This document shows, piece after piece, positions 1-64,000 of a stretch of 64,000 bases of DNA. Made by a program: the position numbers and the translations under genes. Where the stretch lies: positions 73,136 to 137,135 of the forward strand of contig DIXF01000001.1 of assembly GCA_002448235.1 (NCBI GenBank), read 5' to 3'. Under the pieces are notes generated by a model that worked only from the letters and a program-made list of their open reading frames with translations, made no database searches and had not been told where the DNA came from. Within the stretch, counting starts at the first letter, position 1. Each line of letters begins with the position of its first letter. Source of the DNA: Syntrophaceae bacterium UBA6087 (lineage in GTDB: Bacteria; Desulfobacterota; Desulfomonilia; UBA1062).

Positions 1-155
1 AGGAGCTTTGAGATGAACGGCTCGAGCTTTTTCGCGCAGTACATGCCGGCGATGATGGCTATGAGCGAGGAAACGCTCTTGATCAGGCCATTATAAAACC
101 CGAGAGCCAGGAAGGTCAGTCCTATGAAGAGGGAAAGGGTATCGAGAGAGTTCAC
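1..155 (-). CDS. cvpA: CvpA-family membrane protein, N-terminal part (gene runs off window start)
   Basis: Minus-strand translation from GTG at 155 gives MNSLDTLSLFIGLTFLALGFYNGLIKSVSSLIAIIAGMYCAKKLEPFISKL, which resembles the CvpA N-terminus. The start overlaps the stop of the upstream gene (TAGTG). Confidence 0.45.
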   Translation of the reverse strand, partial: MNSLDTLSLFIGLTFLALGFYNGLIKSVSSLIAIIAGMYCAKKLEPFISKL

Positions 156-577
156 TACCTCGCCTTTGAGAACTCAATCCAGACGACATCGTTCAGCGAT
201 ATCTGATAATGCCCGAATCGTGTGCTGCCGAGAACCTTCGAAAGTTCTTTCACCCTGAGGTCGCATAGCCGCTCGGAGTTCTTCATGGTGATGCATGCGT
301 TCTTCCCCTTCATTTCGAGGCGGGATATCTGGTCGAAGGGGATAGTGACCTTGCCTTTTCCCATATATCCCTGGAACGTCGTCCTTCCGTCGATGGTGAC
401 CGAGGTGAGCTGTACGGTGTTGTTCTCCGTGTCCATAAGCTTTGCATCGAATGTCAGGTGGGAATTGTTCTGTGCGGCGGACGATCCTGACGAGTTTATG
501 CCTGACATCCCCATGAGCAATGATAAAGAAAAAACGGTAAGCAGGACATACCCCAGATACTGAGCGGTTTTTTTCAT
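155..577 (-). CDS. hypothetical secreted/lipoprotein (signal peptide MKKTAQYLGYVLLTVFSLSLLMG)
   Basis: 140-aa ORF with a hydrophobic N-terminal signal-like segment and no recognised catalytic motif. It overlaps the upstream gene by 4 nt. Confidence 0.6.
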   Translation of the reverse strand: MKKTAQYLGYVLLTVFSLSLLMGMSGINSSGSSAAQNNSHLTFDAKLMDTENNTVQLTSVTIDGRTTFQGYMGKGKVTIPFDQISRLEMKGKNACITMKNSERLCDLRVKELSKVLGSTRFGHYQISLNDVVWIEFSKAR

Positions 578-888
578 TGACTCGTTCCCTCCCTTATTAA
601 CCCTTCGCTGCGCATCGCATCGATCACTTGCGCAAGCAGCTTCTCTTGCCGAGCCGGATACGTTATGACAACCTCTGCCCTCGAAGGGTCGGTTGTGGTG
701 ACAAAGCCCAGCCCGTCATACCCTTCCAGGATGAACCGGAGGTATGAAATGTCATCCCGGTTCACGCGGAGCATCATTTTTCCCATTTCCCACACGGGGA
801 TGAAAAATAACATACAAGAACTTCCCGCGCAAGGAGCTGATATGTCCGCGGTCGCCATAAATGCCGGTTGCGCAGATTGCTTATGCAC
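574..888 (-). CDS. DUF4911-like small protein
   Basis: 104-aa ORF with the motif LRVNRDDISYLRFILEGYDGLG typical of the DUF4911 family. Its stop overlaps the start of the next gene. Confidence 0.55.
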   Translation of the reverse strand: MHKQSAQPAFMATADISAPCAGSSCMLFFIPVWEMGKMMLRVNRDDISYLRFILEGYDGLGFVTTTDPSRAEVVITYPARQEKLLAQVIDAMRSEGLIREGTSQ

Positions 889-1669
889 GTTATATATACA
901 GACTCTACAGTTATTATAAAGAATTGCCTCGCTTTTGGTTTTTCACGGGCGTTCCATGTTATTGTTTATCCGGGGAATAAAAATCTTGACAGCAGATAGG
1001 TTGAAATGATAGGAAAAAGTCCAAATGAATGAGTGAAGCACCATTCATTCCTGAGCGAAGAAAGATTTTACCAGGTCGCAGGTGCTGTCTGGATGGCTTT
1101 CGGGGTGTAAGCCATTGTGACCTGAATGGATCTGAAAAACATGATGGTCCATTGAGTATGCGGTGTGGGATTATTACTTTGATCGGTTGCTGTACGCCCA
1201 CGGAATCGAGTTTTTGCCTTTTTCCTTTTTGGGGATACTTAAGCGGCGGCCGGTCATTGTACAGGCGATACAGGAGCTATGGTAACCGGGCATCGGAGAT
1301 ACGAGTGGGTTGTAAGATGATGGATTCACCCTCGAAGAAACGAATTCTCACTCACGGCGTCACCAGGACGCCGATTGTCCCGGAACACCCCGGCAAACCT
1401 GAATATGACGGAAACACTCTGCTTTCCCGGATTATCAGGGTATTTGGAGCCCCATCTACCTTGGTCGTAGCATTCATGCTTTTTTTCGTTGTATAAGGGA
1501 AGTGCAGCGAAGGCAGTTGTACGGTAGAAGCTAAAAGGCATTGCCGATCGGAAGAGGTCGGTCGCCTTTGGTGGTAAAGGGACTTGTGGTTCGTGAAGGC
1601 GTCAGGTATTGCTGAACGGAACGGTAAAGTCTCAGCAGGGCAAACGGGAGAGATCGGGAGGAAGCTGGT

Positions 1670-1780
1670 GTGAAGGTCAAGGAGAAGAAGGCGTTCGGCA
1701 CTGTTTTAGGTGGCGGGGTTGCCTCTTCGCTTTTAGCCAGTCTGCTCCTCATATTCGTCGCGCAAGGAGGTACGTTTTGA
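1670..1780 (+). CDS. putative 36-aa single-TM small protein translationally coupled to atpF'
   Basis: GTG at 1670 is preceded by GGGAGGAAG (1655-1663). The product MKVKEKKAFGTVLGGGVASSLLASLLLIFVAQGGTF has a basic N-terminus and a hydrophobic helix. Its TGA stop (1778-1780) overlaps the TTG start of atpF' (1777), forming TTGA. It is below the 60-aa cut-off of the ORF track. Confidence 0.35.
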   Translation: MKVKEKKAFGTVLGGGVASSLLASLLLIFVAQGGTF

Positions 1781-2205
1781 TAGAAGTCAACTTTACCCTA
1801 TTAATCCAGATAGGCAACTTCCTTCTCCTCATGTTTATTCTCAACAAAGTCCTCTATAAGCCTGTCCTTAGGGTTCTCGAAGAGAGGGATGAGAGGGTTA
1901 ATGGGGGACAGGAGCAGGCCAAAAAGCTCCTCGAAGAAGGACAGACTGTTTTCGCCGATTACAATCTCAAGCTTCACAACGCAAAGATCGAGGCTGTCAT
2001 GGTGAAAAACGCTACCCGGAAAGAGGCTGTCGATCAGGCGAACGAGATCATCGACGGAGCCCGTAAAAAGGCCGATAACATCGTCCTTGAGGTTCAGAAG
2101 GAAATGACAGACGAAATCGTCCGGGTGAAAAAAGAGCTTGAGCCCGAGCTGGGTATCATGGCCTCTACCATTGCACAGCAGATTCTGGGGAGGAAGGTTG
2201 CATGA
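1777..2205 (+). CDS. atpF: F-type ATP synthase Fo subunit b' (second b-type subunit)
   Basis: The C-terminal 142 aa of ORF 1609..2205 carry a hydrophobic N-terminal helix (LLIQIGNFLLLMFILNKVLYKP) followed by a charged coiled coil. TTG at 1777 is preceded by AAGGAGG (1764-1770). The upstream part of the listed ORF is judged a six-frame artefact. Confidence 0.8.
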   Translation: MIEVNFTLLIQIGNFLLLMFILNKVLYKPVLRVLEERDERVNGGQEQAKKLLEEGQTVFADYNLKLHNAKIEAVMVKNATRKEAVDQANEIIDGARKKADNIVLEVQKEMTDEIVRVKKELEPELGIMASTIAQQILGRKVA

Positions 2206-2792
2206 TGAAAAAGCTGAACAAGATTGTTCCCCTACTGATGTTCCTGCTCCTGGCGGTTGCAGCGGTCTGTCTGGCATCCAGCGGCGGTGAAGGCGGCGGC
2301 GGAGATGAAAGCAATCCCGTATGGACCATGATCTGGAGAACCTTCAATTTCCTCATCCTCATGGCGCTGCTCTGGAAGCTTCTCGGCGACAAGATAAAAG
2401 TCTTTTTCGGAGATCGCCGGGTCGAGATAGCCAGCATGATCGAGGAAGCGGACAAGGCCAAGGCCGATGCAGAAAAGGAATATGCCGAATACAAGCAGAA
2501 GCTTGCCAATGTGGACAAGGATATCCAGGAAATCAAAGAATCGATCATGGGCGAGCTCGAGGGCGAGAAGCAGAGGATAATAGATGAAGGGAAAGCTGCT
2601 GCAGAGCGTATCGTAGCCCAGGCAAAGTGGTCTGCCGAGCAGGAAGTGCTGAAGGCAAAGAACGATCTGCGGAACCAGGTGATCGATATGGCAGGGGATA
2701 TGGCGGCAGGCCTGGTCACGAATTCCATGACTGCGGACGACCAGAAGCGGCTGCTCGAAGAATATCTGGATAAAGTGGGGAAAGAACATTGA
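2202..2792 (+). CDS. atpF: F-type ATP synthase Fo subunit b
   Basis: 196-aa b-type subunit with a TM helix and a long charged helix. The ATGA overlap with the upstream gene indicates translational coupling. Confidence 0.9.
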   Translation: MMKKLNKIVPLLMFLLLAVAAVCLASSGGEGGGGDESNPVWTMIWRTFNFLILMALLWKLLGDKIKVFFGDRRVEIASMIEEADKAKADAEKEYAEYKQKLANVDKDIQEIKESIMGELEGEKQRIIDEGKAAAERIVAQAKWSAEQEVLKAKNDLRNQVIDMAGDMAAGLVTNSMTADDQKRLLEEYLDKVGKEH

Positions 2793-3334
2793 AAAGCGAC
2801 GTTATAGCAAGAAGATACGCCAGGGCGCTCTATGACCTTGGCCGGGAAGAGGGGAAGGAAAAGCAGTTTCTTGAGGAATTGCAGATCATCATCCTGCTCA
2901 TGGGTGAAAGCGAAGAGCTGAAGTCCATTCTTGAGAGCCCGCTGTACGATGTCGTCCTCAAGAAGAGAATCCTCAAAGAAGTTGCATCCAAGGCGTCTCT
3001 GTCACCTTACACGCAGAACTTTTTGAACATCCTCCTTGATAAGGACAGATTTTTTGTCCTCGCCGAAATCCTGGATGCCTACAAGCTGATTCTCGACGAG
3101 ATCTCCGGAAGGGTGAGGGCCCGGGTGGTCTGTGCGTCAAGTCTCGACGATGCGCAGCTCCAGAAGGTGGCCCAGACGCTCTCCAAGGTCTTCAAAAAGG
3201 AAGTGGATATGGATGTATGCATAGAGCCCTCTCTCATCGGCGGCATGATCGCCGAGGTCGAGGGGATGATCTATGACGGAAGTGTAAAAACGCAGATATC
3301 GAAATTAAAACAGAGTTTAAAAGGGGAGATATAG
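2789..3334 (+). CDS. atpH: F-type ATP synthase F1 subunit delta (OSCP)
   Basis: 181-aa OSCP-like sequence in the canonical operon position. TTG start overlaps the atpF stop (TTGA). Confidence 0.88.
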
Positions 3335-3335
3335 G

Positions 3336-4853
3336 ATGCAGATAAGGGCCGAAGAAATAAGTAAGATTATCAAGGACCAGATCAAGGGGTATGAGAAAGA
3401 GGTAGATGTTGCCGAGACTGGTACGATCTTGAGCGTCGGCGACGGTATTGCCCGTGTCTATGGCCTCAGAAACGTTATGGCCAGCGAACTGATCGAATTT
3501 CCTCATAACGTCATGGGCATGGCCCTTAACCTGGAAGAGGATAACGTCGGTTGCGTTCTCTTTGGTGAGTCCGTAGGCATCAAGGAAGGCGATTCCGTCC
3601 GCAGGACCAAGAGGATTGTTGAAATCCCGGTCGGCGAAGGCATGCTCGGGCGCGTCGTGAACGCTATCGGCGAGCCCATCGACGGGAAGGGTCCCATCGC
3701 CTCCTCCGAAAGCCGCATCATGGACATCAAGGCACCCGGTATCGTCAAGAGGCAGCCGGTTAAAGAGCCTCTTCAGACCGGTCTGAAATCCATCGACGCA
3801 ATGACCCCGGTCGGCCGCGGCCAGCGCGAGCTCATCATCGGCGACCGCCAGACAGGTAAGACCGCCGTTGCACTCGACACCATCATCAACCAGAAGGGCA
3901 CCGGGGTTATCTGCGTTTATGTCGCAGTCGGCCAGAAGCAGTCTACAGTCGCCCAGGTTGTGGCAACACTCGAGCAGCACGGCGCCATGGAATACACGGT
4001 CGTGGTTGCGGCTACCGCATCCGACCCGGCCCCGCTGCAGTACATCGCTCCTTACGCCGGCGCTGCAATCGGCGAATTTTATATGAACAAGGGCGGACAT
4101 GCACTGTGCATCTACGACGACCTTACCAAGCAGGCCCAGGCATATCGCCAGCTATCACTGCTGCTGAGAAGGCCTCCGGGACGCGAAGCTTTCCCCGGCG
4201 ACGTTTTCTACCTGCACTCAAGGCTGCTCGAGCGCGCCGCAAAATACAGCGATGCCATGGGCGGCGGGTCACTGACCGCACTCCCCATCGTCGAGACCCA
4301 GGCCGGTGACGTTTCCGCATACATTCCGACGAACGTCATCTCCATTACCGACGGCCAGATCTTCCTTGACACCGACCTGTTCTACTCGGGTTTCCGTCCC
4401 GCAATCAACGTCGGTATCTCGGTTTCCCGCGTTGGCGGTAACGCCCAGACCAAGGCCATGAAGAAGGTTGCCGGTACGCTGAGACTCGACCTCGCCCAGT
4501 ACCGTGAGCTCGCGGCGTTCTCCCAGTTCGGTTCCGACCTCGACAAGGCGACCCAGGCACAGCTCAACCGCGGCGCCCGTCTGATGGAAATGCTCAAGCA
4601 GCCCCAGTACAAGCCGCTGCCGGTCGAAAAGCAGGTTGCCATGATCTATGTGGGAACCAACGGCCATCTTGATGAGTATGAGATAACCGCCATCGGATCT
4701 TTCGAGCAGCAGTTCTATGCATTCATGGAAACCAAGCATTCCGATATCCTCAACACCATACGGGATTCCGGAAAGATAGAGTCTGACACCGAGAAAAAGT
4801 TGAAAGATGCGATAGCCGACTTCAAGAAAATCTTCGTAGCAGAAGAGAAATAG
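3336..4853 (+). CDS. atpA: F-type ATP synthase F1 subunit alpha
   Basis: 505 aa with P-loop GDRQTGKT and alpha-subunit-like sequence throughout (for example [25 protein letters not shown]). Confidence 0.97.
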
Positions 4854-4861
4854 GTGCTTAA

Positions 4862-5722
4862 ATGCCGAATCTAAAGGACCTTAAGAATAGGATCGGCTCT
4901 GTGAAGAAGACAGAGCAGATAACCTCGGCCATGCGCATGGTCGCGGCAGCGAAGCTGAGGAGAGCTCAGAACGATATCATCGCAGCCCGCCCCTATGCCA
5001 TCAAGACGAACGAGGTTCTGGTCTCGCTGGTTACGAGGACCAATCCTGACATGCATCCCCTGTTGAGGGTCCGGGAACCCAAAAAATGCGTTCTCGTCGT
5101 CATCGCCTCTGACAGGGGTCTGTGCGGTTCTTTCAACCAGAATGTCTTCAGAAGGACAGAAGCCTTTATCAAGGCCAACAAGGACAAGTACGAGGAAATC
5201 TCCCTGGTGCTGGTTGGAAAACGCTCCAGAGACTACTTCAAGCGCAAGCAGATGAAGGTGCGCAAGAATGTGGTGATCGGGGTTCCGTCCTATGATCTGG
5301 CCGCGGAGATAGGTGACGACCTCATTGATGGATACATCAAGGAAGAGTTCGACGAGCTGATCGTCATCTTCAATGAGTTCAAATCCGCCATGACACAGAT
5401 CCTCCATGAGGACAGGGTGCTGCCGGTGGAACGTATGGACGTGGAGGACGAAGCAACGAATGTGGAATACCTCTACGAGCCGTCCGAAGACGTGCTTCTT
5501 GATGCGCTGCTTCCCATGAGCTTCAAGATGTTCTTCTACCGTGCGATCCTCGAGTCTGCCGCATCCGAGCACGGTGCGCGCATGACCGCCATGGAGAGCG
5601 CATCGGGCAACGCCGCCGACATGATCGGCAGGCTGAGCATAAAGTACAACCGGGCTAGACAGGCTGCTATTACGACCGAGCTCATGGAAGTCGTGGGCGG
5701 TGCAGAGGCCTTGAAGGGTTAA
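4862..5722 (+). CDS. atpG: F-type ATP synthase F1 subunit gamma
   Basis: 286 aa with a gamma-subunit N-terminus (KDLKNRIGSVKKTEQITSAMRMVAAAKLRRAQ) and a C-terminal helix. Confidence 0.95.
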   Translation: MPNLKDLKNRIGSVKKTEQITSAMRMVAAAKLRRAQNDIIAARPYAIKTNEVLVSLVTRTNPDMHPLLRVREPKKCVLVVIASDRGLCGSFNQNVFRRTEAFIKANKDKYEEISLVLVGKRSRDYFKRKQMKVRKNVVIGVPSYDLAAEIGDDLIDGYIKEEFDELIVIFNEFKSAMTQILHEDRVLPVERMDVEDEATNVEYLYEPSEDVLLDALLPMSFKMFFYRAILESAASEHGARMTAMESASGNAADMIGRLSIKYNRARQAAITTELMEVVGGAEALKG

Positions 5723-5732
5723 CTAATTATAA

Positions 5733-7154
<1,422 letters not shown>

Positions 7155-7165
7155 GGGAGTCGACA

Positions 7166-7588
7166 ATGGCTGAAAATTACATGCAGCTCGATGTAGTAAC
7201 CCCCGAGAAGGCCGTCTTAAGCCGTATGGTTGAAGAGGTCATCGCCCCGGGGAGTGCCGGCGAGTTCGGCGTCCTTATCGGGCACACGCCATTTCTCACG
7301 ACGCTGAAACCCGGCCAGCTCATTGCAAAGGCCGAGGACAGGGATATCTACATGGCGGTCGGCGGCGGTTTCGCGGAGATCATCGGAAGCAGGGTCATCG
7401 TGCTTGCAGAATCGGCCGTGCTTGCAGAAGATATCAATGAGCAGGAAGTAAAAGCGGATCTGGAGCAGGCCGAGCATAAGCTCAAAGGCCTCGATAAGGA
7501 AGATTCGGAATACAGCAAGTGGGATAGCAGGATCAGGAAAGCAGAAGTCAAGCTTAAGGTCCTGGAAAACTGGCAGAAAGCTTCATAG
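7166..7588 (+). CDS. atpC: F-type ATP synthase F1 subunit epsilon
   Basis: 140-aa epsilon-like beta-sandwich plus helical hairpin. It is the last gene of the operon. Confidence 0.92.
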   Translation: MAENYMQLDVVTPEKAVLSRMVEEVIAPGSAGEFGVLIGHTPFLTTLKPGQLIAKAEDRDIYMAVGGGFAEIIGSRVIVLAESAVLAEDINEQEVKADLEQAEHKLKGLDKEDSEYSKWDSRIRKAEVKLKVLENWQKAS

Positions 7589-7622
7589 CAGGAATCGATC
7601 AACACACTCCTTAAGGTAAGTT

Positions 7623-7650
7623 CCGGGGGGATCGCAAGGTCCCCCTTTTT
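7623..7650 (+). terminator. rho-independent terminator of the atp operon
   Basis: A GC stem (GGGGGGAUC/GGUCCCCCC) closes a GCAA tetraloop and is followed by TTTTT (7646-7650). Confidence 0.8.
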
Positions 7651-7708
7651 CTATGGAGAGTGTATTGACTCCCGCACTATTTCCCTTTATAAACAAAACC
7701 ACTTTTGT

Positions 7709-7782
7709 GCGCCCATAGCTCAGTTGGATAGAGCGTTTGACTACGAATCAAAAGGTCGCAGGTTCGAGTCCTGCTGGGCGCA
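7709..7782 (+). tRNA. tRNA-Arg (anticodon ACG)
   Basis: Cloverleaf readable by eye: acceptor GCGCCCA/UGGGCGC, D-arm GCUCAGUUGGAUAGAGC, anticodon stem-loop UUUGA-CUACGAA-UCAAA, T-arm GCAGGUUCGAGUCCUGC. CCA is not encoded. Confidence 0.9.
7739..7782 (+). repeat. attL: 44-bp core (3' part of tRNA-Arg) repeated at 17602-17645
   Basis: Exact 44-bp direct repeat GACTACGAATCAAAAGGTCGCAGGTTCGAGTCCTGCTGGGCGCA. Confidence 0.85.
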
Positions 7783-8136
7783 CTCTTTATTCAATAAGTT
7801 ACAAACAGGGGTTTAAGATAATACTTTCTGGTTCCTCAATAGTTCCACATGCTGCCTGGTTTGCTTATCAGCCCTCTCATGACTTCCAACCTATCGGGGA
7901 CTACCCATAATTCTCAACATCCCTCCCCTTAGACACTTTACGCTCCTTCTTGAGATTTACTGAAAATTATTCAGGTTTTCTCACGGCTGCCTTTATCTGA
8001 GCTGAGATGTATACAACAGATTCCCCGACAAAGTATCGGGTCAGTCTACGCGCGCGTACGCGCGTACGTGTTGCAAAACTAGCGTTTGCTACATTCATCA
8101 TTGCTTATATATCAGAAGGGGGGATGTCTACTGTTT

Positions 8137-9294
8137 TTACAGTCTCCCACAGAAAGCCTGGTCCAGCAACGCGGGTATGAGTGCCTCAAGGGAAGCTGCC
8201 TCTTGCTGGTGGATGGCTCGTACGCATTCGATTCGCCTGATAATCTCGCTGAAGTCCCGTTGCAGCTCAATTGGTGGTAACGGGACCTCGATAGTCTCCA
8301 GTTTCTTTAGCCCAAGTGTGCGATTCCTGTCTGTGGCACCGGGTGAACATCCACCGAGTAGGGCAAGACCTTCATGAGATAGAAACCACTGGCATAAAAA
8401 TTCTGGAGTTACTCTTTCATGGTCAACACGACAAGTAATATACCGGTGCGAGCCTACATAGCCATCATAGTCTTTTGATATAACAGCAACTGCACCTTCC
8501 CAAGCCTTTATGTTGCTGAAGAGAAGGTCTCCGGCTTTCATCCAGTATGGACGCTGCCAAGTCCATTGACTACCTTGTACTCGGGGTTTCTCAAATAAAC
8601 CTCTTCCAAAAGAGCGGATGCCGAGTTCTGGATACCAGGAGTCAGGGTCGATTTCCACTGGACGACGCACCACGGGAGCGACCTCGGCCATAGGGAAGCG
8701 GGGAGCATCCCTGCTGATTTCTTCGACCCGACTGAGAATGAGGGCGACTTGCTCTTCCTTGACCTGTTCGGTCAGCCCTCTGGCCTCTTTGACTCGGGAT
8801 ACAACTTTGGCAAGCTTCGCTGCAATCCGGCGTTGTTCGGGCAAGGGAGGGAGAGGAATGGAAATTGACAAAAAACGTTCTTGTTTCAAGCGTAAGCGGC
8901 TTTGTCGTGACATGCCCGTGCTGAGTGATTCAACTTCTTGCCAGAAAGAGAGGCGTGACATGTACCATTTCAGGAAGTTCCTTTCTACTTGCTCCTCATC
9001 AACCACGAAACATGGAAATTCATTGCTGACATAGGCTCCATCGGAATCAGGACATGCAATACCAAATGAACCTTTCCAGGCAAACAGCCGGTTGTAAATA
9101 AAGTCTCCATTCTCAACACGGTATATCTTGCTTGCTTTAATATTAATACCCTTGGTTCGCTGTTTCACGAAAAGACCACCTGCATACAAGCGCATTCCAA
9201 GAAGCCGATACTCTATATCTGCTTGTGGTTCCTCCGGGCGGCTCACTTCATTCAAAACCTCACCAAGCCTAACCTCAGGCCAATCAATTTTCAT
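8137..9294 (-). CDS. hsdS: Type I restriction-modification specificity subunit HsdS
   Basis: 385 aa with two target-recognition-domain halves separated by conserved repeats. It overlaps hsdM by 4 nt. Confidence 0.85.
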   Translation of the reverse strand: MKIDWPEVRLGEVLNEVSRPEEPQADIEYRLLGMRLYAGGLFVKQRTKGINIKASKIYRVENGDFIYNRLFAWKGSFGIACPDSDGAYVSNEFPCFVVDEEQVERNFLKWYMSRLSFWQEVESLSTGMSRQSRLRLKQERFLSISIPLPPLPEQRRIAAKLAKVVSRVKEARGLTEQVKEEQVALILSRVEEISRDAPRFPMAEVAPVVRRPVEIDPDSWYPELGIRSFGRGLFEKPRVQGSQWTWQRPYWMKAGDLLFSNIKAWEGAVAVISKDYDGYVGSHRYITCRVDHERVTPEFLCQWFLSHEGLALLGGCSPGATDRNRTLGLKKLETIEVPLPPIELQRDFSEIIRRIECVRAIHQQEAASLEALIPALLDQAFCGRL

Positions 9295-10802
9295 TCTTCG
9301 TCCTCCCGGCCATTGCCTTCAGGTGCGAGAAGTTCCTGAATTTCCTCCATTATTTCCAGAATCCGCTGTTCCTTGGCAGCGATGTCGGCGGCGATGGCCG
9401 CCGGTCTGAGGTGCTTGACAGCAGCGCGGGCGTTGGGATTGACGGCAGACAGGTCATAGTTCCGCTTGATGATATCCTCTACCTGCACTATCCATGAGCG
9501 TTCCGAGATGGAGCGAGTTTTGGCCTGGTCCAGGCAGTCGGGCAGGTCGTTTTCTGGAATGGGTCTTTGGGCTTTGGTGAGGGAGAAACCTACGGCCTGG
9601 GCATCGTAATACCAAATTTCTTTCGTGCCGACGGGATTGCCTACCAGGTCTAACTCGCGGTTGAAGAATAGGAGGTTGGTCTTCGGTCCCGTGCCACTGG
9701 CAACGGCGTTGGCGAAGACTCCGGCAGGCAGGCTGACGATGGCCCAGAGGTTGAACTGTTCGAGTAGTTCTTTTTTAGTCTGCATGTAGGCGTTTTCATT
9801 GGTCTTGAACAGGACACCCTCATCGATGACCATGCCCACCCGTCCGCCTCGCCGCACCTTCTTCATGATGTGCTGCAAAAAGGTGATGGAAGTAGCCTTG
9901 GACGGGTAAGGGAAATTGGAGGTGACGCTAGCGTGCTCTGTGCCGCCGAAGGGGGGATTGGTGAGAATCACGTCGAAACGGTCCTTCTCGGTGAACTTGC
10001 GTACGTCGTCGCCCAAGGTGTTTCTACGAGTGAGATTCGAGGAAAAGACGCCGTGGAGAATCATGTTCATGCAACCCATCAGATATGGTAGGGCTTTTTT
10101 CTCCTGACCATAAAAGGTCTCTTCTTGAAGCTGCTTGTCGTGTTTGGGCAGGATACGTTCACCTAACGATGCGCGCATATGGCTGTGGGACTCGACCAGA
10201 AAGCCCGAAGAACCCATGGCTGGGTCGTAAACCGTCTCACCAAGTGTGGGGTTCACCATTTGGACAATGAACTCTATGACCGGACGAGGAGTATAAAATT
10301 CGCCGCCGAATCCACCCTCACGCCCAAGCTTTGCAAGCAAGGATTCATAGAGGTGCGATAGGGTGTATACGTCCTCAGCGGTGTCGAACTTGATTTCCTC
10401 AATGGCGTCGATGGCATCGCGCAAGATGGCTCCATCCTTGAGCATCTTTGATGGCGCATCAGCGAATACTCCCCGGATGACCGAGCGAGCACTGTTGCCC
10501 TTCAAGTCACGCAAGTAAGGAAAGAGATTATCTCCAAGAAAGTTTATGAGGTCACGGCCAGTGAGTCGCCTCTTCGTATCGGTCCAAGCGGACCACTGGT
10601 ATTTGCTTGTGATGATGGGCTGGTAATCTCGTCCCTCAAACTCAGCCTCAGCTCGGCGCTTATCCTCGAACTCCTCGAAACACTTGAGGAATAGGAGCCA
10701 GGAGATTTGTTCGACGTAATCGAGCAGACTGTTGGTGTTGTCGTCCTGCCGGAGAATCTTACAGGCTTTCCAGAATTGGGTATTGAGTGTTTCGCGTGAC
10801 AT
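9291..10802 (-). CDS. hsdM: Type I restriction-modification N6-adenine DNA methyltransferase HsdM
   Basis: 503 aa with the NPPFGG catalytic motif (ILTNPPFGGTEHAS) and an HsdM N-terminal domain. It lies immediately downstream of hsdR. Confidence 0.9.
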   Translation of the reverse strand: MSRETLNTQFWKACKILRQDDNTNSLLDYVEQISWLLFLKCFEEFEDKRRAEAEFEGRDYQPIITSKYQWSAWTDTKRRLTGRDLINFLGDNLFPYLRDLKGNSARSVIRGVFADAPSKMLKDGAILRDAIDAIEEIKFDTAEDVYTLSHLYESLLAKLGREGGFGGEFYTPRPVIEFIVQMVNPTLGETVYDPAMGSSGFLVESHSHMRASLGERILPKHDKQLQEETFYGQEKKALPYLMGCMNMILHGVFSSNLTRRNTLGDDVRKFTEKDRFDVILTNPPFGGTEHASVTSNFPYPSKATSITFLQHIMKKVRRGGRVGMVIDEGVLFKTNENAYMQTKKELLEQFNLWAIVSLPAGVFANAVASGTGPKTNLLFFNRELDLVGNPVGTKEIWYYDAQAVGFSLTKAQRPIPENDLPDCLDQAKTRSISERSWIVQVEDIIKRNYDLSAVNPNARAAVKHLRPAAIAADIAAKEQRILEIMEEIQELLAPEGNGREDEE

Positions 10803-13328
10803 TTATGCAGCTTCTCCCATGTAGATAAGGGTTATTAGTTTGTCGATAGCGCCGCGTAGCTCGGTCATGCCGCCGAAGGCTTGTGCCACCCGGCGTACGT
10901 CGCTATTGAAAGGACTGAGACCAAAGACGGCCGGGTTGTCTGCCTCCTCGATGCCGCCAAAACGGTATTTCTCCATCAGGCCAAGTAGCACGGCTCGGGC
11001 CTCCTCGTCGAAGGAAGCAAAAAATTCTCGATGTAGATTAAACAGTGCATTAGCCCGCTCCTCACAACTGTGCAGATTTGCTCCGAAGGCTATATGAGCC
11101 AGTAGGTCATAGGAATCGGCATCGGGCATCTGGAGGATTTCTCGGAGGATGTCGAGGTGGACCATCCGTTCATCGAGCAGGTCCAAAAGTTCTGAACGCC
11201 TCTGATTGCTCATCCAGGTGGTTTGCAGCTCGACCATGGAATGGCAGGCGGCGAGAATCTCCTCCCGCACTTTTTTGAGATAGTCCGTCGGGGTGACGAG
11301 ATTGCCTTCGGCATCTCTTTCTTCGTATGTCTCGTCTACCATATGGACATTTAAACCAGTTATTTTTACTTTGGCTTTGGGCGTCTCCTTTTTAGGCTTG
11401 AGGCTAATACCCAGTGTTACGGGTGCAGCGGGACCGGTGTTAAGCGTCATTTGGATGCTGTTGTGGTCCTTCGCGGAGGCAACCAGCACTACCTTGCCTT
11501 TACCGATGCCGGAGAAGAAAAACTGGCCGTCTGGGCCGGTGAGTTGGTCTAACACTTCATTGGGGCCGGTCTGAAGGTAGACGTGGGCAGCATTGATGGG
11601 CTTGCCGGTTTCTTCGCTCGTAACCCGGCCACCGACAATGCAGGTAAAAGGCTCATCTGTGCCAGCACCGCCGTCAGGTGCCTCTCCGGGCTTGTCCCAG
11701 TCGTCAAAAAGGCGGGAGGCGTTGGTATAATCGATGACGCGGAACCAGAATTTGTCGGTGTCTGCGCAGAGCCGCGAGCCACGCCCCACGATTTGCTTGA
11801 AGGAGACCACCGAGGAGATGGGTTTCATAAAGACGACGTTGCGCACACTGGGTGCATCCACACCGGTGGTCAACAAATCGACAGTGGCGGCGATGACGGG
11901 CAATTGCTTTTCCGTGTCCTGAAATCGCTCTAGCAGGGCCTTGCCAGTTGAACCTTCCTCGGAGACGATACGGACGGCATACTCCGGTACGCTCAGGTCA
12001 GTGTTAAGTAGGTTCAACTCCTTGGTGACTTGCAATGCGTGGTCCATATTAACGCAGAAAACCATGGTCTTTTCCATGCGGCCGAAGCGGCGCATGAGCT
12101 TATCCATGTGAGCGCAGAGCTTCTTCACGTGCTCGGGCATGGTTATCTTGCGTTCGAAGTCCGGCATGTCGTAACGGTCTTGCGGGTCTGCTTCCGGCGG
12201 GACTTCCAGTTTTGCGCCCTGGGCGGTGACTTCTTTTATAACAAGTCCGTTCTTGGTGAAGTTGGTGACGGAGCGGTGAACTTTATATGTCGCGAGAAAG
12301 CCATCGTCGATGCCCTGACCAAGGGAATAGGTGAAGACTGGGTCACCGAAATATTTATAGGAGTCAATATTCTCTGTTCGCTTTGGTGTTGCGGTCATGC
12401 CGAGCTGAACTGCGCTCTCAAAATGCTTGAGGATTGCATTCCAGGTTCCGAAGCCAGAACGATGGCATTCGTCTATGACAATGAGGTCGAAGAAGTCCCG
12501 TGGGTACAGATGGAACAGGCGGTTGCCATCCGAACCGGAATACATGGCTTGGTAGATGCTAAAGTAGATGGAGCGGTTTTTCGGTGCCATGCCCTCGGCG
12601 ATAATGTCGCGCTCGTTTTCGAAGGGCTCGAAGGTGTTATAAGCCTGATTGCGCAGAACATTGCGGTCGGCGAGAAAAAGAATGCGCGGGTGGCGGTCCT
12701 GACCGGCGGCGTTCCATTTTGTCTGAAATAGTTTCCAAGCGGTCTGAAAGGCGATAACCGTCTTGCCCGTGCCCGTGGCGAGGTTTATCAGGATGTGTTT
12801 CTGTCCGCTCAGAATCGCCTCGATTATGCGGTTGATAGCGACTTCCTGATAGTAGCGAGGCCGTTTGCCCCCCTTAGTACAGTAAGGAGATAGTAGCGGG
12901 TTCGCGGTCTGAGCGGTGTCTATAGCTTTGACCGCGCAAAGTCTCTGCCAGAGATTTTCTGGGGAGGGGTAGGAGACGAGGCTGCGCTGGGTGTTAGTGA
13001 TGAAATCCCACTCCTCGATGCCGTGACCATTGGTTGAGTAGGCAAAGAAAAGACCCAGAATCTGGGCATAATCCTTAGCCTGCTGAAGACCCGCACCGGG
13101 AGAGAGGTCTTCGGCCTTGGCCTCGACTACAGCTATGGGAAAGGATTCCTCATAACGAAGAAGATAGTCGGCTTTCTTGCCTTTCTGCCTCTTGTGCCCA
13201 TCTCCAACGATGACAATTTGACCATCCGTGAAATAATGCTGTTCGGTTATTCTCCACACGGGTATGTCCCAGCCAGCTTTAAGCAAGGCAGGAGTTACCA
13301 GAACACGACATGTATCTGCTTCGTTCAC
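10803..13328 (-). CDS. hsdR: Type I restriction enzyme R subunit HsdR (with an inserted beta-sandwich domain)
   Basis: 841 aa. The N-terminal PD-(D/E)xK nuclease region reads ADYLL...VVEAK. SF2 helicase motifs include LATGTGKT and VIDECHRS. The C-terminal helical domain is preceded by a CarboxypepD_reg-like segment (GRVTSEETGKPINAAHVYL...GPDGQFFFSGIGKGKVVL). Confidence 0.9.
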   Translation of the reverse strand: MNEADTCRVLVTPALLKAGWDIPVWRITEQHYFTDGQIVIVGDGHKRQKGKKADYLLRYEESFPIAVVEAKAEDLSPGAGLQQAKDYAQILGLFFAYSTNGHGIEEWDFITNTQRSLVSYPSPENLWQRLCAVKAIDTAQTANPLLSPYCTKGGKRPRYYQEVAINRIIEAILSGQKHILINLATGTGKTVIAFQTAWKLFQTKWNAAGQDRHPRILFLADRNVLRNQAYNTFEPFENERDIIAEGMAPKNRSIYFSIYQAMYSGSDGNRLFHLYPRDFFDLIVIDECHRSGFGTWNAILKHFESAVQLGMTATPKRTENIDSYKYFGDPVFTYSLGQGIDDGFLATYKVHRSVTNFTKNGLVIKEVTAQGAKLEVPPEADPQDRYDMPDFERKITMPEHVKKLCAHMDKLMRRFGRMEKTMVFCVNMDHALQVTKELNLLNTDLSVPEYAVRIVSEEGSTGKALLERFQDTEKQLPVIAATVDLLTTGVDAPSVRNVVFMKPISSVVSFKQIVGRGSRLCADTDKFWFRVIDYTNASRLFDDWDKPGEAPDGGAGTDEPFTCIVGGRVTSEETGKPINAAHVYLQTGPNEVLDQLTGPDGQFFFSGIGKGKVVLVASAKDHNSIQMTLNTGPAAPVTLGISLKPKKETPKAKVKITGLNVHMVDETYEERDAEGNLVTPTDYLKKVREEILAACHSMVELQTTWMSNQRRSELLDLLDERMVHLDILREILQMPDADSYDLLAHIAFGANLHSCEERANALFNLHREFFASFDEEARAVLLGLMEKYRFGGIEEADNPAVFGLSPFNSDVRRVAQAFGGMTELRGAIDKLITLIYMGEAA

Positions 13329-14002
13329 TCAATAACATCCTCTCTTGTCATTCACATAACAATGCGTACCATTTACCGCGTTGAAACATGTCATTTGTTT
13401 TATATAATACCCTTCTTTCAATGGGATATGCAATCTAATCAGACAGGGGAGGGCGCTAGATTTTAAAATTCCATCTCAACACCAAATCAACGGGAGTAAT
13501 ATTTTTACCTGCACATCCTCAGCACTTAACTCCTATTATAAGGCACATAATAGTATAGTTATATTGGTTTGTAAATAATGAAAAAGACACAATATTTTAG
13601 TTGCTTTGATGTATAATAAAAAAGAATTACTCTCAGCAGGAGAGCATTGAAGTGCGCTGATAAGGGCAGCGATTGATTATTTCTGCGCTCCTTTTTTTCA
13701 GACCTTGGTGGGTTATGTTTTTCTCCTGACCAATCCCCATGCCCATTCTTCCCACCATCCTGTGGAGAGCTGATTTGCCGCCCGCAGCACCTTCCCATTC
13801 TTTTCTCTCCATTTCTCTGATAAGGAGAGCGCTGCAAAAAAGCCTCTAACATATGGCAATATAATTAAAACAGTGTCACTTTTGGTACTCGTGTAATATT
13901 TTACTCGCTTGTGCCTTTACCAGCTTGGGAAGGGCTGACTGAGATATTTTGCATTAACAATTCAGGCCGCCGCCTCGGTGCCATTTTTGAATACACCTCC
14001 CT

Positions 14003-14581
14003 TTAGCTTTTTGCCTCTACAGTGCTATTTCCGGCACTGGTACGAGTACCATTTCCGGCACTGGCAAATGACTTTCCTTCATCCTTTTTTTTGCGCTTAG
14101 CCTCGTTGAACTTTCTCAGAGATTTACTGTATGAGACGGCTTTCTTTTTTTCCCTTGGAATGAAGTTGGAAGCTCCATATAACCTCCAGTCGTCTATGAG
14201 TCGATAACTTGACCAGTCCTTCCCATTTCCTACTGTACCTCCTTGATGAATAACCTCAATGAATCCCAATTTCACCAATTCTCGAAGTGCACGCGCAAAG
14301 GAACTCCTTGGTATGCCAAAGCATGCTGCTTCCGCATAGGTGAAAACAATAGGCTCATTATAATGGATGATACGTGGCTTCTTTTTTCCATCCTTGACCT
14401 TCTTGTATGGCCTTTTCTGGATGAACCTGAAATATACACGAATTGCCGTTGCACTGAGATGAGAGAATGCCTCTGAAGTAATAAGCTCATTTTCCACCTT
14501 AACCCAACTGTCAGGTCTGCCGAAGAGCCACCCCCTCTCCTTGAGCATGTCTTTAATTGTCGTTTGCATGGGGGTTTTCAT
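14003..14581 (-). CDS. hypothetical winged-helix-like DNA-binding protein with basic C-terminal tail
   Basis: 192 aa. A putative HTH segment reads FARALRELVKLGFIEVIHQGG. The Lys-rich tail has no catalytic motifs. It is the last gene of the island operon and overlaps the upstream ORF by 4 nt. Confidence 0.5.
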   Translation of the reverse strand: MKTPMQTTIKDMLKERGWLFGRPDSWVKVENELITSEAFSHLSATAIRVYFRFIQKRPYKKVKDGKKKPRIIHYNEPIVFTYAEAACFGIPRSSFARALRELVKLGFIEVIHQGGTVGNGKDWSSYRLIDDWRLYGASNFIPREKKKAVSYSKSLRKFNEAKRKKKDEGKSFASAGNGTRTSAGNSTVEAKS

Positions 14582-14790
14582 AGACCGCCCCTATGTTTTT
14601 GATGTTTCTGAATCATAAGCATCAATATGATTTTTGCGTTCTCGCTAAGTTCCTGATATGCCTTAGATTTCTTCAGCTCAGGAGGGATAGGCAATTTTTC
14701 CTCAAGCCATGCTCGTCGTTGGGATGCAGTCTGGAGATTATCGGGGCATTTAAACATGTCCAGACCTCCGGGATGATGAATCATACGCAC
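14578..14790 (-). CDS. hypothetical small protein (70 aa)
   Basis: ORF in the operon with overlapping start and stop junctions. No recognisable domain. Confidence 0.35.
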   Translation of the reverse strand: MRMIHHPGGLDMFKCPDNLQTASQRRAWLEEKLPIPPELKKSKAYQELSENAKIILMLMIQKHQKHRGGL

Positions 14791-15139
14791 CCTTTCCTCG
14801 ACCCTTCGAAACCACCTCGCCGATGGCGTTTTTTTGCAAAAGAATGGCCTTCAGGCAATTCTTTCCATATGGCTTGTACGGATAAAGCGGGCAATCTACA
14901 CTCGGGCACAAACGGACCTCTTTTGTCTGCTCTTTACAGCAATAAAAACAATGTGCTCGAATAGCCTTGTCACGGTCTTGCGGGTTCTGCTTGCCCTTGC
15001 CTAATCGGTAAGGGTAGAGGGCACAGTCCTTCATGGGACATGCCGTAATTTCCTTTATACTCCGGGCTGTACAGTCCAGACATCTTTCACGAATAGACCT
15101 CCGTCTGTTGATATGGGCTTCTTTTGTTATACCGCTCAT
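14750..15139 (-). CDS. hypothetical Cys-rich zinc-finger protein with internal duplication
   Basis: 129 aa with two copies of a Cx2C...CPx2DCxLYPY(R/K) module (CLDC..ACPMKDCALYPYR and CFYCC..LCPSVDCPLYPYK). Confidence 0.5.
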   Translation of the reverse strand: MSGITKEAHINRRRSIRERCLDCTARSIKEITACPMKDCALYPYRLGKGKQNPQDRDKAIRAHCFYCCKEQTKEVRLCPSVDCPLYPYKPYGKNCLKAILLQKNAIGEVVSKGRGKGAYDSSSRRSGHV

Positions 15140-15142
15140 GAT

Positions 15143-15394
15143 TTACCTCTCGCCCAATTCCCGTTGAACGCGCTCAGCCCGTTCAACACTTTCTTTCTTT
15201 GCGGCCTCGATTATAGCTGCCCATTCATCCAAATCTAGAACAAGCCCAACTCCTGGAACTGTGTAAATAAGTCGCGGGTATTTTCGGAGACAATGGTCCT
15301 TGTAGATGGTCGCCTTGGCCGGAAGCCCTTCAGGGACGCCTGACCCACCTTTGTCAATATCCCTAACGCGGATAATGTTTACTGCTGTTTTCAT
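15143..15394 (-). CDS. AlpA-like phage transcriptional regulator/excisionase-type HTH protein
   Basis: 83 aa. The segment AKATIYKDHCLRKYPRLIYTVPGVGLVLDLDEWAAIIE matches the AlpA pattern (ATIY...P..FP......W...E.DEW). It is the first gene of the operon, downstream of a repeat array. Confidence 0.5.
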   Translation of the reverse strand: MKTAVNIIRVRDIDKGGSGVPEGLPAKATIYKDHCLRKYPRLIYTVPGVGLVLDLDEWAAIIEAAKKESVERAERVQRELGER

Positions 15395-15455
15395 AATGAT
15401 ACCTCCCTTTGTTTATCTTTGATTGAGATACCATCAGATTCCCCCCCTATGTAGA

Positions 15456-15523
15456 GTGACAGGATGTGACAGGGGGGGTGACAAAGGGTGACAGGGGGTA
15501 ATGGAAGAGGGATGTGTCACAGG
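15456..15523. promoter_or_regulatory. operator/iteron-like array: four direct GTGACA(G/A)(G/A)G repeats at 10-12-bp spacing plus one inverted copy
   Basis: GTGACAGGA (15456), GTGACAGGG (15466), GTGACAAAG (15478) and GTGACAGGG (15488), with an inverted GTGTCACAGG at 15514-15523. The array lies immediately upstream of the AlpA-like gene start. Confidence 0.55.
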
Positions 15524-15540
15524 TGTTCCAGAGAGACCTT

Positions 15541-16158
15541 TTATTTATTAAAGTGCCCCTTGAAACGCTCATCAAAGGATATCAAGTCTGACTTTTTCAC
15601 CATAGGCCTCTTTGAAGGGTCATACTCAATGCTAATATTATGTCGCTTTAGGAATTTCTTCGCAGCTGGCCATGAATCATGATTTCTATACACTTCGAAC
15701 AAAGCATCATGAATCTCAGCTGCGCCATAAAGATAGTCCTCCTTCTCATGCAGGCCTGGAGATTTCCAAAAGGGAGATGAAAAAAGAGGGGTGGGAAGAG
15801 GGTATCCTTTTGCTTCTGCCCATTTTATGAATGTGGCAACCTTAACTGTGCCAGCGCCCGTCTCACGAAATATGCATCTCGGGCTATCACTGCCCTCTGG
15901 ATGTAGTAATAAGTCACCAGAGTCTATACTTTCGCGAATCACTGAGATTAATTGGAGCATTATATCAAAGGGTTTACATGGAATAAATCTTCTCAGCCAT
16001 TGGAGTTTACTAATATGCTCCTCAATGTCTGATAGGCTAAGGGTACTGCAGTTTATGAAAAAACCTGCAAGTAGAAAGGCCGCTTCTGGAAGTGACCACA
16101 ATTCTCTGCTTATAAAAGGAGTGTAGTCTTCATATGAAAGTCGGTATATTATCTGCAT
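15541..16158 (-). CDS. hypothetical protein (205 aa), island orphan
   Basis: AT-rich ORF between the integrase and the regulatory array. No recognisable motif. Confidence 0.45.
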   Translation of the reverse strand: MQIIYRLSYEDYTPFISRELWSLPEAAFLLAGFFINCSTLSLSDIEEHISKLQWLRRFIPCKPFDIMLQLISVIRESIDSGDLLLHPEGSDSPRCIFRETGAGTVKVATFIKWAEAKGYPLPTPLFSSPFWKSPGLHEKEDYLYGAAEIHDALFEVYRNHDSWPAAKKFLKRHNISIEYDPSKRPMVKKSDLISFDERFKGHFNK

Positions 16159-16258
16159 TGGTTATTCTCCTTTATCGTTATCCCTCCGTGGCTGGTGGCG
16201 TGGAGTGCATACTTACCAGCCCGTTCCATGACGCCGGACCTAAATCATTGTGGTTTGG

Positions 16259-17428
16259 CTACTTCGCATTACTCGATGTGGAAACAAGTGGAACTCCGTT
16301 ACCATCAGGTTCTACGTCTTTCCCCGCCAAGAGCCTCCCGGCTTTTTCTGTCGCCTGCTTCATCGTGGTCGGGGAAAGGTGGCTGTACCTCTGGGTCATC
16401 GCGTGGCTCTTGTGGGTAAGGAGCATCTGCACTGTGAAAATGTCTACGCCGTTGCTCACGAGAGTGCTCGCATAGTGGTGCCTCAGTCCGTGAAACCTGA
16501 AGTCATCGGGAAGCCCGGCTTTCTCTCTGAATGCAGCCCAACCATGTTTAAAGTCGGTCCTTTGGGCTCCCTTCTTGCCGTAGAATATATACTCTGATTT
16601 ATATTTTTTGGGGGCACTTTTGATTACGGCAATAGCCTCTGCTGACAAGGGTAAGATGACATCCTTTTTCCCCTTCGGGTCTCGCAGGAGCATAGTCTCT
16701 TGTTCAAAATTAATATCCAGCCACCGTAATTTAAATATCTCACCTCGCCTGATGCCTGTCAGCATGGCAAAGCTGATTATGGCGACGGCCATCTTATCCT
16801 TCCATATGGCGAGGGTCTCAAGCATATTTTTATGCTGCTCATGAGAGAGGTATTCGGTCCGAAGATTGTTCACCTTGGGCTTGGTAACGAGCTCGCATGG
16901 GTTGTTGCCTTTATAAAGCCCCCATTTCCTTGCAAGTGATAACATATGCGAAAGGAGGACGACTGTTCCTCGCAGAGTAGCAGGGGCGTATTGTCTTTTC
17001 CGCATACTTTTTTGTTTCTTCATGGCCGAGAGAAGCCTCTCAACATCGATGGGGCTGACCTTGTTCATGGTCTTTTCGCCGAGGGCTTTTTTGATATGCT
17101 TGCTATAAATGCTCTGGTCAGTCTTCCATGACTTTTTGTTCTCCTTAGCCCATGGGAAATAATGGTCCTTCCAGAAATTGTCTAAGGTAATGACAGGTTT
17201 TTTCCTCGTTATGAGCTCATCACCTCTAAGTATTTCGCCCTTCCATACCGTTTCCTTTTCCCGTGCAAGCTCAAGGGTAGGGAATACTTTTGACTTCTGT
17301 TTTCCGTCTTGCCGAAGCCTGACCATGTATGCTCGGTCCTTACGCTTGGTAGACTCGCAGGAGGGGCACTTTTTTGCGCTCAGCTTGTATTTGCTCTTAC
17401 ACGATTTGCAGAATATATTTATTGCCAA
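16259..17428 (-). CDS. tyrosine-type site-specific integrase with N-terminal Cys4 zinc ribbon
   Basis: 389 aa. The C-terminal catalytic region reads HGLRHHYASTLVSNGVDIFTVQMLLTHKSHAMTQRYSHL (R..H..R..Y). The N-terminus reads CKSCKSKYKLSAKKCPSC. It is adjacent to attR. Confidence 0.9.
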   Translation of the reverse strand: MAINIFCKSCKSKYKLSAKKCPSCESTKRKDRAYMVRLRQDGKQKSKVFPTLELAREKETVWKGEILRGDELITRKKPVITLDNFWKDHYFPWAKENKKSWKTDQSIYSKHIKKALGEKTMNKVSPIDVERLLSAMKKQKSMRKRQYAPATLRGTVVLLSHMLSLARKWGLYKGNNPCELVTKPKVNNLRTEYLSHEQHKNMLETLAIWKDKMAVAIISFAMLTGIRRGEIFKLRWLDINFEQETMLLRDPKGKKDVILPLSAEAIAVIKSAPKKYKSEYIFYGKKGAQRTDFKHGWAAFREKAGLPDDFRFHGLRHHYASTLVSNGVDIFTVQMLLTHKSHAMTQRYSHLSPTTMKQATEKAGRLLAGKDVEPDGNGVPLVSTSSNAK

Positions 17429-17601
17429 TAGCTTTCCTTGTTTTTCTCATCGGGTCTTGATATGGGTTCCTCAGAAGTTCCACAGGCTCCATGTAAATTG
17501 GGTATACAACAGTACACTTGAGCAATGTCAAGACCTTTATAACTCAATGAATATACTAAATAAGATAATAGTAGCAAAAATAAGTAAAATGTTATTGAAT
17601 G

Positions 17602-17645
17602 GACTACGAATCAAAAGGTCGCAGGTTCGAGTCCTGCTGGGCGCA
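17602..17645 (+). repeat. attR: displaced 3' fragment of tRNA-Arg (44 bp)
   Basis: Identical to 7739-7782. It is preceded by an AT-rich arm region at 17430-17600. Confidence 0.85.
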
Positions 17646-17736
17646 TGGTGTTTTTCATATTTGGTTCCCCTGGCGGGGTGGGTACGGAATCTCGCGTTTC
17701 ACTCAAACGGTCTTGTACTGATGAGGAATTGCATCG

Positions 17737-18717
17737 ATGGATGCAAAGCAGGCAGACAGGGAAAAGATATCCGCCGCATGCCTTTCGATTGTCTCCAATT
17801 GTACGCTTATCGCTGCAAAGATAATCGTAGGCCTTATGATGGGGTCCGTCTCGATCATCTCGGAGGCGGCCCATTCCGGTGTAGACCTTCTTGCAGCCGT
17901 GATCGCCTACTTTTCGGTCAGGACTTCCGGCAAACCTGCAGATAGAGAGCACCCCTTCGGCCACGGCAAGATAGAGAACATCTCCGGCACCATAGAAGCG
18001 GTCCTGATCCTTTTCGCCGCCGTGTGGATCATTTCCGAGGCCGTGGGAAGGCTTTTCAACCCGCAGCCGCTTGAAGCTCTCCCCTGGGGTATCGGCGTCA
18101 TGGTCTTTTCGTGCATCGTGAATCTGGCCGTCTCCCGTCGACTGTTCAGGACCGGCGAGAAAACGGATTCCATAGCGTTGAAGGCGGACGCCTGGCACCT
18201 GATGACCGATGTCTATACCTCGGCCGGTGTCATGGGCGGGCTCCTGATTATATGGATTGCCGAGATACTGATGCCCGGCAGGCATTTCCACTGGATCGAT
18301 CCGGTGGCCGCCATAGGCGTTGCCCTGCTTATCATGCATGCAGCGTGGAGGCTCACGGTTCAATCCGCCCGCGATCTCCTTGATTTTACCCTGCCTTCCT
18401 ACGAGAAGATCATCATCAGAGAGCTCATCGCCGGCAAATCCCATGAAGTCCACGGCTACCACAAGCTCCATACCCGGAAGGCCGGGAGCTACCGGTTCAT
18501 TGAATTTCACATGCTGGTGGATCCTCAGATGAGCGTAGCGGAATCCCACCTCATCACGGACGAAATAACCCACATGATCACCAATCGCCTGCCCAATGCA
18601 ACGGTCACGATCCATGTCGAGCCCTGTGACGGCAGGTGCGACGAAGAATGCCTGAGGTCATGCATGCTCTCCCGGGAAGAACGCTTCCTGAGGGATAAAG
18701 AGAGAAGCGCTCTTTGA
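17737..18717 (+). CDS. cation diffusion facilitator (CDF) family metal efflux transporter
   Basis: 326 aa with six predicted TM helices (HSGVDLLAAVIAYFS..HPFGHGKIE), a cytoplasmic C-terminal domain, and a Cys-rich tail CDGRCDEECLRSC. Confidence 0.85.
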   Translation: MDAKQADREKISAACLSIVSNCTLIAAKIIVGLMMGSVSIISEAAHSGVDLLAAVIAYFSVRTSGKPADREHPFGHGKIENISGTIEAVLILFAAVWIISEAVGRLFNPQPLEALPWGIGVMVFSCIVNLAVSRRLFRTGEKTDSIALKADAWHLMTDVYTSAGVMGGLLIIWIAEILMPGRHFHWIDPVAAIGVALLIMHAAWRLTVQSARDLLDFTLPSYEKIIIRELIAGKSHEVHGYHKLHTRKAGSYRFIEFHMLVDPQMSVAESHLITDEITHMITNRLPNATVTIHVEPCDGRCDEECLRSCMLSREERFLRDKERSAL

Positions 18718-18753
18718 GGGCCGATAAAAAGGCAGCCCCCTTTTCTAAGACAT

Positions 18754-18774
18754 CCGCCCGGAGGGGCGGGTTTT
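18754..18774 (+). terminator. rho-independent terminator after the CDF gene
   Basis: Stem CCGCCC/GGGCGG with a GGAG loop, followed by TTTT. Confidence 0.55.
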
Positions 18775-18796
18775 GACTGCCGCTGCAGCCTATCTT

Positions 18797-20641
18797 CTAT
18801 CCCCTCCGCTCGATCCCTTCCCAGTATTTGTCTTCGATCTCCTTTTTGCGCATCTTGCCGTCGATGTGGCGGGGAAGGGTCGTTACGATCTCGACGTATC
18901 TCGGGATCTTGAAACCCATGAGCCGCTCGTTGCGGCAGAATTCTATGATTTCATCCGTGGTGACGTACTGGCCGTCCTTGAGCTGGACAATGGCTGCGGG
19001 GACCTCTCCGAGCACGTGATCGGGATATCTGATCACCGCTACGTCCAGAACCTTTGCGTGGCGCTTGATGGCTGTTTCGATCTCGTTGGGGAAGATGTTC
19101 ACCCCTCCGGTGATGATCATTTCCTTGTCGCGGCCGGTGAGATAGAGAAACCCGTCATCGTCCATGCGGCCCTTGAGGCCGTCATCGAACCAGGGGGTCC
19201 CGTCGATGATCCTGAATGCCTTGCCTGCCTGCTCTGTTGACCCTACATACTTCAGGTTCAGGGTGGTGAGGCTCCTCGTCATGATGCTGCCTTCCTCGCC
19301 GGGCTTGCACCAGGAGTTCGCCTCTTTGTCGAAGACGCCTGTCTCGGCGCACCTGACCTTTCCTACGCTTTCATAACGCCCGGGCTTTTCTTCGTAGTCG
19401 GCAGGGAGAAGAACGGATGCGGCCCCTGTCTCGGACGAGCCGTAAAACTCGGTGAAGACGTTTCTCCTGCTCCCGCGGGAGCGGAAATAGGCATTGGTCG
19501 CTATTTTCAGCTCAGGGGTGGCGGGCGCTGCGGCACAGATCAGGGTGTGCATGGAGCTCAAGTCGTATGAGTTCTTTGTCTCTTCGGGAAGGCTCAGGAT
19601 CTTTTCGAGCATGGTGGGCACAACGAAGACCCAGTTGATCCGCTCGGCCTCGATGAGCCTTAAGAACTCCTTTTCGTCAAAGATCTTCATCACCACGCCT
19701 GTCCCTCCGAGCAGGATGAAAGGCACCCAGGCCGCGATGGTTCCGGCATGGTAGAGGGGCCCGGGGATAAGGCAGCGCATGTTTCTGGTTTTTTCGTCAC
19801 AGATCTCGGTGCCCCCGAAATAGAACATGAAGCTGAACTGGAGGATAAGAAACCTGAGATACTCGCCCAAGGGTACTTCGGGCGGGGTGGCGAGATCGCT
19901 GAAGGCATAGCCGATGCTGTCGAAGTAGTTCACGTTCTTGGGCATCCCGGTCGTGCCTCCGGTGTAGGGGTTCAAGGCTACGATGAAGTGCGTATCGGGC
20001 ATAGAGCCGGATGCATCGGAAATCAGGTCTTCGTACGAGAGCATGCCGTCGGAAGCTTTGCCGCCGGCGACTATGCAGTGCTGCACCGAAGGGATGAGGT
20101 CCTTTATCGCAAGTATTTTCGGGATGAACTCACTGCTTAAGATAAGGGCCTTGGGCTTTGTGGTGTTGATGGCGTGAACAAGCTCATCGCGGGTCATATG
20201 CCAGTTGAGGAAGGGCATGGGGCACCCGATGAGAGAGCAGGCAAAGAACGCCTCGAAGAATTCATTGCCGTTGTACAGGAGTTCTGCACAGCTGTCTTTC
20301 GGTTTGAGCCCGAGGGATTGGAGGGCGTTTCCAAGCTTGAATACGCGTGTCTTCAGCCCGGAATAGCTCAGGCGACTGGTCCCCGATATGATGGCCTCGC
20401 GTTCGCCGAATACCTCCCAGAGGGAGACGAGAAAATTCGGGGTGATCTTTTCCAGCCTGAAGTTGAGCAGTGCGTTGATAGTTTTTAAGTGGCCCGTGCG
20501 CTGTCCGGTTTTGAGGAATATACGGAGCGTGTTCAATCCTCCCCATTGTTTAAGGAACGTACGCAACAGCCCTCCTGTCTGCTCCATAGAGGCAAGAGAG
20601 GGCAGAGCCCTGATAAGATGACCGAAGCCCTTTCCGTGCAT
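18797..20641 (-). CDS. AMP-dependent synthetase/ligase (acyl-CoA synthetase family)
   Basis: 614 aa with the AMP-binding motif YTGGTTGMPKNV and a C-terminal lid region (GRMDDDGFLYLTGRDKEMIITGGVNIFPNEIE). Confidence 0.85.
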   Translation of the reverse strand: MHGKGFGHLIRALPSLASMEQTGGLLRTFLKQWGGLNTLRIFLKTGQRTGHLKTINALLNFRLEKITPNFLVSLWEVFGEREAIISGTSRLSYSGLKTRVFKLGNALQSLGLKPKDSCAELLYNGNEFFEAFFACSLIGCPMPFLNWHMTRDELVHAINTTKPKALILSSEFIPKILAIKDLIPSVQHCIVAGGKASDGMLSYEDLISDASGSMPDTHFIVALNPYTGGTTGMPKNVNYFDSIGYAFSDLATPPEVPLGEYLRFLILQFSFMFYFGGTEICDEKTRNMRCLIPGPLYHAGTIAAWVPFILLGGTGVVMKIFDEKEFLRLIEAERINWVFVVPTMLEKILSLPEETKNSYDLSSMHTLICAAAPATPELKIATNAYFRSRGSRRNVFTEFYGSSETGAASVLLPADYEEKPGRYESVGKVRCAETGVFDKEANSWCKPGEEGSIMTRSLTTLNLKYVGSTEQAGKAFRIIDGTPWFDDGLKGRMDDDGFLYLTGRDKEMIITGGVNIFPNEIETAIKRHAKVLDVAVIRYPDHVLGEVPAAIVQLKDGQYVTTDEIIEFCRNERLMGFKIPRYVEIVTTLPRHIDGKMRKKEIEDKYWEGIERRG

Positions 20642-21034
20642 GGGAAAAACCTCCTTGGTATGGAATAATCGTTTTCAAGATCAACAGAACTTTTAGACTC
20701 GGAAGGAAAAGTCACCCTGGTCGAAACCCGGGACACGCGTTCGGCCCTGATCCGGAAGAGATCTACAAAAGGCTCCGGGTACATGAGGCAGGCTCCGGAA
20801 TCCGGCTGGTCAGGCTTTGCCATGATGAACCCCCTTCTCCAGTTTCAAGCTATCAAAATAAAAACATCCTTAATGCATTATATTGTAATACAATATGTCA
20901 GAGTTGTAAATACAACAATTGTTATTAAAATCGAACCGTCAGGGGGCGATCGGCAGAGGAAAAAAGGGGGGACATCAGAAAAAGTGTGGTCCGATGTCCC
21001 CGATAAAGAGGTATGTGCGTCTTACTGCGTTCTT

Positions 21035-22777
21035 TTACCTGGAGGCATACCGTACGGTTTCCTGCGCATACTGTTTCCGCAGTTCCTTTTTGTCGATCTT
21101 GCCCACGCTGGTCTTGGGTATGGCGTCGATGATCTCATAAATGTCCGGGGTGCCGTATTTCGGTATCTTCCCGTCCTGGGCGCATTTCTTCATGAACTCT
21201 TTTAAGGTGCCCGCGTTGACCCCGTTGCCCCTGAACTGGGGTTTGAGTACGACGAGCATCATGGGCCGCTCCCCCCACTTGCTGTCCGGGATGCCGATCG
21301 CGGCAGCCTCAGCCACTGCGTCGTGCATGCTCATCATGTTTTCGAGGTCGAGCGAGGAAATCCACTCTCCTCCGGTCTTGATGACGTCCTTGAGCCGGTC
21401 CGTGATCTGGATATACCCTTCCTCATCGATATTGGCCACGTCGCCGGTGTGCAGCCAGCCGCCTTTCCAGAGCTCTTCGGAGCGCTCGGGATCGTTGTGA
21501 TAACCTTCAGTGGTCCAGGGGGACCTGATCACGATCTCTCCGGCATTCTTTCCGTCATGGGGCAGGAAATTGCCATCGGGATCGGCGAGCTCCACCTGAA
21601 CGAGCGGGATGCTCAGGCCTGTCCTGATGACCACATCGCTCTTTCTTTCGTTATCCCAGGAAAGCATGTGGGGCTTGAGATTCGATACGCTGATGACCGG
21701 GCAGGTCTCGGACATGCCGTACCCGGCCATTACCCGGATGCCTAGGTCCAATGCCGCCTTTGCAAGGCCCTTTGGGAGCCTGGCGCCGCCGATGATGACC
21801 TTCCAGTGCGTCAGGTCTACCTTCGAGGCCACGGGGCTGCCGACGAGCATCTGGAGGATGGTCGGCACGCAGTGGGAATACGAAACCCTTTCCTTCAAGA
21901 TGAGCTTGAGCAGCATCTCTGGCTCGTACTTGCCGGGATATACCTGCTTGACCCCCATCATGGTGGCCAGGTAGGGGAAGCCCCAGGCATGGACATGGAA
22001 CATCGGTGTTATGGGCATATAGACATCGGTCGATGAAAGGCGCATGGGCGATTCGAAACACCCCAGCGTCACGCCGATGCTCATGGTGTGCAGGACGAGC
22101 TGCCGGTGCGAGAAGTAGACCCCCTTGGGCAGCCCGGTGGTGCCCGTGGTATAAAACGTCGTTGCGCGGGTGTCTTCGTCCAGCTCGGGGAAATCGAATT
22201 CCGCAGGGGCAGCGGAAAGCATCTCTTCATACTCGGCGTCGAGGGCGAGCGTTGTCTGAGGCTTCGCGTCCGTCTCGCTGATGAGGATGATCTTCTTTAC
22301 CGTCTTCAGGCTGTCCCTGATAGGCTCCAGCAGGCCCAGGAAATCTTCGTGGACAATGACGACGCTGGCCCCCGAATGGTTCATGGTGTATTCGATCTGC
22401 TCGGGTGAGAGCCGCCAGTTCACGGTGAAGAGCACTGCCCCCATCATGGGAATCCCGAAATAGCATTCGAGATACCGGTGTGAATCATAATCGAGCACGC
22501 TCACCGTATCCCCCTGCTTCACCCCGAGGGAAGAGAGGCTGCTCGCAAGCTTGCCCACGCGTTTGAACATATCCCGGTAGGTCAGGCGGACCTTGTCGCG
22601 ATACACGATCTCCTGATCGGGCGACATGAAGCGAGTGGTGTTCAGCAACTGCCCGATGGTAAGCTGATATCGGTACGCGTTATCTGTAAGATCGGCGGTC
22701 TTGTTCATGATATCCTCCTTTTTATGCAATGTACGGTCATGTATGATGATAAGATCGTACAATCGGCATAAACGCAC
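21035..22777 (-). CDS. AMP-dependent synthetase/ligase (long-chain fatty-acid--CoA ligase-like)
   Basis: 580 aa with the motifs YTTGTTGLPKGV, GYGMSETC and KTGGEWIS. Confidence 0.85.
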   Translation of the reverse strand: MRLCRLYDLIIIHDRTLHKKEDIMNKTADLTDNAYRYQLTIGQLLNTTRFMSPDQEIVYRDKVRLTYRDMFKRVGKLASSLSSLGVKQGDTVSVLDYDSHRYLECYFGIPMMGAVLFTVNWRLSPEQIEYTMNHSGASVVIVHEDFLGLLEPIRDSLKTVKKIILISETDAKPQTTLALDAEYEEMLSAAPAEFDFPELDEDTRATTFYTTGTTGLPKGVYFSHRQLVLHTMSIGVTLGCFESPMRLSSTDVYMPITPMFHVHAWGFPYLATMMGVKQVYPGKYEPEMLLKLILKERVSYSHCVPTILQMLVGSPVASKVDLTHWKVIIGGARLPKGLAKAALDLGIRVMAGYGMSETCPVISVSNLKPHMLSWDNERKSDVVIRTGLSIPLVQVELADPDGNFLPHDGKNAGEIVIRSPWTTEGYHNDPERSEELWKGGWLHTGDVANIDEEGYIQITDRLKDVIKTGGEWISSLDLENMMSMHDAVAEAAAIGIPDSKWGERPMMLVVLKPQFRGNGVNAGTLKEFMKKCAQDGKIPKYGTPDIYEIIDAIPKTSVGKIDKKELRKQYAQETVRYASR

Positions 22778-22852
22778 AATCGGGAGGCGACCGGTTCTTG
22801 TGTGCTTGGATGAATGAAATAACTGTAGGGAAATGACCTACTTAAGAAAATA

Positions 22853-23518
22853 CTACTGCCTGGCGGATGCCTCGTCCTCGGCCCACTTCATGGCGTAGCG
22901 CAGGAGCTCGGTGGCGCTCTTTATCCGGAGCTTTTCCTTGATCCGCTCACGGTGGGTGCCGATGGTCTTGACGCTCAAGCAGAGCCGGTCCGCGATATCG
23001 CTGATGCTCAAGCCCTCGCTGATGAGCCGGAAGACCTCCAGCTCACGGTCGGTCAAGGCCTGCACGGGAGAGTCGATGCTCGTCTGGGAGCCTTCCACGA
23101 AGCGCGTAAGCAAGTTGTCCGTGACGTTCTTGCTCGCGTAGATCCTTCCATCGAGTACCTGGCGGATGGCCTCGATCACGGATTCGGACGCCTCCTGCTT
23201 CATGATGTAGCCGCGGGCGCCGGCTCTCAAGGTGCGTTCGGCATACAGGGACTCCTCATGCATGGAGATGACCAGCATGGGGAGCGACTTGTGAGTCTTG
23301 CGCAGCTCTTTGATGAGGTCGATCCCGCTCATGTTCTTCAGCGTGATGTCAACGATCACCATATCGGGGGAGAGGTCTTTCACGGCCTTCCAGGCTGCGT
23401 GGTAGTTCTCGGCTTCGCCGCACACGATGAGGTCGTTTTCCTGGTTGATCAGCTGGGCGAGCCCGTGGCGGAAAATGGGGTGGTCGTCGACGATGAGGAT
23501 CGTGCGTTTCCCGGTCAC
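22853..23518 (-). CDS. NarL/LuxR-family response regulator
   Basis: Receiver domain (ILIVDDHPIFRHGL..D) plus a C-terminal LuxR HTH (LTDRELEVFRLISEGLSISDIADRL). The GTG start overlaps the kinase stop (GTGA). The 367-aa listed ORF is an N-terminal over-extension. Confidence 0.85.
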   Translation of the reverse strand: MTGKRTILIVDDHPIFRHGLAQLINQENDLIVCGEAENYHAAWKAVKDLSPDMVIVDITLKNMSGIDLIKELRKTHKSLPMLVISMHEESLYAERTLRAGARGYIMKQEASESVIEAIRQVLDGRIYASKNVTDNLLTRFVEGSQTSIDSPVQALTDRELEVFRLISEGLSISDIADRLCLSVKTIGTHRERIKEKLRIKSATELLRYAMKWAEDEASARQ

Positions 23519-24828
23519 AGCTCGATCTCCTCTCCCGGCGATAAGCTCTCGGAATTCGCATCGAAGAAGCAGCTTACGATCGTCCCGCCGTTTTCTCCGG
23601 CATGCACCCGAAGATTCGCCCCGATCATGCGGGCGCGGTAATTCATGATGCGCAGCCCCATGCCCTGCGAAACTGTCTCGGAGTCCATGCCTGTGCCGTT
23701 GTCCCGGACGTCCATGCGCACGACTCCCTCTTCTTCCACGAGCTCGATCGTCACCCTGTTTGCCTTGCCGTGCTCGATCGCGTTGCGGACCGATTCCTTG
23801 ACGATGTAGTAAAGGTGGGTCGCCCGCGTATTGTCCCGGACCGAAACCGGCTCCGGGCAGGTAAATGTGCACGAAATGCCGAAAATCTCCGAGATAGAGT
23901 CCGCGAGTTCCCCCAGGGCGTACGCGAAGCCGTTCGCCGTGAGGTGGACGGGGCACAGGCCTCTGGCAAGCCGCCTTGTCTTGCGGATAGCATCTTTTAC
24001 CAGGCTGTTGATCTCTTCCGCATAGGGGACGTCACCCGGTGACGAAACCTGGAGGTTCTTCTTCAGCACCTTTGTCATGACCTCGATGCCCACCAGGTGC
24101 TGGCCGAGGTCGTCGTGGAGTTCACTCCCTATCTTGCGGCGTTCGCGTTCGGATATCCCGAGGATCTCTTTTTCGAGCTGCTTGCGCTCCGTGATATCGA
24201 GCATGGAGGCGATAGTGCGCTTGGTGCCCGGGATGACGGCAATGGTCATGAAGATGTCTTTGCGCTCGCCCTGCTTTGTCACTATTCTGAACTCGTAGTT
24301 CCGGGGCGCCGCTCCCGGGTCTTCCCTCCGGGCGAGGTGATACTGCAAAAGCCGGCCGAGATCCTCCTCTGCAACGTAATGAGTCCAGGACTTGCCCACG
24401 ATATCTTTCTTGGAGTATCCCGTCACCATCTCGAATTCGACATTGAGCATGGATATGGTCGTATCCTCCTCGATGACGATCGTTGCGGTGCCGGTGTTTT
24501 CGAAGAATGTTCCATAAAAGGCATCCGACTGCTTCAATGCATCCTCCACCTGTTCCGGTCCTGCTTCATTTTCCATGAGCGTGTCGAGGCGGAGTTTCAG
24601 CAGCGTATTTTCTTCAATAAGCTCTGCCCTTGTTTTGCGTTTCTCTCCCATGAGCCCCTCATGCCGGTAAAGGCACCTTGAAAGGCATTCTACCTCATCA
24701 CTTTGAGCACGTCCACGAATATTCTGCCGTAACGCTGGGCAGGTAGGTCGGGAAGAGAAGGGGGAGGAGAAAAGGGAAAACACAATCAAGGGGGAGAACC
24801 GTTCCTCCCCCCTGATTGCGTCGGGCAT
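23515..24828 (-). CDS. PAS-domain sensor histidine kinase, HisKA_3 (NarX/DegS-like) family
   Basis: 437 aa with a PAS region, an H-box ELHDDLGQHL and an HATPase_c domain (DNGTGM..GMGL). No TM segments were seen. Confidence 0.85.
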   Translation of the reverse strand: MPDAIRGEERFSPLIVFSLFSSPFSSRPTCPALRQNIRGRAQSDEVECLSRCLYRHEGLMGEKRKTRAELIEENTLLKLRLDTLMENEAGPEQVEDALKQSDAFYGTFFENTGTATIVIEEDTTISMLNVEFEMVTGYSKKDIVGKSWTHYVAEEDLGRLLQYHLARREDPGAAPRNYEFRIVTKQGERKDIFMTIAVIPGTKRTIASMLDITERKQLEKEILGISERERRKIGSELHDDLGQHLVGIEVMTKVLKKNLQVSSPGDVPYAEEINSLVKDAIRKTRRLARGLCPVHLTANGFAYALGELADSISEIFGISCTFTCPEPVSVRDNTRATHLYYIVKESVRNAIEHGKANRVTIELVEEEGVVRMDVRDNGTGMDSETVSQGMGLRIMNYRARMIGANLRVHAGENGGTIVSCFFDANSESLSPGEEIEL

Positions 24829-24974
24829 GGGCGTATCCTGTCACGAAGCGACGCCTTCTTGAGGGATCTCCGTAATCGACAGGTCTTCGCTTCTGATCGT
24901 AGTGATGCTGTGTAACGCTCGTTGTATGACAATATGTCGCTGTTGATCAGGAAATCATGAAATAACGCCTGTTG

Positions 24975-26024
24975 TCAAGATGATTTCCGGGCGGGTGCAG
25001 GTTTTTCACCCTCGGGAGATGCGGTTTTGGGCTCATCGGACATGATGCGGGATATGGCTCTGCGGTTGAGAAGGACGTCTTTCCGCAGGAAGTTGATCTG
25101 GGATGCGAGAAAGCCGAAGGAAAGGATCTGCATACCGCCGAGGATGAACAGGATCATCAGCGTGAGCAGGGGCCTGTTCGGATTAAGGGCCTCCTGGAAG
25201 TACAGCATGAAGAAGAACACCCCCAGCCCCAGGCCGATAAGTGTAAGGACAACGCCTAAGAGCCCGAATAGCAGGCTCGGCCTCTCGAACACGGTGAAGA
25301 TGATGTGGGAGATCGCAGTTGCCCGGAAGGTGAATTTAGAGCTGCCCCGTTTGCGGGATGTGAGCGTGGCCGGGATTTCTTTAACCCGGTACCCCATGGC
25401 GAGAAGCTTCGAAAGGATTTCCAGGTGAATTTCCTTTCCGTCCGATTCAAGGTCGAGGCTTTCGATTACCTCGTTACGGTAGCAGCGGACAATACAGGTC
25501 AGGGTATGAATCCCCTCGGGTATCGCCAACTGGAGTATCTTGTTGCCGATCCGCGAGATGAAAAGTCTGTCCCGCGGTACTCCTTCCGTCGTTCCACCCT
25601 CCATGTACGCGCTTGCAAGGACCACGTCGACATCCCTCTCTTCGTCCAGCACCTTTGCCATTTCGAGGATGTATTTCGGGTCATAGGAAAGGTCGGCGTC
25701 AATGGTGGCGATGTATTTCCCCCGGGAGGCTTTGAGCCCGTAGCGCAGCGCCTTGCCCCTTCCGCCGTTCTTCCAGTAAGACACCACGCGGACGTGCGTG
25801 TTCTTACCGGCAATCGAATCGAGGAGGGCCAGGGTTTCGTCTGTGCTCCCGTCATTGACCGGAATGATCTCGAAGCTTTTCCCCGATGAGGCGAGCATCT
25901 GCGTGATTCTCAGGATCGTCTGTTCGGCATTGTCCTGTTCGTTGTACATGGGGACAATGACGCTGATGTCCGGTGAAGAGGCTATGCCGGATTGCTTATG
26001 TCCATTTGCCATCGGATGCATCAT
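24975..26024 (-). CDS. family-2 glycosyltransferase with C-terminal membrane helices (polyprenyl-phosphate sugar transferase-like)
   Basis: GT-A motifs ISVIVPMYNE, NDGSTDET and DAD, with two C-terminal TM helices. The start is set at ATGATG (26024). The longer listed ORF begins with TTG inside a hairpin and is judged unlikely. Confidence 0.75.
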   Translation of the reverse strand: MMHPMANGHKQSGIASSPDISVIVPMYNEQDNAEQTILRITQMLASSGKSFEIIPVNDGSTDETLALLDSIAGKNTHVRVVSYWKNGGRGKALRYGLKASRGKYIATIDADLSYDPKYILEMAKVLDEERDVDVVLASAYMEGGTTEGVPRDRLFISRIGNKILQLAIPEGIHTLTCIVRCYRNEVIESLDLESDGKEIHLEILSKLLAMGYRVKEIPATLTSRKRGSSKFTFRATAISHIIFTVFERPSLLFGLLGVVLTLIGLGLGVFFFMLYFQEALNPNRPLLTLMILFILGGMQILSFGFLASQINFLRKDVLLNRRAISRIMSDEPKTASPEGEKPAPARKSS

Positions 26025-26159
26025 AATAAATAATTCGGAGAGTGTATAGCATATCTTTACCTTCACCGGCGGATTCCGGGGAATATCCATAACCGAAGAA
26101 GGATCCGGCATTGCCGGCAGCAGGCGCACGGCTCTTCTCTCAAGGGGAAAAAGAAAAAG

Positions 26160-26190
26160 GACCTCTTGATTTTCCAAGAGATCCTTCTTC
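26160..26190. terminator. bidirectional hairpin (AGGACCTCTTG/CAAGAGATCCT) flanked by T-runs on both strands
   Basis: 11-bp stem with one wobble. TTCTTCCTTTTT follows on the plus strand and TTTTTCTTTTTCCCC follows on the minus strand. Confidence 0.5.
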
Positions 26191-26566
26191 CTTTTTAAGG
26201 GAGGAGTTTAGGGGTACTTTTTACAAATTAAAAATCCCAATAGGGAAACTCTCTGTAAGCATATAAGACAATGCAATGAAAATGCCATGATATAAGATAT
26301 TATAATCTATTGATAATAAAGATAAAAAAATGACCGAGAAAGGAGGGGTGTTTCGGGGGGGAGAAAAAGCCGATCCATTTTAGGAAATAATTTTCCCAGG
26401 TTCCGGGAGAAGTCGTTTTCCATCTCGGGGCCGAAGGGGTATATGCGTGGGACGGCGATGCTTGAGGGGTCATCTGATTTCCCCGTGGGGGCAAAAAGGG
26501 GACTCTTGCGTGCAGCGGCGAGCTTGCGGGGCATCCGCAGGGACCAGGCGCTGAACCGGGATATTT

Positions 26567-27403
26567 TTAACAGCCCTTGTCCAGTTTCCCGAGGAAGATT
26601 GCAAGGCCCTGCCTGTCGAGCCCGGAGCCGCCAAGCGTCATACCGTTATGGCCGGAGCCGTGATAATCCGTGCCTCCGGTTGCTATGAGGCCGAACTCAT
26701 GCGCAATCTCTGTATAGAGCTTTCTCTGAGCCCTGGTATGTTCCGGATAAAATATTTCTATCCCGTGAAGGCCCTGGCGGGCAAGGCCGCCGATATACTC
26801 TCTCAGTCCGTCCTTTGAGAGGTTCAGGGTAAAGGGATGGGCGAGAACCGTCACCCCGCCGAAGCGCACGATCGCCTCGATGGCTTCGGTGCTGGTCATC
26901 CTGTCTTTTTCAACGTATGCGGGCTTGCCTTTGCCGAGGAAGCGCGAAAAGGCGTCTTCAAAATCTCGGACATGCCCTTTCCGGATAAGGACCTTTGCAA
27001 TATGAGGCCGTCCGATCTGGCCTTCCTGCGCCATCTCGGAAACCTCCGAGGCCGTAATGTTGATGCCCAGGGAGTTCAGCTTGTCGATGATCTTCGGAAG
27101 CCGTACATTTCTGGCCGTCTGCAGGCGTTCGAGGAGGGGATCGAATTCCGAAGGGAATGAGGGGAAGTAGCCGAGGATATGGAAAGTTCCGGGATCGTAC
27201 GCAATGCTGAGCTCCACGCCCGGAATCACCCGTAAGCCGTTATGCTCGGAGTTCATCGCCTCTCGTGCTCCGGCGAGGGTGTCATGGTCGGTGATGGCTA
27301 TGGTTTCGAGGCCGGAAAACCGGGCGAGGGACAGAATCTGTTCCGGGCTTAAATCTCCGTCGGATGCCCGTGTATGGATGTGAAGATCTGCCTTGATGTG
27401 CAA
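26567..27403 (-). CDS. PHP-domain metal-dependent phosphoesterase (TrpH/YciV-like)
   Basis: 278 aa with an N-terminal HIHTRASDG and His/Asp metal ligands throughout. Confidence 0.8.
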   Translation of the reverse strand: MHIKADLHIHTRASDGDLSPEQILSLARFSGLETIAITDHDTLAGAREAMNSEHNGLRVIPGVELSIAYDPGTFHILGYFPSFPSEFDPLLERLQTARNVRLPKIIDKLNSLGINITASEVSEMAQEGQIGRPHIAKVLIRKGHVRDFEDAFSRFLGKGKPAYVEKDRMTSTEAIEAIVRFGGVTVLAHPFTLNLSKDGLREYIGGLARQGLHGIEIFYPEHTRAQRKLYTEIAHEFGLIATGGTDYHGSGHNGMTLGGSGLDRQGLAIFLGKLDKGC

Positions 27404-27412
27404 CGTCTTTCC

Positions 27413-27778
27413 TTATCCCGGGACAGAGGCCTCGAGGACTTGGGCTATCTTTTTCTTCAGCTCGGTCAAGTCGGAGGATTTTACCACATAGGCATCTGCG
27501 GCGATGGATTTTACATCGACCTTATAGCTTCCGTAAGCGCTGCATAAGATAACCGGCAGGTTATAATACTTGTTCCTGATCTCCTGGAGGACATCCAGGC
27601 CGTTCGAAGAAACCATTTTGATATCGAGGACAACGACGTCGGGCCGCTCTTTCTCGATGCGGTCAAGGATGTCGTTCCCGTCGGCTGCCAGGGCAACGTC
27701 ATATCCTTCTTCCTTCAGCTCTTCGGAATACAGCAGCCTGATATGCTTCTCATCATCAACGATCAATACCTTTGCCAT
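27413..27778 (-). CDS. single-domain response regulator receiver (CheY-like)
   Basis: 121 aa: VLIVDDE...DVVVLDIKM...K. Confidence 0.85.
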   Translation of the reverse strand: MAKVLIVDDEKHIRLLYSEELKEEGYDVALAADGNDILDRIEKERPDVVVLDIKMVSSNGLDVLQEIRNKYYNLPVILCSAYGSYKVDVKSIAADAYVVKSSDLTELKKKIAQVLEASVPG

Positions 27779-27794
27779 AGGCTACTCCTTTTTT

Positions 27795-29009
27795 TCAACT
27801 CCACCTGTCAATGATGTACGGTTTTGTCTGTTCGAAGATCAAACACATGTCCTCGATGAATTCTTCCGCCTGCAGCACGGACATCCCTTCGGTCTTATTC
27901 ACGTAGGAGAGGGTCATTCCATAGAACAAAGGAATGAGTACCTCGATCATTTTATTCCGGTCCACGGTCTTCTTGTGGCAGCTGAGCGCAAAATCGAACA
28001 GCGTTTTGGCCCAGACAGGGACGGGCATCTCGAACTGGTCCATGGGGAGTGACGCTACCTCGCGAACCTTCTGGAGGTTTTCGAACGAGAGGATGGACCG
28101 GTATGTCTCCCAGTGTGAGTTGAAACCTTCACGGAAGCGCTGGTACAGCTTTTCCTTATTTACCGAGACCGGCGGCGGCGTCTCCACCTCTGAAGTCCCG
28201 AATCCGAAAATTGCCGTAGGTTTGCTCCATTTCGTGGATTTCCACTTGGGATGGTATGAGGTCATGAGGTTGAAGACCGTCGCCACGATCTGTCTGAACA
28301 TGGGGCCGAGATCCGTTGCAGGGTCCTTGAGCTCGCTCACCTTCGGTTTGCCCATGAATGCCTGGCATATGGGGACCCCCTCGTTCATCGCGATGGTGGT
28401 CATCCAGATGTCGACTCCGTACTGGCTTACGTCTTCATCCCACAGCTCGTTCTTCAAAAACACGCTCGCCATGGCGCCGGAAAAGCCGAAGTCGCCGCCG
28501 ATGGGCTGCCGGACGCGCCTGCCGTAGAGGCAGCGGGTCAGGGGATAGACAATGTTGTTCGTGATGGTCCCGTCATACTTGTGCCGTGTGTAGAGCGGCG
28601 AAACGAAGGCAAAATCCTTGAAAAGCGGTTCTCCAAGATTCTTTACCCATCGGGGCGTGACGTTCTTGAGGTCCGCTTCCAGGACCACTACGGCCCTGGC
28701 GTTGAGCTCGATGACCTTCCGGAACAGATTTTTCAGGTTCTGCCCCTTGCCCTTCACCCCTTTCGGCGTGGAGAGGTAGATCTTGGGTATATCCAGGGTA
28801 TCCGCATTCATAAAGGACTTGCCCGTGCCGTCGGTGCTGGCGTTATCGCAATTTATGATTACCGAATCCAGATGGCCGAAATATTCTTTCAATCCAAGTG
28901 CAGCCTGCGAGGTGGGGAAGCCTATGAGGGATGCTTCGTTGTAAGAGGGGATACCGATTACGATATCTGCTCTTTTTATCTGAGCCGGATTCTCTTCAAA
29001 GGCCGTCAT
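27795..29009 (-). CDS. GT-A fold glycosyltransferase (family-2-like) with long C-terminal helical domain
   Basis: 404 aa. The N-terminus reads IVIGIPSYNEA...NCDNASTDGT, with an EAD acidic motif (VVVLEADLKN). The C-terminal ~150 aa are unrecognised. Confidence 0.6.
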   Translation of the reverse strand: MTAFEENPAQIKRADIVIGIPSYNEASLIGFPTSQAALGLKEYFGHLDSVIINCDNASTDGTGKSFMNADTLDIPKIYLSTPKGVKGKGQNLKNLFRKVIELNARAVVVLEADLKNVTPRWVKNLGEPLFKDFAFVSPLYTRHKYDGTITNNIVYPLTRCLYGRRVRQPIGGDFGFSGAMASVFLKNELWDEDVSQYGVDIWMTTIAMNEGVPICQAFMGKPKVSELKDPATDLGPMFRQIVATVFNLMTSYHPKWKSTKWSKPTAIFGFGTSEVETPPPVSVNKEKLYQRFREGFNSHWETYRSILSFENLQKVREVASLPMDQFEMPVPVWAKTLFDFALSCHKKTVDRNKMIEVLIPLFYGMTLSYVNKTEGMSVLQAEEFIEDMCLIFEQTKPYIIDRWS

Positions 29010-29140
29010 GCAATGTTCTCCAAATCAAGGTGATATCATTCCATTCTCGGTTATTTACTCTCTAATGGCAATAGAAAATTTCCTTTCCAAAATGCCCTCT
29101 TGCCTTTTCACAGCAACTATGGGAATCTAAATAATTCAAA

Positions 29141-30823
29141 ATGCCGATACACGATAAACCCATCATAGTGCAGAGCGACGGGAGTGTGCTCCTGGAGGTC
29201 CAGTCTCCCGAGTATGAGAAGGCCCGGGACGTGATCATGCCGTTTGCCGAGCTGATAAAATCACCCGAGTATGTCCATACCTACCGGATCACGCCTTTGA
29301 GCATCTGGAATGCCGCGGCTCTGGGCATCTACTATGACGACGTTGTCCAAAAGTTAAAAGATTATTCGCGGTACGAGATCCCGGCAGGGGTGCTGTTCAG
29401 GATAAAAGATTCTTTTGACCGCTGGGATGCGGTGCGCATGACAAGGCACGGTGAAGGAACGCTCCGTGTTGAAACAAAAACGCCCGAAATCCTCGACCAG
29501 CTCGTTTCGAAACCGGGCATAAAAGACATGGTCATCGAACTCGACCCTCCACGTTCCTTTATCATCGATGGTGCTACGAGGGGACGCTTCAAACATATGC
29601 TCATCAAGGCAGGATTCCCGGTGCACGACCTCGTCGGCTTCGACCCGGGAGACGGTCTGGAAGTCCGGCTGAGAGAGAAAACACTGGCCGGCAGTCCGTT
29701 CTCTCTACGCCAGTACCAGATCGAAGCGTGCAAGAATTTCTGGGCGGGCGGAAGCGTACGCGGAGGACAGGGCATCGTCGTGCTTCCCTGCGGGGCGGGA
29801 AAAACGGTCGTGGGCATCAATGCCATGGCGGTGGCCAAAACCCAGACGCTCATCCTCTGCACCAACGTATCCGCCGTTCACCAGTGGATCCGGGAGCTGC
29901 TCGACAAGACGGATCTGAAGAGCGAGGACATCGGTGAATATACCGGCAATAAAAAAGAGATCAGGCCCGTTACGGTGACGACCTACCAGATTCTCACCTA
30001 CCGGAAGGAAAAGACCGGCCCCTTCGAGCATATGAAGCTCATGGGCGCCATGAACTGGGGCCTGCTCATCTATGACGAAGTCCATGTGGTGCCTGCGCCG
30101 GTATTTCGAGCCACCACGGAGATTCAGGCCAAGCGAAGGCTCGGGCTCACCGCCACGCTTATCCGTGAAGACGGACTCGAAGAAGACGCTTTTTCCCTCG
30201 TGGGGCCGAAGTGCTTCGATGTGCCCTGGAAGGAGCTGGAGCTCAAAGGCTTCATCGCCGAGGCGTGCTGCTATGAGATCCGCCTGCCTCTGCCTCCGGA
30301 AAAAGAGCATGAGTATGCCATGGCAGGCGATCGTACACAGTTCAGGATTGCTTCTGAGAATGTCTATAAAGAAAGGGCGATGAAGGAGCTTATCAAGAAG
30401 CACGCCAATGAACCGGTGCTCGTGATCGGCCAGTATGTGAGCCAGCTGAAGCGTATCTCGGATACCCTGAAGGCGCCTCTCATTACCGGGACGACGCCGA
30501 ACTCGAAACGCGACAGCCTTTACGGCGCATTCCGGAGGGGAGAGCTTCCGGTTCTCGTGGTTTCGAAAGTCGCCAATTTTGCCATAGATCTCCCCGACGC
30601 ATCGGTGGCAATCCAGGTGTCAGGAACCTTCGGATCGAGGCAGGAAGAGGCGCAGCGGCTCGGCAGGATCTTGAGGCCGAAGGAAAGGATCTCCACGTTT
30701 TATACGCTGGTGAGCCGGCAGACCTCGGAAGAGGATTTTGCCCATAAAAGACAAATCTTCCTTGCAGAGCAGGGCTATAAGTACACCATCGAGGAATGGA
30801 GCAACAGTGACATCAACCTATGA
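29141..30823 (+). CDS. XPB/ERCC3-like SF2 DNA helicase
   Basis: 560 aa with Walker A LPCGAGKTV, a DEVH box (LLIYDEVHVVPA), helicase C motifs, and an XPB-type N-terminal damage-recognition-like region. Confidence 0.85.
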   Translation: MPIHDKPIIVQSDGSVLLEVQSPEYEKARDVIMPFAELIKSPEYVHTYRITPLSIWNAAALGIYYDDVVQKLKDYSRYEIPAGVLFRIKDSFDRWDAVRMTRHGEGTLRVETKTPEILDQLVSKPGIKDMVIELDPPRSFIIDGATRGRFKHMLIKAGFPVHDLVGFDPGDGLEVRLREKTLAGSPFSLRQYQIEACKNFWAGGSVRGGQGIVVLPCGAGKTVVGINAMAVAKTQTLILCTNVSAVHQWIRELLDKTDLKSEDIGEYTGNKKEIRPVTVTTYQILTYRKEKTGPFEHMKLMGAMNWGLLIYDEVHVVPAPVFRATTEIQAKRRLGLTATLIREDGLEEDAFSLVGPKCFDVPWKELELKGFIAEACCYEIRLPLPPEKEHEYAMAGDRTQFRIASENVYKERAMKELIKKHANEPVLVIGQYVSQLKRISDTLKAPLITGTTPNSKRDSLYGAFRRGELPVLVVSKVANFAIDLPDASVAIQVSGTFGSRQEEAQRLGRILRPKERISTFYTLVSRQTSEEDFAHKRQIFLAEQGYKYTIEEWSNSDINL

Positions 30824-32558
30824 TCTGATCTCCCATATCCCGGGCTATATGGTAGAAATCCTTTCAGCCCGCATCCTCGGTAAATCCGTCGACACGTACA
30901 AGCTGGCGGAGGGATTGAGCGACGAGCAGCGGCTGGAAGGCATACTGACCGGCCTCTCCCACAGACAACATTCTCTTCTCATGGATCTCTACGAGCTCGG
31001 CGGGAGCGTGCAGTGGGAGGTGCTGAATGCGCTTTACTGCCGTGACCTCGGGGAGCTCAGGCAGGACCTCGTCTACCTGGGGGGGAAAGGTCTTGTTTTT
31101 CAGGGGGGCTTGAGCGCGAGGGATCCGATCATCCTTCTGCCGTCACTCTACCCACTCATGGAAGAAAGCCGCAGACGCTTTATCAGAAAAGTGGATGACT
31201 TGAGATGGGCGGCGTTGCCTCAGGTGAGTATATGGGGCCATATATCCTTGCTGAATACGCTCCGGACGTCCCGGATACGCTGCAGGTCCGGAATGGAGCC
31301 ATTCAAGCGCGGGTGGGAATTTCTCGAAGAAAGGCTCGGCGGCATGCTCGACCTCGAGAGGGTGTACTGGGAACTCGTCGAGCTGGGCTGCATAAGAGAA
31401 AAAAAGGGCGTGCTGGAGGTTTCCCTGCAGGCAAGCACCGATTTTGCCATGGAGGGAGACGCGCGGTATTCTCTCTGGAGGTTCATCCAATCGTGCAGGC
31501 CCTACCCGGGCTTGGAGCACAAGGTCTTCAGTTCCGTAGCGGACAAGGCCGTCCGGCGTGATCTCCTCCTGAGAGCGCTTCATCTCTTCCTCCTCGGCAG
31601 GGACCCGGAAGAACCCAGGGGCAAGGAGATCGCCGGCTCACTGATCGATCTCTGGCTGGATCTCGGGATCCTGAGGAAAGACCTGGACGGCACATGGCTC
31701 TGCTTCGCCGATCAGGTATACAGGTCGCTGAAGACAGGCACTGCCGAGGCGCAATTACGACGCTATTGCGATGATGTCGTGATACAGCCGGACATGGAGA
31801 TACTCGTTCCGGGCGATTTCGACCCGGTGGATCTCCTGAATGTAGGAGAGATCGCGGACCTTATCCAGACCGATATCGTCAGCATCTACCGCCTCACCAA
31901 AAAATCGGTGTCCAGAGGTTTGAAGGAAGGCTGGGACGTTCAGAAGCTCAAGGGCTTCCTCGAACGGATATCACGCCACCAGCTGCCCGACAATGTACGG
32001 AAGACCATTGAGGGCTGGGCCATGACGCGTGCAGAGGCCCACATCCTCCGCGGCACCTTCCTGGTACTTTCCAGAGCGGATTGCAAAGCTTCCCGCGGGC
32101 TCAAAGAGGTTCTTCCCGGGATTTACCGGATACCTGAAAACTGTGAGGAAGAGATTATCGCCCTGCTCGACAAGAAGGATGTGACCGTCGTGGGGGCGGA
32201 GTCCGAGAGGGAGGCCGAAGAGGGCGCATCCTGGGGGAAACTCCTTCCCTTCCAGCTTACACAGAAGTGTCTGTGGAAAGAGGCCAGGAAGGAGGGTATT
32301 TTCCCGTTCGGAATGGTCTCTCCCCTCCCATACGGTTCGAAAGGGGAGGGGGTATTCGAGAAGGCCCTGAATGACGGCGAGACTATCGTCATTTTTTATC
32401 CGAAGCAGGGCTACGGCGAGATAGAGATGAAGAGAATCAGCCCGATCTACATTTACCGCAAGGGAGGGATTCCTTTTGTGGAGGCCTTCTGCGAGGACAC
32501 CGGAGAAGGCGAGGTGTTCGATATCACCAAGGTCAGGGCACTGTTAAAGGGCGTCTGA
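30807..32558 (+). CDS. XPB-associated protein of unknown function with WYL-like C-terminal domain
   Basis: ~583 aa from GTG 30807 (RBS GGAG at 30798). An alternative ATG lies at 30738. It overlaps the XPB stop. The C-terminus ETIVIFYPKQGYGEIEMKRISPIYIYRKGGIPFVEAFCEDTGEGEVFDITKV resembles WYL domains. Confidence 0.7.
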   Translation: MTSTYDLISHIPGYMVEILSARILGKSVDTYKLAEGLSDEQRLEGILTGLSHRQHSLLMDLYELGGSVQWEVLNALYCRDLGELRQDLVYLGGKGLVFQGGLSARDPIILLPSLYPLMEESRRRFIRKVDDLRWAALPQVSIWGHISLLNTLRTSRIRCRSGMEPFKRGWEFLEERLGGMLDLERVYWELVELGCIREKKGVLEVSLQASTDFAMEGDARYSLWRFIQSCRPYPGLEHKVFSSVADKAVRRDLLLRALHLFLLGRDPEEPRGKEIAGSLIDLWLDLGILRKDLDGTWLCFADQVYRSLKTGTAEAQLRRYCDDVVIQPDMEILVPGDFDPVDLLNVGEIADLIQTDIVSIYRLTKKSVSRGLKEGWDVQKLKGFLERISRHQLPDNVRKTIEGWAMTRAEAHILRGTFLVLSRADCKASRGLKEVLPGIYRIPENCEEEIIALLDKKDVTVVGAESEREAEEGASWGKLLPFQLTQKCLWKEARKEGIFPFGMVSPLPYGSKGEGVFEKALNDGETIVIFYPKQGYGEIEMKRISPIYIYRKGGIPFVEAFCEDTGEGEVFDITKVRALLKGV

Positions 32559-32560
32559 TA

Positions 32561-33880
32561 TCAATTTTTTATAACCTTGCCGACGTATTCCTTCATTTCT
32601 TTGAGTTCGTCTACCACGTGAGCATCCAGGTCTTTCTCGTTTTCAAGCGCCTTGGTTATGTGATGGAGGGCTGCCTTGTGCTTGGCGGTTTTAAAGAAAT
32701 ACCTGGCGAAAGAAACATGAGAAAGCGACTGTTTCGACGCTTTCTGATAGAGGATGCCCAGTCTGTAATCCACACTCGCATCCTGTTTCTGGAACGGAAG
32801 GATGACCGCGACAGCCTGATCGAACTCTCCCCGCTCCTCCATGATTTCGGACAGAACTATCTGTGACCTGGCAGAATTCCCGAACTGTTTGAGATACGGG
32901 TATGCTTCGTCCTTTTTCCCCATCAATGCGAGATTGAGCCCCTTGTATGCGTTCGCCAGAGGCAGGTCGACATCTTTCAGCAGGGCCAGCGCCTTATCGT
33001 GCCTGCCTTTCCGTGTTTCCAGGAGGCCCAGCGAGAGGTTGCGGTACGGTTCCGGTATTGTGGCCGACCTCTGTACCGCCTCTTCTTCGGGGAGGAGCAG
33101 GCCGCTGATGCTTGCGTGAAGGTTCCAGTAGTACGAGTCCGGCTTCGGCTTCTGCACATCCGGGGACTGGCCCGAGATACGGTTCGTACTGTGCGGGTGT
33201 GTAAGCAGGTATTCGGGTATGTTCGAACCTCCCGAATACGCGTTCAGCCTTGAGAGGAACCTGTTCATGGCTGAAGGGGAAAAGCCGGAATCGCTGATGA
33301 GCCTGGTCCCGAAATCGTCCGCGTCGTACTCATGGCTCCGGGAATAGGCAAGCTTGAAGTTCTCGCCTCCGCCCAGGGAGGAGAAAACCAGGGCTGCACC
33401 GGCCTCAGGATTTTTGGCAGATACAAGAGTTCCCAGGAGGACCCCGACAATCGATGCGGCCGTTACGGCCTTCTGCTCTTCAAGTGTCTGGGGTATATGG
33501 CGCTGCTGTGCATGGCCCATCTCGTGGCCGATTACTGCAGCGATCTCATCGATGTCTCTGGCAAACAGAAGGGTTCCGACGTTGATGAAGATATGCCCGT
33601 CCGGGATGGTAAACGCATTGATGGACCTGTCACTGATTACGTGAATGGTGAAGGTGTATACCGGGCTTTTCACATGGTCGGCAAGCCTCTCCGTAATCAT
33701 TTTGACCGGCCAGGTGATTTCATGGTCGTAGACAATGAGCCCGTTGGCATCCAGATTCGTAATGATTTCCTGGGAGATCTTCCTCTCCTCGTCATACGTC
33801 ATGGCGTATGACAGCCGGGGAAGAGAGATGATGCAGGTTATGAGCAGCAGGCAAACAGTCTTTCTCATGGATATGAACAT
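32561..33880 (-). CDS. M48-family zinc metalloprotease with C-terminal TPR repeats (BepA-like)
   Basis: Signal peptide, the HExxH motif AVIGHEMGHAQQRH, and TPR-like helices. Confidence 0.85.
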   Translation of the reverse strand: MFISMRKTVCLLLITCIISLPRLSYAMTYDEERKISQEIITNLDANGLIVYDHEITWPVKMITERLADHVKSPVYTFTIHVISDRSINAFTIPDGHIFINVGTLLFARDIDEIAAVIGHEMGHAQQRHIPQTLEEQKAVTAASIVGVLLGTLVSAKNPEAGAALVFSSLGGGENFKLAYSRSHEYDADDFGTRLISDSGFSPSAMNRFLSRLNAYSGGSNIPEYLLTHPHSTNRISGQSPDVQKPKPDSYYWNLHASISGLLLPEEEAVQRSATIPEPYRNLSLGLLETRKGRHDKALALLKDVDLPLANAYKGLNLALMGKKDEAYPYLKQFGNSARSQIVLSEIMEERGEFDQAVAVILPFQKQDASVDYRLGILYQKASKQSLSHVSFARYFFKTAKHKAALHHITKALENEKDLDAHVVDELKEMKEYVGKVIKN

Positions 33881-34272
33881 GGCACACTCTCCCGTTCTTT
33901 ACAAGACCGTCGTCTTAGGACAGACCCGCCTTCTTCTGCTGATATCCCCATTGTAGGGCATGCACCGGCAGAAGGGCAATCGCTGTCGATTATTCAAAAA
34001 CCTGCTCGGAAATGAAATTCGGAATCCTTAAGGCTTTTGCATATAGAGGTTACTGATGTGAAGGATGGACAGGGTTTCAAGTGCACCTCCTGCGGAATGG
34101 GTCATTCGTCCGGTTCATAAAAATCGGTTACAAAACAGTAACATGGGCTACGAAAGTGTCGTGTAACCCCGATCGCAAATCTATATAACAATACGATATT
34201 AATCTTTAATTTTGGTTGGCTTATCTCTTGCCTCAGGGAAGACTGAGCGATTGCTACTACTGGAGGTGTTCC

Positions 34273-36663
34273 ATGAGGCAAACACGAAATGTATTTTTTA
34301 TTGTTATTTCATTTCTTCTGTTTTCCTACGTGTCGGGGCACGCCGCATCCGTTCTGGTAAGCTGGAACGCGAATACCGAAAGCGACCTCGCAGGATACTA
34401 CCTCTATTACGGATCTCAATCAGGGACATACACGACGAAGACGGATGTGGGAAAAGTCACGAGTTATGAGCTTGGCGCCCAGTCCGGTACGACGTACTAC
34501 CTTGCGATAACCGCCTATGACACCTCCGGTAACGAATCAGGCTACTCCAGTGAAGTAAGCGTGTACGTTCCTGTTCCCGACACTACACCTCCCACCGGGA
34601 CCGTCGTGATCGGTGCAGGCAGTGCGACCACTCCCTCCCGTGTGGTTACACTTTTGTTATCCGCCGGCGATGCAGGCGGAACGGTTGTTTCGATGAGAAT
34701 AAGCAACGACGGCGTGAACTGGTCCGGCGAGGCTCCGTTCTCGGCTTCACAATCATGGGTGCTCACGGAAGGTGACGGACTCAAGACCGTATATGTGAAT
34801 TACAAAGATGCCTCAGGCAACTGGATGGCGACGCCTGCCCGCGATACCATCGAACTCCGCCTCGATACCGACGGCGACGGCCTGCCGAACTCATGGGAGG
34901 TAACCTACGGCCTCGACCCGGAAAACCCGGTCGATGCAGCGTGGGATCTGGACCTTGACGGCATTTCCAATTACGAAGAATACTATAACGGCTCGAACCC
35001 GGCGAGCGCGTATGACAATACGCCCGTTGCGCGCGCAGGGGCGGATCAGCAGACGGCTCCTACCCGTGTATACCTTGATGGATCAACGTCCACCGATCCC
35101 AATGGCGACACCCTCCAGTACGCCTGGTCGCTCGTAAGCGGACCCGCTGCGGTAACCATTGATAATTCAACGAGTGCCCGAGCCAGTCTTGTAGGTACAA
35201 AAGCGGGCCTCTACCGCTTCATGCTCAAGTGCTTCGACGGCAAGTCGACGGGTTCGGATACCGTGGATATTACCATATTGAACGTCGCTCCGAATGTGAA
35301 CGCAGGAAGCGACATGACCGTTACCGTCGGGGCACAGGTTGTGCTTCATGCAACCGGCGCGGACTCCAATGAAGACAGCCTGACGTACCAGTGGAAGTTC
35401 GTCCAGGGCACGGCCATGACGGTGCCGGACATGAATCAGCAGAACATCACGCTTACGTTCGGCACGGCCGGTCAGTACCGCTTCTCGGTAACCTGTTCCG
35501 ACGGGACCCTTACGAGCCCTGCCGATGAAGTTACAATAACCGCGAACGCACTGAACAATGCACCCACAGCCAATGCAGGCGCGGACCAGAGCGTACAGAC
35601 CGGCTCGGTGGTGACGCTGGACGGCAGCGGTTCATCCGATCCCGACGGCAACAATCTGAGCTATGCCTGGAGGCAGACCAACGGCACCGCTGTTGCGCTT
35701 CAGAACTCCCAGAGCGTATCGCCGGCCTTTACCGCGACTGCAGCAGGCACCTTCGAATTCGAGCTCGTGGTCAATGACGGCCTCGTATCCTCGACCCCTG
35801 ACAGAATATGGGTCACGGTCCTGAAGCAGAACACTGCGCCGGTTGCTGATGCGGGTTATGACGTCGATATCTATGCAGGCGAGCAGGTTGTCCTCGACGG
35901 AACCGGGTCCTATGATCCGGACGGCGACGCGATAAGCTATTCATGGACTCAGAATTCCGGTGCAAGTGTCGTCCTGTCCGGTGCACAGACCGCACACCCG
36001 ACCTTTACACCCACTGCATCGGGGGTATTGGGCTTCACGCTCAAGGTCTCCGACGGACAGGCTGCAACGCAGGATACGGTACTCGTAACGGTCGACAGCA
36101 TCAATGGGGTGCCGGTTGCGGAAGCCGGCCAGGATCAAACGGTACAGGCAGGCGCTGTCGTAACCTTAGACGGCCGCTTGAGCAGCGATCCGGACGGAGA
36201 TTCAGTCTCCTATATCTGGTCGCAGGTCTCGGGTACGAGGGTATCACTGAACAATTCCAATACCGCGACCCCGTCCTTTGCCCCGACAGTGGAAGGCGTG
36301 TACGTGTTCGAGCTGAAGGTCTATGACGGGAAAGATACCAGCAGCCCTGACACCGTAACCGTTACCGTGCAGCAATCCGAAGTGGCCATCTCGTTGACCA
36401 CACCGCAGTTGGGCGACATTATGAACGAAAACCCGATCTTAAGCTGGAATGCTTCGGGGTTCGGCAAGTATAAGACGTACATCAGCGTAAACGGGAAAAA
36501 GTACAGCAACATCTACACCGGCACCGGCACCTCGTGCAAAATGAGCTCAACGCTCTGGAACCTGTTCATCCCCTCCGGCACCACGATATACTGGTACGTT
36601 GAAGGGACTACCCTGGATAAGAAGACCCTCAAGAGCGCCAAGGGCAATTTCAAGAAACGCTGA
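34273..36663 (+). CDS. large secreted repeat protein: FN3-like N-terminus, Ca-binding thrombospondin-type-3-like segment, six tandem PKD/Ig-like domains
   Basis: ATG 34273 follows GGAGG, and the product has a signal peptide. A DTDGDGLPNSWE..DLDLDGISNYEE segment is followed by six ~95-aa repeats of the pattern A.AG.DQ.V..G..V.LDGS.S.DPDGD...Y.W.Q..G..V.L. The listed ORF start at 34216 is judged upstream of the true start. Confidence 0.8.
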   Translation: MRQTRNVFFIVISFLLFSYVSGHAASVLVSWNANTESDLAGYYLYYGSQSGTYTTKTDVGKVTSYELGAQSGTTYYLAITAYDTSGNESGYSSEVSVYVPVPDTTPPTGTVVIGAGSATTPSRVVTLLLSAGDAGGTVVSMRISNDGVNWSGEAPFSASQSWVLTEGDGLKTVYVNYKDASGNWMATPARDTIELRLDTDGDGLPNSWEVTYGLDPENPVDAAWDLDLDGISNYEEYYNGSNPASAYDNTPVARAGADQQTAPTRVYLDGSTSTDPNGDTLQYAWSLVSGPAAVTIDNSTSARASLVGTKAGLYRFMLKCFDGKSTGSDTVDITILNVAPNVNAGSDMTVTVGAQVVLHATGADSNEDSLTYQWKFVQGTAMTVPDMNQQNITLTFGTAGQYRFSVTCSDGTLTSPADEVTITANALNNAPTANAGADQSVQTGSVVTLDGSGSSDPDGNNLSYAWRQTNGTAVALQNSQSVSPAFTATAAGTFEFELVVNDGLVSSTPDRIWVTVLKQNTAPVADAGYDVDIYAGEQVVLDGTGSYDPDGDAISYSWTQNSGASVVLSGAQTAHPTFTPTASGVLGFTLKVSDGQAATQDTVLVTVDSINGVPVAEAGQDQTVQAGAVVTLDGRLSSDPDGDSVSYIWSQVSGTRVSLNNSNTATPSFAPTVEGVYVFELKVYDGKDTSSPDTVTVTVQQSEVAISLTTPQLGDIMNENPILSWNASGFGKYKTYISVNGKKYSNIYTGTGTSCKMSSTLWNLFIPSGTTIYWYVEGTTLDKKTLKSAKGNFKKR

Positions 36664-36681
36664 TAGAAAGGAAAGAAGAAC

Positions 36682-36722
36682 GCAAAGAGGGGGTGGGCTC
36701 GATATGCCCACCCCCTCTTTGC
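36682..36722. terminator. bidirectional terminator hairpin between convergent genes
   Basis: Perfect 17-bp inverted repeat GCAAAGAGGGGGTGGGC/GCCCACCCCCTCTTTGC with a 7-nt loop. T-rich sequence follows on the minus strand. Confidence 0.7.
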
Positions 36723-36795
36723 GTTTGAATCCTCCGGCATGTGAATGAGGAGGCGACGGGAATGAGACCGGTTGCGATAAGATAAAAGGAGAAGC

Positions 36796-37905
36796 TTACT
36801 TGTCGTTTGAGTACGTGCGGGGAACCCTGCGGCTCATGTTGCAGGTGACCTCATACGGTATGGTGTTTCCCCAGGAGGCAACGGTCTGTGCCGTGATTCC
36901 ATCGCGGCCGAAGACGGTCACTTCCTCCCCCGGTGCATAGAAGTCGTCGCCGAGGTCTACGAGGCTCTGATCCATGCATATCCTTCCCACGACCGGATAG
37001 GCCTTTCCCTGGATGAGAACCCGGGAAGTGTTCGAAAGGCATCGGGGATACCCGTCGGCGTAGCCGATGGGTATGGTGGCGATATAGGTATCTTTCTGTG
37101 CCTGGTAGGTGAGCCCGTAGGACAAGCCTGTGCCTTTTTTCACGCGTTTGACGAACATGACGGCGGTCTTCAGCGTCATCGCAGGAGTGACCTTGAGGAT
37201 CGATTCAGTGCCTTCCGCGGGATAAAGCCCATAGCAGAGGATGCCGGGACGGACCATATCCAGGAACGACTCCGGGTGGTTGAGAACGGCGCCCGAGTTT
37301 GCGCAGTGGCGAAGGCCGGGATTGATGCCCAACGTTTCCATGCGTTTCAGGAGGTCTCCGAACCGGGCTATCTGTTCAAGGGTGAATGTCTGGCCGGGAA
37401 TATCGGAAACCGGGAAATGCGTATAGATTCCATTCAAAGCGATCTCTTTGATCTGTGATAAATGCGAGGCGAGTTTGAGTGTTTCATCCGGGGTAAGACC
37501 GAGCCTGCCCATGCCCGTGTCTGTCTTGATATGGATTCCGATGGGGCGGTTCCACCTGCGCGCTCCATTGACGATACTGTCGATCAGGGCATTATCTGCG
37601 AGGGTGGGGGTGAGGTGGTACGAGAAGACCGCGTCGCAATCCTCTCGGCTGCTGGTGATGAGACCGAAAATAAGGATGGGAAGAGACACGCCTGATTCGC
37701 GCAGGAGGACGCCTTCTTCGATGCAGCTCACGCCCAGCATGTCCACGAGGTTTTTCTCCTGGACGAACCTGCCTACTACCCGTGCCCCGTGGCCGTAGGC
37801 ATCGGCCTTGATGGCCATCATAACCTTCGTGCCGGTCCGTGCGCGTATTGCTGCCAGATTGCCTTTAATGGCGCACAGATCGATTTCGACCCGCGTCGGC
37901 CTCAT
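36796..37905 (-). CDS. alr: alanine racemase
   Basis: 369 aa with the PLP-lysine motif AIKADAYGHGA and alr-like sequence across its length. Confidence 0.9.
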   Translation of the reverse strand: MRPTRVEIDLCAIKGNLAAIRARTGTKVMMAIKADAYGHGARVVGRFVQEKNLVDMLGVSCIEEGVLLRESGVSLPILIFGLITSSREDCDAVFSYHLTPTLADNALIDSIVNGARRWNRPIGIHIKTDTGMGRLGLTPDETLKLASHLSQIKEIALNGIYTHFPVSDIPGQTFTLEQIARFGDLLKRMETLGINPGLRHCANSGAVLNHPESFLDMVRPGILCYGLYPAEGTESILKVTPAMTLKTAVMFVKRVKKGTGLSYGLTYQAQKDTYIATIPIGYADGYPRCLSNTSRVLIQGKAYPVVGRICMDQSLVDLGDDFYAPGEEVTVFGRDGITAQTVASWGNTIPYEVTCNMSRRVPRTYSNDK

Positions 37906-37925
37906 AAACTTCTCTTCCCCTATCC

Positions 37926-39095
37926 CTAATCGGCCTTCTTCCTTAAGAACGTGGGGACGTTGAACGCCTCTTCGTCGAGGATGCTGTCGTCAACGACCAT
38001 GCCCAGCCGCACAACCTCTTTGTCGACCTTGGATTCCTTCTTTCTCATGAAGGCGGGCTTGTTATAATCGATCACGGTCGCGGAGTGCTTCTCCTGGGTG
38101 GGGAATACCGGCTCTTCCACGCTGGAGAGCACAATGGGCTTGTTGTTGAACCCGGTGGCAACCACGGTGATGGCGATCTTGTCCTGCATGGCCTCATCGA
38201 TAACCACGCCCCAGATGATGTTGGCGTCATCGTGGGCAGCGGACTGGATCAGGGTGGATGCCTCGTGGATCTCGTCCATGGTGATGCTGGGTCCGCTCGT
38301 GATGTTGATGAGGAGCCCCTTGGCGCCGTGGATGTCCATATCTTCGAGGAGCGGAGAGGAGATTGCCGCCTGTGCCGCTTCCTGGGCCCTGTTTTCGCCC
38401 GTTGCAGAGCCGATGCCCATCAGGGCTTTGCCCTTTTCGATCATGACCGCTTTGACGTCGTTGAAGTCCACATTGACCAGGCCTGTGTTGTTGATAAGGT
38501 CGGAGATGCCTTTCACTGCGTTGATGAGGATGTCGTCAGCCATCTGGAAGGCTTCGAGCAGGGGGATGTTCTTGCCCGCCATGCTCAGAAGGCGGTTGTT
38601 GGGGATGACGATCAGCGCGTCTACGTGACCGGCAAGCTCTTTTTCGCCGAATTCGGCCTGCTTCATCTTGCGCTTGCCTTCGAAGGGGAAAGGTTTCGTG
38701 ACGACCCCTACGGCCAGTGCACCCATTTCCCGGGCTATCTGGGCAACGATGGGGGAAGCACCGGTTCCGGTCCCGCCGCCCATGCCTGCGGTGATAAAGA
38801 CCATGTCGGTGCCTTCGAGCGCGGCCCGCAGCTCATCTTCACTCTCGCTGGCTGCATCCTTGCCGACTTCGGGGTCTCCTCCGGCGCCGAGCCCCCTGGT
38901 GAGCTTGCCGCCGATCTGTACCCTGATGGGGGAGAGGGAGGATCTCAACGTCTGGATATCGGTATTGCATGCGAGGAAATCTACACCCTTCAAGTTAGCA
39001 CTGATCATGTTGTTGACTGCGTTGCAGCCGCATCCCCCCACACCAATGACCTTAATCTTTGCTCCGGAATGTTCCAGCTTCTCCAACTCAAACAT
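37926..39095 (-). CDS. ftsZ: cell division GTPase FtsZ
   Basis: Tubulin signature GGGTGTG, an N-terminal GVGGCGCNAV, and a C-terminal conserved peptide. Start is ATG 39095 with an AGGAGG RBS. The longer listed ORF would overlap ftsA. Confidence 0.92.
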   Translation of the reverse strand: MFELEKLEHSGAKIKVIGVGGCGCNAVNNMISANLKGVDFLACNTDIQTLRSSLSPIRVQIGGKLTRGLGAGGDPEVGKDAASESEDELRAALEGTDMVFITAGMGGGTGTGASPIVAQIAREMGALAVGVVTKPFPFEGKRKMKQAEFGEKELAGHVDALIVIPNNRLLSMAGKNIPLLEAFQMADDILINAVKGISDLINNTGLVNVDFNDVKAVMIEKGKALMGIGSATGENRAQEAAQAAISSPLLEDMDIHGAKGLLINITSGPSITMDEIHEASTLIQSAAHDDANIIWGVVIDEAMQDKIAITVVATGFNNKPIVLSSVEEPVFPTQEKHSATVIDYNKPAFMRKKESKVDKEVVRLGMVVDDSILDEEAFNVPTFLRKKAD

Positions 39096-39112
39096 CTTCT
39101 CCTCCTTATTAT

Positions 39113-40342
39113 TTAGAAGACCTCTTTGAACCAACGAATCATCCGATCAAGGATCCGCTCGTAAAACGATGTGCCCTTTTTGCTGCTGAAACCACTGCTC
39201 GGACTGCCTTTCTGATAAATGCACAAACCAACCGCTGTTGCATATGCAGGGCTGTTCACCAATTCCACCAGGCCCTTTACCCCGCGGGGATAACCGACAC
39301 GGACGGGAAGGTGCATGATCCCCTCTGCAAGATCGGCAACTCCGCCCAGCGCCGAGGCGCCGCCTGTGAGGACGAGGCCTGCGGACATTGTCTCGGAAAA
39401 ACCCGTATTTCGTATTTCTGTGTAGGCAAGCTTGAACAGCTCTTCCACCCTCGATTCGATAATTTCCGCTAATATCCTTCTGGGGACCGTGTTCACCGAA
39501 TCTCCACCGATGGAGGGAACCTCGATCTGCTCATCGGGCGAGACATGGGAGGCGATGGCATGGCCGTACTTGACCTTGAGGCGCTCCGCCTCGGCAATGG
39601 GAGTGCGCAGTCCCACGGCGATGTCATTGGTGACATGATCGCCTCCAAGGGCGAGCACTGCGGTATGCCGGATCGCACCGTCGTTGAAGACCGCGATGTC
39701 GGTCGTGCCGCCGCCGATATCCATAAGGATGACGCCGAGCTGTATTTCATCGGGCGTGAGGATGGCTGCAGCGGACGCTATCTGCTGGAGCACGATGTCC
39801 TGAAGCCCTAAACCCGCCTTCTGGGCGCATTTGGTTATGTTGCTCACCGCGGAGATCGAGCCGGTGACGATGTGGATGTGGGCATCGAGCTTCGATCCCG
39901 CCATACCCACCGGGTCTGAAACGCCGCAGATATCGTCCACGCAGAACTCCTGCGGGAGCACGTGGATGATCTCGACGCCCACGGGCTTTGCAAAGTCCAT
40001 GGCCTGGTCCACGACCCGTTTCTTGTCCGCAAGGGTAATTTCATCGCCTTTAACGGCGATGACCGCGCTGGTGGTGATGCCCTGAATGTGCCCGCCCGCA
40101 ATGCCCGTATACACCTCATCCACGCGGATCCCGGCCATCTTCTCGGCGTCTTCCACGGCGGACTGGATGGCGTCGACGGTCTGCTCCATATTCACCACGA
40201 GCCCTCTTCTCAAGCCCTTGGATTCGGATATGCCGAATCCTATGACTTCGAGATCACCATTCTCTTTCAGCTCGGTTATGATGCAGCAAATCTTGGTGGT
40301 CCCGATGTCCAGCCCGACAATGATCCTATCCCTCGCTGCCAT
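39113..40342 (-). CDS. ftsA: cell division protein FtsA
   Basis: 409-aa actin-like ATPase (VGLDIGTTKICC..DIGGGTTD). Confidence 0.92.
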   Translation of the reverse strand: MAARDRIIVGLDIGTTKICCIITELKENGDLEVIGFGISESKGLRRGLVVNMEQTVDAIQSAVEDAEKMAGIRVDEVYTGIAGGHIQGITTSAVIAVKGDEITLADKKRVVDQAMDFAKPVGVEIIHVLPQEFCVDDICGVSDPVGMAGSKLDAHIHIVTGSISAVSNITKCAQKAGLGLQDIVLQQIASAAAILTPDEIQLGVILMDIGGGTTDIAVFNDGAIRHTAVLALGGDHVTNDIAVGLRTPIAEAERLKVKYGHAIASHVSPDEQIEVPSIGGDSVNTVPRRILAEIIESRVEELFKLAYTEIRNTGFSETMSAGLVLTGGASALGGVADLAEGIMHLPVRVGYPRGVKGLVELVNSPAYATAVGLCIYQKGSPSSGFSSKKGTSFYERILDRMIRWFKEVF

Positions 40343-41111
40343 ATTGCCCCCGATTTCTTAATACAATTTTATCCTCGCAGGTTAAATCCATAATCGCCCC
40401 GGTTGCGGGCTTCACTTCCCGTAAGGTCCTGAGAGCCATGTTCACCTTCCGGGGAGTCATCTCGCCCAGGATGACCAGGGTTACCCCCAGAGCAAGCCTG
40501 ATATTCATGACCCCGCCCGCCTCGATGACGAGGTCCTTTACCTTCAGTCCCTTGGCCTCGACGACCGAGACCGCGCTGATGGCTGATTTCAGGATATCGT
40601 TAAGCGCTTCCTCACCGTTTGCCGGCTCGTAGTCGCCGGCCTGAATCATGAGGCCGTAGCGGTCTTCCGTTGCAGACGCAAACACAAGCCCTTCCTCCGA
40701 TATGTAATAGGGCTTGTCCTTCAGCACCAGCGTCGCCGTAGGCTTGTGCTCCGTGATGCGGACGCTGACGCCGGCCGGGACCAGTCTCCGGGAAATGCTG
40801 ATGTCTTTTATCCATGGGTGCGCCAGGAGACGCTGCTTTGCCCCATCCATATCCCAGCTGAAGATATTGCCCCCCTCATCGAGATCCAGCAAGGTCAGGA
40901 CCTCGTTTTTATCCACATGGACAGTGCCTTTTATCTCAATGTCCTGCAGGTTAAACAGCTCGGAGTTCACCACGTATGCAACGGCGCATAATGTAATGAG
41001 ACCTCCGGAGATGCCCAGGCATAACCATATGGACAAGCGGATTGCAAGGTTGATTTTCGACAGTGTTTTCTTCTTGGAGGCAGTCTTTTTCGTTTCTTTG
41101 TAGTCAATCAA
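40326..41111 (-). CDS. ftsQ: cell division protein FtsQ/DivIB
   Basis: 261 aa with an N-terminal TM helix and a POTRA domain. Confidence 0.85.
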   Translation of the reverse strand: MIDYKETKKTASKKKTLSKINLAIRLSIWLCLGISGGLITLCAVAYVVNSELFNLQDIEIKGTVHVDKNEVLTLLDLDEGGNIFSWDMDGAKQRLLAHPWIKDISISRRLVPAGVSVRITEHKPTATLVLKDKPYYISEEGLVFASATEDRYGLMIQAGDYEPANGEEALNDILKSAISAVSVVEAKGLKVKDLVIEAGGVMNIRLALGVTLVILGEMTPRKVNMALRTLREVKPATGAIMDLTCEDKIVLRNRGQYGSEG

Positions 41112-41940
41112 CGATTCTTACCTCCTCTTGTAATTCTATCCCGAACTGCTCTTTCACCCGCTCCTTGATCATGCGTATAAGCGACTGTACGTCGGCTGCA
41201 GTCGCGTCCCGATCGTTGATAATAAAATTGGCGTGAACATCCGACACGAAAGCCCCGCCGATCCTGTATCCCTTGAGCCCTGCCTTCTCGATAAGGTAAC
41301 CCGCCGCCGCACCTTCGGGATTCTTGAACACGGACCCGCAGCTATGCCCTTTTGGCTGGGAGCGTCTTCTCACGATGAATGATTCCATGGCGGAACGGAC
41401 CTCTTCCGGAGTGGATTTATGCACATCCAGCCGTGCGCCGGTAATCACGGCATCCGCGGGGAATCCGCCGTTGCGGTAGCTGTACGGGAGCTCCTTTCTG
41501 GCGAGAGAATGCAGGCCCTCCCTGTCCATGAATTCCGCCACCAGAACGGCATCCATGATGCCTTTGCCCGGGGTACCAGCGTTCATGAACAAGGCTCCGC
41601 CTATGGTGCCGGGTATCCCTGCGAGGAATTCCAGGCCGGTCAGCGCGTTTCTCACACAGTAGTTCAGCAGGCCGGAGGTCGATACGGAGGCGCCGACCGT
41701 GATGATGTCTTCCTGATGCTCAACGGTATTGAAGCCGTTTCCGAGGCGGATGACCGGCACTTTCGTCGTCCCGTCGGAGAAGATCATATTGGACCCGCCC
41801 CCGATTACGAGGAAAGAATCGAGAGAGCTCAAGAGTAGTTTCAGCTGATCCTTCGTCTCGGGCTCGAAGAGCCTGGCGATGGCGCCGCCGCAGTGCATGG
41901 TGGTCATCTCGGATGCACTCGCGATCCTGGACTCGTTCAT
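41104..41940 (-). CDS. murB: UDP-N-acetylenolpyruvoylglucosamine reductase MurB
   Basis: FAD-binding MurB domain (HCGGAIARLFEPET...GGGSNMIF). ATG 41940 overlaps the murC stop (ATGA). The 446-aa listed ORF is an upstream over-extension. Confidence 0.85.
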   Translation of the reverse strand: MNESRIASASEMTTMHCGGAIARLFEPETKDQLKLLLSSLDSFLVIGGGSNMIFSDGTTKVPVIRLGNGFNTVEHQEDIITVGASVSTSGLLNYCVRNALTGLEFLAGIPGTIGGALFMNAGTPGKGIMDAVLVAEFMDREGLHSLARKELPYSYRNGGFPADAVITGARLDVHKSTPEEVRSAMESFIVRRRSQPKGHSCGSVFKNPEGAAAGYLIEKAGLKGYRIGGAFVSDVHANFIINDRDATAADVQSLIRMIKERVKEQFGIELQEEVRIVD

Positions 41941-43307
41941 CCGATCATCTCCAGAAGCTTCACTCCCTGTCTCCATGCATCGCCCGCGCCGAGGAAAAGG
42001 ACGAGGTCGCCTTTTTTCAGGTCTTTCAGGAGACTCTCCGGTATGCGTTCTTTGTCCTCCACGTAACAGACGTTCCGGTGGCCGTGCTCTTTGATGCTGT
42101 CGCTTAAGTTTTCTCCGGACACCCCGTCGATCGGTTTTTCGGATGCAGCGTAGATGCCGGTTATGAGAAGCTTCGATGCGTCGTAGAAAGAGGTGACGAA
42201 ATCGTCGAAGAGGTCCCGTGTCCTGGTATAGCGGTGAGGCTGGAAAACCACGATCAGGCGGCGGTCGGGGAAGCCGTTCTTCATGGCGCGAAGCGTTGCC
42301 TTGATCTCGGTCGGGTGGTGGCCGTAATCGTCCATGACCATGATGCCGTTCTTCTCGCCCCTGACATGGGCCCTGCGCTGGACCCCCTTGTATGCTTCGA
42401 GGCCCTTTCTGATTGTTTCGAAATCGAGGCCGAGCTCGATGCACGTGCCGATGACCGCCAGGGCATTGAGGCAGTTGTGGGTGCCGGGGACGTTTAAGCT
42501 CACTTCGCCCAGGGTGCCGCCGTTCCGGTGCGCGATGAAACGAGACTGCAGGCCGTCGAAGGAAGGCTCGGAATACCGGTACATGGCCTGGGTGTGTGAG
42601 CCGTAGGTGATGACCTTTCTCTCGAGGCGGGGCAGGATCTGCTGGATGCTCTCATTGTCGAGGCAGACCATGTTGAAGCCGAAGAAAGGCACCTTGTTCA
42701 TGAACTGCACGTAGGTGTCGAGGATGTCGTTCATGTCGAGGTAGCAGTCCATGTGCTCCTTCTCGATGTTGGTGACCACCGCGATGATAGGGGCCAGTTT
42801 CAGGAAGGAACGGTCGCTTTCGTCAGCCTCAGCAACGAGCAGATTGCCTTCGCCGAGGCGGGCATTGGACCCGAACATATCCAGCTTGCCGCCGATCACG
42901 GCCGTCGGGTCCAGGTTCGCCACCGACAGGACCGTTGCGAGCATGGAGGTGGTCGTGGTCTTGCCGTGAGTCCCTGCTATGGCGATGGACTGCTTCATCC
43001 TCATGATCTCCGCGAGCATCTCTGCCCGGGGAATCACCGGCAAGCCCTTGCTTTTAGCCAGGAGGCACTCCGGGTTGTCGGGAGCTACCGCGGACGAATA
43101 AACCACTACCTGGGCGTCGCCCAGGTTCTTTGCGTCATGACCGATCTCGATCCGGGCGCCGAACGAGCGGAGCCGTAATACCGTATCCGAATCCGAGACA
43201 TCGGAGCCCGATACCTTGAAGTTTAAGTTGATGAGGAGCTCGGCGATACCGCTCATGCCGATCCCTCCGATACCCACGAAGTGAATGTTGCGAATTCCTC
43301 TAAACAC
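41937..43307 (-). CDS. murC: UDP-N-acetylmuramate--L-alanine ligase MurC
   Basis: Motifs GIGGIGMSGIAELL and AGTHGKTTTTSM. Confidence 0.93.
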   Translation of the reverse strand: MFRGIRNIHFVGIGGIGMSGIAELLINLNFKVSGSDVSDSDTVLRLRSFGARIEIGHDAKNLGDAQVVVYSSAVAPDNPECLLAKSKGLPVIPRAEMLAEIMRMKQSIAIAGTHGKTTTTSMLATVLSVANLDPTAVIGGKLDMFGSNARLGEGNLLVAEADESDRSFLKLAPIIAVVTNIEKEHMDCYLDMNDILDTYVQFMNKVPFFGFNMVCLDNESIQQILPRLERKVITYGSHTQAMYRYSEPSFDGLQSRFIAHRNGGTLGEVSLNVPGTHNCLNALAVIGTCIELGLDFETIRKGLEAYKGVQRRAHVRGEKNGIMVMDDYGHHPTEIKATLRAMKNGFPDRRLIVVFQPHRYTRTRDLFDDFVTSFYDASKLLITGIYAASEKPIDGVSGENLSDSIKEHGHRNVCYVEDKERIPESLLKDLKKGDLVLFLGAGDAWRQGVKLLEMIG

Positions 43308-44358
43308 CTACTATCTCCTCTGCTATGATCTTTGAGCCGTTTCCCAGTTGCAACGCCAGGAGGTTTGATGCCGCCTTCTGCAGCATGTCATCGTCGAAGA
43401 ATCTTTTCTTTATCTCGAGTGCGAGCCGCTCTGGCCTCAGGTGCTCATCCGGGATGATCCACCCGCCGCCGTGGGCTTCCACATACAGGCCGTTCTTCAT
43501 CTGATGATCGTCCGCAGCATGGGGGAAGGGGACCATGATCGCGGGCAGTCCGGTGACGGAAAGCTCGGACAGGGTCAATCCCCCGCACCTGCATAGCGCC
43601 AGTCGGGCGCCGTTGTAAACAGGATTCATGTCGGTGATGAAGTCGTGCACATCGGCAGTCAGCCCCAACTGCCGATATGCGTCCTTCACCTTGTCGTAGT
43701 CTTTGGCGCCGCTCTGGTGCACTACCTTGAAAACCTTGCCTTCTTCTTTGAGTATCTTCAGTGCCTTGACTGCGGCATCGTTTATGCTGGCTGCGCCCAG
43801 CGAACCTCCCAGGATAAGGAGGTATTCACCGGCGCCTCTCTTTTCATCGCGGGCAATGGCTTTCCGTACAGGGTTCCCGGTTAAGACGCATTTCGATTTC
43901 GGGAACGCGCCCGCTTTGTCGGGGAATGCAAGAAACACCCGTTGTACGAGCCGTGAGAGGATGCGATTGGTCAGGCCGCCGAAGCTGTTCTGTTCCTGGA
44001 TGGCGCAGCGGGCCCCGGCCATGCGGCCGGCGAGCACCACCATCCCGGTGACGTACCCGCCCGTGCCGATCACCCAGTCGGGCCTGAAGGACCGAACGAT
44101 GCTCACTGCACGGATAAAGGCCGAGGCATTCGTGACGGCAGCACGGGCAATCTGCATTGGGGATTTGCCCTTTATCCCCAATGCAGCAAGTCCGATGAAG
44201 TCCAGCCCGTACGTCTGTGCGATCTTCTCCTCCATGCCCCGGTTCGTTCCCACATACAGGACCTCTGTTTCGTGCTTCTTGTCCCTGACGGCCTCTACGA
44301 TGGCCATGGCGGGCATGATGTGCCCTCCGGTTCCCCCGGCCGTGACGAGGAGCTTCAT
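43300..44358 (-). CDS. murG: undecaprenyl-PP-MurNAc-pentapeptide N-acetylglucosaminyl transferase MurG
   Basis: 352 aa with the GT28 N-terminus LVTAGGTGGHIMPA. Confidence 0.92.
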   Translation of the reverse strand: MKLLVTAGGTGGHIMPAMAIVEAVRDKKHETEVLYVGTNRGMEEKIAQTYGLDFIGLAALGIKGKSPMQIARAAVTNASAFIRAVSIVRSFRPDWVIGTGGYVTGMVVLAGRMAGARCAIQEQNSFGGLTNRILSRLVQRVFLAFPDKAGAFPKSKCVLTGNPVRKAIARDEKRGAGEYLLILGGSLGAASINDAAVKALKILKEEGKVFKVVHQSGAKDYDKVKDAYRQLGLTADVHDFITDMNPVYNGARLALCRCGGLTLSELSVTGLPAIMVPFPHAADDHQMKNGLYVEAHGGGWIIPDEHLRPERLALEIKKRFFDDDMLQKAASNLLALQLGNGSKIIAEEIVGV

Positions 44359-45476
44359 ATCCGCGCCCCCCTCGATACCGAGAGCACGATGCCCGAGACG
44401 ACCAGTACGCCCAGCAGGCTCGACCCTCCATAACTGAAGAAGGGCAGCGGTATCCCTTTATTGGGAAAGATGGACAGGGTGACTCCCATGTTCAGAATAG
44501 CCTGCAGCCCGACGAGGGTGACGGCGGACATGGCCAGGTAAAAGCCGAAGGAGTCGTTCGTGGCAAGCGCTATCGTAATCCCCCTCCAGATCCAGATGCC
44601 GAAGAGGCAAACCACGAAGATGACCCCGATGAAGCCGAGCTCTTCTCCGAGGACCGCAAAGATAAAGTCGGTGTGCGGCGCAGGGAGAAAGAACAGTTTC
44701 TGGGTCCCCTCTCCGAGGCCGGAACCCAGGAATCCCCCGTTGGCGAAGGCCACCATGGATTGTATGATCTGGTATCCCATGCCCTGCATATCTTCCCATG
44801 GATTCAGAAAAGTCAGCAGGCGGGCCCTCCGGTACGGCTCCAGAAGCAGCATCCCGATGCCCAGCGGAATGCCCCCGAGGATGATGAAAAGCAGGTGCTT
44901 CCATCTCATGCCTGCGATGAACAGGATGACGAGCGACCAGATCGCAAGCGTCGCCGTGGTGCCGAAATCCGGTTCGATGAAGATGAGGAGCGCATTGACG
45001 CACACGACCCCGAGTACCGGCAAGGCCCCGTTCGTGAAGTCTTCGATGTTTCTCGATTTCTTTGAAAGGTAGTAGGCGAGATAAAAGATAAGAGAGATCT
45101 TGACGATCTCAGAGGCCTGGACCGTGACGAAGACCAGGCGCACCCATCTTTTGGCGTGGCCTCCCTCGATTCCGATGCCCGGGACGAAGCAGAGGATGCA
45201 GGTGACCAGCCCTGCCGCGAGCAGGGGCAGGACGAACGCCCGGGTATTGAACCGCCGGTAGTCGATCCGGATGAGCCCGGCCATGATCGCCAGGCCGACC
45301 GCAAGGCGGACGAGGTGATTCCTGATCATGATGGTGCTGTTGCCCCATGTTTCCTTTGACAGGAAATAGCTCGAAGAGAAGATCATGATGCTCCCCATGA
45401 CCAGCAGCATAAGCGTGGTCACCAGGAAGATCATGTCAAAATCGATCGCATCCGCTATTTGATCGCGTGCACGCAT
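44355..45476 (-). CDS. ftsW: peptidoglycan glycosyltransferase FtsW (SEDS family)
   Basis: 373 aa with ten TM helices, in the dcw position between murD and murG. Confidence 0.9.
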   Translation of the reverse strand: MRARDQIADAIDFDMIFLVTTLMLLVMGSIMIFSSSYFLSKETWGNSTIMIRNHLVRLAVGLAIMAGLIRIDYRRFNTRAFVLPLLAAGLVTCILCFVPGIGIEGGHAKRWVRLVFVTVQASEIVKISLIFYLAYYLSKKSRNIEDFTNGALPVLGVVCVNALLIFIEPDFGTTATLAIWSLVILFIAGMRWKHLLFIILGGIPLGIGMLLLEPYRRARLLTFLNPWEDMQGMGYQIIQSMVAFANGGFLGSGLGEGTQKLFFLPAPHTDFIFAVLGEELGFIGVIFVVCLFGIWIWRGITIALATNDSFGFYLAMSAVTLVGLQAILNMGVTLSIFPNKGIPLPFFSYGGSSLLGVLVVSGIVLSVSRGARI

Positions 45477-46732
45477 CCCTGAAACACTTCTCCTCTATGA
45501 GCATAGCTCTTATACATATCGAAACTGGCGCACCCCGGGCTCAAAAGCACCGTATCACCCCGCACGGCGCTCTCGAACGCCAGCGACACGGCCTGCTGCA
45601 TATCAGCGGCACCCGCCGCGTCCACGATGCCGGAAACCTCGCCCATGATCCTTTCTTTGGCTTCGCCGATAACGAGGCACTTGCGGATCTTCCCTTTATG
45701 CTGCTCTGCAATGGGACCGAAGTCCCCTCCCTTGTCCTTTCCTCCCAGGATAAGGATTACCGGCCCGTCCATGCCGGCAAGCGCGGTATCCACGGCGCCC
45801 ACATTGGTGGCCTTGGAATCGTCGATGAAGGTCACCCCGCCTACGGTAGCTACATACTCAAACCGGTGATGGATCCCCTTGAAGGCGGCAAACACCTCTT
45901 CGCTCACCTTTGAGTCGACTCCCAGGAGCCTGGCAACCAGGGCCGAGGCGAGCATGTCCTCCTTCAGACCCTTGCTGATATGGTTTCCTTCGGGAATCTT
46001 CGGGCCCTCTCCTTCGATGCCGCCCTGGAAGTAAATGCGCGAACCCATGATGTATGCACCGTCGGTTGTTGCGGGCCGCGAAAACGAGAAGGCTATCCTT
46101 TTCGCCGTTCCCTCGAGCTCCTTCAGATAGGGGTCGTCATCGCTCACCACGGCGATGTCGCTTGTCGTCTGATTTTTGAAAATGATCTTCTTGAAGAAGA
46201 CGTATTCGTCCATATCCCGGTACCTGTCGAGGTGGTCGGGAGTGATGTTCAGGCAGACGCAGATATGGGGCCTGAACTTTTCTATCCATTCGAGCTGGAA
46301 GGAACTTATCTCGGCAACGACGTACCGGGGGTTCCGCTGCACCAGCGAGATTAAAGGCGGAGAGATGTTGCCCCCGATCCCGGCGTCGAGACCGGCCTTC
46401 TCGAGGATTCTGTGGATCAGGGTCGTGGTCGTGGTCTTGCCGTTCGATCCGGTGATGGCGATCAGGGTCCCGGTCATGAGCGATGATGCAACCTCTATCT
46501 CGGAAAGGACCTTTTTCGCTTCCACCAGCAACGGATGGAACCGGGGTATGCCGGGGCTCGGGATCACGAGATCCGCCCACCGGATATCTTCCCGTTCCAG
46601 AGGCTTGACGGGTATGCTCCCCGCATCCCTGCAGACCTTCTCGTCCACGAGGCGCACCTCATGTCCCTGTCTGATCATTTCTTCTGCCGTGGCCAGGCCT
46701 GTCTGGCCTGTCCCCCAAACTACTATGCGCAA
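45455..46732 (-). CDS. murD: UDP-N-acetylmuramoylalanine--D-glutamate ligase MurD
   Basis: 425 aa with P-loop GSNGKTTTT. Confidence 0.92.
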   Translation of the reverse strand: MRIVVWGTGQTGLATAEEMIRQGHEVRLVDEKVCRDAGSIPVKPLEREDIRWADLVIPSPGIPRFHPLLVEAKKVLSEIEVASSLMTGTLIAITGSNGKTTTTTLIHRILEKAGLDAGIGGNISPPLISLVQRNPRYVVAEISSFQLEWIEKFRPHICVCLNITPDHLDRYRDMDEYVFFKKIIFKNQTTSDIAVVSDDDPYLKELEGTAKRIAFSFSRPATTDGAYIMGSRIYFQGGIEGEGPKIPEGNHISKGLKEDMLASALVARLLGVDSKVSEEVFAAFKGIHHRFEYVATVGGVTFIDDSKATNVGAVDTALAGMDGPVILILGGKDKGGDFGPIAEQHKGKIRKCLVIGEAKERIMGEVSGIVDAAGAADMQQAVSLAFESAVRGDTVLLSPGCASFDMYKSYAHRGEVFQGCVHAIK

Positions 46733-46862
46733 GCTTTCATCCTTTCTATACTCTGGCTGATTCTCACGAGGAGCGAGGCGATACCCTTGTCCTCATGATC
46801 CATGTAGAATCTGAGAAGCATCTGCAAGTAATCGAGTTCGGTCTCTTTTTCTTTCATAAGCC

Positions 46863-47942
46863 TTACCTCAATTTCAGTGTCGAAATGGCCAGCATGGCCA
46901 AAAATATGGATATGATCCAGAACCTCACGATGATCTTGGGCTCCGGCCACCCTTTCAGCTCGAAGTGATGATGGATGGGTGCCATCCTGAATATCCGCCT
47001 GCCGTTGGTGTACTTGAAGAAGCCCACCTGGAGGATGACGGATATGACTTCCATGACGAATATCCCGCCGACCACCAGCAGCAGGATCTCCTGCTTCGTC
47101 ATCAGAGCAGCTGCGCCCAGGATGCCGCCCAGGCTCAACGATCCTACATCGCCCATGAACATCTGGGCGGGATAGGAGTTGTACCAGAGGAACCCCATGC
47201 CTGCGCCGACAACGGCGCCGAGGAAGATGGCGAGCTCGCCCACGCCCGAAAGGAAGGGGAACTGGAGGTAGTTGGCCGCCTTGACGTTCCCGGTCACGTA
47301 GGCGAAGACAAGGTAGGTGGCCGCCGCTATGGTGGCCGGACCGATCGCCAGTCCGTCGAGCCCGTCGGTGAGATTGACCGCGTTTGCGGAGCCTACGATC
47401 ACGAGCATGGCAAACGGTATGTAAAGCAGGCCGAGGTCGATGGTCAGATTTTTGAAGAAGGGGATCACCACGGTGCGGTCGAACCCTGGGATGCTGACCA
47501 GCACATATCCCACGACCGCCGCCACGGCGAATTCTATCAGAAGCCGCATCCTCCCGGATACGCCCTTCATGTTTCCCTTGACCGTTTTTATATAGTCGTC
47601 GACGAAACCCACGAGGCCGAAGGTGAGCAGTATGAGCATCCCGAGCCACATGTAGATGTTTTTGAGATCGACCCACAAAAGCGTCGAGAGTGCCACAGCA
47701 AAGATGATGAGCATGCCGCCCATGGTAGGCGTGCCGGATTTTCCCGAATGGGTCTTCGGCGTATTGCCGTTGATCCGTTCCTTGAGTTTGAGCTCCGAGA
47801 GCTTCCTGATGAACCACGGGCCCAGGAGCAGGCTGATGATGAGCGCAGTAAGCGTGGCGTAGATGGATCGGAAGGTGATGTACTTGAAGACGTTGAAAAA
47901 GATAAAGTCCGCATGGAGCGGGTAGAGGAGATGGTATATCAT
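46863..47942 (-). CDS. mraY: phospho-N-acetylmuramoyl-pentapeptide transferase MraY
   Basis: 359-aa polytopic membrane protein with MraY motifs ([13 protein letters not shown]). Confidence 0.93.
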
Positions 47943-49349
47943 CTATGCCACCGCCTTCAGACGGGTTACCACTTCATCCAGGTGCAAAGCCCGGGAGGCC
48001 TTGACCAGCACGATGGCGTCCTTGTTGAGCACATCGGAAAGACATGCGATGATCTCTCCCAAATCCTTGGCGACGTGTACGCTGTGGGCATCCATGCCGT
48101 TTTTGATCGAAGATTCGGAGATGATTCCGGACATCTCTCCGGTAACGACGAGCCTGTCGATGCCCGCCTGTGCGACCCACTGGCCCAGCTGCACATGCCA
48201 GTACTCGGCCTCGCCTCCCAGCTCCAGCATGTCGCCGAGGACCGCGACACGGTAGCCGTGGGGGGAGGAGGTGAGCACCTGCAGGGCCGCCTTCACGGAT
48301 GCGGGGTTGGCATTGTAGGAATCGTTGATGATGGAAATTCGGTCGGAAACGATGATCTCCGAGCGCATGCCCGGGAACCTGGCACCCATGATCCCCTGTG
48401 CGATCTTCTCGTGGCCGATGCCCAGTCCCACGGCGCAGGCCGCTGCCGCAAGCGCGTTTGACACATTGTGCATCCCTGGAAGCGGGACATGGGCGTTGAC
48501 AGGCTTTCCGCCGATATCCATGACGATGTCCGTACCGTCGAGGCCCTGGTAGAGGACCTTTTCCAGTCTCACCTCCGCAGGCCCGGAGGTAGAGTAGGTG
48601 ACCACTTTCAGGCCGGCGGGAATCTCCACCGTGTCCATATGCTCCTGGTGGGGATTGATGACCGCGAACCCGTCTTTCATGGTGTTTCTGAAGATCGCCT
48701 GTTTTTCTTTGACGATGCCCGAGATGCTTCTGAGTCCGCTCAAGTGCACCGGGTTGATGTTGGTGAGGATCGATACGGTGGGCCGGGTAATTGTAGAGAG
48801 CCGGTCGATCTCGCCGAAGCGGTTCGTACCCATCTCGATGACGGCGTACTTGTGCGAGTCGTTCAGTGTGAGCAGGCACAAAGGCACGCCGATGAGGTTG
48901 TTGTAGTTTTTATCGGTCTTGAGGCACTCCCCGTCCGTAGAGAGGATCGACGCGCACAGCTCCTTGACGGTCGTTTTGCCGGTAGAGCCCGTAACGCCTA
49001 CGATCAGAGGGCTGAACCGGCGCCTGAAGTATCCGGCGATATCGCCCAGTGCAGCCAGGGTATCCTCTACAGAGACCACTGTTCCCGTGCCGAGTACGCC
49101 TTCCTTCATCACGATCGCGCCTGTCGCGCCCTTGGAGAAGGCTTCAACCACGAACGCGTGGCCGTCGAAGTTGTCTCCGCTCAAGGCGATGAAGAGGTCG
49201 CCCTGTGCAACCGTCCTTGAATCCGTAGATATTCCCGTGAAGCAGGTCTCGGGATCTCCCGATACAATGCTTCCCCGTGTGCATTCAGCAATTTCCCATG
49301 CTTTGAGCTTCATGTTCCGTATATCTCCCTTAAGCATTTGCGGACGCAC
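47943..49349 (-). CDS. murF: UDP-MurNAc-tripeptide--D-alanyl-D-alanine ligase MurF
   Basis: 468 aa with P-loop TGSTGKTT. Confidence 0.9.
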   Translation of the reverse strand: MRPQMLKGDIRNMKLKAWEIAECTRGSIVSGDPETCFTGISTDSRTVAQGDLFIALSGDNFDGHAFVVEAFSKGATGAIVMKEGVLGTGTVVSVEDTLAALGDIAGYFRRRFSPLIVGVTGSTGKTTVKELCASILSTDGECLKTDKNYNNLIGVPLCLLTLNDSHKYAVIEMGTNRFGEIDRLSTITRPTVSILTNINPVHLSGLRSISGIVKEKQAIFRNTMKDGFAVINPHQEHMDTVEIPAGLKVVTYSTSGPAEVRLEKVLYQGLDGTDIVMDIGGKPVNAHVPLPGMHNVSNALAAAACAVGLGIGHEKIAQGIMGARFPGMRSEIIVSDRISIINDSYNANPASVKAALQVLTSSPHGYRVAVLGDMLELGGEAEYWHVQLGQWVAQAGIDRLVVTGEMSGIISESSIKNGMDAHSVHVAKDLGEIIACLSDVLNKDAIVLVKASRALHLDEVVTRLKAVA

Positions 49350-50764
49350 TCTCTGTCATCGAATGTTTTTTTCTCGGATCCGATGATCTGATACGTTTCA
49401 TGTCCTTTTCCTGCGATAACCAGGCAATCATGCTCCTTCATCATTGCAACGCCTTGCCTGATTGCCTGCTCCCGGTCGGGCTCCACGGAAACGTTCGACC
49501 TGTCTGCAATGCCTTTCAGGATGTCGTCGATGATGGCAAGCGGCTCTTCGGAACGGGGGTTGTCCGACGTGATGATTGCGTGGTCCGAGATCTCGGCGGC
49601 AATGGAGCCCATGATCGGCCTCTTGCCTTTGTCCCTGTCGCCGCCGCAGCCGAAGATCGAGAAGAGCTTTCCTTTCGTGAAGGACCGCACGGATCTCAGG
49701 ACGTTCTGGAGGGCGTCCGGCGTGTGGGCATAGTCGACGAGGATGTTGAGTCCGTACGGATTCCTGACCGGTTCGAGCCGGCCGGGGACCTGTTCGAGGC
49801 TTTCTATGCCGGAGATGATGGCGTCCTTCTCGACGCCTAAGGCGATCACCGCTCCCACCGCGGCCATGATATTGTATGCGTTGATCTCTGCCCTCAAGTG
49901 AGAGCGTAGGGGCAACGTGCCCGCCGGGCTCGATAACTCCATGATCAACCCGTCCGGGGTATTCTGCAGAGATCGAATGTGGACATCCGCATCATCGTTT
50001 CTTCCATAGGCTACCGCGTCGGGGAGCTCTCTGATAAGCCTCCTGCCGTACGCGTCGTCCGCATTGACGACGGATGCGCCGCAAAGGTATTCTTTCGAGA
50101 ACAATTTTTTCTTGGCCAGGAAGTACGTTTCCATATCCTTGTGGTAGTCGAGATGATCCTGCGTGAGATTCGTGAATACCGCGCAGTCATAGGTCAGTCC
50201 CATGATCCTGTCCTGGTCCAGGGAATGGGAACTCACCTCCATCACGCAGGCATCCACGCCGGCGAGGCCCATGGTATGGAGTTGTGCGAAGAGATCGATC
50301 GGCCCGGGCGTGGTTACGTCCGAGGGGATGCTGACCCCGCCATACCTCATATTAATAGTGCCGATCACGCCGGAACTCATGGAGGCGGAGTTTAAGATGG
50401 ACTCGATGAGATAGGTGATGCTGGTCTTGCCGTTCGTGCCGGTTATCGCGATGAGCTTCGAGAGGCGGGCACAGGGAAAGAGGATCGGGAGAAGCCTTTT
50501 CAGGGCTTCTTTTGTGTCGGGAACCTCGATCACGGTGGCATCCGTGCCGTTCTCAGAATAGCCGTAGTTGCAGATAACGACGGACGCCCCTGCCCGGATG
50601 GCGTTCGGAACGAACGTGTGCCCGTCCGAGAGGCTCCCTTTGAGTGCGATGAATGCGTCGCCGGGACGGACGGAGCGGGAATTCGCCTTCAGGGTCGAAA
50701 ATTCCCTTTCGGGGCCCCTGACACGGCCGCCCTGAACGATAGTGGCGATCTCAGATGTCTTCAC
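49310..50764 (-). CDS. murE: UDP-MurNAc-L-Ala-D-Glu--2,6-diaminopimelate ligase MurE
   Basis: 484 aa with P-loop TGTNGKTS and a DNPR motif. Confidence 0.92.
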   Translation of the reverse strand: MKTSEIATIVQGGRVRGPEREFSTLKANSRSVRPGDAFIALKGSLSDGHTFVPNAIRAGASVVICNYGYSENGTDATVIEVPDTKEALKRLLPILFPCARLSKLIAITGTNGKTSITYLIESILNSASMSSGVIGTINMRYGGVSIPSDVTTPGPIDLFAQLHTMGLAGVDACVMEVSSHSLDQDRIMGLTYDCAVFTNLTQDHLDYHKDMETYFLAKKKLFSKEYLCGASVVNADDAYGRRLIRELPDAVAYGRNDDADVHIRSLQNTPDGLIMELSSPAGTLPLRSHLRAEINAYNIMAAVGAVIALGVEKDAIISGIESLEQVPGRLEPVRNPYGLNILVDYAHTPDALQNVLRSVRSFTKGKLFSIFGCGGDRDKGKRPIMGSIAAEISDHAIITSDNPRSEEPLAIIDDILKGIADRSNVSVEPDREQAIRQGVAMMKEHDCLVIAGKGHETYQIIGSEKKTFDDRECVRKCLREIYGT

Positions 50765-52466
50765 CCTCTGCTCCTTTGCTGGCTACCGTGATGTTCGGGC
50801 TCAGATCCATGATGCTCGTGCTCTTCTGCATGATATTCTTGAATGCAGGGCAGGCTACGACGCTCGCATAATAATGCAGCTGCGGCTCGTTGATACTGAT
50901 GACCATGGTGAGCCTTGGCTTACCGCTCGCGTCGATAATACCTCCGATGAAAGTCGAAACATAGTCTTTTTTTGAGTACGCTTTGGTCAGAGGATCGATC
51001 TTCTGGGCAGTGCCCGTCTTTCCGAACACTTGGAAGGAGCTCATCCCTGCAACTTCTGCAGTGCCTCCCTTCATGGCTACGGTCTTGAGAATATCCAGGA
51101 CCTGGTCGGACGTATGGGGAGACAGGACCTTCCTCACGATAGTCGGCCGGAAATACTCCACTTCTTTTCCCGTGGCATCGGTGATGTGGTCGATGAGGTA
51201 CGGCTTCATGAGCATACCGCCGTTGACCATGGCATTAAAGGAGCTGATGAGCTGGATTCCGGTCACGGAGAAGCCCTGGCCGTAGGAGACCGTCGCCTTG
51301 TCCACCATGGTCCACCGCCTTGGCTGCCTGATCTGGCCTCCGGGCTCGCCGGGGAACTGGATGCCTGTCCGCGACGTAAAGCCCATGATATCGAGGCATC
51401 CGTACATGTCATCCGCTCTGACCGGGTCGAGGAGCTTTACGATTCCGATGTTGCTCGAGTATTTGATGACGTCGGTGACGGGAAGCCACCCGTATTTTTC
51501 GTGGTCGTGGATGACGATCCGGTGGTAGTTATATTTGCCGTTTTCGCAGTAGACAGCCTGGGAAGGCCGGAAGATTCCTTTCTCGATTCCCCAGGCGATC
51601 CACATGGGCTTCATGACGGACCCCGGTTCGTACAGGTCGACTATTGCCCGGTTTCTGTGGCCGTCGATGGTTTTGTACAGGCCGATATTGGGATTGAAGC
51701 TCGGGTACGACACCATTGAGTAGATTTCTCCGGTGGCGGGGTTGGTGACTATGGCGTATCCCGACCGGGCGTTGTGGGATTTTATCACCTTTTCGAGCTC
51801 GGAATAGGCGATGTACTGGAGTCTCCGGTCAAGGGTCAGCCAGAGGGTATACCCGTCCTTCGCCTCATCCGGAGGCAGCCCTCTGGCGTAGATGATCCTT
51901 CCCATGCCGTCCTTATGGGCTTCGATCTGCCGGGGTTTGCCCTTGAGGACGTTGTCGAAGAGGAGCTCCAGTCCTTCCAGCCCCTGGCCATCGACGCCGA
52001 CGATCCCGAGCACGTTCGCCATGGAATCGCACTCGGGATAAAACCTTTTCGCTTCATTGTAGAAACCGACGCCTTTGATCTTCAGCTTCTCGACGGCGGC
52101 AATCTGATCGGGCGGGACATGTCGCTTGATCCATACGAAGTATCGTGAGGAGTCGAGCCGTTTGCGCAGGGAACGCTCGTTGATATTCAGAACGTTTGCA
52201 AGCTTGGAGGCGGCGCGTGCCGGGTTGTCGATGAGCCGGGGATTCACGGCAATGGACTTCACGTCGAGGCTGATAGCCAGAGGCTGGCCGCTTTTGTCGT
52301 ACATGGCCCCCCGATAGGAGCTCAGCTTGATGCTGTAATCGAATTTCTTATGGGCAAGGGTAAGGATCTTGTCGGGCTTGACGACCTGGAGGTCCAGCGC
52401 GCGGCAGCCTATGACCGCTAAGAGCAGGACAAAGAGGATGCGGATAACCTTTACTCGTTGTGCCAT
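50751..52466 (-). CDS. ftsI: penicillin-binding protein 3 / FtsI transpeptidase
   Basis: 571 aa with an N-terminal TM helix, PBP dimerisation and transpeptidase domains, and SVMK/SSN/KTG motifs. Confidence 0.92.
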   Translation of the reverse strand: MAQRVKVIRILFVLLLAVIGCRALDLQVVKPDKILTLAHKKFDYSIKLSSYRGAMYDKSGQPLAISLDVKSIAVNPRLIDNPARAASKLANVLNINERSLRKRLDSSRYFVWIKRHVPPDQIAAVEKLKIKGVGFYNEAKRFYPECDSMANVLGIVGVDGQGLEGLELLFDNVLKGKPRQIEAHKDGMGRIIYARGLPPDEAKDGYTLWLTLDRRLQYIAYSELEKVIKSHNARSGYAIVTNPATGEIYSMVSYPSFNPNIGLYKTIDGHRNRAIVDLYEPGSVMKPMWIAWGIEKGIFRPSQAVYCENGKYNYHRIVIHDHEKYGWLPVTDVIKYSSNIGIVKLLDPVRADDMYGCLDIMGFTSRTGIQFPGEPGGQIRQPRRWTMVDKATVSYGQGFSVTGIQLISSFNAMVNGGMLMKPYLIDHITDATGKEVEYFRPTIVRKVLSPHTSDQVLDILKTVAMKGGTAEVAGMSSFQVFGKTGTAQKIDPLTKAYSKKDYVSTFIGGIIDASGKPRLTMVISINEPQLHYYASVVACPAFKNIMQKSTSIMDLSPNITVASKGAEGEDI

Positions 52467-52741
52467 ATGTATATTACCTGATCAGGGCTCGGCGACTTCA
52501 TGCCCAGCTTGTCCCGCGCTATTGCCTCAAGCCTCTTGGAGCTTTTCAGGGTCGAGATTTCGAGGCGCAGTGATTTCTCCTCGCTTAAGAGCTCCTCCTT
52601 CTTGGTCTGCTCCTCGGATATCTTATATCCGAGTTCGGTCGACATATGTCTGGACCAGATGTGGAAGAACGCCCACGTGGTGAACACCAGGAGGATGATG
52701 ATGGTGGAGGGGAGAATCTCGAGCGAGAGCCTTGTCTTCAC
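52451..52741 (-). CDS. ftsL: cell division protein FtsL
   Basis: 96 aa with one TM helix plus a coiled coil, between rsmH and ftsI. Confidence 0.8.
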   Translation of the reverse strand: MKTRLSLEILPSTIIILLVFTTWAFFHIWSRHMSTELGYKISEEQTKKEELLSEEKSLRLEISTLKSSKRLEAIARDKLGMKSPSPDQVIYIWHNE

Positions 52742-53685
52742 GAGACCCTCCTCGCCGCCCTGAGGCGTGCGCTTCTGGCCCTGGGATTCTGAAGGATCTC
52801 TTCTTCCGTGGGGGTGACGGACTTCCGCGTGATCCGCTCCAGAATAGGGCCCGTGTCTTTCGCAGGGGCAGGAAGGCCCCGGGGGAAGACGAAGCCGTCG
52901 TCCGTTCCGGAGAAAAAGCGCTTGATGATGCGGTCTTCAAGAGAATGGTAGGATATGATCGCCACCACCCCTCCGGGAGCCAGGAGCGATGCCGCCTTCG
53001 GGAGGAACGTCTTGATGTTGTCGATCTCGTGATTGACCTCCATGCGGATGGCCTGGAAGGTCTTCGTTGCCGGATGGATCTTCTGCGGCCAGAATCGCCG
53101 CGGGATCGCACGGCCCACGAGCTCGGCAAGCTCGGTGGTGGTACCGATCGGCCTCGATTCGCCAATACGGCGTGCGATGCGTTTTGCGAACCGTTCATCG
53201 CCGTACTCTCTGATGAGCGCCGCCAGAGAGCTTTCATCATAGCTGTTTACGACGTGCTCGGCGGTCAGGTCTCCCTGGGTCGAGAATCTCATGTCAAGGG
53301 GGCCGGGCTTCAAAAAAGAAAACCCTCGATCGGGATCATCGAGGGCTGTCGATGACATCCCGAGATCGAGTAGGATTCCATCGAGTCCGTCCCATCCGAG
53401 CATGGCACAAATCCTGTCTATCTCGCTGTAGTTACCTTGAAAAAGGTTTGCCCTTCCTTTGTATTGGGCAAATTCATCCGTAAGCCGCGATATGGCTTGG
53501 CTGTCGAGGTCGGTGCCCGCCAGGAGGCCGCCGGGGGAGCTTTTTTCGAGGATTGCCCGCGCATGTCCTCCTGATCCGAGGGTGCCGTCAAAGTATCGGC
53601 CGCCGTCACGGGGCATCATTACCTCCACCACCTCTTTGAGCAATACCGGGACATGCTGCATAGGCCTATAGCCCGAGAGATGCAA
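52738..53685 (-). CDS. rsmH: 16S rRNA (cytosine1402-N4)-methyltransferase RsmH (MraW)
   Basis: 315 aa with SAM-binding DGTLGSGGH. Confidence 0.93.
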   Translation of the reverse strand: MHLSGYRPMQHVPVLLKEVVEVMMPRDGGRYFDGTLGSGGHARAILEKSSPGGLLAGTDLDSQAISRLTDEFAQYKGRANLFQGNYSEIDRICAMLGWDGLDGILLDLGMSSTALDDPDRGFSFLKPGPLDMRFSTQGDLTAEHVVNSYDESSLAALIREYGDERFAKRIARRIGESRPIGTTTELAELVGRAIPRRFWPQKIHPATKTFQAIRMEVNHEIDNIKTFLPKAASLLAPGGVVAIISYHSLEDRIIKRFFSGTDDGFVFPRGLPAPAKDTGPILERITRKSVTPTEEEILQNPRARSARLRAARRVS

Positions 53686-54109
53686 GCTCGTCTCGTAAGC
53701 TTTCGGGATCTTTCAACGCCTCTTTCATGTACGCATCGTAGGTATCGACATCCCAGATTTCAAAGCGATCGGTAACGCCTACACAGAGGCACTTCTTTTT
53801 CAGGCCTGCATACTCCCGCAGGCTTGCAGGGATAAGTATCCGGCCTTGTGCGTCTATCTGGCACTCCTCGGCAGATCCCATTACATGCCGTTTGAATATG
53901 ATGTCCGCTCTTCTGACCGTTGAAAGGGTCGCCGCCTTTTTTTCCATGCGTTCCCACTCCTCGGGTGCATAGGCGACAAGACACTGGTCAAGGCTTTTCG
54001 TAACGATGAGGTGGTCCGCAGCCCACCCGTTCAGGGCTTCCCTGAATCTCGATGGGATGCTTACGCGCCCCTTGTCATTGATGGAATTTACATAATGCCC
54101 TTTAAACAC
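53666..54109 (-). CDS. mraZ: transcriptional regulator MraZ
   Basis: Two DxxxR-type repeats (DKGRVSIP and DAQGRILIP). The GTG start gives MFKGHY following GAGGGG. The listed 166-aa ORF is an N-terminal over-extension. Confidence 0.88.
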   Translation of the reverse strand: MFKGHYVNSINDKGRVSIPSRFREALNGWAADHLIVTKSLDQCLVAYAPEEWERMEKKAATLSTVRRADIIFKRHVMGSAEECQIDAQGRILIPASLREYAGLKKKCLCVGVTDRFEIWDVDTYDAYMKEALKDPESLRDELASLGL

Positions 54110-54125
54110 CTTCGCCCCTCGGATA

Positions 54126-54266
54126 TTTGACACCAAATGGCACTTTTTGGCATATATAATAAACACCTTATCATGTCAATATAATCTTCGGAATATGGCG
54201 ACCAAAAAATAACAGAAAAAACTTGTAATTAAACAAATTTTTCATTAAGGCAAAAAGTGCCATCTA
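54126..54266. promoter_or_regulatory. divergent mraZ/kinase control region: sigma70-like promoter for mraZ on the minus strand; TGGCA direct repeats at 10-bp spacing and an inverted 15-nt copy
   Basis: On the minus strand TTGACA (54180-54175) is followed ~17 nt later by TATATA (approx. 54160-54153). TGGCAC-tttt-TGGCA lies at 54138-54152. Its reverse complement ATGGCACTTTTTGCC lies at 54249-54263. Confidence 0.5.
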
Positions 54267-54316
54267 GTGAGCATATTTTTCTGGAAGTTTTATCGGATGT
54301 TGGCTAGTATAGGCAT

Positions 54317-55297
54317 ATGGACAGGAAGATGATGGTCGAGATCCTTGACGAGCTTCCCACCGGGGTCATGCTTTCGGATGACGCAGGAGAAGTCGTTTAC
54401 GCGAACAGAGCGGCGTTGGATTACATGGGTCTCGATTACGAAGGCCTCAAGGAGATCAATATCAATGCGATGATGCGGCAGGGCGCCGGCAAGAAAGATC
54501 TCATGTTCCGGACCAAAGGCGATGACAGCATAACGGTGAAGTTCAGCCACATCCCCTTGTCGGGCGGGAGCACGGCATTGATCCTGACCGATATTTCCGA
54601 AATTCATCGCCTCCAGCAGGAGATTTTAAGAATGGACAAGCTTGCCTCCGTAGGCGAGCTCACCTCGGGCATCGCCCATGAAATCCGCAACCCCCTGGCA
54701 GGTATAAAGACCACGGCGCAGGCACTGCAGGAGGAATTGCCGGGGAACGATCACCGGAGCGCATACGTATCGAGGATCATCGTCGAGATCGACAGGCTCA
54801 ACAAGCTGCTGCTCAATTTTTTCGACTTCGCAAAGCCCAAGGACATTCAGCTTAAGAACTGCGATCTCAAAAAGATCATTGAAGATGCCGTGTTCATGGT
54901 GCAGGATACCGCCCGCCAGGGGCATATCCGGGTCATGGAGTTCTACCCCACGGAGGAGATCAGAATCAAGGCCGATCCCGATATGATTCGGCAGGTGCTC
55001 ATGAACATATTCATCAATGCGCTCCAGGCAATGCCCTCGGGCGGCCAAATGGAAGTTCACCTGGAAAATGATGGTGCGAATGTAGAGATCTCGGTGAGCG
55101 ATACCGGCAAAGGGATGCCGGAAGACATCCGCAGCCGGATATTCGACCCCTTTTTCACTACCAAGGCCAAAGGGATCGGTCTGGGCCTTTCCATTTCATA
55201 CAGACTCATAAAGATGCACTCGGGCACGATTACTTTCGTTTCAGGCCCGAAAGGCACTACGTTCAGGATAACGGTACCGAAAGAGTTGAGGAAATGA
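54317..55297 (+). CDS. cytoplasmic PAS sensor histidine kinase
   Basis: 326 aa with a PAS region, the H-box SGIAHEIRNPLAGI, and an HATPase_c domain (DTGKGM...GLGL). No TM helices were seen. Confidence 0.85.
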   Translation: MDRKMMVEILDELPTGVMLSDDAGEVVYANRAALDYMGLDYEGLKEININAMMRQGAGKKDLMFRTKGDDSITVKFSHIPLSGGSTALILTDISEIHRLQQEILRMDKLASVGELTSGIAHEIRNPLAGIKTTAQALQEELPGNDHRSAYVSRIIVEIDRLNKLLLNFFDFAKPKDIQLKNCDLKKIIEDAVFMVQDTARQGHIRVMEFYPTEEIRIKADPDMIRQVLMNIFINALQAMPSGGQMEVHLENDGANVEISVSDTGKGMPEDIRSRIFDPFFTTKAKGIGLGLSISYRLIKMHSGTITFVSGPKGTTFRITVPKELRK

Positions 55298-55445
55298 GGA
55301 ATCAGGTTTCGGCCTCAGGTAAAAATACTTGGAAATCAGATGCTGATTCGCTTATGCTACACAGGACAGGGGTCTGCGGAGGCCCTTCTCTAAATGGACA
55401 GGGTTCTGCCCATGCCGTACAGATAACCAATTAGGAGGATTCTAC

Positions 55446-56159
55446 ATGCCGTTTTTCACTTCAACAGCCTATGCGGCAACAGCTCAGTTCAGGGGCGACA
55501 TCGGCGCGATGGTCGTCGATTCGGACCCTGTGGTGAAGCTCGTGTTGCTCGTTTTATTTATCTTCTCGATCGTTTCCTGGGGGATCATCATCCAGAAGTG
55601 GGTGGTGCTGTCCCGGTCGCGCAAGCGCGGCCAGGAGATCCTCGAACAGCTTTCAGGCGGGTCCGGCATGAACGAGCTGAGAAGCCAGATCGACCGGGCA
55701 GGCGACTGCGCCCTGGCCAAGCTGTTCCACGGCGCCCATGCCGAGCTCAAGAAGGTGAGCATCAAGGGCCAGGGGATTCCTCCGGCCATGCTCTTAAACG
55801 TTGAGGAACGGATCAGGAGCGAGAACGCGGGCCAGACCTCAGAGCTTTCCCACGGGCTGGGATTCCTTGCAAGCATCAGCAACTCGAGCCCGTTCATCGG
55901 CCTGTTCGGGACGGTCTGGGGCATCATGGACTCCTTCCGGGAGATCGGGCTGAAAGGCTCTGCAAACCTGGCAACCGTTGCACCGGGCATCTCCGAGGCA
56001 CTCATCGCCACGGCGGCAGGCCTTTTCGTGGCAATACCGGCCGTGCTTTTCTATAATTTCTTCACTTCCCAGCTCGGCGATGCCACCACCCAGATGGAGC
56101 GGTTCCAGATCGATTTCATGAACCGCGTCCGCAGGAGTCTCGCCCATGATGGCGAATAA
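55446..56159 (+). CDS. tolQ: Tol-Pal system protein TolQ (MotA/TolQ/ExbB family)
   Basis: 237 aa with three TM helices, followed by tolR, tolA, tolB and pal. Confidence 0.88.
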   Translation: MPFFTSTAYAATAQFRGDIGAMVVDSDPVVKLVLLVLFIFSIVSWGIIIQKWVVLSRSRKRGQEILEQLSGGSGMNELRSQIDRAGDCALAKLFHGAHAELKKVSIKGQGIPPAMLLNVEERIRSENAGQTSELSHGLGFLASISNSSPFIGLFGTVWGIMDSFREIGLKGSANLATVAPGISEALIATAAGLFVAIPAVLFYNFFTSQLGDATTQMERFQIDFMNRVRRSLAHDGE

Positions 56160-56556
56160 CAAGCCGGGCAAGCACGTAGCAGAAATCAACGTAACGCCCC
56201 TGGTGGACGTGATGCTCGTGCTCCTGATCATCTTCATGGTCTCTGCGCCCATGATGAAGGAGGGGATGAAGGTCGAGCTGCCCGAGGTGGAGGCGAGAGC
56301 CCTGGAGACGCAGAGCCAGGACCTTATCATTTCCATCAACAAGGACAAGACCGTGGACATCAACGGATCGACCATCGATTTCGAACGCTTGGGCATGATC
56401 TTAGAGCAGATCAGGGAGCAGCGGGGCGTGGAGAGCGTCTTTCTCCAGGCCGACAGATCGGTCAGTTACGGGTATGTGGTCGAGGTGATGGGTATGATCC
56501 GGTCTACCGGGCTTACCAAGATCGGCCTGGTGACGCAGCCGCCGGTTAAGAAATAA
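56146..56556 (+). CDS. tolR: Tol-Pal system protein TolR (ExbD family)
   Basis: 136 aa with a single TM helix and an ExbD fold. It overlaps tolQ. Confidence 0.88.
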   Translation: MMANNKPGKHVAEINVTPLVDVMLVLLIIFMVSAPMMKEGMKVELPEVEARALETQSQDLIISINKDKTVDINGSTIDFERLGMILEQIREQRGVESVFLQADRSVSYGYVVEVMGMIRSTGLTKIGLVTQPPVKK

Positions 56557-56558
56557 TC

Positions 56559-57278
56559 ATGAAGGCATTGAACCGGTACAATGGGGTATCGCTCATCCTG
56601 CATGCGATACTGATCCTGGCAATGGTGGACATCGGCTTCTCCGCCAAGAACGACCAGGCATACGAAGTGTTCGATGTGGATATCGTAGCAGAGGCGCCTT
56701 CTGCAATCAGGCAGCCTGCTCAAAAGAAAGCGGTAAACACCCGGAGCCTGAATTCGAAAAACCCGCCTAAGGCGATCAGCGGAATCAATAAGGAAAAGGC
56801 CCTGCCGGATATAACCCCGGAGCTTTCTGCGTCAAAGATCGAGCCGGCTCAGCGGGATGAAGTCCCATACCCCGATTCTTCGCCGTCCAGCCACGATGCC
56901 CCCGCACCTCAATCATCCGCCCCTGTCTCCGGAATGTCTCAGGGCAATCCCAACGCGACAAGAGATGAAAACGCATACCTGATGAGCCTGTGGAAATCTC
57001 AGGTCATGGCCCTGGTCCAAAGGGTCTGGAAGGCTCCCCCTGAAATCGCCTACGTGGAAAAGTCTCTGAAGACCACGTATCAGCTGAGGATATCCCGGAC
57101 CGGAGAGCTGCTGAACAAAAGGCTCCTCGTTTCCTCGGGGAACAATCCCTACGATCGTTCGGTGAACATAGCGCTCAACAGCATCAAGAGATTGCCCCAG
57201 CCACCGTTCTTCATGATGGCGGGAAAAGAGAGTGAAGATTTCACCATGTCGTTTACCCCTCCAAAAGGAGCAGAATAA
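56559..57278 (+). CDS. tolA: TolA-like protein with TonB/TolA C-terminal domain
   Basis: N-terminal TM helix, a Pro/Ser-rich linker, and a C-terminal TonB_C-like domain, placed between tolR and tolB. Confidence 0.75.
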   Translation: MKALNRYNGVSLILHAILILAMVDIGFSAKNDQAYEVFDVDIVAEAPSAIRQPAQKKAVNTRSLNSKNPPKAISGINKEKALPDITPELSASKIEPAQRDEVPYPDSSPSSHDAPAPQSSAPVSGMSQGNPNATRDENAYLMSLWKSQVMALVQRVWKAPPEIAYVEKSLKTTYQLRISRTGELLNKRLLVSSGNNPYDRSVNIALNSIKRLPQPPFFMMAGKESEDFTMSFTPPKGAE

Positions 57279-58556
57279 ATGAAGAAGATTTTAGCAGTCA
57301 TCGTGATTATTACCGGCCTCCTGCCCTCATTGCTCATGGCAGAGCCCGTCCATATCGATATCGAGGCCAGAGGTTTCAAGAGGCTTAAGGTCGCGATGCC
57401 TGCATTTGCAGGGTCTCGTGCCCTGGCCGACTCGATACGGTCGATCTGCGCGAAAGATCTTGAGATATCCGGGGCGTTCAGCCTTATCGACCCCAAGGGC
57501 TATGTCAACCCGGGCCCGATGAGCTTTGTCGATCCGTCGTCGCTTCCGGGCTGGAACCTCATCGGCGCAGATTACGTCATAGCTGCCAGGGTCGACGTGC
57601 AGGACTCGCTCGTGAACCTCGTCATCCAGGCAGTGGAGCTTTCGACTTCACGGGTGCTCATCAATACCGTGTATACGACAAAGGCGGATACGGCCTACCG
57701 TGCGGTGCACGCCTTCATGGACAGCTTCCTGAACAAAACCTTAGGCCTCGATCCGCTCTTTTCGTCCAAGTTCGTGGCGGTTCAGAAGATCGGGAAGAAA
57801 AAGCAGCTCTACACTGTCTGGTGCGACGGGACCGGTGCGGCGCCCATCAAGGGAGGCGGGGAACTCGTGCTGGACCCGGCATGGTCTCCCGACGGAAAGA
57901 AGATCGCATTCGTCTCCTACTGGAGAAACAATCCGGATCTGTACGTGCTGGACATCGCCTCATTCAAGGTAGACACGATCTCGTCCTACAGGGGGATCAA
58001 CACCACCCCCGCCTTCGATACAAGCGGCCGCAAGATAGCCTGCACCCTCTCGAAGGACGGAGACCCGGAGATTTACATGATGGACCGCGACGGCAAAAAC
58101 CCTCTGCGGCTCACGAACAGCTGGGCCATCGATACGTCGCCCTCCTTTTCTCCTGATGGAAAGCGGCTGGTTTTCTGCTCTTCCCGTGCAGGCAATCCCC
58201 ATATATACCTCATGGATGTCTTCTCCCGGAAGGCGGACAGGATTACCTTCCAGGGCACGTATAATACCGAGCCCGTGTTTTCTCCCAAAGGGGACCTCGT
58301 GGCCTTCACCTACCTCTCGAAGCCTGACGGCAGATATCATATTGCTCTGATACGGCCTGACGGGAGCGGGATGAGGGTGCTGCAGGGTACCGGGAAAGGG
58401 GACGAATCTCCGACTTTTTCGCCGGATGGCAGGCTCGTTGCCTTTACCTCTACCGACGGGAACATTTACATCACCGACCTCATCGGAAGCTTTACCGCCA
58501 GGGTCACGGCAGGAGGCGGTTTTTCCCAGCCCAGCTGGTCGAAGGCTCTGGAGTAG
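57279..58556 (+). CDS. tolB: Tol-Pal system beta-propeller protein TolB
   Basis: 425 aa with a signal peptide and repeated PxWSPDG and PxFSPDG blades. Confidence 0.92.
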   Translation: MKKILAVIVIITGLLPSLLMAEPVHIDIEARGFKRLKVAMPAFAGSRALADSIRSICAKDLEISGAFSLIDPKGYVNPGPMSFVDPSSLPGWNLIGADYVIAARVDVQDSLVNLVIQAVELSTSRVLINTVYTTKADTAYRAVHAFMDSFLNKTLGLDPLFSSKFVAVQKIGKKKQLYTVWCDGTGAAPIKGGGELVLDPAWSPDGKKIAFVSYWRNNPDLYVLDIASFKVDTISSYRGINTTPAFDTSGRKIACTLSKDGDPEIYMMDRDGKNPLRLTNSWAIDTSPSFSPDGKRLVFCSSRAGNPHIYLMDVFSRKADRITFQGTYNTEPVFSPKGDLVAFTYLSKPDGRYHIALIRPDGSGMRVLQGTGKGDESPTFSPDGRLVAFTSTDGNIYITDLIGSFTARVTAGGGFSQPSWSKALE

Positions 58557-58755
58557 GGAGGTGACTGAAGGGTTCGGGAGAAAATACGGGTATAACCGGA
58601 ATATTATGGATGGGAGGCATCTTTAAGGGCATCGGGGGCTTTGATTTTCCGCTTGACCTGACCGGGTTTTAAGGTAATTTATGGATCGGCATTTGGGAAT
58701 TCTAAACGAAGTTCAGACCGCGAATACGCAAGTGATCAGGAGTAAGGAGGAGTAT

Positions 58756-59319
58756 ATGAGGAATATGAGTAGGGGAATCTGTCTGTTAGCACTGTTGTCG
58801 CTCGTCCTTTTCGCATCGGGATGCAGCAAGAAGAATGTCGGTCAGGTTGACGAAGAGGTGACGCCTCCCCAGCAGGAGCTCGGCACCAGGGCACCAGGCG
58901 GCGATATGGGGATGGAAATGCCCGGGTCGGACGGCGGCGTTCAGTCTACGCCACAGGCCGGAGCTCTTGCCGGGGCAGCAGCTTTCGAGGACAGGGACAT
59001 CTATTTCGACTACGATAAGTTCAGCATCAGGCCGGAAGACAGAAAGATCCTCGCCGAGAAAGCCGGCTATCTCAATGCCAATCCGAACGCAAAGGCCCGC
59101 ATCGAGGGACATTGCGACGAAAGAGGCACGAGCGAATACAACCTTGCCCTGGGCGAGCGCAGGGCAAAGGCGGCACTGGACTACCTCGTCTTTCTGGGCA
59201 TCAGCCGCGATAGGCTGACCACGATCAGCTACGGCGAGGAAAAGCCGGTGGACGTTGCTCAGAATGAAGAGGCATGGGCAAAGAACAGAAGGGCCCATTT
59301 CGACATCCTTGGCGATTGA
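58756..59319 (+). CDS. pal: peptidoglycan-associated lipoprotein Pal (OmpA-like)
   Basis: Lipobox LFASGC, an OmpA_C domain (FDYDKFSIRPE...NLALGERRA), and an AGGAGG RBS before ATG 58756. Confidence 0.9.
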   Translation: MRNMSRGICLLALLSLVLFASGCSKKNVGQVDEEVTPPQQELGTRAPGGDMGMEMPGSDGGVQSTPQAGALAGAAAFEDRDIYFDYDKFSIRPEDRKILAEKAGYLNANPNAKARIEGHCDERGTSEYNLALGERRAKAALDYLVFLGISRDRLTTISYGEEKPVDVAQNEEAWAKNRRAHFDILGD

Positions 59320-59329
59320 TAGGGCCGGT

Positions 59330-60052
59330 ATGAGCAGAATATTCCCCGCCCTCATCGTTTTGTTTTTTCTTGCGGGCTGCGCATCCCAGCAGGACCTGAA
59401 CGCGGTGAAGTGGGAAGTGGATGCCCTCAAGACCAGGGTTACAAAAGCAGAAGACAAGCTCAAGGAAAAAGATCGGCTTACGGAGCAGGGCCTCGGACAG
59501 CAGGCCGAGCTCCTGGCCAGGAACACGGAGATTCAGGAACAGATAGCGCTGCTCCAGGGAAGCATCGAAGAGCTTAAGATGTCGACAAAGGGAGCGGTCA
59601 AGGAAGAGAGGCTGGGCGCCATGGAAAAGGAAATCATGAGCTTGAAAGCCCTGATCGATGCCCAGAAGCAGCCTCCAAGATCCCTGATCGATACCGGGCT
59701 GGAAAAGTACCGGGCCGGGAGATTTGCCGAAGCCTTGAGCGATCTGAAGGCGTATCTCGGGTCCAACCCTGACCCTGCACTGGTTGACGATACCCAGTTC
59801 TGGATAGGCGAGACGTACTATTCGCTGGGAAAGTATGAAGATGCAATCCTGCAGTACGATATGATCGAAAAGAAGTTTTCCGGGAGCGATAAGCTTCCCG
59901 AAGCGCTGCTCAAAGAAGGTATGGCCTTTTACAAGACAGGAGACGACGAAACCGGGAATCTCATTCTCCAGCGCCTCATCCAGGGACACCCGAGCACCGA
60001 GGCGGCGAACAAGGCAAAGAGGATCATGAAAGAAGGACTCGGGAAGGGGTAA
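59330..60052 (+). CDS. cpoB: Tol-Pal system protein CpoB/YbgF (TPR)
   Basis: Signal/lipobox peptide, a coiled coil, and C-terminal TPR repeats, immediately after pal. Confidence 0.82.
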   Translation: MSRIFPALIVLFFLAGCASQQDLNAVKWEVDALKTRVTKAEDKLKEKDRLTEQGLGQQAELLARNTEIQEQIALLQGSIEELKMSTKGAVKEERLGAMEKEIMSLKALIDAQKQPPRSLIDTGLEKYRAGRFAEALSDLKAYLGSNPDPALVDDTQFWIGETYYSLGKYEDAILQYDMIEKKFSGSDKLPEALLKEGMAFYKTGDDETGNLILQRLIQGHPSTEAANKAKRIMKEGLGKG

Positions 60053-60120
60053 AGAATCGGAACGCCAGGTTTTACAACGGCAGTCACAGGCCATGGACGG
60101 CTGAGTTTATTTGATACGAG

Positions 60121-60153
60121 GGCCGGTATGGTGCGCACCATACCGGCCTTTTT
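60121..60153 (+). terminator. rho-independent terminator of tol-pal operon
   Basis: 13-bp perfect stem GGCCGGTATGGTG/CACCATACCGGCC followed by TTTTT. Confidence 0.85.
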
Positions 60154-60340
60154 AGATGAAGAGGGAAAGCTCCCCGTTCTGTACTTCAGGGGCAGTAATT
60201 CAATAGGTAATCGTCCGGTACGTTTTTCCCGCAGAAATGAACGAGCATACAATGTGCGAAAATAATTTAGTCGAGCTGTCGAATTTCCGATACCGTACCA
60301 TCTATGCGGAGAGATATGCTGTTATATGAAAGGGGTTTTT

Positions 60341-62893
60341 ATGAAGATCAAGTCTTTTAGAGTTGTACCGACCTTGCCCGAGACATTGAGTCCCATCCTC
60401 TCGCTGGCATATAATGTGTGGTTCAGCTGGAACCAGCAGGGGCTGCGCCTCTTCCAGCACATGGACAGAGATCTCTGGGAAGAGACGGGACATAATCCCG
60501 TGGAAATGCTCTCCCGGATATCCCAGGGACGGATCATGGATCTGATGGAGGACTACGGTTTTCTGTCCCAGATGAAGAAGACCTCGGAGGCCTTTGACGA
60601 CTATATATCGGAAAAGGGGGTATATTCCTTCCTCCTGTCCCAGCCCATCGATTTCACCATTGCATACTTCTCCATGGAGTTCGGCATCACGGAAAGCCTG
60701 CCCATTTATTCCGGCGGTCTGGGCATCCTGGCAGGCGATCACCTCAAGAGCGCCAGCGACCTGAGGCTCCCGTTGTGCGGGGTCGGCCTCCTGTACAAAC
60801 ACGGTTACTTCACCCAGTACTTGAGCCTGGACGGGTGGCAGCAGGAAGAATCTCCCAATAACGATTTCTACCACATGGCCCTTCACCTCGAGACAGGCGA
60901 GGACGGCAAGCCCGTCAAGATCTGCATAGATATGGCCGGCAGGCCATGCCACGCTCAGATATGGAGATGCCAGGTCGGCAGGATTCCTCTGTACCTTCTG
61001 GATACGAACCTCGAAGAGAACCACCCCGACGAGCGCAGCATCACCGGAGGCCTGTATGCCGGAAACAATGAAGACCGGCTCAGGCAGGAGATCCTCCTGG
61101 GGATAGGCGGCATGAAGGCGCTGAACGCCCTGGGCATCGATCCCATGGTGTATCACATGAACGAGGGGCATTCCTTCCTCGTCGGCCTGGAGAGGACCAA
61201 GCTGCTGATGGAGAAGCACGGTCTGGACTTTACCACCGCGCGAGAGGTCTTGAGGACTTCCCTGGTCTTCACTACCCATACGCCGGTACCCGCAGGCAAC
61301 GATGTGTTCGAGATCAGCCTGATGGAGAAATACCTCAAGTGCTATGTGGAGCGTCAGGGCATAAAGTGGTCCGATTTCATCGCCCTGGGAAAGAAAAACC
61401 CGGCTGACGACAAAGAGAATTTCGGGGCAACGGTGTTCGCCCTGAAGAACTCCGCGTACCGCAACGGGGTCAGCAAGCTCCACGGAGAGGTCTCCCGCGA
61501 CATGTGGAAAGACATCTGGCCCCATGTCACCATCGAGGATGTACCCATATCGTCCGTGACCAACGGGATCCACACCCCTTCATGGATATCCGCGGAAATG
61601 GCCGACCTGTTCGAGCGGTACCTCGGGCCCAAATGGAAGGAAGACCCGGATAACCAGAAGGTCTGGGAGCGCATCGACGAGATCCCCGATGCCGAGCTGT
61701 GGTCCACACACCAGAGAAGGCGCGAGAGGCTCGTGGCGTTTTCCCGGAACCGCCTGGTGAAGCAGCTCAAGGCCCGCGGCGGAAAGTCCAGCGACATCCA
61801 GCGCGCCATGGAGACCCTGCACCCGGATGCCCTGACCATAGGGTTTGCCCGGAGATTCGCAACGTACAAGAGAGGCCTGCTGCTGTTCCAGGACATCGAG
61901 CGCCTCAAGAAAATCATATCCAGCACCACGTGCCCGGTGCAGCTCATCATCTCGGGCAAGGCCCATCCCCGCGATCACGAGGGGAAGGCCCTTATCCAGC
62001 GCATCATCCATATTGCCCGGGAAGAACCGTTCAGAAACCGGGTGGTCTTCCTCGAAGATTACAACATCAACATCGGCCGCTATCTGGTAGAGGGCGTGGA
62101 TGTCTGGCTGAACAATCCCCGGAGGCCGCTGGAAGCCTGCGGTACCTCGGGCATGAAGGCCACGGCGAACGGCGCACTCAACATGAGCGTCCCTGACGGA
62201 TGGTGGGTCGAGGGCTACCAGCCCGAACTCGGCTGGTCCATAGGAAACGGCGAGGTCTACGACAACCTCCAGTACCAGGACGAGGTGGAGAGCAAGACCA
62301 TCTATGATATTCTCGAACGCGAGGTCATCCCGCTCTTCTATGACAGGGGTCTGGACGGCCTGCCCAGGAAATGGATCGCCATGATGAAGCGCTCCATGAG
62401 GATCCTGTGCCCGCAGTTCAATTCAAACCGCATGGTGGAGGAATACACGGACAGGTGCTATATGGAGGCCGCGCTCAATTCGCGCATACTCGGCGCCGAG
62501 GGCTTCAAGAACGCCAAGAACCTTGTCTCCTGGATGAATACCCTGAAACGGCATTGGAAAGACGTTCAGATACGGGATATCGAGCATTCCGAAGGGGACG
62601 AAGTAGAGGTTCACAGCGAAGTCCTTGTCAAGGCGACCGTTCACTTAGGCTCGATCACCCCGGGCGACGTATGCGCTCAGGTATACCACGGGAATATCGA
62701 TGATGCCGGAAATCTTTTCAACGTAGAGAAGGTAACCATGGACCATTGCGGAGAGGTCGGCAAAGGCGAACACCTCTTCCAGGCGCGGATCCTGTGCGAA
62801 GATACCGGGAGGTTCGGATATACGGTGCGGGTGCTGCCGAGCCATACGAATCTCATCTATCCCGTGGACACAGGATTGATCTGCTGGGCTTAG
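60341..62893 (+). CDS. glgP: alpha-glucan (glycogen/maltodextrin) phosphorylase, GT35 family
   Basis: ~850 aa with the PLP-lysine region GTSGMKATANGALN. ATG 60341 follows AAAGGGG. Confidence 0.88.
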   Translation: MKIKSFRVVPTLPETLSPILSLAYNVWFSWNQQGLRLFQHMDRDLWEETGHNPVEMLSRISQGRIMDLMEDYGFLSQMKKTSEAFDDYISEKGVYSFLLSQPIDFTIAYFSMEFGITESLPIYSGGLGILAGDHLKSASDLRLPLCGVGLLYKHGYFTQYLSLDGWQQEESPNNDFYHMALHLETGEDGKPVKICIDMAGRPCHAQIWRCQVGRIPLYLLDTNLEENHPDERSITGGLYAGNNEDRLRQEILLGIGGMKALNALGIDPMVYHMNEGHSFLVGLERTKLLMEKHGLDFTTAREVLRTSLVFTTHTPVPAGNDVFEISLMEKYLKCYVERQGIKWSDFIALGKKNPADDKENFGATVFALKNSAYRNGVSKLHGEVSRDMWKDIWPHVTIEDVPISSVTNGIHTPSWISAEMADLFERYLGPKWKEDPDNQKVWERIDEIPDAELWSTHQRRRERLVAFSRNRLVKQLKARGGKSSDIQRAMETLHPDALTIGFARRFATYKRGLLLFQDIERLKKIISSTTCPVQLIISGKAHPRDHEGKALIQRIIHIAREEPFRNRVVFLEDYNINIGRYLVEGVDVWLNNPRRPLEACGTSGMKATANGALNMSVPDGWWVEGYQPELGWSIGNGEVYDNLQYQDEVESKTIYDILEREVIPLFYDRGLDGLPRKWIAMMKRSMRILCPQFNSNRMVEEYTDRCYMEAALNSRILGAEGFKNAKNLVSWMNTLKRHWKDVQIRDIEHSEGDEVEVHSEVLVKATVHLGSITPGDVCAQVYHGNIDDAGNLFNVEKVTMDHCGEVGKGEHLFQARILCEDTGRFGYTVRVLPSHTNLIYPVDTGLICWA

Positions 62894-62902
62894 CCAAACA
62901 AA

Positions 62903-62930
62903 GGCCGCCTTTTTACGAGGCGGCCTTTTT
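62903..62930 (+). terminator. rho-independent terminator after glgP
   Basis: Stem GGCCGCC/GGCGGCC followed by TTTTT. Confidence 0.75.
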
Positions 62931-63057
62931 CGTAAAGACCTGTGAGGCGGCAGGTATCACCATACATTTTCCCCTGCGTACCGGAGCAGTAAAGCCTTGC
63001 ACCACCGCCCGATTTTAACTTGACAAATGAGGGTGCTCTTTCCATACAGTATTCGGA

Positions 63058-63140
<83 letters not shown>

Positions 63141-63183
63141 TTCCTCTGATATTCATGAGAGTTCTGGTCTTTCTTCAGGGCAA

Positions 63184-64000
63184 TCAGCGATTTGCATCCA
63201 GTACCTGCCGGACCGTCTCGGCCAGCTGGTTTTTTTTCATGGGCTTGGTGATGAAGTTGCTGATGCCCAGCGTTGCCAGCCTTTCCATATCCTCACTGTC
63301 CTGGAAGCCGGAACAGAGTATGATGGGGATATCCTGCCGGATCTTCTTCAGTTCGCCGGCCAGGTCGAAACCTGTCATGTGCGGCATGGTCTTGTCCGTG
63401 ACGACCAGGTCGTAGTTTTCGGGATGGGCTTTGAACGCTTTGAGCGCCTCGAAAGGATTCAGGAAGGCAGTCACGGTGTAGCCGAGATTCTCCAGCGTGA
63501 GGGTGGCGATTTCTACCAGGGCCTGCTCGTCGTCGACGACGAGGACACTTTCCCTGCCCCGGGGCAGGACAGATTCCTTCCCATGCTCTTCTTCTGTAAA
63601 CGCCATGTCCACCAGGGGCAGGTACACATGAAAGACCGTGCCCCGTCCCACCTCGCTGTATACCTTGATCGATCCGCTGTGATCCTCGACGATCCCGTGT
63701 ACGACGGCAAGCCCGAGTCCTGTCCCCTCTCCTTTGCTTTTTGTCGAGAAATAGGGGTCGAAAATCCTCTCCAGATGTTCCGGCCTGATCCCGTGGCCCG
63801 TATCGCTGACCATGAGATCCAGGTACTGGCCTTCGGATAAACCGGGATACTTGATCCTGGTATCCTTGTTGATAGTGATGTTTCCCAGGGATACCTGGAG
63901 TATGCCGCCTGCATCTCTCATGGCGTGTCCTGCGTTGGCGCACAGATTCATGAGGATCTGATGGATCTGCGTAGGGTCGGCTATTACGACATCCGAGTCG
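63184..64000 (-). CDS. hybrid sensor kinase, C-terminal part (HATPase_c + receiver); gene continues beyond window end
   Basis: HATPase_c motifs DTGHGI and GTGLGL are followed by a receiver domain (VLVVDDE...DLVVTDKTMP). Confidence 0.8.
   Translation of the reverse strand, partial: DSDVVIADPTQIHQILMNLCANAGHAMRDAGGILQVSLGNITINKDTRIKYPGLSEGQYLDLMVSDTGHGIRPEHLERIFDPYFSTKSKGEGTGLGLAVVHGIVEDHSGSIKVYSEVGRGTVFHVYLPLVDMAFTEEEHGKESVLPRGRESVLVVDDEQALVEIATLTLENLGYTVTAFLNPFEALKAFKAHPENYDLVVTDKTMPHMTGFDLAGELKKIRQDIPIILCSGFQDSEDMERLATLGISNFITKPMKKNQLAETVRQVLDANR

Follow-up and report, generated by a model that had tools for sequence, protein, structure and literature searches.

The tRNA-Arg(ACG) gene of this Desulfomonilia-like member of the Desulfobacterota, a bacterium of the sulfate-reducer type, very probably hosts an integrative genomic island that carries a Type I restriction-modification (R-M) system. 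Within the window, the whole stretch of 64,000 nucleotides that was analysed, the inserted element comprises 9,863 bp, given by the start-to-start spacing of two 44-bp direct repeats, and the island itself is ordinary, well delimited and of a known, textbook kind. Its features, in window coordinates, are the following:

7709..7782, plus strand: intact (regenerated) tRNA-Arg(ACG), the host target (ARAGORN; Rfam RF00005)
7739..7782, plus strand: attL core, copy 1 of the 44-bp direct repeat, the 3' 44 nt of tRNA-Arg
7830..7858, plus strand: candidate integrase arm-type site, P' arm, GGTTCCTCAATAGTTCCACA
8137..9294, minus strand: hsdS, Type I specificity subunit, 385 aa, two target-recognition domains
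9291..10802, minus strand: hsdM, N6-adenine methyltransferase, 503 aa
10803..13328, minus strand: hsdR, restriction subunit of the EcoAI/FtnUII family (type IB), 841 aa
13329..14002, minus strand: AT-rich spacer (40% GC) upstream of hsdR
14003..14581, minus strand: o192, 192 aa, weak DnaD-like / replication-initiator winged-helix signal
14578..14790, minus strand: o70, small protein (59-70 aa), conserved in sister element L009 and called in public contigs
14750..15139, minus strand: o129, Cys-rich, two CxxC...CPxxxCxL(Y/F)P(Y/F)(R/K) repeats
15143..15394, minus strand: o83, 83 aa, candidate excisionase / AlpA-type recombination directionality factor (RDF)
15456..15520, no strand assigned: four GTGACA repeats and one inverted copy in the intergenic region between o205 and o83
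15541..16158, minus strand: o205, protein beside int, at the fast-evolving 'gene next to int' position
16259..17428, minus strand: tyrosine integrase (int), 389 aa, TTG start (PF00589, 6.2e-33; PHROG 1, 1.5e-59)
17465..17493, plus strand: candidate integrase arm-type site, P arm, GGTTCCTCAGAAGTTCCACA, direct repeat of 7830-7849
17550..17577, minus strand: promoter-like element upstream of int
17602..17645, plus strand: attR core, second copy of the 44-bp repeat, a displaced fragment from the tRNA-Arg 3' end

The tRNA-Arg target and the limits of the island

ARAGORN placed tRNA-Arg(acg) at 7709-7783 and Rfam placed it at 7709-7782 with 74.9 bits. The last 44 nt of this gene had been claimed to recur exactly, and the 44-mer, GACTACGAATCAAAAGGTCGCAGGTTCGAGTCCTGCTGGGCGCA, indeed has exactly two plus-strand copies in the window, while a second copy appeared in 0 of 100 shuffled sequences. 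Even with three mismatches allowed there was no third copy in the window, and with these two copies, and none with mismatches or in shuffles, the 44-mer is not a dispersed repeat within the window. It starts within the anticodon stem, in the 5' arm, and ends with the discriminator base, and the fragment at attR was not called as a tRNA by either ARAGORN or Rfam. As to other RNA families, Rfam gave tRNA only, a minus-strand match to Plastid-ycf2 remaining under its threshold. Note that the original prediction of an island at 7709-17645, with an extent known to the base pair, stands with regard to its limits, as both ends are set by the 44-bp repeat. This interval does however take in the host 5' half of the tRNA, and the crossover lies somewhere within the 44-bp identity block, so that the boundaries are exact only up to that block. 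The site itself is found just downstream of the atp operon (atpC).

The composition of the island is foreign and AT-rich. Its GC content (7783-17601) is 48.8% versus 55.5% for the rest of the window, below that of every 9.8-kb stretch elsewhere in the window, the lowest of which has 53.6%. The mobility module (13329-17601) is at 44.7% and the R-M module at 52.5%. These two parts differ in composition, and the R-M operon is most readily understood as cargo. An AT-rich arm beside attR, one of the features noted at the outset, was recovered at 17429-17601 with 33.5% GC. The gene content had likewise been described as entirely minus-strand, and this applies both to all credible island genes and to all genes called in identical public contigs.

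Reportedly, the attP classes, including an anticodon-centred one, go back to Williams in 2002. The Islander scheme (PMC4383910) calls for an integrase flanked by a tDNA and, downstream of the tDNA, a 3' fragment of like orientation, and the island presents this arrangement, with an intact tRNA, a same-orientation 3' fragment and a PF00589 integrase between them. In the same study the anticodon-centred attP class accounts for 2083 of 3919 islands (PMC4383910). The likeness to these tDNA islands extends to the regenerated tRNA, the displaced fragment, the identity block from anticodon stem to 3' end and the usual size. Unlike in Islander-type islands, the integrase adjoins the displaced fragment and not the intact tRNA, as it also does in four sister types at tRNA-fMet (L011, L012-15, L018 and L019), where int borders on a 3' fragment of the tRNA beginning at the anticodon stem. 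A second difference is the N-terminal zinc-ribbon-like extension of the integrase. Integration into the 3' part of the tRNA, as originally proposed, is borne out by the 44-bp repeat, the integrase, the arm repeats and the relatives that lack the island.

Comparison with such relatives supplied only part of the empty-site evidence that had been called for. Those with a 93% identical AtpD all have the atpC-tRNA-Arg arrangement and none of them has this island, but a base-exact attB was not found. The arrangement without such an island is seen in L100, L101, L103, L104 and L107. L106 matches the gene order of the window on either side of the site, its two flanks being separated by 5.1 kb of unrelated genes, and has no CDF gene. 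The tRNA-Arg of L102 is occupied by a different island, and there is a population polymorphic at this tRNA for an island other than the present one. Contigs with identical flank proteins all hold the island or break inside the 44-bp repeat, and no within-population polymorphism was seen among them. Note that the Logan contigs L003, L004, L007 and L008 end 30 nt into the repeat; we rejected them as a sign of polymorphism, since a stop at this point is expected for assembly graphs with k = 31. A degenerate attL/attR/attB/attP pattern yielded 0 matches in a collection of metagenome contigs that does not contain the organism, no junction of an excised circle (attP) was recovered, and neither tRNA-Arg nor atpC was found upstream of relatives of the CDF transporter (0 of 80 loci). 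In L021, the closest relative on the right side, synteny ends exactly at the start of the CDF gene, the gene missing from L106, and the ancestral junction is therefore not reconstructable to the base. The similarity of the relatives' sequence downstream of the tRNA to the attR and attL flanks of the window did not exceed that of shuffles, and a 28-nt resemblance just after attR was discarded as too weak to be used for the empty site.

Mobility genes, small genes and the type IB operon

The tyrosine integrase predicted beside attR is confirmed by Pfam and PHROG, and its residues R227, H313, R316 and Y348 match the intact catalytic RHRY motifs. Its N-terminus has a CxxC...CxxC zinc-ribbon-like segment, of which MAINIFCK.C is kept in sister element L009. 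Just within both ends of the island we found a second direct repeat, GGTTCCTCAnnAGTTCCACA, at 7830-7849 and 17465-17484, with two copies only in the window versus 0.02 expected by chance. This pair looks like integrase arm sites and is treated as a candidate for these. Read on the minus strand, GGTTCCTCAATAGTTCCACA comprises two half-sites, TGTGGAAC and TGAGGAAC, and equivalent tandem half-sites are found upstream of int at the corresponding position in relatives. The promoter-like element also has counterparts there, with a similar TTGCC/TTGAC...TAATTATAAT element upstream of int in sister elements. Tandem-repeat and promoter/terminator scans otherwise yielded little.

The AlpA-like regulator of the original prediction, o83, presents a more mixed picture. 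Remote profile and fold searches placed it with AlpA/excisionase proteins, but it has no Pfam match even at E <= 10 and none in NCBIfam or PHROG, and it remains below the thresholds of both Pfam AlpA (PF05930) and HTH_17. Among 32 members of its family, one matches HTH_17 (6.7e-4) and one Phage_AlpA (0.036). The protein is thus a candidate AlpA-like factor by remote, fold-level assignment rather than by family match. Its predicted fold may be like that of the AlpA/excisionase (MerR-like winged-helix) RDFs, such as the GIsul2 excisionase (8C3T), P2 Cox, Tn916 Xis and RdfS, and it shares with them the recognition-helix and wing pattern T.YK...P...G..L.FD.DEW, the small size and the position close to int; a long C-terminal helix and an N-terminal strand set it apart. 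A Foldseek search of the good model against the PDB returned no significant match, and an AF2 model based on an alignment of four sequences was discarded for its low quality (pLDDT 68). The family is rare and divergent, with 28 cluster representatives among 1.84 billion, and o83 accompanies int in five of the six sister element types examined, the exception being L011. The GTGACA repeats upstream of o83, spaced by 10-12 bp (about 11 bp), form a candidate operator or iteron.

Several genes had been put down as having no recognisable function, and four small genes are indeed poorly characterised. For o205, o129 and o70, as for o97, searches of Pfam, NCBIfam, PHROGs, PADLOC and PDB sequences returned no match, and o192 had none in PDB or Pfam and a weak DnaD-like one to PHROG 186 (6.3e-6). 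In L016 the corresponding position is taken by a 214-aa gene, to which o205 is only weakly similar. The Cys-rich o129 probably binds zinc; it was missed by public gene callers, yet is conserved in L009 with 44% identity, and o192 is conserved in the same element according to tblastn. In the spacer upstream of hsdR there is a sigma70-like promoter at 13575-13547, and the 97-aa and 59-aa ORFs of this spacer, which have no family matches, are doubtful.

The hsdR-hsdM-hsdS assignment, like that of the integrase, was confirmed by Pfam, NCBIfam and PADLOC, the last with full-length matches to all three Hsd subunits. HsdS matches PF01420 (3.5e-16) and, over its full length (residues 5-383), PADLOC Specificity_I (6.5e-82), while HsdM matches PF02384 (2.7e-60), PF12161 and PADLOC MTase_I (2.4e-138) and has its NPPF motif at residue 282. 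HsdR scored 755 bits against the NCBIfam equivalog NF046051, for which the cutoff is 550, and retains intact motifs of the nuclease (D..EAK) and of the SF2 helicase (GTGKT, DECH, TAT and QxxGR). The three genes overlap or abut, with a 4-bp overlap (ATGA) between hsdM and hsdS, and they are an intact, translationally coupled operon of the EcoAI type (IB). The equivalog-level HsdR, the coupled genes, the full set of catalytic motifs and the HsdS with two target-recognition domains are all as in EcoAI/FtnUII systems. In contrast to these, HsdR has an extra beta-sandwich (CarboxypepD_reg-like) insert of ~100 aa, at about residues 547-658, between the helicase and the C-terminal domain, and this insert was found in only one of 208 plasmid records with homologues.

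Proposed mechanism and alternative readings

In the mechanism that we propose, the attP of a circular element would match the tRNA between anticodon stem and 3' end, and this circle would recombine with the tRNA gene; if the anticodon-centred attP class is a guide, the crossover was probably located in the anticodon loop. The integrase would bind the core and the candidate GGTTCC/GTTCCACA arm sites, and o83, with its putative excisionase/AlpA fold, may direct excision. The products of o129, o70 and o192 would stand in for the primase-helicase module of the sister elements and may help the excised circle to replicate. The R-M cargo is expected to methylate the host's own DNA at a bipartite target, determined by HsdS, and to cut incoming DNA that lacks this methylation; it would protect the host from phage and probably stabilise the island.

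With neither conjugation nor packaging genes in the island, one may ask how it could be transferred. A minimalist (PICMI/PICI-like) phage satellite, in which a helper phage induces the AlpA-like gene, followed by excision, replication and packaging into helper capsids with the R-M system as defence cargo, would add such a route; this refines our explanation and does not contradict it, but we consider it rather unlikely. In its favour, the 9.9 kb fall within the satellite size range, and the sister elements, whose integrases are 62-70% identical to that of the island, include four (L011, L016/17, L018 and L019) that encode a primase or a primase-polymerase. In L018 this is of the DUF3987 type and in L011 of the D5_N/DUF5906 type, whereas L016 and L019 have a primase-polymerase together with AAA_25. 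L016/17, L018 and L019 share the order int, variable gene, alpA-like gene, small gene(s) and primase, to which L018 adds defence cargo, and this order matches the PICMI layout (PMC10803314). The cargo of the sister elements, with Druantia DruE, type II R-M, PDC-S60/HEPN and other candidate defence genes, resembles the P4/P2 defence hotspots (PMC9122126). The island is like PICMI, PICI and P4-like satellites (PMC10803314, PMC10085698, PMC9122126) in its ~10 kb, its int, variable gene, candidate AlpA-fold gene and small genes, and like them it carries variable defence cargo. Against this, its ORFs include no primase, terS, capsid-remodelling or other hijacking gene recognisable by Pfam, NCBIfam or PHROG. 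Unlike PICMI it lacks a DUF3987/DUF5906 primase and sits in tRNA-Arg downstream of atpC rather than at a fis-linked site; it also lacks terS, psu, sid and delta, and the host phylum differs, being the Desulfobacterota. The only satellite core components are int and the remote AlpA-like gene, with no PHROG structural, terminase or primase matches, which falls short of at least four of the five PICI components (int, regulator, pri-rep, capsid morphogenesis, terS) and of the P4 psu-delta-sid/alpha set. The combination of int, alpA and primase is moreover not specific to satellites, three-component hits being deemed unreliable in the SatelliteFinder paper. No helper phage is known, and IMG/VR viral contigs yielded no relatives of int, o83 (by alignment) or o192.

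A fixed, immobile remnant, left by a single integration and now simply an R-M locus of the chromosome in which the mobility genes decay, seems to us equally unlikely. The island is present in every sample that shows the strain, without any empty site found, and it lacks transfer genes and the primase-helicase of four sister elements (L011, L016/17, L018 and L019). Decay is however not apparent in the identical 44-bp repeats, in the full-length integrase ORF with its catalytic residues and conserved N-terminus, in the intact o83 and arm-site pair, or in the unameliorated composition of the mobility module. Considerably less probable is an integrative mobilisable element that excises and is transferred by a co-resident conjugative element via a cryptic oriT. 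The integrase, the excisionase-like gene, the small size and the lack of packaging genes would suit it, and the GTGACA array could be any protein-binding site, including an oriT; yet no relaxase, coupling protein or T4SS gene was found among the ORFs of 7783-17601 with Pfam and NCBIfam, no oriT was recognised, and the small genes offer no supporting Pfam, NCBIfam or PHROG matches. That there was no insertion at all, the 44-bp repeat being due to chance, to dispersal or to part of the tRNA having been duplicated locally, independently of the genes in between, is extremely improbable. The missing exact empty site, and nothing further, speaks for it, while the shuffles and the two window copies, the run of the repeat from anticodon stem to tRNA 3' end as in attP-derived repeats (PMC4383910), the integrase beside it, the arm repeats inside both ends, the compositional break and the absence of the block from relatives all argue against it. 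A prophage, an ICE or a transposon-borne R-M system was rejected, the interval between the repeats having neither structural nor conjugation nor transposase genes.

A possible wider element family

As an integrative island in tRNA-Arg, the element challenges no current idea. It is a cleanly bounded case in which an uncultured, Desulfomonilia-like lineage of anaerobic, engineered habitats gained an entire type IB system horizontally, and in these bacteria the tRNA-Arg beside the atp operon is a hotspot of recurrent integration. Of wider interest is the element family, in which a conserved integrase and a rare excisionase-like gene are combined with swappable replication modules and defence cargo, and which could serve as a search handle for defence systems or satellites in a phylum whose mobile elements are barely described. 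We tentatively raise the possibility, with the odds still against it, that the zinc-ribbon integrase and o83 are the hallmarks of a family of islands of the Desulfobacterota that has not been described before, minimalist in content and possibly inducible by phage. Its members would occupy tRNA-Arg, tRNA-fMet or the 5' ends of protein genes and keep the order int, variable gene, RDF and exchangeable replication module, the latter being a primase-polymerase/helicase, DUF3987, D5_N or o129-o70-o192. The defence cargo would be interchangeable between type I R-M, type II R-M, Druantia DruE and PDC-S60/HEPN. If true, the family would be a deltaproteobacterial counterpart of PICMI or of the P4 defence-hotspot satellites, and o129-o70-o192 would represent a new replication or hijacking module. 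The family of mobility genes is little studied, and the four sister elements examined carry other defence cargo.

Ends, composition and gene content of the island

The finding at tRNA-Arg(ACG) is real, and its original reading as an integrative island was essentially right. As read from the sequence, an integrase-borne island with sharply defined ends occupies 9,863 bp there and has a predicted intact type IB restriction-modification (R-M) system; as such it is an ordinary kind of object. As originally predicted, the last 44 nt of the tRNA gene recur downstream: in a pattern search of the 64-kb window the 44-mer GACTACGAATCAAAAGGTCGCAGGTTCGAGTCCTGCTGGGCGCA was found in two exact plus-strand copies (7739-7782 and 17602-17645), and the size of the element follows from their start-to-start spacing of 9,863 bp. 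No further copy with up to three mismatches is present in the 64-kb window, so that the repeat is not dispersed there, and a second copy arose by chance in none of 100 dinucleotide-preserving shuffles. The repeat extends from base 4 in the 5' arm of the anticodon stem to the discriminator base, a span that is the identity block expected for a putative attP centred on the anticodon loop. According to the Islander principle, island ends are marked by a regenerated tDNA and a displaced fragment; a 3' fragment was counted in 3760 of 3919 islands and an anticodon-centred attP in 2083 of the 3919 (PMC4383910).

The interval is AT-richer than its surroundings and its genes lie on the minus strand, both as anticipated. 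Positions 7783-17601 have a GC content of 48.8% versus 55.5% in the remaining window, where the lowest value of any other 9.8-kb stretch is 53.6%. The island has two compositional parts, a mobility module (13329-17601, 44.7% GC) and an R-M module (8137-13328, 52.5% GC); GC3 is about 0.62-0.65 for hsdR and hsdM versus 0.67-0.75 for flanking host genes. The predicted AT-rich arm between integrase and attR (17429-17601) drops to 33.5% GC. Every credible island ORF, and every gene called on identical public contigs, is on the minus strand.

Principal features of the tRNA-Arg island
7709-7783 by ARAGORN, 7709-7782 by Rfam (74.9 bits), plus strand: tRNA-Arg(ACG)
8137-9294, minus strand: HsdS, full-length match to the PADLOC specificity model (6.5e-82)
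9291-10802, minus strand: HsdM, HsdM_N and N6_Mtase domains, NPPF at residue 282
10803-13328, minus strand: HsdR, 841 aa, 755 bits to the NCBIfam EcoAI/FtnUII type I R-subunit equivalog (cutoff 550)
14750-15139, minus strand: o129, 129 aa, two Cys-rich CxxC...CPxxxCxL(Y/F)P(Y/F)(R/K) repeats
15143-15394, minus strand: o83, 83 aa, the 'AlpA-like regulator' of the original prediction
16259-17428, minus strand: integrase, 389 aa, TTG start, PF00589 and PHROG 1

The tRNA-Arg locus in related genomes

Contigs with proteins identical to those of the window (JGI 3300001567 and ENA ERZ27315036) both contain the island, and no strain-level empty site is visible among such contigs. The strain also occurs in the samples SRR943312-15 and SRR5323172. 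Logan contigs end 30 nt into the 44-bp repeat, the pattern expected from k = 31 assembly graphs. A scan for attL, attR, attB and attP junctions in a metagenome contig collection that does not cover this organism returned no matches.

Of the two flanks, the left gave the clearer result. For it we compared AtpD relatives at 93% identity for which loci were fetched, several of these clusters being named Desulfomonilia or Deltaproteobacteria. In all of them tRNA-Arg(ACG) follows atpC, and what comes after the tRNA differs: a V-ATPase operon in L100, L101 and L103, housekeeping-type genes in L104 and other genes in L107. Neither this integrase nor this R-M system is present in these five loci. In L106 collinearity with the window extends over both flanks (4464-11880 with window 3-7618, and 17163-21409 with window 18780-23077), and the space between contains only 5.1 kb of unrelated genes. 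L102 shares an identical AtpD with L100, L101 and L103, but behind the tRNA-Arg (approximately 11968-12042 in these contigs) it has another, unrelated island, with a 380-aa integrase of a different family adjoining the tRNA, a ParB-HTH protein, a WYL protein and an ADP-ribosylglycohydrolase. In this lineage, the tRNA-Arg beside atpC is therefore a hotspot at which integration is polymorphic. Neither of the two outcomes named beforehand as refuting the island was seen: the relatives do not share its gene content, and the 44-bp repeat is not dispersed in the window.

On the right flank, 80 relatives of the CDF transporter were compared, and neither tRNA-Arg nor atpC lies upstream of any of them. 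Closest is L021, with 74-80% amino-acid identity and collinearity over window 17734-31739; its synteny ends at the CDF start. Comparing the relatives' sequences downstream of the tRNA with the flanks of attL and attR in the window did not yield a base-exact attB.

Note that in L106 a DDE_5 transposase (12089-13324) directly follows the tRNA-Arg and the window's CDF transporter gene is absent; the region from the tRNA to the AMP-binding genes is variable in general. The anticodon stem of the window's tRNA (7735-7752) reads TTTGA/TCAAA versus TTGGA/TCCAA in the close relatives L100 and L106, a compensatory change of pair 29-41. Of the two positions, 41 belongs to the 44-bp repeat and 29 falls 2 nt beyond it.

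Integrase, small genes and restriction-modification cargo

As evidenced by its domain matches and by residues that fit the catalytic motifs (R227, H313, R316 and Y348), the gene beside attR does encode a tyrosine integrase. Its N-terminus (residues 1-30) contains a zinc-ribbon-like CxxC-x(10-12)-CxxC segment that is conserved among relatives and could be an arm-binding domain. A second direct repeat is found just inside both ends, GGTTCCTCAATAGTTCCACA at 7830-7849 and GGTTCCTCAGAAGTTCCACA at 17465-17484, with two copies observed in the window and 0.02 expected by chance; we infer that these are putative arm-type sites of attP for the integrase. Sister elements, loci with a related integrase, have tandem half-sites of the same design at the equivalent position upstream of int, for instance GTGTGACACTATGGTGACACC in several of them and, in L011, GTGTGGAACTATTGTGGAACC, as well as a promoter-like element placed similarly to that of the window. 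In L009, L012 and L016 the putative arm sites ahead of int are made up of a GTGACAC motif, similar to the GTGACA units that the window has upstream of o83, whereas the window's own arm sites read GTTCCACA/GGTTCC.

The regulator claim stands in part. o83 has no match in Pfam, NCBIfam, PHROG or PADLOC, but the best PDB sequence match of a 32-member profile is 8c3t_A, an 'AlpA family phage regulatory protein' (the GIsul2 excisionase; E = 0.011), and of the 32 members one matches HTH_17 (6.7e-4) and one Phage_AlpA (0.036). An AF2 model from the 32-member alignment is confident (pLDDT 88.4), and Foldseek with this model found nothing significant in the PDB. We take 'AlpA/excisionase-like' to be a remote assignment at the level of the fold, and o83 is probably an excision factor. 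Homologues with 54-68% identity stand alongside the integrase in L009, L012-14 and L016-19, and by sequence comparison o83 belongs to the core of this family of elements; the protein family itself is rare, and accounts for 28 of 1.84 billion cluster representatives. Upstream of o83, in the o205-o83 intergenic region (15456-15520), four GTGACA units spaced by 10-12 bp (about 11 bp) and one inverted copy could be an operator or iteron array. The gene o205 adjoins int and is faintly similar to the gene in the same position of L016. o129 was missed by the JGI and ENA gene callers, yet is 44% identical to an L009 ORF; sequence searches found no family or PDB match for it. The small protein o70 is also present in L009, and o192 weakly matches a DnaD-like/replication-initiator PHROG (6e-6).

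The assignment of hsdR-hsdM-hsdS is upheld by the family, domain and PADLOC matches, and HsdR retains its nuclease motif (D..EAK) as well as its helicase motifs (GTGKT, DECH, TAT and QxxGR). As the hsdM start abuts the hsdR stop and an ATGA overlap joins hsdM and hsdS, the three genes form one operon, and a sigma70-like promoter is predicted in the AT-rich spacer upstream of it. The R-M system looks complete. In HsdR the helicase is separated from the C-terminal domain by an additional beta-sandwich of about 100 aa (residues ~547-658, window 11334-11711), which scores 30.8 bits against CarboxypepD_reg, just below the gathering score of 32.3; it is matched in only one of 208 plasmid records with HsdR homologues, Herpetosiphon aurantiacus CP000877.1, at 34% identity.

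The element family and its resemblance to phage satellites

The integrase has 919 relatives, and all those at 60-70% identity come from metagenomes or MAGs; matches of approximately 46-49% identity bear Desulfobacterota names (for example Desulfobacterales, Syntrophobacterales and Ca. Electrothrix). Some JGI records annotate relatives as 'integrase/ribosomal protein L40E'. Modest extra interest lies in this uncharacterised element family with its swappable replication and defence modules, and in the rare excisionase-like core protein and the unusual HsdR insert.

Gene content of sister elements with a related integrase
L009: the o83-o129-o70-o192 set, as in the window
L011: SacI-like REase and C5-MTase; D5_N/DUF5906 primase
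L012-15: PDC-S60-like and HEPN_AbiU2 genes between int and the o83 homologue
L016/17: int, 214 aa, o83 homologue, 647-aa primase-polymerase/AAA_25
L018: int, 244 aa, o83 homologue, small genes, DUF3987 protein, then DruE-type Druantia helicase
L019: int, 339 aa, o83 homologue, 915-aa primase-polymerase

In L016/17, L018 and L019, int is followed by a variable gene of unknown function, an AlpA-like gene, one or more small genes, a primase and, in L018, defence cargo; this is the order of the minimalist PICMI phage satellites (PMC10803314). Under the PICMI model a satellite must have int, AlpA (PF05930/PF12728), a primase of the DUF3987/DUF5906 type and fis (PMC10803314), whereas the window element has no recognisable primase, is not linked to fis and gives no AlpA match in Pfam; it lacks the core sets of PICI and P4 as well. 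A scan of IMG/VR viral contigs revealed no relatives of int, o83 or o192. We consider a satellite lifestyle unlikely. In L009 the o83-o129-o70-o192 core is followed by a 128-aa HTH protein (13993-14379) and several small ORFs; by eye, this protein resembles the N-terminus of a small terminase or a regulator, and a terS, if true, would bear on the satellite hypothesis.

In L011-15, L018 and L019 a tRNA-fMet 3' fragment, again beginning at the anticodon stem, directly precedes int and is encoded on the other strand, so that four of the six sister types repeat the arrangement with a distal integrase. In L011 (8470-9700) a hicA-hicB toxin-antitoxin pair is found just outside the integrase, between two tRNA-fMet 3' fragments (at ~8470 and ~9695), and looks like a tandem or remnant mini-island.

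What the first reader, a model, noticed from the sequence alone, without database searches (positions are those of the whole stretch)
29141..32558. Bacterial XPB/ERCC3-like helicase translationally coupled to a ~583-aa partner with WYL-like C-terminus
An XPB-type SF2 helicase (GAGKT, DEVH) is followed by a large ORF whose GTG start overlaps the helicase stop. The overlap is 17 nt (or 86 nt if ATG 30738 is the start), and the partner has no recognisable catalytic motifs. Its last ~60 aa (IVIFYPKQGYGEIEMKRISPIYIYRKGGIPFVEAFCEDTGEGEVFDI) resemble WYL ligand-sensing domains. In archaea XPB pairs with the Bax1 nuclease. Bacterial XPB partners are poorly characterised. The pair is divergent from a glycosyltransferase/receiver/PHP cluster and not embedded in classic repair operons. 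It could be a repair module or a helicase-based defense or regulatory module.
Basis: partly seen in the sequence, partly recalled or inferred. Interest (0 to 1): 0.6.

Follow-up and report, generated by a model that had tools for sequence, protein, structure and literature searches.

The report
Bacterial XPB helicase with p52-like partner
A bacterial copy of the DNA-repair helicase XPB is translationally coupled to a partner that shares with p52, the human TFIIH subunit that holds and regulates XPB, its XPB-docking domain and broad layout, but ends in a bacterial WYL sensor domain, so an XPB-p52-type two-protein module appears to exist in bacteria.

Summary
An XPB helicase gene (29141-30823, NCBIfam XPB equivalog at 810 bits) overlaps a 583-aa ORF by 17 nt. 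That ORF starts at GTG 30807.

The partner is not Bax1-like, and it has no match to any enzyme family. Its high-confidence AlphaFold model (pLDDT 87) finds TFIIH p52/Tfb2 as its best PDB matches (Foldseek E 4e-7, about 500 aligned columns), then the XPB N-terminal domain, then WYL regulators.

It has three parts:
- a tandem winged-helix N-terminal region (aa 1-312)
- a 'clutch' domain (aa 324-465, Pfam Helicase_C_3), homologous to the p52 domain that docks on the XPB N-terminal domain
- a C-terminal WYL-type barrel (aa 497-583) where p52 has its p8-binding domain

Only the clutch homology is secure. The N-terminal likeness to p52 is marginal.

XPB lies immediately upstream of the partner in 49 of 49 related loci, and the overlap is 17 nt in 43. 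Among 29 distant XPB loci with enough flank, 23 have an adjacent clutch-domain protein.

Most likely the partner is the regulatory and anchoring subunit of a chromosomal XPB translocase acting in DNA repair or a transcription-linked process. No paper in the searchable library describes it.

The parts
29141..30823 (+). XPB/ERCC3-type SF2 helicase gene, 560 aa, stop TGA 30821-30823
   Evidence: NCBIfam NF045503 repair_heli_XPB at 810 bits against a cutoff of 610. Pfam finds ResIII, ERCC3_RAD25_C and Helicase_C.
29162..29536 (+). XPB N-terminal domain (aa 8-132, Pfam Helicase_C_3), the predicted docking surface for the partner's clutch domain
   Evidence: Pfam PF13625, E 2.2e-28. It shows 30% identity (E 2e-4) to the partner's clutch domain in pairwise BLASTP. 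In TFIIH the equivalent domain pairs with the p52 clutch (PMC6422496).
29792..29806 (+). Walker A motif GAGKT (aa 218-222)
   Evidence: invariant in the XPB alignment A3
30074..30085 (+). Motif II DEVH (aa 312-315)
   Evidence: invariant in A3
30164..30172 (+). RED motif (aa 342-344), a hallmark of XPB
   Evidence: invariant in A3
30792..30801 (+). Shine-Dalgarno-like AGGAATGGAG inside the last XPB codons (E-E-W-S). The GGAG lies 5 nt before the partner's GTG.
   Evidence: Sequence. AGGAGTGG or AGGAATGG is conserved 15 nt upstream of the partner start in nearly all 49 loci.
30807..30823 (+). 17-nt overlap between the partner start (GTG 30807) and the XPB stop; translational coupling
   Evidence: the same 17-nt overlap occurs in 43 of 49 related loci
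30807..32558 (+). Partner gene, 583 aa. Databases call it 'helicase-associated domain-containing protein' or 'Helicase XPB/Ssl2 N-terminal domain-containing protein'.
   Evidence: AF2 model with pLDDT 86.8 and pTM 0.81
30807..31742 (+). Partner N-terminal region (aa 1-312): about three tandem winged-helix modules
   Evidence: The AF2 model of aa 1-320 has pLDDT 91.4. Foldseek gives PaaX at E 1.1e-3, then p52/Tfb2 chains at E 5e-3 to 9e-2 over about 335 columns, including 6tru 'N-terminal half of p52', then MarR/ArsR wHTH proteins, TFIIE and RPC62.
31776..32201 (+). Partner 'clutch' domain (aa 324-465), of the Pfam Helicase_C_3 / p52 MD2 type
   Evidence: Pfam PF13625, E 1.2e-13, at aa 324-405. 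hhalign against the vertebrate p52 clutch gives prob 89.9%, E 1.7e-6. Full-length hhalign aligns partner 190-418 with p52 179-407 at E 6.3e-5. Foldseek hits p52 and the XPB N-terminal domain.
32202..32294 (+). Low-confidence linker (aa 466-496)
   Evidence: pLDDT of 57-81 per 10-residue block, with aa 488-491 below 50
32295..32555 (+). C-terminal WYL-type barrel (aa 497-583: one helix plus five strands)
   Evidence: PADLOC WYL E 0.02 at aa 519-578. Pfam WYL hits 24 of 27 homologues, best 6.3e-6. Foldseek matches BrxR, CapW and PafBC at rmsd 2.5 A over about 70 aa. The A1 profile region 517-576 matches the Pfam-certified WYL of the XPB-linked partner in L136.

Best explanation
The two genes encode a two-subunit XPB machine.

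The 583-aa partner is a non-catalytic regulatory and anchoring subunit that works like TFIIH p52. Its clutch domain (aa 324-465) is a paralogue of XPB's own N-terminal domain. It is predicted to dock on that domain as a pseudo-symmetric pair, and so to position and tune the RecA2 lobe and the ATPase/translocase activity.

The tandem winged helices (aa 1-312) would supply DNA contacts or contacts with other proteins. The C-terminal WYL barrel stands where p52 has its p8-binding domain. It would either sense a nucleic-acid ligand such as damage-generated ssDNA or contact the motor directly.

The conserved 17-nt overlap, with an SD inside the XPB codons, would couple synthesis of the two proteins. 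The pair most likely acts in chromosomal DNA repair or a transcription-linked DNA-opening task.

Shown: the identity of XPB, the coupling and its conservation, the clutch homology, the WYL-type fold, and the stable chromosomal position.

Inferred: physical binding, ATPase regulation, the ligand and the cellular pathway.
For: Identity of the helicase: XPB equivalog at 810 bits with GAGKT, DEVH and RED motifs.

Structure of the partner: the AF2 model has pLDDT 86.8. The top PDB matches are all p52/Tfb2, with E 4e-7 to 1e-4, about 500 collinear columns and prob 1.0. XPB/Ssl2 N-terminal domains come next, then WYL regulators. Chain 8ebt_D was verified to be GTF2H4.

Clutch homology:
- hhalign of the clutch against the p52 clutch gives prob 89.9%, E 1.7e-6.
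- Full-length hhalign gives E 6.3e-5 over 212 columns.
- Eukaryotic p52 proteins themselves carry PF13625 hits.
- Pfam Tfb2 gives weak hits in 8 of 27 homologues, and 3.8e-6 in relative P0168.
- The window's XPB N-terminal domain and the partner clutch are 30% identical, E 2e-4.

Linkage:
- XPB is directly upstream in 49 of 49 clade loci, with a 17-nt overlap in 43 of 49.
- In a census of 80 distant XPB loci, 23 of the 29 with at least 2 kb on both sides have an adjacent same-strand clutch protein. Some of these carry WYL above Pfam's cutoff.
- A variant partner with an RNAP alpha-CTD-like domain also overlaps an XPB gene.

Literature:
- The p52 clutch and the XPB N-terminal domain form a pseudo-symmetric dimer, and p52 CTD-p8 cradles RecA2 (PMC6422496).
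- p52/p8 both activate XPB and limit its speed (PMC7708078).
- Mtb XPB alone needed a large molar excess to unwind DNA, and its authors did not exclude an unidentified partner (PMC3353954).
- WYL domains of PafBC and DriD sense ssDNA (PMC12392091).
Against: - No interaction was tested or modelled.
- Sequence homology to p52 is confined to the clutch. For the N-terminal region, hhalign gives prob 5.6% and Foldseek on that region alone gives no hit at E<=1e-3, with PaaX ranking above p52.
- No member reaches Pfam's Tfb2 cutoff.
- The WYL region is not basic, with 10 K/R against 12 D/E. Its most conserved loop, EAFCEDTGEGE, is acidic. That sits poorly with ssDNA binding.
- Some XPB genes stand alone, and some clutch+WYL relatives are not next to XPB. 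The partnership is therefore not obligatory everywhere.
Confidence: 0.65

Rival explanations
1. The partner is mainly a WYL-type, damage-responsive transcription factor of the PafBC, DriD, BrxR or CapW kind. Its winged helices would bind an operator, and its WYL domain would sense ssDNA or another signal. It would control expression of xpb or of a regulon, rather than serve as a stoichiometric helicase subunit.
For: It has several winged-helix modules plus a WYL barrel. Foldseek hits BrxR, CapW and PafBC, including a 461-column PafBC alignment at E 3.7e-3. MarR/ArsR-type wHTH proteins appear among the hits to the N-terminal region. Some clutch+WYL relatives are not adjacent to XPB.
Against: - The domain order (WH x3, clutch, WYL) and the size differ from the wHTH-WYL-WCX regulators.
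- The most conserved and best-supported domain is the XPB-type clutch, for which no role in a simple repressor or activator is evident.
- A conserved 17-nt translational overlap is more typical of subunits made together than of a regulator.
- The partner lies downstream of the gene it would regulate.
Confidence: 0.12
2. The pair is a helicase-based anti-phage or anti-plasmid defence module, in which the WYL domain senses infection.
For: WYL domains are frequent in defence regulators (BrxR and CapW hits). The helicase gives partial PADLOC hits to PbeA at E 7.6e-22 and to DinG/Cas3-type models.
Against: - The PADLOC hits cover only the generic SF2 core, and the protein clears the XPB equivalog cutoff.
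- The locus sits in conserved synteny with a glycosyltransferase, receiver domain, PHP domain, M48 peptidase, alr and ftsZ across the clade down to 40% partner identity.
- GC content shows no island signature.
- There is no nuclease or other effector gene.
- The partner has no tblastn match in 72,556 plasmids or 50,697 phages.
Confidence: 0.05
3. The partner is the bacterial counterpart of archaeal Bax1: a nuclease that cuts DNA opened by XPB.
For: In archaea XPB is paired with a neighbouring nuclease gene (PMC7293015, PMC7672443). Gene adjacency is the only parallel.
Against: No Bax1, DUF790 or any other nuclease family is hit by any of the 27 homologues at E<=1, nor by the window protein in Pfam, NCBIfam or PADLOC. 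No Bax1 structure appears among the 50 listed Foldseek matches, where p52, XPB and WYL proteins dominate. No metal-binding catalytic constellation is evident among the invariant residues.
Confidence: 0.03

Closest known systems
TFIIH subunit p52 / Tfb2 (GTF2H4), the partner of eukaryotic XPB/Ssl2
   Same: It is the best structural match in the PDB (E 4e-7, about 500 collinear columns). The clutch/MD2 domain is homologous (hhalign prob 89.9%), and it is the same Pfam domain, PF13625, that p52 itself carries. The general order is also shared: helical and winged-helix region, then clutch, then a small C-terminal domain. The protein is non-catalytic and is paired with an XPB that has the matching N-terminal domain.
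   Different: It fails the Pfam Tfb2 cutoff. The N-terminal similarity is marginal. The C-terminal p8-binding domain (Tfb2_C) is absent and a WYL barrel stands in its place. No p8, p34, p44 or p62 counterparts lie in the operon. The TM-scores of about 0.2 show a different arrangement of the domains.
Bacterial XPB (Mycobacterium tuberculosis Rv0861c/Ercc3) and the uncharacterised 'Helicase_C_3 domain-containing' proteins
   Same: The helicase belongs to the same NCBIfam equivalog. The partner belongs to the broad, unstudied bacterial family that databases name only by its PF13625 domain. An example is MAP_0800c, listed in PMC7601679. I found that family adjacent to XPB in 23 of 29 well-flanked loci.
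   Different: Published biochemistry used XPB alone (PMC3353954). In the papers I could search, no function, complex or p52 relationship is described for the partner family. The window's subfamily (583 aa, clutch plus a divergent WYL) was found only in contigs labelled Desulfomonilia, Deltaproteobacteria or Thermodesulfobacteriota, apart from a few labelled otherwise.
WYL-domain nucleic-acid sensors (PafBC, DriD, BrxR, CapW; the WYL-bearing PIF1 helicase is recalled from my own knowledge)
   Same: The C-terminal barrel has the WYL fold (rmsd 2.5 A over about 70 aa to BrxR). The sequence pattern is recognised by Pfam WYL in 24 of 27 homologues.
   Different: It is not preceded by the usual single wHTH and not followed by a WCX domain. 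The domain is acidic to neutral, with a conserved EDTGEGE loop. The window protein itself does not reach Pfam WYL at E<=1.
Archaeal XPB-Bax1 helicase-nuclease
   Same: An XPB gene is paired with a dedicated neighbouring partner gene.
   Different: This partner has no nuclease domain and no similarity to Bax1. Bax1 binds the XPB thumb motif and HD2 (PMC13024598), whereas here the predicted contact is between the clutch and the XPB N-terminal domain.

Membership tests
XPB/ERCC3/Rad25 helicase (bacterial equivalog NF045503) | Full-length match above the curated equivalog cutoff | tested here: met
   810.2 bits against a cutoff of 610, covering aa 7-550 of 560
XPB/ERCC3/Rad25 helicase (bacterial equivalog NF045503) | SF2 motifs, namely Walker A and DExH, plus the XPB-specific RED motif | tested here: met
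   GAGKT at 218-222, DEVH at 312-315 and RED at 342-344; all invariant in A3
XPB/ERCC3/Rad25 helicase (bacterial equivalog NF045503) | N-terminal XPB/Ssl2 domain (PF13625) | tested here: met
   Helicase_C_3 at aa 8-132, E 2.2e-28
TFIIH p52 / Tfb2 family (partner) | Match to Pfam Tfb2 (PF03849) above the gathering score of 34.5 bits | tested here: not met
   The window protein has no hit at E<=1. Eight of 27 homologues hit weakly, best E 0.012. Relative P0168 scores 26.5 bits.
TFIIH p52 / Tfb2 family (partner) | Clutch/MD2 domain with the fold of the XPB N-terminal domain | tested here: met
   PF13625, E 1.2e-13. hhalign to the p52 clutch gives prob 89.9%, E 1.7e-6. Foldseek hits p52 and the XPB N-terminal domain.
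TFIIH p52 / Tfb2 family (partner) | N-terminal NTD and MD1 domains homologous to those of p52 | tested here: inconclusive
   hhalign on the N-terminal region gives prob 5.6%. Foldseek with the model of aa 1-320 gives p52/Tfb2 at E 5e-3 to 9e-2 (seven of the top twelve hits), but PaaX ranks first and nothing reaches E<=1e-3. Adding the N-terminal region improves the full-length p52 E-value about 100-fold over the clutch-only XPB hits.
TFIIH p52 / Tfb2 family (partner) | C-terminal p8/Tfb5-binding domain (Tfb2_C, PF18307) | tested here: not met
   No Pfam hit. hhalign of the C-terminal region against the p52 CTD finds nothing. The fold is a WYL barrel.
TFIIH p52 / Tfb2 family (partner) | Binds XPB and modulates its ATPase | not testable with these tools
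   Inferred only, from the conserved overlapping genes and the clutch homology.
WYL domain (PF13280) proteins | Sequence match to the WYL profile | tested here: inconclusive
   The window protein has no Pfam WYL hit at E<=1, and PADLOC WYL gives E 0.02. Of the homologues, 24 of 27 hit at E<=1, best 6.3e-6. XPB-linked relatives L114 and L136 score 41.6 and 43.9 bits against a cutoff of 21.8.
WYL domain (PF13280) proteins | Sm/SH3-like five-stranded barrel fold | tested here: met
   The model has helix 511-523 followed by five strands. Foldseek matches BrxR at rmsd 2.5 A over 69-71 residues, and also CapW and PafBC.
WYL domain (PF13280) proteins | Binds a ligand (ssDNA, RNA or a nucleotide) | not testable with these tools
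   The conserved surface is acidic to neutral, so ligand binding is uncertain.
Bax1 / DUF790 nuclease (archaeal XPB partner) | Match to the Bax1/DUF790 profile or fold | tested here: not met
   No such family appears among the 14 families hit by any of the 27 homologues at E<=1. No Bax1 chain appears among the 50 listed Foldseek PDB matches.
Known anti-phage defence systems (PADLOC) | Full-length match of either protein to a defence-system model, and a defence-island or mobile context | tested here: not met
   There are only partial SF2-core hits (PbeA) and a weak WYL hit. The chromosomal position is syntenic across the clade. There is no match in plasmids or phages.

The most novel reading that the evidence does not exclude
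Bacteria possess a minimal TFIIH-like module. XPB and a p52-type clutch protein would share ancestry with the eukaryotic XPB-p52 pair. The complex would act on transcription, by opening or remodelling DNA at RNA polymerase or rescuing stalled polymerase, and not only in lesion repair. The C-terminal module (WYL here, an RNAP alpha-CTD-like domain in other lineages) would target the complex to ssDNA or to the transcription apparatus. This would mean that the XPB-p52 core of TFIIH is older than eukaryotes.
Probability: 0.12. Interest if true: 0.9.

Novelty: new variant of a known kind. Interest (0 to 1): 0.62.

Why it matters
The role of XPB in bacteria is still called elusive in a 2026 review (PMC13024598). 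A 2012 study stated that p52 homologues had not been found in bacteria (PMC3353954). The 2020 p52 crystal-structure paper reported no significant structural relatives for its NTD, MD1 and MD2 domains (PMC7708078).

This locus shows that bacterial XPB usually comes with a dedicated, translationally coupled partner carrying the p52-type clutch. That has three consequences:
- It names the likely missing cofactor for bacterial XPB biochemistry, since Mtb XPB alone was only weakly active.
- It offers a simple two-protein bacterial model for how a clutch protein regulates the XPB motor.
- It raises a testable evolutionary question about the origin of the XPB-p52 core of TFIIH.

The WYL end also suggests a route by which the motor could be switched on by a nucleic-acid signal.

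Tried and rejected
- **Other start codons.** TTG 30738 and ATG 30849 were rejected. Homologues are 569-608 aa and nearly all begin with the conserved MTST/MKST..DLI N-terminus.
- **Bax1/DUF790 nuclease.** No hit.
- **Direct sequence search of the PDB.** The single protein found nothing meaningful. The profile found only weak XPB N-terminal domain hits at E 0.02-0.07 and p52 at E 1.2.
- **Mobile-element origin.** tblastn of the partner against plasmids and phages found nothing.
- **Sequence-level homology of the N-terminal half to p52.** Not supported. A separate AF2 model of aa 1-320 followed by Foldseek gave only marginal p52 hits.
- **WYL region against the p52 CTD.** No similarity.
- **Complex prediction.** A fused or paired XPB+partner prediction was considered but not attempted.
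- **Literature.** Eight searches found no paper describing a bacterial p52-like XPB partner. The library lacks most subscription journals, so this is not proof that none exists.
- **Promoter and terminator scan.** Nothing above the shuffle expectation.
- **tRNA and Rfam scans.** Only two tRNAs, far from the locus.

Full report
**Observation**

The + strand carries a 560-aa ORF at 29141-30823 and, in another frame, an ORF that ends at 32558.

The first ORF is a true XPB:
- It matches NCBIfam NF045503 'DNA repair helicase XPB' at 810 bits against a cutoff of 610.
- Pfam finds Helicase_C_3 (aa 8-132), ResIII and ERCC3_RAD25_C.
- It has GAGKT (218-222), DEVH (312-315) and the XPB hallmark RED motif (342-344).

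The second ORF has three possible starts: TTG 30738, GTG 30807 and ATG 30849. GTG 30807 is correct for three reasons:
- A GGAG lies 5 nt upstream of it.
- An identical 583-aa protein is on record.
- The 66 close homologues are 569-608 aa when full length, and nearly all begin with the conserved MTST/MKST..DLI N-terminus.

The codon at 30738 is TTG, not ATG.

**Is the coupling real?**

A scan of one genome per species returned 50 loci encoding the partner. Nearly all come from MAGs labelled Desulfomonilia, Deltaproteobacteria or Thermodesulfobacteriota.
- XPB lies immediately upstream in all 49 loci that have upstream DNA. XPB is 66-90% identical to the window's copy and the partner is 40-89% identical.
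- The overlap is exactly 17 nt in 43 of the 49 loci.
- The start codon is ATG in 33 loci and GTG in 8.
- An AGGAGTGG or AGGAATGG motif, formed by XPB's own E-E-W codons, is conserved 15 nt upstream of the partner start.

The surrounding genes are syntenic in most of these loci. These are the divergent glycosyltransferase-like, receiver and PHP genes, the convergent M48 peptidase, a PKD-repeat protein, alr and ftsZ. GC content is unremarkable. This is a stable chromosomal operon of two genes, not an island.

**What the partner is**

Sequence searches alone say little:
- Pfam finds only Helicase_C_3 (PF13625) at aa 324-405, E 1.2e-13.
- NCBIfam finds nothing useful.
- PADLOC gives a weak WYL hit, E 0.02, at aa 519-578.
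- The PDB gives nothing by phmmer.
- Databases call the protein 'helicase-associated domain-containing protein' or 'Helicase XPB/Ssl2 N-terminal domain-containing protein'.

An AlphaFold2 model built on 27 homologues is confident, with pLDDT 86.8 and pTM 0.81. Foldseek against the PDB ranks three groups of matches:
- **TFIIH p52/Tfb2 comes first.** Examples are 9pd3_D, 8ebs_D, 7zs9_2, 7o4i_2 and the 6trs p52/p8 crystal structure. E-values run from 4e-7 to 1e-4 over about 470-540 aligned columns at prob 1.0. Chain 8ebt_D was confirmed to be GTF2H4.
- **XPB/Ssl2 N-terminal domains come second,** at E around 3e-5.
- **WYL regulators come third:** BrxR, CapW and PafBC, at E around 1e-3 and rmsd 2.5 A over about 70 residues.

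TM-scores are low, about 0.2. The domains match but their arrangement does not.

**Testing the p52 likeness domain by domain**

I checked my recalled human p52 sequence against the PDB and it is identical to the deposited chain, 462 of 462 residues. I used it to collect vertebrate p52 proteins. These carry Tfb2, Tfb2_C and also PF13625 hits.

| Partner region | Test | Result |
|---|---|---|
| Full length | hhalign against p52 | partner 190-418 aligns with p52 179-407; E 6.3e-5, prob 65% |
| Clutch | hhalign against the p52 clutch | prob 89.9%, E 1.7e-6 |
| aa 1-320 | hhalign against p52 1-300 | prob 5.6% |
| WYL region | hhalign against the p52 CTD | no similarity |
| aa 1-320 | separate AF2 model (pLDDT 91.4), then Foldseek | no hit at E<=1e-3 |

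In that last search PaaX leads at E 1.1e-3. Many p52/Tfb2 chains follow at E 5e-3 to 9e-2 over about 335 columns, including 6tru, 'N-terminal half of p52'. Generic wHTH proteins, TFIIE and RPC62 come after that.

Three conclusions follow:
- The clutch domain is homologous to the p52 clutch and to the XPB N-terminal domain. Within the window itself, the XPB N-terminal domain and the partner clutch are 30% identical, E 2e-4.
- The N-terminal region is a tandem winged-helix array whose likeness to the N-terminal half of p52 is collinear but only marginal.
- The C-terminal domain is not p52-like. It is WYL-like.

Support for the WYL assignment:
- Pfam WYL hits 24 of 27 homologues at E<=1, best 6.3e-6.
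- The fold matches WYL regulators.
- Profile region 517-576 matches the Pfam-certified WYL domain of an XPB-linked relative, L136.

**How widespread is the pair?**

A profile search of 1.84 billion representative proteins found only about 15 full-length clusters of this subfamily. It also found 2,401 proteins that share mainly the clutch region.

I then scanned metagenomes with an XPB alignment. This gave 80 XPB loci, of which 79 are only 51-57% identical to the window's XPB. I searched their ORFs with HMMs of the partner:
- 41 loci have an adjacent same-strand ORF carrying the clutch.
- With an iterated HMM, 23 of the 29 loci with at least 2 kb on both sides have one. It is usually just downstream and overlapping, and sometimes just upstream.
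- Of ten such partners scanned with Pfam, nine show Helicase_C_3 and two show WYL above the cutoff.

Variants exist:
- A 508-aa partner without WYL lies next to XPB.
- An 879-aa partner with an RNAP alpha-CTD-like domain and a SEC-C motif overlaps an XPB gene by 4 nt.

There are exceptions too. A minority of XPB genes stand alone. Some clutch+WYL proteins are not next to XPB in the DNA available.

**Mechanism**

By analogy, I propose the following:
- The partner docks on the XPB N-terminal domain through its clutch and regulates the motor.
- The winged helices supply DNA or protein contacts.
- The WYL barrel, at the position of p52 CTD-p8, acts as a sensor or as a motor-contacting module.

WYL domains of PafBC and DriD sense ssDNA produced by damage (PMC12392091). 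Here, however, the domain is acidic to neutral, with 10 K/R against 12 D/E and a conserved EDTGEGE loop. The ligand is therefore uncertain.

Two published observations fit this picture:
- M. tuberculosis XPB alone needed a large molar excess to unwind DNA, and its authors did not exclude an unidentified partner (PMC3353954).
- An Mtb ercc3 deletion is hypersusceptible to rifampin (PMC10534295). Together with the alpha-CTD-like variant, this is a faint hint of a link to transcription.

**Rivals**

- **A PafBC-like transcription factor.** This is possible but fits poorly with the clutch domain, the domain order and the translational coupling.
- **A defence module.** This is disfavoured by the synteny, the absence from plasmids and phages, the lack of an effector gene, and the fact that PADLOC hits cover only the generic SF2 core.
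- **A Bax1-like nuclease.** This is rejected.

**Novelty**

A 2012 paper states that p52 homologues had not been found in bacteria. A 2020 structure paper found no significant structural relatives for p52's NTD, MD1 and MD2 domains. A 2026 review calls the function of bacterial XPB elusive.

Eight full-text searches found no description of this partner. The library omits most subscription journals. Pfam has long placed PF13625 on XPB, on p52 and on these bacterial proteins, so the clutch link is implicit in the databases.

I classify the finding as a new variant of a known kind: an XPB-p52-type helicase-regulator pair, in bacteria, with a WYL end.

**Limits**

- No interaction was modelled or measured.
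- The census used stop-to-stop ORFs and an iterated HMM, which could include a few false positives.
- The metagenome loci carry no taxonomy.

Noticed in passing
window 29107-29143: A promoter-like TTCACA-17-AATAAT ends 5 nt before the XPB ATG at 29141, and no Shine-Dalgarno sequence is visible upstream. The xpb mRNA could be leaderless. The scan as a whole found no more sites than in shuffled sequence (3 against a mean of 2.1).
   Followed up: no
window 32556-32563: The partner's stop codon (ending at 32558) and the stop codon of the convergent M48 peptidase gene (32561-33880, - strand) are only 2 nt apart. That leaves no intergenic room for terminators. The only terminator-like hairpin nearby (32376-32390) lies inside the partner's coding sequence.
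   Followed up: no
L142:2-2931 (protein P0082): In another lineage the protein overlapping the XPB gene by 4 nt has the clutch domain followed by an RNA polymerase alpha-CTD-like HhH domain and a SEC-C zinc motif instead of WYL. The C-terminal module of XPB partners therefore seems interchangeable.
   Followed up: partly
L054:4458-8352 (protein P0168): A 516-aa clutch protein has the strongest Tfb2 hit seen (E 3.8e-6). It is not next to XPB. It lies between a 180-aa unknown ORF and an overlapping mutL gene, which suggests a link between clutch proteins and mismatch repair.
   Followed up: no
L074:1944-3308 and seven other XPB loci; L135:8684-9487 and four others: Other genes recur near distant XPB-partner pairs. 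One is an unannotated ORF of about 455 aa, seen directly upstream of the partner in L074, where the partner precedes XPB; similar ORFs occur in seven other XPB loci. Another is a NYN ribonuclease with an OST-HTH/LOTUS domain, in 5 loci.
   Followed up: partly
P0022 and L029: Two records that encode this partner are labelled 'archaeon' and 'Methanobacteriota archaeon'. They are 72% and 49% identical to the window's partner, and L029 also carries the same XPB-partner junction. These are probably binning or labelling errors in the MAGs.
   Followed up: no
window 23515-29009, - strand: The divergent cluster is syntenic with the XPB pair in roughly 17-30 of the 50 related loci. It comprises a PAS histidine kinase, a GT2 glycosyltransferase, a PHP-domain protein, a stand-alone receiver domain and a mannosylglycerate-synthase-like glycosyltransferase. 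The stand-alone receiver is 89-98% identical in the loci shown, far more conserved than its neighbours.
   Followed up: partly
window 34216-36663: An 815-aa protein with five K319L-like PKD repeats and a bacterial TSP3 repeat is conserved downstream in 28 related loci. It is unrelated to the finding.
   Followed up: no
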